From positions 1 through 30,609 of the forward strand of contig WRFK01000001.1 of assembly GCA_009778835.1 (NCBI GenBank): a stretch of DNA of 30,609 bases, written 5' to 3'. Positions 1 to 30,609 of the stretch are shown here, one piece after another; positions within the stretch are counted from its first letter, which is position 1; each line of letters opens with the position of its first letter. Both the position numbers and the translations under genes were made by a program. The notes under the pieces are model-generated. The model was given only the letters and a program-made list of their open reading frames with translations. It had not been told where the DNA came from and searched no databases. This DNA is from Spirochaetaceae bacterium. Lineage in GTDB: Bacteria; Spirochaetota; Spirochaetia; CADAEX01.

Positions 1-425
1 AGAAGATGAAGAGCCTGAAATTCCCATTCGCCCCGCTGCATGGGGATAACAGAATATTCAAAAACAAGAAAGGAATTTTTTTGCAGCCCTTTTCTGTCAA
101 GAGCAACAGGAAATACCTGACATGCCATGGAAGAAGGATAAATATCAAAAAGTTTTATTTTTGTTGCCAGGAATCCTTTTAAGCTTCTTTTTATTTTTAG
201 CTTTACTGCAGTTGCCTCTCCAAGCGATAACGAAGTATTGATATGGCGCTCTATATTTAGAGTATCGATCATAAGTGCTAAAAAAACCGCATCTATAATG
301 ATAATTGGCAGAGCAATAACTCCTGATAAAAACCAAACAAGAGATAAAGGGGCAGAGAAAAATCCCCCTGCTCCAAGTAGCAGCCATAAAATTGCTCCGA
401 CAAACAGAGCTGGTCCTGGTTTCAT
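1..425 (-). CDS. DUF58-family protein (MoxR-associated), 5' part only; runs off the window edge
   Basis: Not in the ORF track because it has no stop in the window. Manual translation from ATG at 425 is open to base 1: MKPGPALFVGAILWLLLGAGG...LNIERHINTSLSLGEATAVKLKI...EYSVIPMQRGEWEF. Hydrophobic N-terminus then an Ig-like segment ending P..RG is typical of DUF58 proteins; it starts 2 nt after the moxR stop. Confidence 0.8.
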   Translation of the reverse strand, partial: MKPGPALFVGAILWLLLGAGGFFSAPLSLVWFLSGVIALPIIIIDAVFLALMIDTLNIERHINTSLSLGEATAVKLKIKRSLKGFLATKIKLFDIYPSSMACQVFPVALDRKGLQKNSFLVFEYSVIPMQRGEWEFQALHL

Positions 426-427
426 GT

Positions 428-1495
428 TTAGGCTTGCTCCCGACTTTCGTTGGTGCGGGCTCTGTCATCCCGATGTGTACCATTGTCATCCCGACGAAAG
501 TCGGGATCACTAGGAGATGAAGGGCGGGGAGATTCTGTTTTTGCGATAATATTTTCTACTATTTGGGCTTCGGTTAACCCTTCAAGTTCACTCTCTGCTG
601 AAAGTGTGATCCTGTGGCTAAGAACCGGTAATGCTACTGCTTTTATATCATCAGGTAAAATAAAATCCCTGCCATTTATAAGCGCTCTTCCTCTTGCGCA
701 CCGTATCAACGCAAGGCTTCCCCGTGGCCCTGCGCCTGCCTGTATGGAAGGTTCTGAGCGGGTGGTTGCAACAAGCCTTACAGCATAATCTATAATAGAA
801 GGATCGACCCGCAGCGAATAAGTTAAGTTTTGTATAGCCATGAATTCTTTTGGGCTTAGTATTTGTGATACAGCAGAAACAGAGAGCTCTGCGCCTGTGT
901 CTCCGGATAATATACAAGAGACCATCTCTTTTTCTTCTTCTTTTTCAGGATAAGAAGCAAGAACTTTCATAAGAAAGCGATCTTTCTGCGCATCAGGGAG
1001 AGGATATGTCCCTTCGTGCTCATAAGGATTTTGCGTTGCCAGAACCATGAAAGGTTTGGGGAGAGGATGGCTTACCCCATCGAGGCTTACCTGAAACTCC
1101 TGCATTGCTTCGAAAAGAGCTGCCTGGGTTTTTGCAGGAGCGCGGTTGATCTCATCGGCAATAAAAAGGTGGGTAAAGAGAGGCCCTTTTTTTGTTACAA
1201 AATCTCCTGTGGAAGAATTGAGCATAATGTTACCTGTTATATCGCTTGGCATAAGGTCGGGAGTAAACTGCACCCGTTTTGAACTGCCTCCCATGGCCTG
1301 TGCAATAGCGCGAACAAGAAGTGTTTTTCCAAGCCCGGGCACCCCTTCGACAAGAATGTGCCCTCCTGCCAGCAGCGTAATCATCGTAAGCTCGACAAGA
1401 TTTTTTTGGCCAATAAAAGCTTTGGCAATTTCACTTCTGAGTGATTCAATAGCAGCTGCAGCTGATTCTATTGTATAAATCTGTTTTTCTTTCAT
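428..1495 (-). CDS. moxR: MoxR-family AAA+ ATPase
   Basis: Walker A GVPGLGKT, RVQFTPDLMPSDITG, Walker B DEINRA, ATQNP, DRF, GPRG. Start taken as ATG 1495 (MKEKQ), giving an ATGA overlap with the upstream gene's stop, rather than 1615. Confidence 0.95.
   Translation of the reverse strand: MKEKQIYTIESAAAAIESLRSEIAKAFIGQKNLVELTMITLLAGGHILVEGVPGLGKTLLVRAIAQAMGGSSKRVQFTPDLMPSDITGNIMLNSSTGDFVTKKGPLFTHLFIADEINRAPAKTQAALFEAMQEFQVSLDGVSHPLPKPFMVLATQNPYEHEGTYPLPDAQKDRFLMKVLASYPEKEEEKEMVSCILSGDTGAELSVSAVSQILSPKEFMAIQNLTYSLRVDPSIIDYAVRLVATTRSEPSIQAGAGPRGSLALIRCARGRALINGRDFILPDDIKAVALPVLSHRITLSAESELEGLTEAQIVENIIAKTESPRPSSPSDPDFRRDDNGTHRDDRARTNESREQA
436..508. repeat. REP/dRS3-like palindromic element inside the moxR 3' end
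   Basis: Hairpin ATCCCGAC-GAAA-GTCGGGAT at 488-507; inverted partial copy TCCCGACTTTCGT at 438-450; GTCATCCCGA at both 464 and 485. Confidence 0.75.
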
Positions 1496-2661
1496 AACCG
1501 CTCCATTATGGTTTCTATAGTATAGATGTGCTTTATAAATTCCTGGTTTGTCAAGCGCCCTTTTCTTGCTAAAGGAGCAAGCGCTTCTGTGACATCTTCT
1601 TTGTTCAGATCGCAAATTTCAGCTAATCGCGAAAAGAAAGATGATTCATCATCGATAATTTCTCCGTATTGTTGTCTAAACCGCTGTTTTAAAGAGATAT
1701 AATAAATTTCAAGATAACTTCCTAACCCTTTATATTTTTTTAGAAAACGGGCTTCTGCAAGAAACCTTTCCTGCATTGGTTTTCCCGGCCGTGCTCGCTC
1801 CGCATCCGAATCTTCTGCAAGTGATCCAAAAACAGGGATAACCATCCAAAACCCTATGGCTATTAAAACAAGAGCAGATATAAGAAGCAAGGAAAAATTT
1901 CCCCTTTCTGCAAGTTTACCGAAAAAGCCCGGTTCTGTTTTTACTCCTCTGACAAAAAGCATTCCTTTTTTTTCAATATCCTGTTTCCCGGTAAGGTGCC
2001 AGCCAAGCAGGGCATTTTTTTCTTTATCCAGATTCCGGGATTTCATAAAAACAGGATCGCCGCATAATGTTATAGATCCTTTATTAATAAAAATGCGCAC
2101 CAGTTTTATTTTTCCGGATGCATCGGATATGGACTCTGTTTTCTTTTCCGCATAATTGGCAAGAGGCCTCAAAATTGTAAAACTTACAGAGCTGTCTAAG
2201 GTTGGAAAATCATCGTTGCTCGAACGAGAATTGTTTTCCCATGTTTCAGATCCATTATAGTTTGCCATTACTCCAAGCTCTGACAAGAAACCTGTAATGC
2301 CCTGTTTTTCAGCGTCAATTTCTTCAATATCCAGGCAGATAATAAGATGTCCGCCATCTTCTGCCCATTGTTGCAGTTTGCTATATGTATCCTGCTGCCA
2401 TCTAAAAAGAGAGGCAAAGATGATTGCGTTTTTTTCCGGAGCAGAAAGGAGTATGGAGCTATTTGCATAAGAGATAACCCGGACAGGATGCCCTGTTTTA
2501 TTGAGCCACTGTTCCATTGCAAGAAATTCGTTTGTCCGCGCCTGGCGCGAAGCTTTTTTATATACAGTTGTTTCATAAATTTCAAAAAAGTTATATGCAA
2601 AAACAGCAAGTATTGTTAAAGCTGTTATAATCAAAAAAAATGGGATTGCATGTTTACGCAT
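1492..2661 (-). CDS. DUF4350-like membrane-anchored protein
   Basis: N-terminal TM helix, RTNEFLAMEQWL, WAEDGGHLII, GKGSITL-like motif, second TM helix near the C-terminal third, and position upstream of moxR. Start likely ATG 2661, overlapping the upstream stop. Confidence 0.7.
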   Translation of the reverse strand: MRKHAIPFFLIITALTILAVFAYNFFEIYETTVYKKASRQARTNEFLAMEQWLNKTGHPVRVISYANSSILLSAPEKNAIIFASLFRWQQDTYSKLQQWAEDGGHLIICLDIEEIDAEKQGITGFLSELGVMANYNGSETWENNSRSSNDDFPTLDSSVSFTILRPLANYAEKKTESISDASGKIKLVRIFINKGSITLCGDPVFMKSRNLDKEKNALLGWHLTGKQDIEKKGMLFVRGVKTEPGFFGKLAERGNFSLLLISALVLIAIGFWMVIPVFGSLAEDSDAERARPGKPMQERFLAEARFLKKYKGLGSYLEIYYISLKQRFRQQYGEIIDDESSFFSRLAEICDLNKEDVTEALAPLARKGRLTNQEFIKHIYTIETIMERL

Positions 2662-4183
2662 GGGAAGCTGCCTCTTCCGTAAGCTGGTCAAGAGATGTAC
2701 AAAACTTTATTGCTTTTTCAAAAATGCCGTTATCCGGAGTTTTCCCGCCATATGCCAAGTCTGTCCATGATAAAACAAGATCGTTAAAACCATCAGCATT
2801 GCGTGCTTTTGCTTTTTTAACTATAGACAGGCAATCATATTCTGTTGCATCAAGAGGAAATTCCAAATCGCTTTGTATTGAATAGATAACAATAGCTGCC
2901 AGGAAACATTTTGCCCAGGCATCGCGAATCAGCCCTTGATTATGCAACAAGGTTGCTTCTGCAAGCAGTTCCCCGGGGTCTGCGAATCCTGCGATTGTCG
3001 AAAAAGAGCTTTTCCATTTTTTTTCTTTTTTACCGCTCACTGCGCTGTTTTTCTTTAACTTATAAAGTCTTAATGTTATATATCCCACAGCAAATATAAT
3101 TGCCAATATAAAAATTGCAAAAAGCAAAAACCCAAAAAATTCTTTTATTTTTTCGATCCAGCCCCAATTTATTTTTGGCAGCTCTTTTGGCGCTTTTGGG
3201 TTCTTGAGCCTGATGCCCCAGGTATCTGTGTTGCCGCCAAAGTCCGGGGAACTTAGAATCTGCTTTAAAACATCTGTTGGCGCATCTGCGCTGGTCTGTT
3301 TAAAACTCTGGTTTTGTTCCGCATAAACACTTTGTAAAGGAGAAAGGATTAAAAATAATCCTATTGAAATAAAGATAATTGTTTTTAGTATGGTTGAAGA
3401 ACCCACAACTATGGATGAAGATCCAGTAACGCGAGAGGCTACTAAAGATTGCTTTTGTTTTACGAAATTTCGCAATGATAATTGAATATCCCATCCTTCA
3501 ACCTCAATCCTGCTATTAATGTAAATACCAAAACCCATACATACATAAAGAGGTTCTATGAGAATAAGATTAAGGCATACTGCGCAAAAAACAAGAAGTT
3601 CAATTGTATCTATGTATTGCCATAAAGAAGCAAGAGGTATTATATGAATCATCTCAAGGAGAAGAACAGCAAAAAGTATTTCTCCTATAAGAAGAGAAAA
3701 GAAAATAACAGTTGTTACGATTGTAAGAGAAGAACAAAAATTTAAGCCGCCGGCTTCGAGTGTTTTTATTCTTGTTCTGGCAGCTTTGCCTGAAAGCTGT
3801 TCCAAAGTTCTGACTGGCATACGTGCTGCCCGCCATATACTAAACCGCCGCCATAGCAGGTCTCCGGTAAGAGCAGTAAAGAAGGATTTAAAAAAGCCTT
3901 TTATTATTCTGGAGAATGTTGCCTGCGGTTCGAAAAAGCGTACAGAAATAACATGAAGCACAGGGCGGGCAAAAAGGGGTTTTAACCACCAGAGTAAAAT
4001 ATATGACCATGGCCGCTCATGCAGGGGAGAGAGCCGAAGAAAAACAGCAACAGCAATGAAAGGCAATACCATCAGGATAATGAAATAAAAAAAATTATTT
4101 CTCCATAAAAGTATTCCTGAGTCCGCAGCTTCCCAACTGCTTCTTTGGCGCAGTTTAAGAGAGCTTGTCAAAGGTTCAGCCAT
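2654..4183 (-). CDS. Multi-pass membrane protein with C-terminal DUF4129-like domain
   Basis: LRQRSSWEAADSG start, RIEVEGWDIQL motif, several TM segments, C-terminal DATEYDCL...WTDLAYGG; operon context. Confidence 0.7.
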   Translation of the reverse strand: MAEPLTSSLKLRQRSSWEAADSGILLWRNNFFYFIILMVLPFIAVAVFLRLSPLHERPWSYILLWWLKPLFARPVLHVISVRFFEPQATFSRIIKGFFKSFFTALTGDLLWRRFSIWRAARMPVRTLEQLSGKAARTRIKTLEAGGLNFCSSLTIVTTVIFFSLLIGEILFAVLLLEMIHIIPLASLWQYIDTIELLVFCAVCLNLILIEPLYVCMGFGIYINSRIEVEGWDIQLSLRNFVKQKQSLVASRVTGSSSIVVGSSTILKTIIFISIGLFLILSPLQSVYAEQNQSFKQTSADAPTDVLKQILSSPDFGGNTDTWGIRLKNPKAPKELPKINWGWIEKIKEFFGFLLFAIFILAIIFAVGYITLRLYKLKKNSAVSGKKEKKWKSSFSTIAGFADPGELLAEATLLHNQGLIRDAWAKCFLAAIVIYSIQSDLEFPLDATEYDCLSIVKKAKARNADGFNDLVLSWTDLAYGGKTPDNGIFEKAIKFCTSLDQLTEEAASHA

Positions 4184-5138
4184 TTTTTACCCGCCCTGTG
4201 AATATAAAATAGAGGTATAAAAAAAGCCAGCCTGCAATGCCTGCAATATAGCGCGCTGCCAAGGGTATCTGATGTTTGGATGACCAAAATGCTTCGATAA
4301 CTGCTGCAATAACAAGTAAAATAGTGCTGCCGGTTATTAATGGGATAGCTGTTTTTCCTGCAATACGCAAAGATGCTTGCCTTGTTAGCCCTTTTGTTAC
4401 AAAAAGGCTATAGCCAAGAATTAATCCTGCATGGGCGCTTAAAATAATTGCAGAAAGCTCAAAACTGCTGTGTCCTATTATAAAAGGGAAAAATGTTTGG
4501 GAAAATCCTTTGTTGATTATATGGGCTGCTGCAGTGCCAAAAAAAAGAGCATTAAAGGAAAGGATAAAAAGGCTGCCCACTCCGGCAAGAATACCTCCTG
4601 CAAAAGTTCTGAATGCAATTGAAATATTGTTATATATGTAAAAACCAAACATATCTGCATCTGAACTTACATTTCTTGGTGTAAGGAAATGGGCGCTTTC
4701 GGGATCATACATTGTTTCAATTTGCGCTGCCTGGTTTTCAGGCATTATTTCATAGACAAAATCGGGAAATTTGAGACATAGCGCTATTGTAAAAAAAGCG
4801 ATTCCATAAAAAATAAGGTGGGCAATAGCGATCCCTTTCCATGTGGCTCTTATTGAGCAGGGAAAAGTTTTGAGAATAAAATCCGAAAACTTTCTAAGCG
4901 ACAATGTGCGCTGACCATATAATAGCTGATTTCCTTCAAGAACAAGGCGATTAAGCCTCTCTATAAGAGCAGGATCAAATGCATGTGCGCGAGCAGTGTT
5001 GAGGTCTTGCGTTAGCTCCCGAAAGGCTTTTGGAAACCATGAGGCTTGAGTTTTTATCTCCTTGAATTCCCCGGTTACAACCCCTTCTATTTTATTCCAG
5101 AGTTGCTGGCGGCGTTTAACAAAATTTTGTTGGGTCAT
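4176..5138 (-). CDS. Stage II sporulation protein M (SpoIIM/DUF95) family membrane protein
   Basis: FYIYNNISIAF, GHSSFELSAIILS, AAVIEAFWS motifs. ATG 5138 forms an ATGA overlap with the RDD stop. Confidence 0.85.
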   Translation of the reverse strand: MTQQNFVKRRQQLWNKIEGVVTGEFKEIKTQASWFPKAFRELTQDLNTARAHAFDPALIERLNRLVLEGNQLLYGQRTLSLRKFSDFILKTFPCSIRATWKGIAIAHLIFYGIAFFTIALCLKFPDFVYEIMPENQAAQIETMYDPESAHFLTPRNVSSDADMFGFYIYNNISIAFRTFAGGILAGVGSLFILSFNALFFGTAAAHIINKGFSQTFFPFIIGHSSFELSAIILSAHAGLILGYSLFVTKGLTRQASLRIAGKTAIPLITGSTILLVIAAVIEAFWSSKHQIPLAARYIAGIAGWLFLYLYFIFTGRVKNG

Positions 5139-5869
5139 GAACATTCCCCGCTTAATTTTTTGGCTATTCCAAGAAGATATTCGGAATCAGAACAATTTGC
5201 GGCAATCTGTTCTCTGTTTTGGAAAATATGCGCATAGCTGCCGGCTATTTCATCTGCTCTGGCTTTACTCATAAGAGGATAACGCCGCGCAAACATCAGT
5301 ATGGTCTGTTTTTCTTCATAAGATAAACCTTTGGATGGGGTTACTGTCTCGTATCTTGAAAGCCATGACATATCAAAGCGCCTTGAATTGGATAATGAAT
5401 TTGTTGTATAGATAACCAGAGTGTCTGCTGCCCAATCTCCAAGCCTTCTGAATCCATTGCTTGCGCTCATGCAGATCAATGCGATTATATAAAGAAACAA
5501 AAAGGTGTCTGCAAATCTTAATAGATTGCGTAAAAAAGATGCTCCCGGGTTTATGGGAGAACCATCGCTTCTTACTACCCGCAATCCAAGAATTTTTTTC
5601 CCAAGGCTTTGTCCCTTAAAAAATATTTCGCAAATAACATGGTAGAACCAGCTTACTCCAAAAAGAATAAGCATCCAAAGCCATGTTCCGACTATTGCTA
5701 TAAGAGAATTAATCGTTAAAGCTGCTGTAATAATAAAAATAAGCTGGATTGCGAAATCAATTGAATATGAACAAGCGCGGATCAAAAAACCAGCAGGATA
5801 AAGAATAAATTCTATCCCTTCCGGAGTTTGCACGCTTAGTGATGTATCTCTCTCTTTAGGTAAACCCAT
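5135..5869 (-). CDS. RDD family protein
   Basis: TPEGIEF, R..YSID, GQSLGKKILGLRVV, LRNLLRFAD, RRLGDWAADT. Start ATG 5869 overlaps the upstream TGA by 1 nt. Confidence 0.9.
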   Translation of the reverse strand: MGLPKERDTSLSVQTPEGIEFILYPAGFLIRACSYSIDFAIQLIFIITAALTINSLIAIVGTWLWMLILFGVSWFYHVICEIFFKGQSLGKKILGLRVVRSDGSPINPGASFLRNLLRFADTFLFLYIIALICMSASNGFRRLGDWAADTLVIYTTNSLSNSRRFDMSWLSRYETVTPSKGLSYEEKQTILMFARRYPLMSKARADEIAGSYAHIFQNREQIAANCSDSEYLLGIAKKLSGECS

Positions 5870-6372
5870 CAGAATATGCCAAGTAACCCGGTACCAATTA
5901 CTGAAATTATAGCAATTACTATTCCCACTGGAATGACTGCAAGGTATATGATGCATAAAATTCCGCAAAATTTCCATAAGGACTTGTTGTTTTTAAATGC
6001 CATTTCAAGATCTTGCGCGTTATTGCTCTGCATGAAACTCCGAATTTTTGCTCCAAAGTTGTAAGTAAAACGGGCAGGGAAAAACATAATTACTCCGGCA
6101 ATTATGTAAACTATGCCCATAGATGCGCCCAGAAGACCTGAGTATATATCTGATAAACCAGCAAGCAATGGCATGGCAATCATAAAGCCAACTCCTGCAA
6201 GAACTGTAATGCCACACCCGATAAAAGATAAAATGCCTATAAATCTGAGCCATGGAGCAGATTCTCTTAAATATTTTACCATGTCTATTGTTAGTCCGTT
6301 GCCTGAAACTGCTGGTTTTGGGGCATTTAAATCTGCATCAGGAGCCTGATATGGGTTTATATTCTCTGACAA
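5869..6372 (-). CDS. DUF5362-like small membrane protein
   Basis: NPYQAP N-terminus, PWLRFIGILSFIG, three TM helices, LWKFCGIL; TTG start. Confidence 0.65.
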   Translation of the reverse strand: MSENINPYQAPDADLNAPKPAVSGNGLTIDMVKYLRESAPWLRFIGILSFIGCGITVLAGVGFMIAMPLLAGLSDIYSGLLGASMGIVYIIAGVIMFFPARFTYNFGAKIRSFMQSNNAQDLEMAFKNNKSLWKFCGILCIIYLAVIPVGIVIAIISVIGTGLLGIF

Positions 6373-6485
6373 CTTTTTCTCCTTATCATTATGGGTTAAT
6401 TATGTTTTTTCGTCTAAAGCTGCAAAATACAGATTAAATAATATTATTGTGCAGTGCAAAATGCAAACTTATTATTAAAATCAGG

Positions 6486-7499
6486 TTATTTTCTTTTTTT
6501 GAGAAGCTGTTTTTTGTAAGATTTTTTTTCTTTTCCAAGAAGTTCTGCTGTCTGTTGTTTAGCTTGCCGTTTATATGAGAAAAGGATAAATAGTAGTCCG
6601 CAAGCAATCATAAGAAAGCAGAGAATCTGCCCCATTGTAAAATTTAAAAAAGAATCAAGCTTGTATATATAGCCTGGTTTACTTGAAAGTTTTAAAATAA
6701 AACCAATTTTATAATCAGGCTCTCTGAAGTATTCTATAAAAAATCTTACAAAACCATAACCTGTAATGTATGATCCTATAAGAGCGCCAGGAGGAAGTTT
6801 TATCTTTCTCATAACAAACCATAGAAAAGCCCAGAGAACAATGCCTTCGAGAAAAGCTTCATACAGTTGACTTGGGTGCCGCGGCAGATTTACATAAGCG
6901 CTTATAGTCGATATATCAATACCGGCTTTTGCGGCAATTTCCAATACCCAGTTTTCCCGTATGCTAAAAGGGGCGGCATCCGGAAAGATCATTCCCCAGG
7001 GAGCTGTTGTTACGCGGCCATAAAGCTCTCCGTTTGCAAAATTACCAAGCCTTCCAAAGGTATAGCCGGCAGGAATGGCAACAGCAATCAGGTCTCCTGT
7101 TTCAAGAAGGTTAAAATTTTTTATTTTGCAATAAATAGCAACAGCAACAAATCCTCCAATAAGTCCGCCGTGATAAGACATCCCCTGGAGTCCTATAAAA
7201 TGAAAGTTGCTGTCAAATGGCCAGAAAATAAGGTGTGGGCTTTCCCAATATTGTCCACTTTTATCATAAACAAGCGCATAGAATATTCTTGCTCCCAGAA
7301 GAATACCAAGAATACCCCATGAAAAAATATTGGTTAAAGTATCATCTGTTGTTTTAAGATCTTTTTCTTTTATTTGTTTTTTTACAAGAAAGTAGGCAAT
7401 GGCAAAAGCAACTATATACATAAGGCCATACCATCTTACAGGAAGAACAGGAAAAATTTCCGGTTTTAGCCAGGAAGGATAATTAATAAAAGAAAGCAT
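6486..7499 (-). CDS. lgt: Prolipoprotein diacylglyceryl transferase
   Basis: RWYGLMY, GILLGARIFY, GMSYHGG, GRLGNFANGELYGR, RHPSQLYE, RFFIEYFREPD. Confidence 0.97.
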   Translation of the reverse strand: MLSFINYPSWLKPEIFPVLPVRWYGLMYIVAFAIAYFLVKKQIKEKDLKTTDDTLTNIFSWGILGILLGARIFYALVYDKSGQYWESPHLIFWPFDSNFHFIGLQGMSYHGGLIGGFVAVAIYCKIKNFNLLETGDLIAVAIPAGYTFGRLGNFANGELYGRVTTAPWGMIFPDAAPFSIRENWVLEIAAKAGIDISTISAYVNLPRHPSQLYEAFLEGIVLWAFLWFVMRKIKLPPGALIGSYITGYGFVRFFIEYFREPDYKIGFILKLSSKPGYIYKLDSFLNFTMGQILCFLMIACGLLFILFSYKRQAKQQTAELLGKEKKSYKKQLLKKRK

Positions 7500-7535
7500 A
7501 GTTACTCCTGTATAAAATTTGCAAGATACATTTCA

Positions 7536-8675
7536 TTAAAATTTATAACCCGCGTTAGAAGCTTTAACTATTTTGGATTTTAACAGAGTATTTTCTTTTT
7601 TTAATTCATTTATTTCCATCTGTTGCGTTTTTACGATATCGATTATATCTGAAGATGATAGTGTTCCGCTGTGGAGAAGTTCTTCCATTGATTGTATTTT
7701 TGAAGAAAAGTCCAACTGAGCTTCGGTTTCCGCGTTTGCATAAGATTCATCAAAATAATCTTCGTCCGCTCTTGTATCGTGCCGGTAATCTGCCATAAGT
7801 TTATCTGCAATTCTGTAAACAGCCTGTGAAAGAACAGATTTCGGTTTATACATAACTATAGGCAATCTGGAGTTAAGCGAAATTGCCTGGAGTTCGTCGC
7901 GATAAATAACGCCTAAATGTTCCAGGTCAAAACCAAGATATTGCCTGCATGATTTTCTGAGTTTTCCCGCAAGTGTTGCCTGTCTCGGGTCTTCTACCAT
8001 GTTCATTATAAGTAACGGTGAAAAATTCTTTATTTTTTCCATAAAGATGGTATAGCTTTCCGGATCTTCTTTTTTTATTACTTCAAGAAATTTGGGAATA
8101 TACATTTTTTGTATTGCGGTGCTGTCTTCCCGAAGTTTATCTACATGCGATCTTGCAATGGTTTTTCTGCGAAAGGAGGTGTCCATTATTCTGAATATTG
8201 ACTGTTTGATAAAAATATAGGCATTAAGGGTTGCTGTTAAAGCAGGTGTTGTTACAATTATTCCCTGTCCTGCTGCAAGAAAAAAATCAATAGTGTTATA
8301 ATTTGTTCCTGCCCCCAAATCCATTATAAGATAATCAGAATTAAGGGAAAAAAGATTTTTTAAAAGCTTTCTTTTTTGCAAGGTTTTAAGATTTGCCATT
8401 CCCGGCATATCTGAATCACCTGGTATAAACTGAACATTCTTATAATCAGTATCATAGATGATTGAATTAAAAGAAGCTCCAGGGGTATTTAAAAAACTTC
8501 CGATTCCCCCCCGTACTCCTGTCATTCCCAAGACAACATGAAGATTTGAACCTCCAAGGTCCATATCAGCAAGAACAACTTTTTTCCCTGCCTGCCCAAG
8601 CGCAAGTGCAAGGTTTGCCGAAACCAAAGTTTTTCCCACGCCGCCTTTTCCGCTGGCTATTGGTATTACCTGCAT
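7536..8675 (-). CDS. MinD/ParA/FlhG-like P-loop ATPase with C-terminal coiled-coil extension
   Basis: Deviant Walker A SGKGGVGKT, DMDLGGSNL, DLGAG; heptad-like C-terminus EINELKKENTLLKSKI. Confidence 0.85.
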   Translation of the reverse strand: MQVIPIASGKGGVGKTLVSANLALALGQAGKKVVLADMDLGGSNLHVVLGMTGVRGGIGSFLNTPGASFNSIIYDTDYKNVQFIPGDSDMPGMANLKTLQKRKLLKNLFSLNSDYLIMDLGAGTNYNTIDFFLAAGQGIIVTTPALTATLNAYIFIKQSIFRIMDTSFRRKTIARSHVDKLREDSTAIQKMYIPKFLEVIKKEDPESYTIFMEKIKNFSPLLIMNMVEDPRQATLAGKLRKSCRQYLGFDLEHLGVIYRDELQAISLNSRLPIVMYKPKSVLSQAVYRIADKLMADYRHDTRADEDYFDESYANAETEAQLDFSSKIQSMEELLHSGTLSSSDIIDIVKTQQMEINELKKENTLLKSKIVKASNAGYKF

Positions 8676-9047
8676 TTACTCCCTCGATAAATTAGTGAAA
8701 TATTTTTTTGTTAAATAAATCATAAACAGCATGATAATGGTATCCACAAGAAGTATATTAGCTGTAAAAATGACTTCAAAAAACAGATGTTGAGTAATAA
8801 AAACCATTTTTGTCAAATAAATTATTCCGGTAAAAATTCCCAAAGCTTTGCCTGCTATAACAATTTTCATATAATGACAATATTTATTGGTATTATAACA
8901 TAAAAACAGATAAATATAAAATAATACAAGCTGTTGTGATAAAATCCATAAAATAAAAGAGTTTTCTGCCTGCTTTTGCGCTAGAAAAAAGAGAAGGGAA
9001 AATCTTAAAACCTCCCACAAAAATCCTGCAAGAAAGTATTTTCTCAT
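8676..9047 (-). CDS. Hypothetical small membrane protein
   Basis: About four hydrophobic segments; stop directly abuts the ATPase start. Confidence 0.7.
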   Translation of the reverse strand: MRKYFLAGFLWEVLRFSLLFFLAQKQAENSFILWILSQQLVLFYIYLFLCYNTNKYCHYMKIVIAGKALGIFTGIIYLTKMVFITQHLFFEVIFTANILLVDTIIMLFMIYLTKKYFTNLSRE

Positions 9048-9257
9048 TTGATATTTAGTTTACGTATAGTTGCTTATTGGGTCAATAAGATTGTATGTTT
9101 TTTTATAAAGAGCTAATCATGTATTTTATATAACTCCTTGACAAATTATCACCATAAATAGGATTATTTTAATATACTTAATTCACAGCTATTTTGCAGC
9201 AAGACCAGGCCTTATGGAAATTAGCGAGTTAATTAATGCCTGCTAAAGGGGTAACAA

Positions 9258-10664
9258 ATGTTTTCGATAAATAATAAAGAAAAATATTTATGGATGGGGG
9301 CGAGCGTCTTTCTTGCCATAGTTATAGTTTTATTCCTGCTATCCCCTTTTACATTTGCGCAAACAACAGGAAGCAATGATACTTCTGCATACACCGATGT
9401 GCTCCAGCAAGTTATGAAATTTATTCAAAACTATTATGTAGAAGATGTTGACCCCAAAAAACTTTATGAAGGCGCAATGAAGGGGATGTTTGAAAGCCTT
9501 GGCGATCCTTATTCTGTTTTTCTGACAGCAAGCGATATGGAAGATCTCTCCGATACTACAACCGGAAAATTCGGCGGTGTCGGGTTATACATAAGCAAAT
9601 TCTCGGGCGATGTCAGTTATGATGAAAAACACCTCCCTTATGTAAGAGTTGTGGCGCCTATTGAAGGAACTCCTGCCTACAGGCTTGGCATATCTGCCGG
9701 GGACTATATTATAAAAATAGGCGATAAATCAACCGAAAAAATGACACTTGACGAAGTTCTTAAACAGCTTAGGGGAGAGCCGGGTACAAAAGTAAATATT
9801 ACAATATTAAGAGGGGAAGATATTGTTTTTGCGGTTGATATACAAAGAGAGTATATTGTTGTTCCTACTGTAAAATCTGCCATGATAGACAACAATATTG
9901 CTTATTTGAGGATAATTCAGTTTACTCCAATCACAACTACGGATGTTAAAAGCGCAGTGGATGGTTTTGTAAAAAAAGGGTATAAGTCTTTGATTATAGA
10001 TCTTAGGGGAAATCCAGGCGGGCTTCTTTCTTCTGTAGTCGATATTGCGGATTTTTTTCTTTCGGATGAAGTAATTGTAAGCACCAGATCAAAGATTCCA
10101 TCTGAAAATCAAATCTTTAAAGCTGATAAATCTGTTCTTGTTTCAAAAGATATTCCTGTTGTTGTTCTTATTGATAAAGGATCTGCTTCTGCATCAGAAA
10201 TATTTGCAGGCGCTATTAAAGATAACAAGAGAGGAATTCTTGTTGGAGAAAAAACTTTTGGAAAAGGGTCTGTACAGCAGGTAAGATCAATAGGCGATGC
10301 GGGATTCAAACTCACAATGTCCAGGTATTATACCCCTTCGGGAGAAAATATTGATAAGGTGGGGATAGAGCCTGACAAAGAAATAAAAGAAGAATCTTTT
10401 ACAGATAAAGAGACAGAATCTTATAAAAAAATTATAGAGCAATTTATTATACAGGATTTTGTCAAAAACAAGCCCAATCCAACAGAATCGGATATTAATA
10501 GTTTTATAAATCAGATTCAGAATGATGGAATTGTTTTAAAAGAAAGAGTTATACGAAAGTTAATAAGGAATGAGCTTAATAAAACAAATAACGATCCTCC
10601 TGTGTATGATTTGGAATATGATCTTGTTTTAAAAGGGGCTGTTGATATAATACAGGGAAGGTAA
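9258..10664 (+). CDS. ctpA: S41A C-terminal processing protease
   Basis: N-terminal anchor, LGDPYS, PDZ region, IIDLRGNPGG, catalytic SASASE, TFGKGSVQ, YYTPSG. Confidence 0.95.
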   Translation: MFSINNKEKYLWMGASVFLAIVIVLFLLSPFTFAQTTGSNDTSAYTDVLQQVMKFIQNYYVEDVDPKKLYEGAMKGMFESLGDPYSVFLTASDMEDLSDTTTGKFGGVGLYISKFSGDVSYDEKHLPYVRVVAPIEGTPAYRLGISAGDYIIKIGDKSTEKMTLDEVLKQLRGEPGTKVNITILRGEDIVFAVDIQREYIVVPTVKSAMIDNNIAYLRIIQFTPITTTDVKSAVDGFVKKGYKSLIIDLRGNPGGLLSSVVDIADFFLSDEVIVSTRSKIPSENQIFKADKSVLVSKDIPVVVLIDKGSASASEIFAGAIKDNKRGILVGEKTFGKGSVQQVRSIGDAGFKLTMSRYYTPSGENIDKVGIEPDKEIKEESFTDKETESYKKIIEQFIIQDFVKNKPNPTESDINSFINQIQNDGIVLKERVIRKLIRNELNKTNNDPPVYDLEYDLVLKGAVDIIQGR

Positions 10665-10680
10665 TAAAAACAAAATAAAT

Positions 10681-11076
10681 ATGATACTTAACAGAATTAA
10701 TATAAGAACAGAAAAAAAGGCTGAATTTATTGATATTACAACAACAGTAAAAAAAATCGTTGTTTCCGAGAATTTTGCAGAAGGGCTTTGTTCTGTTTTT
10801 GTGCCGCACACAACAGCCGGCATTACTATTAATGAAGCTGCAGATCCCGATGTTGTAAAAGATATTCTTGGACACTTTGAGAAAAAAGTTTTGCATAATG
10901 ATAATTATCTTCATGCGGAAGGGAATTCCGCAGCGCATATAAAAGCGTTAATTACCGGCAGCTCTGTTACTGTTCCTGTCAAAGATGGAAAACTTGTTTT
11001 AGGCACCTGGCAGGGGATATATTTTTGCGAATATGATGGTCCAAGAAGCAGATCGTATTTTATAAGTTTAATTTAA
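10681..11076 (+). CDS. yjbQ: YjbQ (UPF0047) family protein
   Basis: HTTAGITINE, H.EGNSAAHIK, LGTWQGIYFCEYDG. Confidence 0.93.
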   Translation: MILNRINIRTEKKAEFIDITTTVKKIVVSENFAEGLCSVFVPHTTAGITINEAADPDVVKDILGHFEKKVLHNDNYLHAEGNSAAHIKALITGSSVTVPVKDGKLVLGTWQGIYFCEYDGPRSRSYFISLI

Positions 11077-11079
11077 TCT

Positions 11080-11886
11080 ATGAAACAATTTATACTGCCG
11101 GATTTTGGTAACATTGATAGTGAAATTATTCTTAGTAAAAAAGAGACTCATTATCTAAAAAATGTGCTTAGATATAAGACAGGGGCGATTTTTTCTGCTG
11201 CAGATAAAACAGGAAATATTTGGGAAGCAAAAATTTTACGGTTTGAAAATAAAAAAAGCATTATTGTGCTTTGCCGTAAAATAGAACCAGCATCTCTTGA
11301 CGGGCAAGCGCAATCAAGCGAAGGCTTTGCCTTGGATAAAGGGGAAAGAGAAGCAATACCGGAAATAGTTTTATACCAGTGTTTGCTTAAAGGGAAAAAA
11401 ATGGATCTTGTTGTAAGGCAGGCAGCAGAGGCAGGGGTGGCAACAATAGTTCCTGTTGAGAGTGAATTTGCCATAGCAAAAATGGAAGGAAAACAGCAGA
11501 AAGAAAAAATAGAGCGATGGGAAAAAATCTGCAAGGAAGCTTTACAGCAATCGGGAAGCAATATTTTTACGAATGTCAAACAGCATATAACTTTTATGCA
11601 GCTTGACCGGTTTTGTAAAAAAACAGAAACTTCTGTGTTTTTTCATCAAAATGCTATTGAAAATAAATCGCTTCATAAGTATCTTTTTCAAGTTGCAGAA
11701 AAGGTAAATATTATTATAGGCCCCGAGGGCGGGTTTTCCGATAAAGAAATAAAATTTATGCTGGATAATGGATTTTTACCGGCGTATCTTGGAAAAAATA
11801 TTTTAAGAGCAGAAACTGCGGCAATATATGGAATTGCTGCCATAAAAACAATTCTTCTGGAGAAAGGAAAATGGATACTCTGTTAA
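11080..11886 (+). CDS. rsmE: 16S rRNA m3U1498 methyltransferase
   Basis: HYLKNVLR, KMDLVVRQAAEAGV, EALQQSG, IIIGPEGGFS, LGKNILRAETA. Confidence 0.95.
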   Translation: MKQFILPDFGNIDSEIILSKKETHYLKNVLRYKTGAIFSAADKTGNIWEAKILRFENKKSIIVLCRKIEPASLDGQAQSSEGFALDKGEREAIPEIVLYQCLLKGKKMDLVVRQAAEAGVATIVPVESEFAIAKMEGKQQKEKIERWEKICKEALQQSGSNIFTNVKQHITFMQLDRFCKKTETSVFFHQNAIENKSLHKYLFQVAEKVNIIIGPEGGFSDKEIKFMLDNGFLPAYLGKNILRAETAAIYGIAAIKTILLEKGKWILC

Positions 11887-12629
11887 ATCAGAATAGAAAA
11901 AAAATCGATGTTATTGGTATTCCTGTTGATGCTCTTACATATGAAGAACTTGAAGCAAAAGTAAAGGAACTTCTTGCTGATCAAAAAAAACATCATATAT
12001 TGTTTCTTTCTCTGCGCGATATAGTAATGGCAAAATTTAAAAGAGAACTTAGGACAAATATTGAAACAGCAAGCCTAATACTTCCAACCTCTTCATATAT
12101 ATGTTCCGGCGCGAAATTTCTAAAAAGAGCGTATATTCCCCAAAAAATATATACTTTTGAATTTATTATAAAACTGCTTGGCGCAATTGAAAATAACGGT
12201 AAATCGGTTTATCTGCTTGGGGGAAAGCGGGATGTCTTGCAGGTAACAGAATCCAATATAAAATCTTCTTTTCCCGGGTTAAATATTGTGGGAAGATGCA
12301 CAGGATTTTTTCCAAAAGAAATGGAGAAAAATATTATTACTGCGATAAAAAAAGCTTCGCCTGCTCTTGTTCTAGCAGGTACCGGGCTACCCAGAAAAAG
12401 ATATTGGGTTACAAGACATAAATCCTTTTTTAATCCCGGTATATTTTTATGGGTGGACAAAGCTTTTGATATTTTTGTAGGTAAAAAATCCAAGCCCGCA
12501 AGGACAACAGGCGGTATATTTTTGGAAAAAGCAGGAAGGCTTATTCGAAACCCTTTGCGGATATTTAATATTTTTATTTATATTTTATATTTTATTCTGC
12601 TGCTTTATTATAAGATAAGAAAACATTAA
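11871..12629 (+). CDS. WecB/TagA/CpsF-family glycosyltransferase-like protein (divergent motifs)
   Basis: IGIPVDAL, VYLLGG, FPGLNIVG..GFF, AFDIFVG, RLIRNPLR align to the TagA layout; several conserved residues are changed. Confidence 0.75.
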   Translation: MDTLLNQNRKKIDVIGIPVDALTYEELEAKVKELLADQKKHHILFLSLRDIVMAKFKRELRTNIETASLILPTSSYICSGAKFLKRAYIPQKIYTFEFIIKLLGAIENNGKSVYLLGGKRDVLQVTESNIKSSFPGLNIVGRCTGFFPKEMEKNIITAIKKASPALVLAGTGLPRKRYWVTRHKSFFNPGIFLWVDKAFDIFVGKKSKPARTTGGIFLEKAGRLIRNPLRIFNIFIYILYFILLLYYKIRKH

Positions 12630-12632
12630 AAA

Positions 12633-13100
12633 TCAGTTAGCATCATAAAGCTTAAGATATTCATAAATATCTTTTAGCTGATTTTCCATTCTGGATGTGA
12701 TGAATCTTCCCACACTGTTTCTTATTACAGGAATAAAAAGAAAAAGGCCTATTCCATCTGTTATAAAACCAGGTGAAATCATAAGAAGAGCGCCAACAAA
12801 AACTCCGGCAAGGCCAATGAACTCTTTCCCCGGATATTCCCCGTTTTTTAGTTTTCTTTTTACTTGTTTTATTAAGGTTTCGGTTTCACTAAAAGCTATT
12901 AACATTCCCAAAAGAGCAGTTGCCGCAGTTGCTGCAATAACCAGATAATTTCCAAAAATTCCGCCGGCATGGAGTATAAGAAATATTTCCGCAAGAGGGA
13001 TTAGGGAATAAAGCAATGCAAGCAAAAGCAGTTTTAAAATAAATTCTTTCTGAAACAAACGCATTATAAAACTTGTATCAAACATGCCTAAGTTTATCAT
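12633..13100 (-). CDS. fxsA: FxsA family membrane protein
   Basis: PLAEIFLIL, GALLMISPGFITDGIG...IPVIR. Start uncertain (ATG 13100 or 13085). Confidence 0.85.
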   Translation of the reverse strand: MINLGMFDTSFIMRLFQKEFILKLLLLALLYSLIPLAEIFLILHAGGIFGNYLVIAATAATALLGMLIAFSETETLIKQVKRKLKNGEYPGKEFIGLAGVFVGALLMISPGFITDGIGLFLFIPVIRNSVGRFITSRMENQLKDIYEYLKLYDAN

Positions 13101-13245
13101 AAAAAAAAACAATAAATCAATAAAGTAAATCTCATTCCTTGCTCGAACTCACTCCATGCTCGCGACGCGCCGGGGCAAGCCAAACCGGGACAAACCCAAT
13201 TCCAATAGTCCCGCTTGAGGAAAAGCAAATTGAAAACATAAAAAT

Positions 13246-13274
13246 TTGACTATTCATTTTTTTAATATTAAGCT
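13246..13274 (+). promoter_or_regulatory. Sigma70-type promoter for trxA
   Basis: TTGACT-17 nt-TAAGCT, followed by an AGGAGG ribosome-binding site before ATG 13305. Confidence 0.6.
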
Positions 13275-13304
13275 ATAAAGAATAGTTGTTTTAGGAGGGG
13301 GATA

Positions 13305-13637
13305 ATGTCTGTTGAAATTTTAAATGAAAATACATTTAAGGCAAAAATTATTGAAGGAAAAGAGACTGCAATTGTTGATTTTTTTGCTGATTGGTGCGGG
13401 CCTTGCAGAATTTTAGGTCCTGTTTTGGATTCTATATCCGATGATTTGAAGGGAAAACTTGATTTTTATAAAGTAAATGTTGATGATGAAAATAATCTTG
13501 CTGCCCAATATAATATAATGACTATTCCTACCATAGTATTTTTTAAAAATGGAGAAAAAGCAGACAGCTTTGCAGGCGCCATTCCAAAAGACAAGATAGT
13601 AAGTTTTATTGAAAAAAATATTAAAAGCAATGCCTGA
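13305..13637 (+). CDS. trxA: Thioredoxin
   Basis: VDFFADWCGPCR, IMTIPT; 110 aa. Confidence 0.97.
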   Translation: MSVEILNENTFKAKIIEGKETAIVDFFADWCGPCRILGPVLDSISDDLKGKLDFYKVNVDDENNLAAQYNIMTIPTIVFFKNGEKADSFAGAIPKDKIVSFIEKNIKSNA

Positions 13638-14010
13638 AAAAACTGTTGTTATTCTGGGGGCAAGCAATAATCCCGAGAGATATTCCCACAAGGCTTTAAA
13701 AATGCTTGCAGAGTACGGGTATAAAACCATTCCTGTGCATCCTCAGCTAAAAGATATTGATGGAATAGAAGTTAAAAACAGCTTGATGGATATTAGCGAA
13801 GAAATTTATACACTTACAGTTTATGTTGGTCCTGAAAAAATAGTTCCCTTAATTCCTGATATCGTTAAATTAAAACCACAGAGGGTTATTTTGAATCCGG
13901 AAACAGAATCCAAAGAGCTAAAAGAAGCTCTTGCTAAAGCATCAATATTGCATACAGAAGCATGTACCCTTATTCTTCTTAAAACAGGACAGTTTGAAAA
14001 AGCATTTTGA
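13630..14010 (+). CDS. CoA-binding protein (YccU-like)
   Basis: VVILGASNNPERYS, PVHP, TLTVYV, RVILNPET, EACTLILL. Start likely ATG 13630. Confidence 0.88.
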   Translation: MPEKTVVILGASNNPERYSHKALKMLAEYGYKTIPVHPQLKDIDGIEVKNSLMDISEEIYTLTVYVGPEKIVPLIPDIVKLKPQRVILNPETESKELKEALAKASILHTEACTLILLKTGQFEKAF

Positions 14011-14037
14011 CAGGACGTATTAAGAGAGGAGATATTA

Positions 14038-14070
14038 AAAAAGCTATCCATGATACATGGATAGCTTTTT
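14038..14070. terminator. Bidirectional intrinsic terminator
   Basis: Perfect inverted repeat AAAAAGCTATCCATG-ATA-CATGGATAGCTTTTT between convergent genes. Confidence 0.85.
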
Positions 14071-14099
14071 CTTATAATAAGAATTAAAAGTTTAATTTA

Positions 14100-14849
14100 T
14101 TAGAGGCTAAAACCATAACCTAAGCGGAGGCTTATAATGTTAGGTCTTGCATTATGTTTGCCACCATCTGTGCCCATATAAGGAGCGTTTGAACCTTTCA
14201 TATTATCTACTTCCACCCAATTCATGGCTGAAAACATTCTTCTGTATCTTAGATCAAACAAAACAGTTCCATTTCCTGCTGGAAGCGCATAGCCTACGCC
14301 AATAACAGCTGCAACCAGTGCAGCGCCTTCTTCAACAGTTGTGTCTTCGCCGCCTGCGGCATCTTTGTTCCACTCTCTCTCACTCTTCATTGGATTTAGA
14401 AACAGCGAAGGACCTACTAAAATAGCCATTTTACCGGGACCTGCGTCAAAATTAATTCTTGCAAGTAGAGGAATTTCAAAATATGTAGTTCTTACGGTCA
14501 GTGATGTTTCTCCCTGTCCTGTTGCTTCAGCAGTCATTTTAATGCTGGTTTGAATAATATTGATTTCCGGCTGGATAGAAAACATTTCGTTTATTGCTAT
14601 TTCAAAGAAAAGCCCTACTTCAACACCTAAAGTAAATGCAGTTCCTGTACTAATACCTGGACCAGGTGTTTCCCCATGCCAAATTGGTCTGGCATTAGCA
14701 CCGGTTTCAACACCATCAACAAAATCTTTCCAGTCACTGCCGGTAACAAAACTGTTATTAAGGCCTAAAGCAATACCAAATTTGTTGTCTGTAGCAAACA
14801 GAGATGTTGCAATCAGCAGACACACTAAAATTAAACCAATTTTTTTCAT
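14100..14849 (-). CDS. Outer-membrane beta-barrel protein (PorT/OMP_b-brl-like)
   Basis: Signal peptide ending LFA, FSIQPEIN, YFEIPLLAR, LFDLRY, C-terminal strand LRLGYGFSL. Confidence 0.8.
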   Translation of the reverse strand: MKKIGLILVCLLIATSLFATDNKFGIALGLNNSFVTGSDWKDFVDGVETGANARPIWHGETPGPGISTGTAFTLGVEVGLFFEIAINEMFSIQPEINIIQTSIKMTAEATGQGETSLTVRTTYFEIPLLARINFDAGPGKMAILVGPSLFLNPMKSEREWNKDAAGGEDTTVEEGAALVAAVIGVGYALPAGNGTVLFDLRYRRMFSAMNWVEVDNMKGSNAPYMGTDGGKHNARPNIISLRLGYGFSL

Positions 14850-14932
14850 GTAATCTCCTTTTCTGTCATGCTCCCTTGAGGAAGCTACAATATTTATTAA
14901 CCACCCTCAAGGGCAGCTTATATTATTTTATT

Positions 14933-14961
14933 ATAATAACAATAAGTAAATAAATTGGCAA
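14933..14961 (-). promoter_or_regulatory. Sigma70-type promoter for the beta-barrel gene
   Basis: TTGCCA-17 nt-TATTAT on the minus strand; AGGAGA ribosome-binding site before the ATG. Confidence 0.5.
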
Positions 14962-14995
14962 TAAAAAATTTTTTTTGCCTAATTTTATTCTGTTT

Positions 14996-15424
14996 TTATT
15001 CTGTATCAAAATCAATTTTTTTGGTTATGAGAGGATATTGCTGTTTTCTGGTAAAGGAGCTATATAAAAAAGCTATTGCAAAACCAATAACAAGTCCTGC
15101 AAATCCACCCAGGAGTTTTATCCCATCGGATAATGTATTTGTAAGGTTTGCTGTAAGATAATATCCTGCAAGAAACATTAGTAAAGGGAAAATCAAAATA
15201 GAAAAACTATATCCAATAGTTTTGGATGGAGATATAAATACTTCTACATTATCGCCTTCTCTAAGATCAAGATTATCGGTGTTTAATGCTTTAAATTCTC
15301 TCCCTTTTTCACTGGCTTTGCAGAAAAACCTTGATGCAGGGCAGGTTTTGCAATGGCTGGTGTCGCCGCATGTTACAGTTATAATATTTTTATCAACTGC
15401 TGTTACAGTTCCCCGGTCATACAT
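14996..15424 (-). CDS. RseC/MucC (SoxR-reducing system) family protein
   Basis: C-x4-C-x2-C-x5-C cluster (CGDTSHCKTCPASRFFC), GDNVEV, two TM helices. Start likely ATG 15424. Confidence 0.8.
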   Translation of the reverse strand: MYDRGTVTAVDKNIITVTCGDTSHCKTCPASRFFCKASEKGREFKALNTDNLDLREGDNVEVFISPSKTIGYSFSILIFPLLMFLAGYYLTANLTNTLSDGIKLLGGFAGLVIGFAIAFLYSSFTRKQQYPLITKKIDFDTE

Positions 15425-16248
15425 TCTTCTTTCTCCGCTACACAAGATTTTCTTATTCTTTCTATGGTTATTGCTTTTCCTGTTTCCGGATCAACATCAA
15501 TAAGCACTCCCTGCAGCTCAAGATTATCCCAGCAATCGCGGGAACGTTCGGGAATTTGAGAAAGGAATTTTTTTATTTCGATCTGGGGCTCAAGTCCTCC
15601 TACAGAGGTTTGGCTTCCTGTTCTTCCTGCATCTGTTATCGCAGCAGTCCCTTTGGGCAATATTTTTTCATCTGCGGTCATAACTTTTGTATGGCTCCCT
15701 ATTATCGCGGAAACTTTTCCCTCCGCATGATAGATCATTGCCTTTTTTTCAGCAGTTGTGGCTGCGTGGAAATCAAAAATAATAATATTTGTCTCTTTTT
15801 TGATTTTATCCGCAAAATCAGGAAGATAATAAAAAGGGTTATTCAGATATATCCTGTTAAACCCGGAATTACCAAGCAGCGTTAATACGCCAATTTTATA
15901 TTCCCCTGCCTCATATATTCTATACCCTCTTCCCGGAACATTGGGAGGATAATTTGCAGGCCTAAGCAGAAAAGGAGCTTTGGGGATATAATCAACCATA
16001 TCTTTTTTAAAAAAGACTTTTTCCCCTGCAATAAGAACATCTATTCCCAGTTTTTTAAGATAAACTGCATGGGTTTTCCCTATTCCAAAACCGCCTGTTG
16101 TCCCTTCGCACCCTGCTATTGTAAAATCTACAGCAAGGTCTTTTTTAAGATCAGGGAGAAGTTTTTTTATACAAAAAACACCCCCTTTTCCTGTTATTTC
16201 AGCAATATAAAGTATTTTCAAACCCAAGATATGCCCCTTTATTTTCAT
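15403..16248 (-). CDS. YmdB/TIGR00282-like metallophosphoesterase homologue with degenerate active site
   Basis: LRPANYP, DFHA...EK, GSHT, ILPKGTAAITDAGRTG align to YmdB. Confidence 0.85.
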   Translation of the reverse strand: MKIKGHILGLKILYIAEITGKGGVFCIKKLLPDLKKDLAVDFTIAGCEGTTGGFGIGKTHAVYLKKLGIDVLIAGEKVFFKKDMVDYIPKAPFLLRPANYPPNVPGRGYRIYEAGEYKIGVLTLLGNSGFNRIYLNNPFYYLPDFADKIKKETNIIIFDFHAATTAEKKAMIYHAEGKVSAIIGSHTKVMTADEKILPKGTAAITDAGRTGSQTSVGGLEPQIEIKKFLSQIPERSRDCWDNLELQGVLIDVDPETGKAITIERIRKSCVAEKEECMTGEL

Positions 16249-16468
16249 TTAAAAGCTAGCAATTTATTTTGTATTTGGCAATATAAGAGCCAATTGGCAG
16301 CACTATTTTCCAACGAGCTGATCGGTGGTGAAGGTTTTTTCCGGGTTTTAGCAGATCAAGCTTCAGCAGGTTAACGTGGATTTTTAATACAAAATCAATA
16401 ATATAACCCAAAGGAGCTGATAATTGCTTGCCTGCAAGTAATAATATGAAGTGCTGTTGCTCTGCTTC

Positions 16469-16497
16469 TTGACACACTTGTAGGGCTTGTTTATATT
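16469..16497 (+). promoter_or_regulatory. Sigma70-type promoter for the tRNA
   Basis: TTGACA-17 nt-TATATT ending 23 nt upstream of the tRNA. Confidence 0.7.
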
Positions 16498-16519
16498 TCA
16501 AAATGATCATATTGATCCT

Positions 16520-16603
16520 GCCCGGATGGTGAAATTGGCAGACACGCTAGATTCAGGTTCTAGTGCCGGTTGCGGCATGGAGGTTCAAGTCCTCTTCCGG
16601 GCA
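16520..16603 (+). tRNA. tRNA-Leu(CAG), CCA not encoded
   Basis: Acceptor stem GCCCGGA/TCCGGGC plus discriminator A, D-loop with TGG, anticodon stem CTAGA/TCTAG with loop TT-CAG-GT, long variable arm, GGTTCAAGTCC T-arm. Confidence 0.97.
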
Positions 16604-17115
16604 ATTAGCTAATTCATTTCTCTGAAAGAATATAATAAACGGAAACACATCATTATCTGATATGACCCATGATGAATTATATAATAATACTCCATTGCGA
16701 GGGGAAATTCCACTTGATCGTGTATGTACTATGACTATTACAGACACTTTAATACTCCTGATTTCACAGAATAAGAAAAACGCCACTTACTAGAGGTTTT
16801 AAGCTCGAATGAAGCAGGAAAGTTTACCTTCATATAAAGCTGGCAAAGAAGCGTATATAAAAAAATATCCTTCTTTAGTTGATTTTATAAAACAATAACC
16901 ATAGATGAGTGGTTCAGAAAATTCCCGATTCCCGCAAACGATAATTCTTCAATCTCCTGAAGTATGACCGACCAATAATAAAAATACATAGCTGGTTATA
17001 TATTATTACATCTAAATGATTTTTATATACAATTGGTCGAGTCGTTATTTTGCAAGAGCATACAAAAATAAGTTAACAAGGCTATTTTTAGACATGATCT
17101 AGGTTTTTACTGAAG

Positions 17116-17400
17116 CTACTTTAATGGAACTATTTTAAGGGTTTTGCCAAGTGGGGCTAATATCTTAAGAACAGTATCAAGCTGAGGATTTGTTGTGCCT
17201 TTTTCCATTCTTGCAATTATAGGTTGTTTTACGCCGCTCATTTCTTCAAGCTTTTTTTGAGATAATCCTTTTGCCTGCCTTGCTTTTATAAGCTCTCCAA
17301 TAAGAGCTACACGCAAATCACTTTCTGCTATTTCTTCAGGTGTAAAAACTTCTTTTCTTACATCGTCCCATTTACTGCCAATAGCGTTACTTTTTTTCAT
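17116..17400 (-). CDS. XRE/HTH antitoxin (HigA-like)
   Basis: GLSQKKLEEMSGVKQPIIARMEKG..NPQLDT helix-turn-helix; lies downstream of the toxin. Confidence 0.88.
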   Translation of the reverse strand: MKKSNAIGSKWDDVRKEVFTPEEIAESDLRVALIGELIKARQAKGLSQKKLEEMSGVKQPIIARMEKGTTNPQLDTVLKILAPLGKTLKIVPLK

Positions 17401-17442
17401 TTTCCTTACTCCTTACTTTCAGATTCCGCACTTTCCTACTCT

Positions 17443-17799
17443 TTATTCACTATTCCTCGCTATAAAATCATTCATGTTTCTCTTCGCTTGATCTATTTCC
17501 TTCTTAGGTGTCTTTTGTGTTTTTTTTATAAAGTGATGGAGAAGTATAAAACTTTTATCTATCCATCCTATAAATAAAATACGATCCCTAAGCGGTCTTA
17601 ATTCCCATATTTTATCGCCAAGATGTTTTATATAAGGTTCACCAGCCTGAGTCCCATATAATTTTAAGATTTGAATATAGTCCTGTATTTTGTTCAGTTT
17701 TATACGATTGTCTTTGCCTTTTCTGCTTGCCAAATTTTTTATATAGTCTTTTATAGGTTCTTTCCCCTTTTTATCTTTATAAAAGAATATTTCATACAC
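17443..17799 (-). CDS. RelE/ParE-superfamily toxin (Gp49/HigB-like)
   Basis: KHLGDKIWELRP, FILLHHFIKKTQKTP..EI; GTG start with upstream GAGG; toxin-first order. Confidence 0.9.
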   Translation of the reverse strand: MYEIFFYKDKKGKEPIKDYIKNLASRKGKDNRIKLNKIQDYIQILKLYGTQAGEPYIKHLGDKIWELRPLRDRILFIGWIDKSFILLHHFIKKTQKTPKKEIDQAKRNMNDFIARNSE

Positions 17800-17820
17800 C
17801 TTTATTTTACCTCGATTTTG

Positions 17821-17865
17821 ATTATACTTTTGAGTTATTAAAAAGTCAATAACTTTTAAGTTATT
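17821..17865 (-). promoter_or_regulatory. TA operon promoter with adjacent operator palindrome
   Basis: TTGACT (17849-17844)-17 nt-TATAAT (17826-17821); perfect palindrome AATAACTT-TT-AAGTTATT at 17848-17865 overlaps the -35 box. Confidence 0.75.
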
Positions 17866-18064
17866 ACAGTTTTAAGATATTTATTTACATTTGCTGGAAT
17901 CGACGGAGTTAGGCATTTTTCAGATTGTATATAAAAATAGGTGTTAATGGCTATCATAATTTTATATAATTCGAAATGATTGCAAATACCGTTTTTTTCA
18001 TGATATGTACCGATCAATGTTATATTATACATATAAACACCAATGTTTAATTTCTTTTCTGCTG

Positions 18065-18760
18065 CTATGAATCTAGTTTTTTGTCAATAGATGAGATAAA
18101 TGTTTTTAAATGATCACAAATAAACCAAAATATAGCGTCAAATTGATTTGGCGTAAAAGTTATTGTATCTCCATGCTTCATATTAGCCCAATGTGCGACT
18201 AAATGCTTTTTTTCTTTCTCATCAACTATTCCCTTAGAGTGAATGATAATATTACGAATATTAAATAGGTTATTTATATATGTTATTCCTTGCCAGTCAC
18301 AAATAACAGGGTGAATACCATAATGTTCGCATACACGATAAATTATTTTTGCCCCTGCTGTATTTAAACAATATTTTTGAGTACAGCGATCAACAGTTGC
18401 CTTTTCCTTTATCTTAGCCTTTTTTACACGTGAAATATCTAAAATTTCTTCAAGCAGATCATTAAATGCCGTAATTAATGCGATAAAGGTTTGCTTGCGA
18501 TAATTTTGGGAGAAAGAACCTGAATTAATTAAATCTTTTATATCAGATATACTCCTTATCGAGGTTAGAGATTCATGAAAATTATCACTTGCAGATATTT
18601 TTTGATCAAGATCAATTTTATTAAATTCTATATATTCATCAAGTAAACAACATGATAAATAAAATATTAATAATTCATTTGCTCTGTATAAAAATGTATC
18701 ATATATTTTTTTGAGTTTTGAATTTTTTATACAGACTTTCCATCGATTCATATTTTTCAT
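18065..18760 (-). CDS. Hypothetical protein with HEPN-type RNxxxH motif
   Basis: Helical-looking protein with FNDLLEE and IRNIIIHSKG. GAGGAT ribosome-binding site supports ATG 18760 over TTG 18775. Confidence 0.65.
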   Translation of the reverse strand: MKNMNRWKVCIKNSKLKKIYDTFLYRANELLIFYLSCCLLDEYIEFNKIDLDQKISASDNFHESLTSIRSISDIKDLINSGSFSQNYRKQTFIALITAFNDLLEEILDISRVKKAKIKEKATVDRCTQKYCLNTAGAKIIYRVCEHYGIHPVICDWQGITYINNLFNIRNIIIHSKGIVDEKEKKHLVAHWANMKHGDTITFTPNQFDAIFWFICDHLKTFISSIDKKLDS

Positions 18761-18801
18761 ATTTTTTATCCTCAAGAAACATAATATTTAGAAAAGATTT
18801 T

Positions 18802-18943
18802 GTCTAACGATAAATAGATATACGACCTTGGGTGTGCCCAATAGGGATGACCTAAGGTTGTGGAGTTTTTTGTATGGGAACGAGCGGAGCGACTGACCTA
18901 GCAAAAATGTAACCAAAGCTTCTAAGGACTGCGTATGTTATAC
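18802..18943 (-). repeat. attC-like junction between Abi_C and HEPN genes
   Basis: Minus strand begins GTATAAC and ends GTTAGAC (GTTRRRY); 142 bp with internal imperfect hairpins. Confidence 0.5.
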
Positions 18944-18973
18944 GAAGTGCTATCTATATATGTTTTGAAACAT

Positions 18974-19909
18974 TTAGAAATCATTTTTGCTGTTTAAATT
19001 CTTTTCACCAACAGAAAGAATAAAATCACCCATTGTTATAGCTGCATTAACATAAAGCCTCGCATGATATTCTAAAATATTAATTCTCTTGTTCCCAAGT
19101 CCATGAGAATCACTACCTTCATTTCTCATTTGTGCGATAGAGGATATTATTTTCTCTAAACCAGACAAAAGCATATTGATACGTTTATCAATATCCTTAT
19201 TTTGGTGCATATTATAAAGTGTTTTTACCTGATTATAAAGTTTTCCTATATCGCCACTATCAGATGGTTCTTCCCCCTTTTTTTCAATAACATAACAAAA
19301 TATTTCTTCTAAAAGTGTTCTAGATTTAGTTATTGCACTGTCAAAGTTTGATTCAAGTATGTCTCTCATTGCTCGCTCGGATAAACTCTTAATATAATCC
19401 CGATCAATTTTTTTTACAGTTGGGGTTTCAACAGTAATATTTGAACCAATTTTACGAATAATAAATTGAGCACCTGATGTAATAATCTCATTTCCCCCAA
19501 AATATAAAATACCGTTTATCTTTGTAATTACTGTTTCAATAATTTTCCTATGTGCCCTTTCGATTGTTATGGGCGACATACCTTTGAGTTTGTCAACAAA
19601 TTGTTCTTTTGAAAATAAATAACTTAGAAATTTTGTCATATTCTTATTGTCAATACAGTATTTCAATAGATCATCAAAATAAGCCCATCTACTTTGGGCT
19701 CCGCCATTCCACCCATAAGAAGCAGGCAGTCCAAATGTGTTTGAAATTTCACATATAGTGGGTCCGCTCAAGTATGGCATGGAAACAGTTATTGGAGCTC
19801 CGCCATCTTCATTTTTAATTTCACCGAAATTTGTATCACCATCAAGAATGGTTATGATTTGTTTGTTACGTAATAACTCAAATTGACTATCAAGTTTATT
19901 ATTAGCCAT
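18974..19909 (-). CDS. Abortive-infection Abi_C-domain protein
   Basis: C-terminal AITKSRTLLE...LSGLEKIISSIAQMRNEGSDSHG...ARLYVNAA pattern; N-terminal domain unassigned. Confidence 0.8.
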   Translation of the reverse strand: MANNKLDSQFELLRNKQIITILDGDTNFGEIKNEDGGAPITVSMPYLSGPTICEISNTFGLPASYGWNGGAQSRWAYFDDLLKYCIDNKNMTKFLSYLFSKEQFVDKLKGMSPITIERAHRKIIETVITKINGILYFGGNEIITSGAQFIIRKIGSNITVETPTVKKIDRDYIKSLSERAMRDILESNFDSAITKSRTLLEEIFCYVIEKKGEEPSDSGDIGKLYNQVKTLYNMHQNKDIDKRINMLLSGLEKIISSIAQMRNEGSDSHGLGNKRINILEYHARLYVNAAITMGDFILSVGEKNLNSKNDF

Positions 19910-19969
19910 TTACCCTTCCATGCTTTACAAGCTACCCTATATAAGGCATATTTTACAATATATTAATAA

Positions 19970-20010
19970 GGCTAACTAATGGTGCTAATCGCGTGTTATC
20001 CGAAGTCACA
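19970..20010 (-). repeat. Shortened attC-like remnant at the FRG stop
   Basis: Minus strand TGTGACTTCGGATAAC contains the FRG TAA; GTTAGCC follows 18 nt later. Confidence 0.35.
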
Positions 20011-20961
20011 CATTTTAAGATTATTTTCCATAGATAAACAAACACCTTGAAAACCTGGAAATAAATATTCTTCTGAATATTTATCACGCTTTAATTGCTT
20101 CAAAATATCTAATTTTAAGTCTTTTGGAATAATATATTTATATAGCAACTTATTATTTTGAAAATATTCCTCACTTTCTTTAATATTATTATCAATAAAA
20201 TCACATATTAATTTATCCAATGGGCTTCTATTAATAACTTCTTGATTTAGTGCTGGGTGTAAATTAGGTAAATCAGCTAATCCTCTTTTTGTTATTTTCC
20301 ATGTCGAAAATAATCCCTTTTGAGCGCCTAGATATTTATTTCCATGATATGAAGGTCTATAAAATTGTAATGGGGATTTATTATATGCTGGCTTAAGAAA
20401 ATTAAAATATTGATGATTTATAGCCCAAACTACACAATCCTTTTTTACTTCATCAATATTGTAAATACCAGATGTGGCAAAAGATAAAGCAATTTTATAG
20501 TCATATGTCCAATCTAATAACCTTGTTGGAAGTCCATAATGCTGAGCAAGTCCTGCAATTTCCATAAAATCTTTTGGCAACCATTCTTCCGTGTTTAAAT
20601 ATGTTGATAATTCAAAATTGTCATCAATATTATTTCTAAATCTATCAACTCGCGGTAATTCTAACCCTGATCTGTCTGCAATATTATAAAAGTTTTTTAA
20701 AATATTATATTCTGCGATAATTTGCCAATTTTCCCATTCAGATTGATTTTCAACAATAGGTTTACCACCACTCAATGACCATAAATATTCTTTATTGCCA
20801 ATTCTTAATGAAGAAGGTATTAATGAGTAATTAATATCTTTTTGCCCACGAAAAACATAAGATTCATTTAAATTTGAATATTTTCCATAAAGTGCATTTA
20901 GATTAATAGCTTCTTCGGCAGATGAAATTTCATATGTTTCTAAATATATTTTATTTTCCAT
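19996..20961 (-). CDS. FRG-domain protein
   Basis: YVFRGQ...YSLIPSSLR, LAQHYGLPTRLLDWT, YLGAQKGLF, LFPGFQG. Confidence 0.92.
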   Translation of the reverse strand: MENKIYLETYEISSAEEAINLNALYGKYSNLNESYVFRGQKDINYSLIPSSLRIGNKEYLWSLSGGKPIVENQSEWENWQIIAEYNILKNFYNIADRSGLELPRVDRFRNNIDDNFELSTYLNTEEWLPKDFMEIAGLAQHYGLPTRLLDWTYDYKIALSFATSGIYNIDEVKKDCVVWAINHQYFNFLKPAYNKSPLQFYRPSYHGNKYLGAQKGLFSTWKITKRGLADLPNLHPALNQEVINRSPLDKLICDFIDNNIKESEEYFQNNKLLYKYIIPKDLKLDILKQLKRDKYSEEYLFPGFQGVCLSMENNLKMCDFG

Positions 20962-21007
20962 AAATAATTTTAAAACATTTGAAATATGTATTTAATCTGT
21001 ATTTTGT

Positions 21008-21111
21008 GCGATTTCGTATAACATATTATATACCTTTTGTATTTGCTATAAGGCGAAATACATATTATCACCAAAGTAAGGATATAATTCGAAGAAAGTA
21101 GCATGTTATAG
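21008..21111 (-). repeat. attC-like junction between res and FRG genes
   Basis: Minus strand CTATAAC...GTTATACGAAATCGC enclosing hairpin TGTATTTCGC/GCAAATACA and the ATTATATCC/GGTATATAAT pair. Confidence 0.4.
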
Positions 21112-21170
21112 TTTTTATAGGTCGAATTTCTAGTTTCAAAGAAGTAAAGATTGGAAGATTCTTTGTATTA

Positions 21171-23909
21171 TTATTCACTATATTTTGTATCGCCTGAATC
21201 GGCAGCAATTCCCATGCCATAACCATCAGGAATAATAGGATACTGAACAATATTATCAAAGTTAGGATCAACTATATTTGGGTTGTCTGCATTACTACCT
21301 GCAATCATTCGGTAAATCATATTACTGCCTGTTGCAAGAGCTTTAGCCGCTTCTTTTTTTGCCTGTACAACTTTATCTTCGAGTTTATTATCACCCTTAA
21401 TCTCAATAATTTGGAAACTGCCATTCTTCATTTCAACTAAAAAATCAGGGTAGTAGTTCCGATAACGGTATGATTCAGGGTCTGTATATCCAATGGCAAA
21501 ATCGGTTTTACTTTTATCGGTAAACATGCCAGTAAAATAGATATTTTTTACTTCTTTATTTAAAAGGAACTGAATAAAACATTCCAATTCAGGTTTTGAA
21601 TCAAAACAATAGTGAGATGCGTGGAAACTCTTGTTTTTATAATCGATAAATCTCTTTTCCTCAAAATGAGCAACCAACCCAGGGTCGGTGTAAAACTCAT
21701 AAAAGTCTAATACCCCTTCAGGCTTTTTCAATAAAACAATTTCTCTTTCAATCTCTGATGATTCAATATTAATATTATAAATAGCAGTAAATATCTTTGG
21801 AATAATTTCATCATATAGTATTTCATTATAGTCATTCACTCTATTAAGTATTTTACTAATACCGCTAATAGATTTCTCCAGGATTGCCTCAATCTTGAAC
21901 GCCCCAGTATCAGGAAAAAACCGTGCAATTTCAAAAACCAGTGTATACTCGCTAAATCTTACTTTTTCTGCAATATCGGTCACAACTGCCTTTTTATCCT
22001 GAACCGTCATTGAAAGATTTGTTTTTTCTGTGACCGTCTGCTGGTATTTGGTAACATCAATACTGTCAATATAAAAGTCAATCGGTTCTATAACATCATT
22101 CTTTCTAATATTATACTTAACCAATTTTTCCTTTATCGTGATTTTTCGCGGAGGGGGTAACATTCTTACTTTTATTGATTCATTTTTATTCTTATTATTA
22201 TTGGAAAGGTCTTTAATACTCATATTAAAGTTCTTATTCAATTCAGCGTCTAATATATCATAATTTGCTTTGGATAAATAAACTGTTGCTGTTTCCTGTT
22301 TTGGAGCTTCGTTGTCTGCTCTTATCTGTCGCATACAACGCATGGTGCTCTGTAAAACAAAAACTTTGGAAAAAGAATCACGGTACAATGCAACACCAAA
22401 CAAAGAACGACAGTTCCAGCCTTCTTTCCCTTTACCGCACAAAAGAATAAACTGCTTTTTTGAGCCTTCAGTACCAACAACATCTAAATTGTTAAAATGC
22501 CTAATTTCGTCATTACCAGTAAGGTCAGGATTACCATCACCCACATTTACAAGTATTGTAGAAATATCTATGCCTTTTTCTGCTAAAAGTTTTTCAAGAG
22601 TAGGTTTTACTTCTTTTCGTATCTCATCAACAGTAGAAGTAAATATTGCGATTTTCGGCAGCAACCCTTCAAAAGTTCTTTTTTTATAAATATCAAGAAA
22701 ACCAGGAACTTTATTACCTTCTGTATCAGTATAGCCATTCACTACGGCTCTTAAAAACTCGATATCTTTTACATTTCCAAAACCTTTAATATCGACTTCT
22801 TTTAAGTATTCAGCTCTTATTGCCTGTTTAAGACCGCAGGCGTAGACAACCTCCGGTAGTACCTGCCGTTCTACATAAGGCGTACCAGTAAAATTATAAC
22901 AAGCGACAACTTGCGTATTGTATTTCTTTAACTCCTCTGCAAGAAGATTTATAGTCGTTCTAAAACTTGTAACTTTACCGCCTAATAAATCATCTTTAAG
23001 TTTTGAACCAAACAAATGATGCGCCTCGTCAACATACACTCCAAGTTGTGGCAACCGGCATAATTTTTGAAACCTCTCATTCGGTGGCAGTAAAGTTTCA
23101 TCACTGTTTAAATCTTCATCATCTAAAATTGAAGATAGCAAACTACTAGCATACATTTTATCAACAGGCGATTTTTCTTTATGTGATTTCTTCACTATAA
23201 TTTTCTGATTATTGGTGATAATGATATTCATTATTGACTTGTCAATCGTATTAAGTGTAGTGCTTGTATCTTCCAGGAAATGAATTTTAATATTAGCATC
23301 TAAAATAAAAGCATATTCTGACGGTACAACTAAAGTTTTATCAAAATCTATAATTTCACTTGCCAATGTTTGTAAAACAGTTTTATCTGGTGCAAAAATC
23401 AAAGCATTATGACAATACGTTTTTTCTTTCGGATATTTATTCGCCAATAAAAACTCATAAAAAATACACGTTGCTATCAAACGGCTTTTACCTAGTCCCA
23501 TTGTCAAAGCGTAAATATAATTTGGATAATCTGTCCTGAATTGTTCCAGTTGCTTGAACAATACTTCTGTTTGTTCTTTTGTCTGTTGGTCAAACAGCCC
23601 CAAGCGTTCATTCGCATAATAAGACCGTTCGGAAAAATCCCCTTCTTTTTTTACCCACTGCTCAAATATTTCAATTACCTGCTTATTTTCAAAAAACTCT
23701 TTTATTAACACATACATTTCAAGTGCTTCGAATTGAGGCGGTCTAAGATAAGCTTCCGGTCTTTCTTTTCTGTCATTATAGGCAAGGAACGTTTTTGTCA
23801 ATGGTTTGTACCGTGAACGTATTTTTCCTCGTGCGTCCTCGTAGAATCCCCACAACTGTTCATAAAAGGCAAACTGTTCGTTATAGCTATCAATTTTCTT
23901 TTTTGCCAT
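21171..23909 (-). CDS. res: Type III restriction endonuclease subunit (SF2 helicase plus nuclease)
   Basis: LTMGLGKS, VDEAHH, NFTGTP, GKEGWN, LQSTMRCMR; C-terminal YYPDFLV...IEIKG. Starts 2 nt after the mod stop. Confidence 0.88.
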   Translation of the reverse strand: MAKKKIDSYNEQFAFYEQLWGFYEDARGKIRSRYKPLTKTFLAYNDRKERPEAYLRPPQFEALEMYVLIKEFFENKQVIEIFEQWVKKEGDFSERSYYANERLGLFDQQTKEQTEVLFKQLEQFRTDYPNYIYALTMGLGKSRLIATCIFYEFLLANKYPKEKTYCHNALIFAPDKTVLQTLASEIIDFDKTLVVPSEYAFILDANIKIHFLEDTSTTLNTIDKSIMNIIITNNQKIIVKKSHKEKSPVDKMYASSLLSSILDDEDLNSDETLLPPNERFQKLCRLPQLGVYVDEAHHLFGSKLKDDLLGGKVTSFRTTINLLAEELKKYNTQVVACYNFTGTPYVERQVLPEVVYACGLKQAIRAEYLKEVDIKGFGNVKDIEFLRAVVNGYTDTEGNKVPGFLDIYKKRTFEGLLPKIAIFTSTVDEIRKEVKPTLEKLLAEKGIDISTILVNVGDGNPDLTGNDEIRHFNNLDVVGTEGSKKQFILLCGKGKEGWNCRSLFGVALYRDSFSKVFVLQSTMRCMRQIRADNEAPKQETATVYLSKANYDILDAELNKNFNMSIKDLSNNNKNKNESIKVRMLPPPRKITIKEKLVKYNIRKNDVIEPIDFYIDSIDVTKYQQTVTEKTNLSMTVQDKKAVVTDIAEKVRFSEYTLVFEIARFFPDTGAFKIEAILEKSISGISKILNRVNDYNEILYDEIIPKIFTAIYNINIESSEIEREIVLLKKPEGVLDFYEFYTDPGLVAHFEEKRFIDYKNKSFHASHYCFDSKPELECFIQFLLNKEVKNIYFTGMFTDKSKTDFAIGYTDPESYRYRNYYPDFLVEMKNGSFQIIEIKGDNKLEDKVVQAKKEAAKALATGSNMIYRMIAGSNADNPNIVDPNFDNIVQYPIIPDGYGMGIAADSGDTKYSE

Positions 23910-23911
23910 AA

Positions 23912-25804
23912 TTATTCCAGCACTGTTTCAAACGATTCAGAAATAAGATCGGTTATTTTTACTTTTATCCTTCCGGCATCTTTAGGGATATCATATTCCC
24001 CTTTTACGAGGCCATTTTTTTCCGGAATGTCGATTACTGATGGCTGCATTTCTACTTCATCAAAATTAAAATCAATCATGACAGAGTCAACAAGCTCTTT
24101 CCAGTCAGAAACAGTAGTTCTTTCAAGGCTTAACTTTTGCATAAGATTTAAAGGATAAAACTTTCTGATAATCAGTTTGCTTCCCTTGCGTTGGATATCT
24201 GCCTCTGCCTCCCGTTTCAATTCAAGTACATCCTTATTCCTTAAAATATCTTCAATTTCTACATCAATCTTGTAATTGGCAAGTTGCTTTTCCATCTCTG
24301 CTTTTAAATCAGGTTCATGTCCCATACAAACAAGCGTTATCTGTAAAACCGCTTCATGGGGATTTTTGTCTTTTTTTTCTTCAAATTCTTTATAAGGTAA
24401 ATTCGTTATCAAAGCGGAAATATCAACCTTACTTGCGATACGGTTTATGGGCAATATTTTTATCATTCGTCCGTCTCTACTGCCGTCATAATAGGAATTT
24501 GTTTCAAATTTTTGAATACCAAGAGCTTCTATGAGCAAATCCTTTGCCTGTACAGGATTATTAAAGAAGTCGTAATTATTAACATTGTAGATTCTGAAAC
24601 TTGTGTACCTTTTTTCATCTATTGGCAAATCTGCATCTATTTCTTTTTTTATTTTTGTTAAACGCTTCATGGTAGTTTGAATAGCTCCAAGATTTATATC
24701 AGCGCCAATGAAACGCCTTCCAAGTCTCATTGCGACAGCCTGGGTGGTTCCGGAACCCATGAAACAATCGAAGATAAGATCACCGGGGTTGGAAGATGCT
24801 TTAATGATACGTTCAAGGAGCGCTTCTGGTTTTTGTGTGGGATAATTCTCATTTTCGTTTGAAACACCTTGTACTGGCACAATATCGGTCCAAATATCTT
24901 GTAACGGAATACCTTTTGATTCATCTAAGTACATTTTTTTTCTCGGTACCATTCCTGGCTTAGATTGGAATATTTTACCTTGTTCGAGTAACTCGTTCAT
25001 ATTCTTTTGTGAATACTGCCAAAACCTGGTTACTCCTAAAAACGCATACCTTGGGTTCCCTTTTATTTCTCCGCCTGGTGCTGTAAGTGAAACAGACTGC
25101 CATCTGCGACCGTCTGAATCTTTATATGAAAATGTCTTATCTATATAACTTTGTTCATAAGGTGTATAAATTTCATTTATTTTTGCAGCATCACTCTTTT
25201 GGTATAGTAAAATGAAATCTGTTATCCTTCCTAAATGTTTTGCGCCTTGTCCTATATCACCATGGGCGAAAGTTCTTTTTCGCGAAATATGATTTATAAA
25301 ATTATTATTCCCAAAAACTTCGTCCAATAGTATTTTTATATAATGTCCACGTGTTGGATCACACTGAACCCAAAGTAACCCCTTATTTGACAGAAGCTCT
25401 CGTATAACAATCAGCCTTTCAAACATGAATTGCAAATACTCATCATTTGACCAAATATCGCCGTACTGCTTGTCTTCAAAAGTGGTAAAATCACTTGTTG
25501 TTGATTTTCCTCGAAGTTCAATTTGCTTTTTATAATCCGCTTTTGAATCAAAAGGTGGGTCAATGTAGATAAGGTCAATCTTACCCCTGAACTCTTTTAG
25601 CAGGTGGCTCATAACCTGTAGATTATCGCCCCAATACAAGCGGTTAATCCAACCATCCTGTTCCTCGCCGATACACTCCCTGCTCTGGGCAGGGAAGTAT
25701 TGTGTTGAAGTATAGGGCTGTTTGCCTTTCCAGTTTAGGTGAGGATAGCCTTTTATGGGCTCGAATTGAAATTCTTGCTGATCGCTGGACATGAGAAACT
25801 CCAT
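23912..25804 (-). CDS. mod: Type III R-M adenine methyltransferase (beta class)
   Basis: WGDNL, IYIDPPF (motif IV) before TQKPEALLERII and DCFMGSGTT (motif I). Confidence 0.92.
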   Translation of the reverse strand: MEFLMSSDQQEFQFEPIKGYPHLNWKGKQPYTSTQYFPAQSRECIGEEQDGWINRLYWGDNLQVMSHLLKEFRGKIDLIYIDPPFDSKADYKKQIELRGKSTTSDFTTFEDKQYGDIWSNDEYLQFMFERLIVIRELLSNKGLLWVQCDPTRGHYIKILLDEVFGNNNFINHISRKRTFAHGDIGQGAKHLGRITDFILLYQKSDAAKINEIYTPYEQSYIDKTFSYKDSDGRRWQSVSLTAPGGEIKGNPRYAFLGVTRFWQYSQKNMNELLEQGKIFQSKPGMVPRKKMYLDESKGIPLQDIWTDIVPVQGVSNENENYPTQKPEALLERIIKASSNPGDLIFDCFMGSGTTQAVAMRLGRRFIGADINLGAIQTTMKRLTKIKKEIDADLPIDEKRYTSFRIYNVNNYDFFNNPVQAKDLLIEALGIQKFETNSYYDGSRDGRMIKILPINRIASKVDISALITNLPYKEFEEKKDKNPHEAVLQITLVCMGHEPDLKAEMEKQLANYKIDVEIEDILRNKDVLELKREAEADIQRKGSKLIIRKFYPLNLMQKLSLERTTVSDWKELVDSVMIDFNFDEVEMQPSVIDIPEKNGLVKGEYDIPKDAGRIKVKITDLISESFETVLE

Positions 25805-25812
25805 ATTTTGAA

Positions 25813-25829
25813 GTAATATAATATATTAC
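25813..25829. promoter_or_regulatory. Palindromic candidate operator between divergent mod and XRE genes
   Basis: GTAATATA-A-TATATTAC, 9 nt upstream of the mod ATG; AT-rich, so chance is possible. Confidence 0.4.
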
Positions 25830-25894
25830 CATGTAATACTATACATTATAGCATATTCCTTAAAGCAAGCAATAATATATGTTCAATTAGATAT

Positions 25895-26218
25895 ATGAAA
25901 AATGGGCAGGAATTACAGAAGGTTTTAGGCACAAATATAAAAATTAAACGGAAAAGAATGTGCTTAAGTCAGGAAAAATTGGGTGAAATAGTAGATGTCT
26001 CTAGAAATTGCATCAGTGATCTTGAAGCAGGGAATAACTTTATCGGATCGGAAGTATTAGCACGGTTGGCGAATGCTTTGGAGACAGAAGTTTATGAACT
26101 TTTTAAGACTGATGATGTATTACCGGATAAGGCTACAGATGTTTTACTAAAATACTGCGAAGAGATAAAAAAAATCGCTGAAAAGACAAAGAAAGATTAT
26201 CTTCGAAAAATGAAATAG
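25895..26218 (+). CDS. XRE-family HTH transcriptional regulator
   Basis: LGTNIKIKR...SQEKLGE...SRNCISDLEAG, LANALETEVYELF. Confidence 0.88.
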   Translation: MKNGQELQKVLGTNIKIKRKRMCLSQEKLGEIVDVSRNCISDLEAGNNFIGSEVLARLANALETEVYELFKTDDVLPDKATDVLLKYCEEIKKIAEKTKKDYLRKMK

Positions 26219-26237
26219 AGTATAAATATTTAATAGT

Positions 26238-26313
26238 GCCTATTGTTTGCAGTAAAACCTAAAATCGCAGTTTTCGCATACCCTGTTTGATGAACTTTTA
26301 TGTTCAAAGTTTC
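26238..26313 (-). pseudogene. Detached 3' end of a helicase-nuclease gene
   Basis: Encodes NFEHKSSSNRVCENCDFRFYCKQ-stop; 26247-26313 matches 29518-29584 at 56/67 nt by manual alignment. Confidence 0.85.
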
Positions 26314-26583
26314 TGTTGGCAGCGAGAAAGGAGTTATTAGTTGGTTGATAGAAATCCACTAATTGTGGAATAGGATGAACAGGTTGTGGACAGTTTAGAA
26401 AACATAATTGTAAATGATTTAGTTATTTGATACTATTTTCACTGAGTTTTATTGAAAATTCCTTGGTGGCAAGAAGCAATGTAAATGAATTGCAAGGCTG
26501 ATTTATTACATGTTTGACAAGGAATCAATGATAAAGAAATATGACAACTAGTTATTTATTAAAATTTTAAGGGATAGTTTGCC

Positions 26584-27684
26584 ATGAATAGAATTATTTT
26601 AATAGGTAATGGTTTTGACCTTGCTCATGGTTTAGGTACTAAATATACAAATTTTATTGATGATTTTTGGATGACAAAATTAAATACTTTTATTGATTCA
26701 TTAAAAAATAACAGTTTAACAAGAGTACCGGATTATGATACTCCAAATTATGATACTTTTATCTATACTGATAATGATATTTCTATTTATGTTAAGGATT
26801 ATCAGCATATTTTTCAAAGTGCAGAAATAGTTGAAGCAGAAACTGGTTTTCAAACATTCTGTAATTTTATTTCACACTTTAGACCTAATGCACATCAGCG
26901 CAATTGCAAATTTAACAATCTATTCTTAGGTCAAATTTCTGGAAAATACCAATTGGAAAAATGGGTAGACATTGAAGAAGAATACTATTCTGCCCTACTT
27001 AATTGTTTGGAAAATAAAAAGAACATAACAAAGCTTAATAAAGACTTCAAGCGAATTCAAATTCTATTGCAAATATATTTATCCAAACAAATTGAAAAGA
27101 AGATTTCGCTTAATAAAAACATAGAGAAAAACATGTATTTACCATTATTACAAGCTGATTTTATTGAGGACATTAATGAAAATAAGTTAGATAAAGTTTT
27201 CTTCCTAAATTTTAATTATACATCAACTATTAAGCTATACTCTGATTGCCGTAAAGATGTTAAAACAATCAATATACACGGGCAAATTAATAACCCCAGC
27301 AATCCAATTGTCTTTGGATATGGTGATGAAATGGATGATAACTACAAAAGAATTGAAAAAGAAAATAATGATTTTCTTCAACATGTAAAATCATTTATGT
27401 ATTCAAGGACAAATAATTATAAGGAATTACTCGCATTCATTAATTCTGATGTGTATCAAGTTTATACTATGGGTCTTTCATGCAGTACATCTGATAGGAC
27501 GTTATTGAGCACTCTTTTTGAACACGAACATTGCAAATCAATTAAAATATTTTATTATAACAGAACCAGTAGTGAAAATGATTATCTTGATATTTATATG
27601 AATATATCACGAAGTTTTAAAAATAAAGAAAAAATGAGAAAACTTGTTGTTAGTTTTGAAAACAGTATCCCCTTAACAGATTAG
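26584..27684 (+). CDS. AbiH-family abortive infection protein
   Basis: IILIGNGFDLAHGL.TKY..F, FLNFNYT, IHG, FGYGDE, MGLSCSTSD. Confidence 0.88.
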   Translation: MNRIILIGNGFDLAHGLGTKYTNFIDDFWMTKLNTFIDSLKNNSLTRVPDYDTPNYDTFIYTDNDISIYVKDYQHIFQSAEIVEAETGFQTFCNFISHFRPNAHQRNCKFNNLFLGQISGKYQLEKWVDIEEEYYSALLNCLENKKNITKLNKDFKRIQILLQIYLSKQIEKKISLNKNIEKNMYLPLLQADFIEDINENKLDKVFFLNFNYTSTIKLYSDCRKDVKTINIHGQINNPSNPIVFGYGDEMDDNYKRIEKENNDFLQHVKSFMYSRTNNYKELLAFINSDVYQVYTMGLSCSTSDRTLLSTLFEHEHCKSIKIFYYNRTSSENDYLDIYMNISRSFKNKEKMRKLVVSFENSIPLTD

Positions 27685-27715
27685 TTATTAAAAATATTGC
27701 ATAGACTTTGTTTTT

Positions 27716-27949
27716 ATGCAGGGCGATACCTATGCGGAAGCCTTTGAAAATATCCAGGATGCAATGGAAGGCTGGATTGAAACAAAACTGGAAAATGGGC
27801 TTTCAATTCCAAAACCCGTTGATGAAAGCCAATATAGCGGTAAATTTGTCCTTCGTGTTCCTAAAACCCTTCATGCTCGTCTTGTCATGGAGGCTGAAAA
27901 AGAAGGTGTGTCGCTTAATCAATATGCGCTGTATCGGCTGAGTATGTAG
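27716..27949 (+). pseudogene. hicB: 5'-truncated HicB-family antitoxin
   Basis: Starts at MQGDT.EAFENI.DA; C-terminal SGKFVLRVPKTLH ribbon-helix-helix intact; in-frame stop at 27689; no hicA nearby. Confidence 0.75.
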
Positions 27950-27993
27950 TAGCGTTGTGGGATACTGTATTAATTAAGGGAGATTCCTCTCGT

Positions 27994-28092
27994 GATGTCG
28001 ATGTTATTGAATGGTTACAGAGTGGAGGAAGGGGCTGGCAGACCCGAATGAATGATATTTTTCGGGAGGCGATGTTACATTCGGAATCTTAA
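27994..28092 (+). pseudogene. C-terminal fragment of a BrnA/DUF4415 antitoxin
   Basis: Manual translation DVDVIEWLQSGGRGWQTRMNDIFREAMLHSES-stop matches the D.DV..W....G.GWQTR.N motif; below the ORF-track length cutoff. Confidence 0.75.
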
Positions 28093-28153
28093 CTAGACTC
28101 TATAAAGCAAGAAGGAATTCTAAAGTGACCATGGAAGAAAGAGAAAAAGATTT

Positions 28154-29392
28154 ATGACTTACATTACAATTAAAGATCAACGCGTTGATCAAATAAGGTG
28201 TTCTAGCAAAAAAACAGATGTTTCTCCGGGGTGGATTATAGTGCCTGATGGCTTTAAAGGCTCCCATGGTGATCATATTGATTGGTTCACAGAAGATTGG
28301 ATTCGTATTCCAGATGATAAACTAATAGAGCTGGGAAAACGTTTTGATAAACGTGGTCGATATTATAGTAAAACCGCAATCGGACGGGTGTGGGATATTT
28401 TATACCTTGATATGGATCCTGGATCAGATTGGACAAATCTGCCTCCTCTTGAAAATGAACCTTACCAAAAATTTGATGAAGCTAGTGGACAATGGGTTAT
28501 TGATATAAAAAACAAATCTGCCTTAGAGAATATGTCATTGATGGGACATTTAGATCCTTATAATAAAATAGAAGTCCCAGAATTCATCTATCATTATACA
28601 AGCTTAGATGGTTTTATAAAAATTTTAGATTCAAAAACCTTTTTTATGTTTAATATTTACCAAATGAATGACTATAAAGAAAATGTGACAATATTTGATG
28701 TTTTGACTAGAATAATATCTCAAAAAAAATCTTTTATTCCAGATGATTATCTGAAAAAACTTGATGAAGTTTTTAAGAATTTTGATATAGCCTTTACATT
28801 TGTAAGTTGTTTTACAGAATTGAGAGATTCTCTTTCTCAATGGAGATCTTATGGGGATGATGGTAATGGAATTTGTATGATAATAAATCCTAAAAATCTC
28901 GGAATTAATTATTCTTTGCCTTCCCCTAATATTTCGAGTAAATGTGTTTCATTCCATAATGTTGTTTATGCAACTGAGCAACAGGATAAAATAATCGGAG
29001 AAATATTAGATCAAGCTATAAGGAAAAATGGAGCTATAGATTTTGCAAATCATGTGTATGAACTTATTGCAAGATTTGCTCCAATATTCAAAATCAAAGA
29101 ATTCCAAGAAGAGAAGGAATGGCGAATTATTTATAAAACACCACTTTTAGAGAAAGAAACCCTTGGAGTATTATCGCTCGATTCAAGACATGATATTGGA
29201 TTTATAAACACACGAAATAATTTGAGATCTTACTTTCCACTGCAAATTGATAAAAGAAAATTCATTGATTCAGTAACTGGTATTATTTTGGGGCCAAAAT
29301 CAATAATACCTCTTATGGAAATATCAACACTATTAAATACAAAAGGCTATCGAAATATTGAAATAAGAAAATCTAGAATATCCTATAGATAA
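28154..29392 (+). CDS. DUF2971-domain protein with ~125-aa N-terminal phage tail-associated-like segment
   Basis: YHYTSLDG, MND..E, VSCFTE..DSLSQWRSYG..GNGIC, FQEEKEWRII, IILGPK; N-terminal W93-D117 motif. Confidence 0.8.
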   Translation: MTYITIKDQRVDQIRCSSKKTDVSPGWIIVPDGFKGSHGDHIDWFTEDWIRIPDDKLIELGKRFDKRGRYYSKTAIGRVWDILYLDMDPGSDWTNLPPLENEPYQKFDEASGQWVIDIKNKSALENMSLMGHLDPYNKIEVPEFIYHYTSLDGFIKILDSKTFFMFNIYQMNDYKENVTIFDVLTRIISQKKSFIPDDYLKKLDEVFKNFDIAFTFVSCFTELRDSLSQWRSYGDDGNGICMIINPKNLGINYSLPSPNISSKCVSFHNVVYATEQQDKIIGEILDQAIRKNGAIDFANHVYELIARFAPIFKIKEFQEEKEWRIIYKTPLLEKETLGVLSLDSRHDIGFINTRNNLRSYFPLQIDKRKFIDSVTGIILGPKSIIPLMEISTLLNTKGYRNIEIRKSRISYR

Positions 29393-29507
29393 AATAACTG
29401 TACCCAATTATGAATTTATTGCCTAATGGGTAATATGGAACTGAATGATTCATTATTAAGTTAATCCAAAATGTTATGGGCTCATATAAAAGGGCTATAC
29501 AATTGCA

Positions 29508-30609
29508 CTAATCCCTCTTGCAGTAGAACCTAAAATCGCAGTTTGCACACACCCTACCTGATGAACTCTTATGCTCAAAATTCCGATCCTGTATCTTGCG
29601 GACAATATGGTCAAAATCTTTTATTGTTTCTTTTATCTCCATTTTGGATGGATCAAAACTGATAGTTGGTGCACCATCTTCTTCCCCAGTATAATATAAA
29701 TGTAGTTTATTGACTTTCTTTCCTGTATTCTGTTCTACAAGATAAGCGTATACCTGTAATTGTTTTTTATAGCGATCAATTTTTTCTTTTTCCTTTACTA
29801 AATCAGGTTTTTTCTCGGACTTAAAATCAATAATTTCTACTACATCTTGACTATCGATATCTGGACTGCGGATAAGGTCAATTTTACCGTCAATTATATA
29901 ATCTTCTTTAACAAGGCTAACTCCAACTTCAGCTTCCACAACCGCTTCCCATTTATCTTGGTGCTTTTCAGCGTAACGAAGTATACTCTTTAGTGCTGCT
30001 TTTAACTGCGGTTCGTTCAGGTAAGTGTGTTCTGCCTTTGATAGTGAATCATAATTTGTATCAAACCAAGATGTTATGTTTCCTTCACTTATAATTTCCT
30101 TTTCACCTCTGAGTGCGGTTTTATGAATATCCTCGATTGTCTGATGAACAAGGCGTCCATAAAGAGTAGCACCAATCCGTATCGGAGAAAACTCCAGCAC
30201 ATTGAAAAACTTATACTGCACACCACAAGTTTCATAAACGCTAATATCTGAAGTGAAAGCATAACTTTCCTTTATGTTTACATCTTTAATTTTTTCAAAT
30301 TCTAACTTTGCAATATCTATTTCTTTAGAAAAAATAGAATGTGCATCATTAAATTGATCTTTAAAATATTTATTTGGATCTCCCTTTGTTTCAGGACTGA
30401 TAAGAACCAGCAGATTTTGTGCCCTTGAAAAAGCAGTATAGTATAGTCTCCAAAAATCAAAATATTTTATTCTTTCCCTTGGCTCAAATGGTTGACGATG
30501 AAAATAGTCTCTTTCAACTTCGCCGATTATATTATCGTATGTATCTGTAGCTGAACTAGAAAGTGACCCAACCATTACTATTGGGAATTCCATTCCTTTT
30601 GACTGGTGA
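29508..30609 (-). CDS. UvrD/REP-like helicase fused to PD-(D/E)XK nuclease, 3' part only
   Basis: Frame open to the window edge: HQSKGMEFP, RLYYTAFSRAQ, then GRLVH, GKIDLI, IDFKS and Cys set C...CANCDFRFYC. The ORF-track start at 30593 is internal. Confidence 0.88.
   Translation of the reverse strand, partial: HQSKGMEFPIVMVGSLSSSATDTYDNIIGEVERDYFHRQPFEPRERIKYFDFWRLYYTAFSRAQNLLVLISPETKGDPNKYFKDQFNDAHSIFSKEIDIAKLEFEKIKDVNIKESYAFTSDISVYETCGVQYKFFNVLEFSPIRIGATLYGRLVHQTIEDIHKTALRGEKEIISEGNITSWFDTNYDSLSKAEHTYLNEPQLKAALKSILRYAEKHQDKWEAVVEAEVGVSLVKEDYIIDGKIDLIRSPDIDSQDVVEIIDFKSEKKPDLVKEKEKIDRYKKQLQVYAYLVEQNTGKKVNKLHLYYTGEEDGAPTISFDPSKMEIKETIKDFDHIVRKIQDRNFEHKSSSGRVCANCDFRFYCKRD

Follow-up and report, generated by a model that had tools for sequence, protein, structure and literature searches.

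Probable relic of an integron cassette array in a defence island beside tRNA-Leu(CAG) of a termite-gut spirochaete

The defence island and its genes

The window (30,609 nt in full) comes from a 1.76 Mb MAG (G000, 59% complete) of a termite-gut spirochaete. Next to tRNA-Leu(CAG) it carries a defence island of about 13 kb (Table 1), and synteny with congeners stops at the 3' end of this tRNA. The defence genes of the island include type III restriction-modification, AbiJ, AbiH, HigBA, HicB and DUF2971, and its content varies between congeners; the HigA/HigB pair has an 82% identical copy at a different locus in congener G001. No integrase was found in nt 16605-30609 and no second copy of the tRNA end in the window. 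A fragment of the tRNA-Leu 3' end is present on a separate contig (C20), and an Rfam search of nt 16500-21500 returned the tRNA alone.

Read along the minus strand, the inner part of the island consists of an attC-like hairpin (J1), an FRG gene, a site of 32 nt (J2), an AbiJ gene, a site of 142 nt that lacks the L'' box (J3) and a gene for a putative HEPN-fold protein; J1-J4 denote the junction sites, all on the minus strand. None of the 19 other genomes of the family has these genes.

Table 1. Position of the array features and of the surrounding island genes in the window
Feature	Position (nt)	Strand	Details
tRNA-Leu(CAG), left border of the ~13-kb defence island holding the array	16519-16604	plus	
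HigA/HigB-type (HTH / Gp49) toxin-antitoxin pair, downstream of the array	17116-17799	minus	
J4, uncertain remnant	17897-18025	minus	R''-like ATATAAC (18025-18019), 40 nt past the stop of the 231-aa gene
Orphan putative HEPN-fold protein, 231 aa, in the slot after J3 R'	18065-18760	minus	Structure matches, R-x4-H motif
J3, decayed long attC, 142 nt	18802-18943	minus	R'' GTATAAC (18943-18937), R' GTTAGAC (18808-18802)
AbiJ-type abortive-infection gene, 311 aa, Abi_C/HEPN C-terminus	18974-19909	minus	PADLOC AbiJ 5.7e-84; Pfam Abi_C 4.3e-18
J2, truncated attC, 32 nt	19970-20001	minus	GGATAAC..GTTAGCC, R boxes 6/7 complementary
FRG inverse core region GTGACTTCGGATAAC	19995-20009	minus	Overlaps stop codon TAA (19998-19996)
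FRG-domain gene, 321 aa	19996-20961	minus	Pfam FRG 6.7e-17; PADLOC PDC-S15 1.2e-30
FRG cassette 5' end G↓TTATACGAAATCGC	21008-21022	minus	R' core plus cassette-specific extension; 16-mer shared with L037 and L034
J1, attC-like imperfect hairpin, 96 nt	21016-21111	minus	R'' CTATAAC (21111-21105), R' GTTATAC (21022-21016)
Type III restriction-modification pair, upstream of the array	21171-25804	minus	res 21171-23909, mod 23912-25804

PDC-S15, the PADLOC family to which the FRG gene belongs, is a candidate defence system only. The 311-aa protein matches the AbiJ profile over its full length (PDLC02347, residues 7-303); homologues number more than 2000 at E <= 1e-10, and the best 120 listed are 66-77% identical. 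The 231-aa protein matched nothing in Pfam, NCBIfam or PADLOC. The top solved-structure matches of its model (pLDDT 62) are HEPN proteins (Z 7.6-10.0, with 5yep_B first at Z 10.0), scores limited by the fact that helical bundles need a Z of about 13 for a safe match. The AlphaFold DB cluster and Atlas matches belong to the RiboL-PSP, Apea and Cthe-2314 HEPN families (TM about 0.5), and the motif R169-N-I-I-I-H174 (R169-x4-H174) is invariant in six homologues.

FRG boundaries and the long attC family

All motifs of the earlier note were confirmed at their positions on the minus strand. The FRG gene is preceded by GTTATACGAAATCGC (21022-21008, minus strand), the reverse complement of which matches GTGACTTCGGATAAC at the FRG stop in 12 of 15 positions. 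DNA homology starts exactly at G↓TTATACGAAATCGC in three unrelated contexts, namely the window and loci L037 and L034: L037 (84% aa orthologue) and L034 (63%) have exactly the same 16-mer at this boundary, and upstream of the G the three sequences are unrelated to one another. Homology between the window and L034/35/36 extends from 21022 to 19984, that is from GTTATACGAAATCGC to 12 nt past the FRG stop, and a 20-mer at the FRG 5' end of the window also occurs in L037 with unrelated DNA upstream. The 16-mer is missing from the closest FRG relative, L032 (87%). These alignments show that FRG travels as a unit, with the integron crossover point G↓TT as its left edge. The recurrence of the same G↓TT in independent insertions was seen for FRG and not for AbiJ or the 231-aa gene, where homology begins in the ORF or about 30 nt before it.

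The complementarity of the two FRG ends rises to 13/15 in L034 and L037, where the end of the neighbouring cassette in L037 gives 9/15, and to 20/21 and 23/24 for the more distant FRG genes of L042 and L043. This is the pattern expected when a circular cassette opens inside its own attC. Behind the FRG orthologue of L037 lies an intact attC of 172 nt, the ends of which pair when it folds (-42 to -49 kcal/mol, ddG 0), and the distant FRG genes in L042 and L043 likewise sit between attCs. Judged from these comparisons, the FRG gene is evidently a former integron cassette. Its right-hand site, J2, retains about 18 nt (to 19984) homologous to the start of the L034 attC, after which homology stops; at 32 nt J2 is too short to fold and falls below the attC length range. 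Among local alignments of J1, J2 and J4 to the attC family, only that of J2 to L034 was significant. An obligatory pairing of FRG with AbiJ was considered and rejected, as orthologues of FRG occur in cassettes with no other gene and homologues of AbiJ are found by themselves.

J3 lies after AbiJ, and the 142-nt span from GTATAAC to GTTAGAC given in the earlier note is correct. The sequence TTCGTATAAC (18946-18937) does match in 10 of 10 positions but lies 28-37 nt past the AbiJ stop (18976-18974) and not at the ORF end. Six foreign attC sites, from spirochaetes or metagenomes, went into an nhmmer profile that left the window out. Its only significant match in the 1.76-Mb genome is J3 (18944-18821, envelope 18945-18802, E 3.1e-7); it recovers the attCs of L037, L042 and L043 and does not detect J1, J2 or J4. 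BLAST-type searches matched J3 to genomes G071 (2.8e-7) and G235 (3.5e-6), and alignment A6 shows it to be colinear with the attCs of about 180 nt in G235, G071, G212 and L037, apart from two deletions, one of 14 nt (the L'' box) and one of 28 nt. These alignments show J3 to be a decayed member of an attC family of about 180 nt, found in other spirochaete genomes and also behind FRG cassettes elsewhere. The earlier note had suggested that this may be a divergent spirochaete site family; the sites are instead ordinary long spirochaete attCs that have decayed, and the non-canonical L-box spacing is due to this decay; one of the two deletions in A6 takes out L''. Contigs of other termite-gut runs stack on 18808-19158, and ...CACATTGCC...GGTTAG is what their loose ends read. 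A point against the site is that a promoter-like -35 box overlaps GTTAGAC.

A typical attC has cores R'' RYYYAAC and R' GTTRRRY, complementary and 57-141 nt apart (up to about 200). The cores of J1 (96 nt) and J3 (142 nt) are each complementary in 6 of 7 positions, and those of J1-J3 are one base off RYYYAAC but fit the lineage's own consensus. That consensus, R'' A[CT]ATAAC and R' GTTAT[AG]T, comes from the 10 or more attCs of an integron in genome G013, of the same family. In folding controls, five G013 attCs and the L037 attC gave ddG 0 and R-box pairing probabilities of 0.53-0.98. J1 resembles these in that, on either strand, its ends pair with each other in the minimum free energy structure (ddG 0; R-box pairing probability 0.77-0.78 on average; z -2.9 and -2.5), with 8/8 pairing of the R box TATAACAT/ATGTTATA; it departs from the canonical form by a one-sided stretch of 14 unpaired nt that separates the R stem from the L stem. 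The ends of J3 are unpaired in its minimum free energy structure (ddG 1.2-2.0, R-box pairing probability 0.01-0.02). The spacer called hairpin-rich in the earlier note has local hairpins only (plus-strand z -2.9) and no end-to-end fold. None of J1-J4 folds into the full attC hairpin, in which R and L boxes are combined with extrahelical bases. As functional attCs the sites thus fall short on length (J2), unpaired ends (J3), or a bulge and a lack of relatives (J1); with a length of 32 nt, a lost L'' and a one-sided bulge, they are expected to be too decayed to pass the standard attC model. A structural attC scanner at default thresholds gave 27 hits in the window, none at the junctions, against 12-26 in shuffles. 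As it recovered all sites of the G013 control array but ran at chance level in the window, it does not discriminate in this AT-rich DNA.

Taken together, we consider it probable (roughly 0.8) that the segment is the relic of an integron cassette array inside a mosaic defence island beside the tRNA-Leu(CAG) of a termite-gut spirochaete. Two, perhaps three, anti-phage genes still bear worn-down integron cassette recombination sites; FRG/PDC-S15 is the clear cassette case and AbiJ a probable one. The segment is a recognisable, CALIN-like remnant of a known gene-capture system and not a new system or mechanism. An integron integrase would once have captured FRG and AbiJ, and perhaps also the HEPN gene, either in an integron later transferred in part or by direct insertion at a secondary site in the island. 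With no integrase to maintain them, the sites would then have decayed. The genes would now be fixed, and local promoters presumably drive each of them as a single-gene defence. The island seems to move now as one block, and it may spread only as a whole, through homologous recombination in its flanks.

Alternative origins of the segment

A possible but less favoured explanation is that only FRG and AbiJ have integron footprints, and that the HEPN gene, perhaps also AbiJ, came otherwise, by illegitimate or homologous recombination within the defence island, and landed by old attC debris. A 12-nt direct repeat, ACTTCGKATAAC, flanks the AbiJ segment (20007-19996 and 18948-18937) and could be an insertion duplication in the FRG attC, and ACTTCGTATAAC, which follows AbiJ, recurs unchanged as the coding 3' end of the L032 FRG gene. 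Cassette flanks were found neither around AbiJ homologues in four other contexts nor around 231-aa homologues in three, where only coding DNA is common with the window (homology is limited to the ORF plus <=30 nt). The ends of these two genes are not complementary either (8/15 each, counted by eye). Because homologues share only coding DNA, the cassette status of both genes has to be argued from the neighbouring sites. J3, for its part, aligns colinearly as a full-length attC, has an R'' and an R' of its own, and is not half of the FRG attC; moreover, cassette genes commonly have non-cassette homologues, so that missing flanks elsewhere are no argument against capture here.

The earlier note had read the segment as a degenerate array of three cassettes. 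The array, FRG, the J3 attC and a genus in which no intI was found, next to sister genera that have it, all agree with this, and FRG orthologues have the boundary and an intact attC; AbiJ and 231-aa homologues lack cassette flanks. The third gene is not supported as a cassette of its own, as it has no demonstrable attC and shares coding DNA alone with its homologues; it merely fills the slot after J3. The site that might have served it, J4, has no partner R': the best candidate, GTTATTG (17853-17847), is 5/7 complementary, pairing with it costs 5-7 kcal/mol, and it belongs to the -35 box of the HigBA promoter. Homology of the HigBA module to G001 ends at 17896.

It is very unlikely that the sites are still active, served by an integrase in the unassembled 41% of the genome or in trans from a co-resident element. 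The best match to integron integrase (IntI, TIGR02249) in G000 is Xer-like, at 79.5 bits against a cut-off of 265, although absence of intI is not proven by a genome that is 59% complete. Integron integrases are common in the class: 44 of 151 genomes exceed the curated cut-off, including 3/3 of sister genus g4, and the gene is broken in G011; integrons of sister genera have the same GTTATRY core. J1, as described, folds with paired ends. Against this, none of the five genomes of the genus exceeds the cut-off (four congeners are 90-99% complete), and J2 and J3 are unable to form a recombinogenic hairpin. The array is also base-for-base identical in five assemblies or runs, and no empty-site or excision joint was seen among contigs, the latter being weak evidence because contigs cannot show rare circles.

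Even less probable is that there are no cassettes here at all, only chance motifs in an AT-rich, tRNA-linked genomic island delivered by a phage-type tyrosine integrase. The island does adjoin tRNA-Leu. In congener G003 this tRNA is directly followed by a phage-type integrase, and in G001 the 3' end of the tRNA is duplicated. The motif statistics lean the same way. The 10-mer TTCGKATAAC does not form a genome-wide family and is not enriched (15 copies, about 11 expected from base composition), and the paired pattern TTCRNNTAAC-N40-70-GTTANNYGAA did not exceed its reversed control in frequency across 251 genomes, so that the 'TTCG' extension is not a general feature; the array of genus g37 lacks it. 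A few matches of the paired pattern are real 61-nt attCs. ATATAATTCGAA does occur at 17964 and 21082 only, genome-wide, each followed on the plus strand by ATGTTATA (18017-18024 and 21103-21110), but it need be no more than chance: a single 12-mer repeat in 4.4 kb of AT-rich DNA is at about chance level (about 1.5 pairs by estimate). All four intergenic spacers are unique in the genome. Homologue searches gave nothing but noise, both for J1 across 400 genomes of the class and for J1, J4 and the full segment in those genomes of the family that have integrons.

Other counts set the segment apart. Of 368 co-oriented junctions, 32 (8.7%) have an R''(nnnnAAC)/R'(GTTnnnn) pair, at least 6/7 complementary, between the stop and the following start, and Res>FRG, FRG>AbiJ and AbiJ>231-aa form the genome's only run of three consecutive positives. 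KATAAC within 70 nt of the stop is found for 6% of 1063 long ORFs, yet for 4/4 consecutive genes here. The absence of cassettes is contradicted by the FRG 16-mer in three contexts, the A6 alignment and the unique profile match of J3. An island at a tRNA and cassettes inside it may both hold, at different levels. The motif CTTCGNNTAAC, which also follows a 231-aa homologue in L026, was discarded, as its count over 1.1 Mb of loci equals chance; ACTTCGTATAACATAC, which we take to resemble a loxP arm, has no second arm.

Least probable of all, FRG could lie between the terminal inverted repeats of a small non-autonomous transposon, given the 15-24-bp terminal inverted repeats around it in the window, L034, L037, L042 and L043, but these have the integron cores ..TAAC and GTTA.. 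at their ends, the right one leads into a complete R''-L''...L'-R' hairpin in L037 and L043, a target-site duplication is absent, and the next unit begins at the next G↓TT.

Relation to known integrons and defence islands

Clusters of attC sites, or single ones, without an integron integrase are known as CALIN and SALIN (IntegronFinder, PMC4889954). The relic array is similar in that its short genes share one orientation and lie between sites derived from attCs, while intI is seen neither close by nor elsewhere in the assembly, and differs in that its sites are more decayed. Chromosomal integrons of Treponema, also a spirochaete lineage, have attCs of 63-132 bp and strain-specific cassettes, and T. 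phagedenis has lost intI and kept relic attC sites (PMC3607928). The attC family described here is longer, at about 180 nt, and its relics lie in a tRNA-linked defence island of a termite-gut 'Spirochaetaceae bacterium' genus.

Sedentary chromosomal integrons carry anti-phage cassettes such as Taranis (Abi_C domain) and Esos (HEPN-like), among which FRG goes unmentioned (bioRxiv 10.1101/2024.07.02.601686). As in those of Vibrio, the genes here are small single-gene defences, including Abi_C/AbiJ-like and HEPN-like genes; the Vibrio cassettes are in intact arrays with working attCs and were assayed with phages, whereas the array here is a fossil known from sequence. IntI also inserts cassettes outside integrons, at secondary sites termed attG (bioRxiv 10.1101/2022.09.11.507474). 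By analogy, such insertion would explain cassettes away from an integron platform, although three units side by side are more suggestive of an array fragment than of single attG insertions. With tRNA-linked defence islands the region has in common its position at the 3' end of tRNA-Leu, its variable content and its many defence genes; it differs in having no integrase and no second att repeat in 14 kb, and an inner part with integron footprints.

The segment thus provides a record, at base-pair resolution, of anti-phage integron cassettes fixed in an ordinary defence island of a lineage without integrase. It links two systems of gene flow usually kept apart, integron cassette banks and tRNA-linked defence islands. 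A more speculative and rather doubtful extension is that termite-gut spirochaetes seed tRNA-linked defence islands with cassettes, by way of a trans-acting integrase and secondary sites, freezing through attC decay, and en bloc homologous recombination. If so, integrons would be a regular source of the single-gene systems of defence islands, even in genera without intI. FRG genes join the defence candidates seen as cassettes, both here and in sediment and termite-gut metagenomes, and the attC family of about 180 nt is a usable probe for mining further cassettes.

The relic cassette array and the FRG gene

The minus-strand run of genes and sites from J1 to the 231-aa gene (table below) is a relic integron cassette array within a tRNA-linked defence island. 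The earlier note had taken all three genes as tyrosine-recombinase cassettes; this is certain for FRG and probable for AbiJ, whereas the HEPN-fold gene merely occupies the next slot. The three consecutive complementary R''/R' junctions are the only such run in the genome (background 8.7% of 368 junctions). FRG and AbiJ both match their own protein families strongly, and both are missing from the other 19 genomes of the bacterial family.

Features of the array and the surrounding island (window coordinates)
Feature	Position	Strand	Remarks
Housekeeping genes	1-16500		
tRNA-Leu(CAG)	16519-16604		
Defence island	16604 to about 29450		
HigBA module and promoter	17120-17896		
231-aa HEPN-fold gene	18760-18065	minus	
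J3	18943-18802	minus	142-bp spacer after AbiJ
Stem within J3	18822-18861	plus	12 bp, with G-T pairs
AbiJ	19909-18974	minus	
J2		minus	between FRG and AbiJ
FRG	20961-19996	minus	
J1	21111-21016	minus	96 nt, ends in conserved R'
Direct repeats	26247-26313 and 29518-29584		about 82% identical

The nearest FRG homologues were fetched with their flanks. Against three of these loci (L034, L035 and L036; 63% at the amino acid level), DNA homology covers exactly 21022-19984, starting at the G of GTTATACGAAATCGC and ending 12 nt beyond the stop codon. A closer homologue, L037 (84%), carries an identical 20-mer at the 5' end, preceded by unrelated DNA. When the three contexts are aligned (A3), a 16-nt block is invariant and the DNA leftward of it is non-homologous in all. 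The 5' end of FRG and the inverse core that overlies its own stop codon are complementary at 12-13 of 15 positions; for the end of the neighbouring cassette in L037 the figure is only 9. This complementarity to its own end is as predicted by integron recombination between G and TT. FRG is certainly a former integron cassette.

Behind the L037 gene lies a long attC of canonical layout (R'' ATATAAC, AAAC, L'' GGTAACTG ... L' CAGTTACC, TAGAAC, R' GTTATAC) of 172 nt, with a folding energy of -42 to -49 kcal/mol and its ends paired in the MFE structure. More distant FRG genes lie between attCs of this same family in two sediment contigs (L042 and L043), where the cassette ends are complementary at 20/21 and 23/24 positions. 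The corresponding site in the window, J2, retains only R'' and about 11 nt matching L034, but is truncated, since an R'-like GTTAGCC comes after 32 nt in all.

The sites before FRG and after AbiJ

J1, which precedes FRG, resembles an attC without being canonical. The R box of this site (TATAACAT/ATGTTATA) pairs at 8 of 8 positions with a pairing probability of 0.77, and its ends are paired in the MFE structure on both strands (z -2.9 and -2.5). No relatives of J1 were found in 400 genomes of the class.

J3 is a decayed attC. It is unique in the genome and forms no end-to-end fold. When 400 genomes of the class were searched with positions 18855-18955, there were matches to elements in G071 (2.8e-7), G235 (3.5e-6, twice), G195 and G212. 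These are about 180 nt long and consist of R'' (CGTATAAC or GCGCATAAC), AG, L'' GTCTGTTTACG ... L' CGTAAACAGCC, GGAAC and the R' position, which holds GAT, GTC or GCT in place of GTT. In alignment A6, J3 is colinear with these elements and with the L037 attC, sharing R'', the block TTTTGCTAGGTCAGTCGCTyCGCTC-TTCCCA and the 3' GTCGTA-N12-GTTA; it differs by deletions of 14 and 28 nt, the first of which takes out the L'' box. Six foreign sites, with the window left out, were combined into an nhmmer profile, which gave a single significant match across the whole genome, 18944-18821 (envelope 18945-18802, E 3.1e-7). The earlier note had regarded the lack of any attC model hit as grounds against its reading, and here there is one.

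That note had also suggested a divergent spirochaete site family. This is not borne out: the array is of a known kind, though in a new place, and it carries ordinary attCs in decay. The motif coordinates it gave are all correct. The 10-mer TTCGTATAAC that it tied to AbiJ (Abi_C) is present, but sits 28-37 nt past the stop rather than at the gene end; as a genome-wide family the 10-mer fails (15 copies against about 11 expected), and the repeat ATATAATTCGAA is within chance.

The stem within J3 forms on the plus strand only, antisense to the defence genes, with TTTTTT 4 nt later; the surrounding 161-nt fold has a z of -2.9 on the plus strand versus -0.6 on the minus strand. It may be a remnant of the attC inner hairpin, or an antisense terminator.

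For the other two genes, homologues were compared in four contexts (AbiJ) and in three (231-aa gene), and they have only coding DNA in common with the window. The 231-aa gene starts 42 nt past the R' of J3; past its stop there is only a partnerless ATATAAC, the candidate partner being the -35 box of the HigBA promoter. The protein belongs to a rare family (six members found) with an invariant R-x4-H motif, and the best solved-structure matches of its model are HEPN proteins; because the model is weak, this identity is likely but not proven. In another locus (L212, Logan SRR22038622, 2076-4695), an AbiJ 71% identical to that of the window lies between an RNase T/BRCT gene on its upstream side and a Kiwa pair (KwaB, KwaA) directly downstream, so that this AbiJ clade occurs in a further defence-island setting.

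Integrons in related spirochaetes

Of 151 genomes sampled from the class, 44 have an integron integrase scoring above the NCBIfam cut-off. In the sister genus g4, intI is present in 3 of 3 genomes, and G011 has a broken gene; the window's own genus yielded none in five genomes, the MAG of the window being 59% complete. The array of G013 has at least 10 attCs, which range from 70 to 114 nt and share their cores (R'' A[CT]ATAAC, R' GTTAT[AG]T) with the window. This locus (L207, G013:C1:2812000-2826400), from a sister genus, is a classical integron with intI divergent from the attC array, several duplicated cassettes, and one cassette carrying a 1069-aa ORF.

The conserved attC family of about 180 nt (L037:3955-4132, L043:1047-1222, L228, L234, L227) has the form ...CTCCGCCACATTTTGC...GCAAAACGTC-N-(G)AAC|GTTA. 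It occurs in several spirochaete genomes as well as in contigs from termite guts and sediment. Its members are often found where a contig ends, and in some of them R' has GTC or GAT for GTT. A 73-nt element with the window's cores and perfect 11-bp ends (TTCGTATAACA...TGTTATACGAA; L221, G145:C1:3169669-3169741) lies 443 kb from the intI of its genome and, according to a structural attC scanner, outside any array; it may be a lone attC or a chance occurrence.

Treponema integrons, long attCs, and attC sites persisting after loss of intI have been reported (PMC3607928), as have attC clusters without an integrase, or CALINs (PMC4889954), integron cassettes with defence genes, Abi_C and HEPN-like genes among them (bioRxiv 10.1101/2024.07.02.601686), and cassette insertion outside integrons (bioRxiv 10.1101/2022.09.11.507474).

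The defence island and its mobility

The window is an entire contig of a MAG (1.76 Mb, 36% GC) originating from termite-gut metagenomes. Synteny with congeners ends at tRNA-Leu(CAG), after which the island holds HigA/HigB, a 58-aa ORF, the 231-aa orphan, AbiJ, FRG (PADLOC PDC-S15), a type III res/mod pair, an HTH gene, AbiH, HicB and a DUF2971 protein. Past the same tRNA, the congener G003 has a 402-aa phage-type tyrosine integrase (L199, G003:C181, 5691-6899), then Fic and AAA_14/DUF4143 genes; in the congener G001, housekeeping genes follow, and the tRNA end is repeated as a 53-nt copy 500 nt downstream. This tRNA site is an integration hotspot within the genus. A 44-nt fragment elsewhere in the MAG (G000:C20:2403-2446), 89% identical to the 3' half of the tRNA and without a tRNA call, might represent the second att end of an island.

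The array is identical across five assemblies or runs, and no excision joints were found among the contigs placed on it. Contigs from four termite-gut runs show a tenfold depth excess at 18808-19158, also in a run without the island, with loose contig ends reading CCTCACCCACATTGCC...GGTTAG on the gene strand. In another assembly (L018), identity to the window is only 85-92% in the core genes that flank the island to the left of about 16000, while the 13.9 kb from 16000 to 29909 (the tRNA and the whole island, to the end of the overlap) show zero mismatches. This reflects either a recent block transfer of the island by homologous recombination between diverged lineages, or a chimeric contig.

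The HigBA module, with its promoter, has an 82% identical copy at a different locus in G001 (C53) and is 79% identical to part of G003:C41. It behaves as a unit that moves on its own, and its left edge, at 17896, cuts into the stretch that follows the 231-aa gene. The direct repeats flanking the AbiH-HicB-DUF2971 block are two versions of the 3' end of a 1401-aa UvrD/PD-(D/E)XK helicase-nuclease gene, and this bracketing suggests that the block entered by insertion at the gene's end.

Follow-up and report, generated by a model that had tools for sequence, protein, structure and literature searches.

A Tfa-DUF2971 fusion gene in a defence island

The window, i.e. the whole stretch of DNA analysed, comprises 30,609 nt of a Spirochaetaceae contig (WRFK01000001.1, assembly GCA_009778835.1). 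Near its right end we found one intact open reading frame (ORF) of 412 aa with zero internal stops (protein P0001; Table 1), as had been described from the letters alone by an earlier sequence-only reading. The protein has two parts: an N-terminal domain related to phage tail-fibre-assembly (Tfa) chaperones and a DUF2971 protein.

The gene sits in a defence island, and its neighbours in the window are a type III restriction-modification pair, an HTH regulator, AbiH (E 1e-26), HicB and BrnA antitoxin fragments, a UvrD/PD-(D/E)XK helicase-nuclease, FRG and Abi_C. No Macro-domain gene is among them; the only one of the assembly (genome 59% complete) is on contig C159. A 3.27-kb block that holds AbiH, the antitoxin fragments and the fusion gene is flanked by the two copies of a 65-nt direct repeat. 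As the right copy coincides with the 3' end of the helicase-nuclease gene, the block seems to have been inserted with duplication or replacement of this part of the gene.

Two truncated antitoxin remnants, a 77-aa HicB-family protein and a 45-aa BrnA-like protein, lie directly upstream of the fusion gene (window 27716-28092). The BrnA-like remnant matches the last 27 BrnA positions only, and no toxin gene for either remnant is visible in the window annotation. Elsewhere in the window (21171-23909, minus strand), a 911-aa type III Res-like protein has a TnsA-like endonuclease N-terminal domain at residues 804-868.

Table 1. Coordinates of the fusion gene, its parts and its flanks in the window, and of the prophage tail module elsewhere in the source genome
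Feature	Position	Strand	Remarks
Whole gene, 412-aa fusion protein P0001 and stop codon	28154..29392	+	12 full-length homologues
Purine-rich stretch ahead of Met1, possible ribosome-binding site	28133..28148	+	Weaker in the window than in homologues
Tfa-type N-terminal fibre-binding domain (predicted by homology)	28154..28531	+	Residues 1-126; lacks the Tfa C-terminal helical domain
Trp/Asp/Pro-rich motif, last beta-hairpin of the Tfa N-domain	28430..28504	+	Residues 93-117; model strands 105-108 and 113-116
Met127, apparent ancestral DUF2971 start codon and fusion junction	28532..28534	+	Nearly invariant; P0016-P0018 start there
Complete DUF2971 domain, DarT-like ADP-ribosyltransferase fold (predicted)	28532..29389	+	Residues 127-412
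His147, candidate ART motif I, strand IYHYT	28592..28594	+	Nearly invariant
Tyr233, candidate ART motif II, in SQWRSYG	28850..28852	+	Invariant; start of Pfam core
Glu320-Lys-Glu322, candidate ExE motif III	29111..29119	+	Nearly invariant; end of Pfam core, start of strand 322-328
65-nt direct repeat, left copy	26247..26311		85% identical to 29518-29582
65-nt direct repeat, right copy	29518..29582		3' end of UvrD/PD-(D/E)XK gene
Prophage tail module, source genome contig C62 (L021)	2948-5882 of C62	Invertase on opposite strand	Tail fibre with glycine-rich C-terminus to holin

Residues 1-126 belong to the tail-fibre-assembly family

We found P0001 residues 1-126 to be homologous along their full length to the N-terminal domain of stand-alone proteins of ~190 aa. 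In an exhaustive HMM search of 1.84 billion representatives, the N-domain profile retrieved 118 relatives (best E 1e-37), which are mostly stand-alone proteins of 185-200 aa matched over profile positions 1-125. The stand-alone relatives are 26-44% identical to P0001, and the best pairwise match has 44% identity over 133 residues, ungapped. The family phrog_105 'tail fiber assembly' was matched by 28 of the 42 stand-alone relatives tested, and the match covers the motif region and the helical tail. Residues 1-127 alone gave zero matches at E <= 1 against Pfam, PHROGs and NCBIfam and are therefore linked to Tfa transitively.

Profile alignment by hhalign reached the classical Tfa proteins. The family that includes the stand-alone proteins aligned with lambda Tfa, Mu U and U', and Leptospira phage LE4 gp44 at a probability of 95.8% (E 7e-9), with P0001 residues 63-119 paired with lambda Tfa residues 68-119. 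The fused family's own profile gave the same alignment, but with E 8e-4 and a probability of 25%. The sequence-only reading had pointed to a lambdoid Tfa likeness for the motif at residues 93-117, and both the position and the likeness were borne out, as hhalign places the motif on the L.P..(x)EYQKW.G..WV.D stretch of lambda Tfa. In addition, P0001 residues 89-126 are 50% identical over 38 aa to LE4 gp44, whose gene is directly 3' of the phage LE4 tail fibre gene.

The predicted shape of the domain was also compared. The AlphaFold (AF2) model of residues 1-135 has a pLDDT of 94.8, and its nearest ESM Atlas shapes are tail fiber assembly clusters with Caudo_TAP, Caudo_TAP_N and YomQ_N (TM 0.50-0.53 over 88-97 residues). 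Against 48,161 PDB chains, the sole above-noise match was 7YPX chain a (Z 3.4, residues 1-55), which is the 162-aa Pam3 chaperone gp25; the matched part is its fibre-binding beta-sandwich (gp25 residues 1-55). The N-domain profile gave chance-level matches only against PDB sequences, Foldseek of the model against BFVD and AlphaFold DB clusters gave nothing under E 0.05 (with the majority of matches unnamed), an ESM Atlas search by sequence features gave zero usable matches, and no relatives were found when IMG/VR viral contigs were scanned with N-domain patterns.

Hence, residues 1-126 are the N-terminal domain of the tail-fibre-assembly chaperone family. The opposite outcome foreseen earlier, that residues 1-125 lack phage tail-protein similarity, is contradicted by the profile search, phrog_105, hhalign, the shape and the Pam3 gp25 match.

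P0001 can be aligned with the 42 stand-alone relatives as far as residue ~133; they continue with a helical tail of ~60 aa, for which P0001 has no equivalent. Structures published for Mu Tfa and Pam3 gp25 show that the distal part of the fibre is bound by the variable N-terminal domain and that the conserved C-terminal helices trimerise and drive fibre assembly (PMC9608196). By the alignments, P0001 retains the half of Tfa that binds the fibre in these structures, with an enzyme in place of the trimerising helical half.

Residues 127-412 are a predicted ADP-ribosyltransferase

The remainder of P0001 matches Pfam DUF2971 (PF11185) at residues 229-325 with 43.4 bits (cut-off 22, E 9e-11) and phrog_1762 over residues 121-411 (E 1e-22); in a six-frame search of the genome with PF11185, the fusion gene scored 46.5 bits. 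The PADLOC model PDC-S31 was matched weakly and in part of the model only (best E 2.1e-6, 25.6 bits). The same genome has a second DUF2971 gene without the N-domain on contig C11 (L002; 6958-7227, 273-aa open frame, 29 bits).

The full-length P0001 model has a pLDDT of 75.6, and its best Foldseek match is DarT (7omv). By VIA-align, the full-length model matched DarT with Z 6.6, 6.3, 6.2 and 5.1 and Tpt1/KptA with Z 5.8; MbcT, scabin, pertussis toxin and others followed, so that the matches are almost exclusively proteins of the ADP-ribosyltransferase (ART) fold. Since these Z values are moderate, the fold assignment also leans on the literature, where DUF2971 is placed in the H-Y-E clade of ARTs beside DarT, AbiGi and Tox-ART-HYD1 and is described as having a motif II whose Tyr is strictly conserved and a motif III of the ExE type (PMC12522546). 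We infer the roles of H147, Y233, E320 and E322 from that work (PMC12522546).

DUF2971 motifs had previously been placed from about residue 145, and this agrees with our result, as the ART-type core begins at the YHYTS strand (residues 145-149); a weak Tox-ART-HYD1 match is at residues 145-164. Taken with the model, residues 127-412 are a full DUF2971 protein with a predicted DarT-like ADP-ribosyltransferase fold. The earlier description of DUF2971 as uncharacterised is outdated, since there is predicted enzymology (PMC12522546) and one tested anti-phage member: Aristaios, a DUF2971 protein of 316 aa, is a tested single-gene abortive-infection system (PMC11381338).

With both halves described, we considered whether P0001 is a phage or tailocin accessory, i.e. 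a Tfa-like protein carried on fibre tips or involved in prophage superinfection exclusion and not in host defence. Such a role would fit the observations that Mu Tfa remains on the mature fibre (PMC9608196) and that DUF2971 has a phage family (phrog_1762). However, the helical half that mediates fibre trimerisation and assembly (PMC9608196) is missing, and no phage structural genes are present in the window or around the three fused homologues examined. We consider an accessory role very improbable.

The fusion is conserved and its frame is kept

The sequence-only reading had proposed looking for full-length homologues with both parts, and we found 12 metagenomic ones in a search of 5.8 billion proteins, all with both parts in frame (63-82% identity, 100% coverage). 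The same search found shorter DUF2971 proteins of 40-60% identity, and P0016-P0018, which are among the closest of these, start exactly at the equivalent of Met127. Since Met127 is nearly invariant, a Tfa N-domain seems to have been placed ahead of an entire DUF2971 ORF, which retains its own start codon. The codon of Met130, the other internal methionine at which translation had been suggested to begin, is at 28541.

Codon comparisons with two homologues gave dN/dS of 0.14-0.22 for residues 1-126 and 0.20-0.30 for residues 127-412; by this measure, both halves of the fusion are under purifying selection. Two homologues have a Shine-Dalgarno sequence (AGGA or GAGG) 4-5 nt ahead of the equivalent of Met1. 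We rejected an untranslated leader or pseudogene debris as the identity of the N-terminal region on the basis of dN/dS, the kept frame and the confident fold.

The fusion is absent from 185,579 species-representative genomes other than the source genome; the nearest DUF2971 gene among them is 41% identical and is in a Spirochaetia MAG. Thus far, the fused family is known from 13 metagenomic clusters only. In a tree of the enzyme half, the forms with the N-domain could share a single origin, but support is weak (53/46). P0015, a short DUF2971 form, is preceded by a Doc-type toxin gene, with no trace of an N-domain; since such close relatives do without the N-domain, it is dispensable for the enzyme itself.

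The neighbours of the fused homologues examined all differ and are mostly toxin-antitoxin genes (ParE/Phd, HEPN/MNT and MazE-like, and in the window AbiH and the antitoxin fragments). This variation fits a single-gene unit with no conserved partner.

One metagenomic contig (ENA ERZ27257348) has the two parts as separate genes in different frames: P0063 (121 aa, N-domain, 3097-3462) and, after a 16-nt gap, P0016 (294 aa, DUF2971, 3479-4363). This split could reflect a frameshift in the copy or an error in sequencing, or the two-gene form may be genuine.

These data bear on whether the fusion is an evolutionary accident, in which a prophage deletion fused tfa to a downstream DUF2971 cargo gene, the N-domain is passive (aiding solubility or oligomerisation at most) and the product may start at Met127. 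The kept ancestral start at Met127, the paralogues without the N-domain and the P0063/P0016 relative all agree with an accident. Against it, purifying selection on the N-domain is at least as strong as on the enzyme, the frame has been held in 12 homologues with identities as low as 63%, Met1 follows a Shine-Dalgarno sequence in homologues, the N-domain is predicted to fold with a pLDDT of 95, and the fused genes are now outside prophage tail modules. We regard an accident as quite improbable.

Hence, the fusion is real and conserved, and selection since it arose argues that it is functional. A fusion unique to this genome and translated from Met127 or Met130, which had been raised as a possibility, does not agree with the 12 diverged homologues, the purifying selection on the N-domain and the Shine-Dalgarno sequences ahead of Met1. 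Since neither this possibility nor that of an N-terminal region unrelated to phage tail proteins held, the Tfa homology and the conserved fusion support the idea that a phage module was captured and fused to a DUF2971 effector.

Stand-alone relatives are Tfa chaperones of phages

P0085, a stand-alone Tfa-like protein with 38% identity to P0001, is also encoded in the source genome, on contig C62 (L021). The gene order there is a 430-aa tail fibre/tail protein at 2948-4240 (phrog_1640, phrog_6518), a DNA invertase (phrog_125, E 1e-46), P0085, a receiver-domain gene, further genes and, last, a holin-like gene. The invertase between the fibre and Tfa suggests an invertible host-range segment. Two other stand-alone members adjoin a serine recombinase/invertase and phage genes. 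Hence, by homology, shape and gene position, the stand-alone proteins are Tfa chaperones, and phages with stand-alone members of the family occur in the source genome. The ENA samples that yielded several of the fused and stand-alone members have neighbouring accession numbers.

On two metagenomic contigs (L004 and L009), a stand-alone Tfa-like gene has a serine recombinase directly downstream and the end of the contig less than 300 nt upstream. Assemblies that stop at an invertible segment would look like this.

The Tfa N-domain was also seen in other combinations. P0080 (360 aa) has it joined to a part of ~250 aa that holds an HExxH motif, and in P0144 and P0165 it is joined to DUF4376. P0078 (344 aa, L022:456-1490) has a whole Tfa followed by a Pol-beta/MNT nucleotidyltransferase. 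In the ESM Atlas, a 61-member Pseudomonadota cluster of ~259 aa, 'phage-tail assembly protein-like', combines Caudo_TAP with a Macro domain by automatic labels. Macro domains bind or hydrolyse ADP-ribose. This Tfa-Macro cluster, for which we found no publication, could be a phage-side counterpart to the fusions of a Tfa domain with an ART.

Discussion

So far, we have described a conserved gene in which a phage chaperone domain precedes a predicted ART. This architecture suggests that a part captured from a virus may serve the cell in recognising or targeting the tail fibres of phages. That the gene is a single-protein anti-phage system of the DUF2971 (Aristaios/PDC-S31) kind with a phage-derived recognition module is a reading to which we give an even chance.

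The solved Tfa-fibre complexes of Mu and Pam3 indicate how recognition might work, as both show the N-domain clamped onto the distal tip of a nascent fibre (PMC9608196). The mechanism put forward by the sequence-only reading, with nascent tail fibres bound by the module and the effector set off as a result, would fit these structures. For this reason, the captured domain most likely binds tail-fibre tips produced late in infection. A fibre trimer can carry up to three chaperone N-domains; binding would therefore gather the ART domains or free them from an autoinhibited state. The activated enzyme would then spend NAD+ to ADP-ribosylate an essential target, perhaps DNA by analogy with DarT, and modification of this target would abort the infection. 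A likely origin is a deletion within a prophage by which tfa became fused to a DUF2971 cargo gene immediately 3' of it.

The N-domain may instead target and not sense. It would then bring the ART to the fibre or the fibre-Tfa complex as a substrate, or would compete against the Tfa of the phage as a dominant-negative chaperone unable to trimerise; with fibres modified or misfolded, progeny would be non-infective, and cell death would be unneeded. The fusion does keep the fibre-binding half and drop the trimerising half, and the 61-member Tfa-Macro cluster, by its automatic labels, could be understood as a response on the phage side, should fibres or their chaperones be ADP-ribosylated. However, the nearest structural relatives of the enzyme (DarT, Tpt1/KptA and scabin) act on nucleic acids, and the Aristaios phenotype is reported as abortive infection (PMC11381338). 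Targeting is, in our estimate, unlikely, and we prefer the sensor model, in which the ART is activated, to the model in which the fibre is the substrate.

A fuller version of the sensor model is offered as a tentative and rather unlikely proposal. The substrate-binding domain of a viral chaperone would have been exapted as a tail-fibre receptor, nascent trimers would template the assembly of a DarT-like ART and lead to abortive infection, and the phage Tfa-Macro proteins would be counter-defence. More broadly, we take the fusion to be a new form of a known family of single-gene defences, with an added sensing or targeting part for which we infer fibre binding; the proposed way of recognition would be unusual.

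The fusion bears on how single-gene abortive-infection enzymes, such as those of the DUF2971/Aristaios kind, detect phage. For one clade, it offers an explanation that can be tested: the sensor may simply have been taken over from the phage, whose chaperone domain evolved for gripping the tips of tail fibres. Both candidate partners, a fibre together with its cognate Tfa, are encoded in the source genome. If the sensor is indeed of this kind, the fusion would clearly exemplify how bacterial immunity can recruit a recognition domain derived from a virus, and tail fibres would join the structural proteins that are sensed directly. It would also be a natural scaffold, as swapping Tfa N-domains might retarget the defence enzyme. 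If the counter-defence reading of the Tfa-Macro proteins is also true, tail-fibre assembly would be a battleground fought with ADP-ribosylation.

Comparison with known systems

Like Aristaios from the Lactococcus plasmid pUCCL641 (316 aa; PMC11381338) and PDC-S31, the fusion gene is a single DUF2971 gene with a predicted ADP-ribosyltransferase fold among defence genes. Unlike P0001, Aristaios has no N-terminal Tfa domain, and the similarity of P0001 to Aristaios/PDC-S31 is at the family level only. With tblastn of residues 127-412 against 72,556 plasmids, Lactococcus was not among the leading genera or the best 30 matches; the matches listed are Proteobacteria DUF2971 genes that are 25-28% identical.

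DarT of DarTG (PDB 7yk3, 7omv, 7omu and 8baq) gave the best structural matches of the C-terminal domain of P0001 (Z 5.1-6.6). In contrast to DarTG, P0001 has no adjacent DarG-type macrodomain antitoxin, and unlike DarT, its predicted enzyme domain carries large helical inserts.

With lambda Tfa, Mu gp50 (U) and Pam3 gp25 (Caudo_TAP; PDB 5YVQ, 7YPX), P0001 shares the N-terminal fibre-binding domain, including the conserved hairpin motif. Unlike these Tfa proteins, P0001 lacks the C-terminal helical trimerisation domain and has no adjacent tail fibre gene. Hence, P0001 is not a Tfa chaperone.

CapRel-SJ46 is reportedly a fused sensor-effector that binds the major capsid protein directly. By analogy, P0001 would be like CapRel-SJ46 and Avs/STAND in having, in one polypeptide, a part that recognises a late structural protein and a toxic enzyme part; the difference is that CapRel-SJ46 and Avs/STAND have host-evolved sensor folds, whereas the recognition part of P0001 is a phage chaperone domain. 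The Avs/STAND families are described as binding phage structural proteins (PMC13581612); the abstract of that paper does not list tail fibres as Avs targets, and its text gave no match to 'tail fib'.

Type II Thoeris is triggered by a side tail fibre with its chaperone (bioRxiv 10.64898/2026.06.04.730250). Unlike P0001, Thoeris is a two-gene TIR signalling system without a chaperone-derived domain; the likeness is in folded tail-fibre tips as the immune trigger, which is a feature of Thoeris and is here proposed for P0001.
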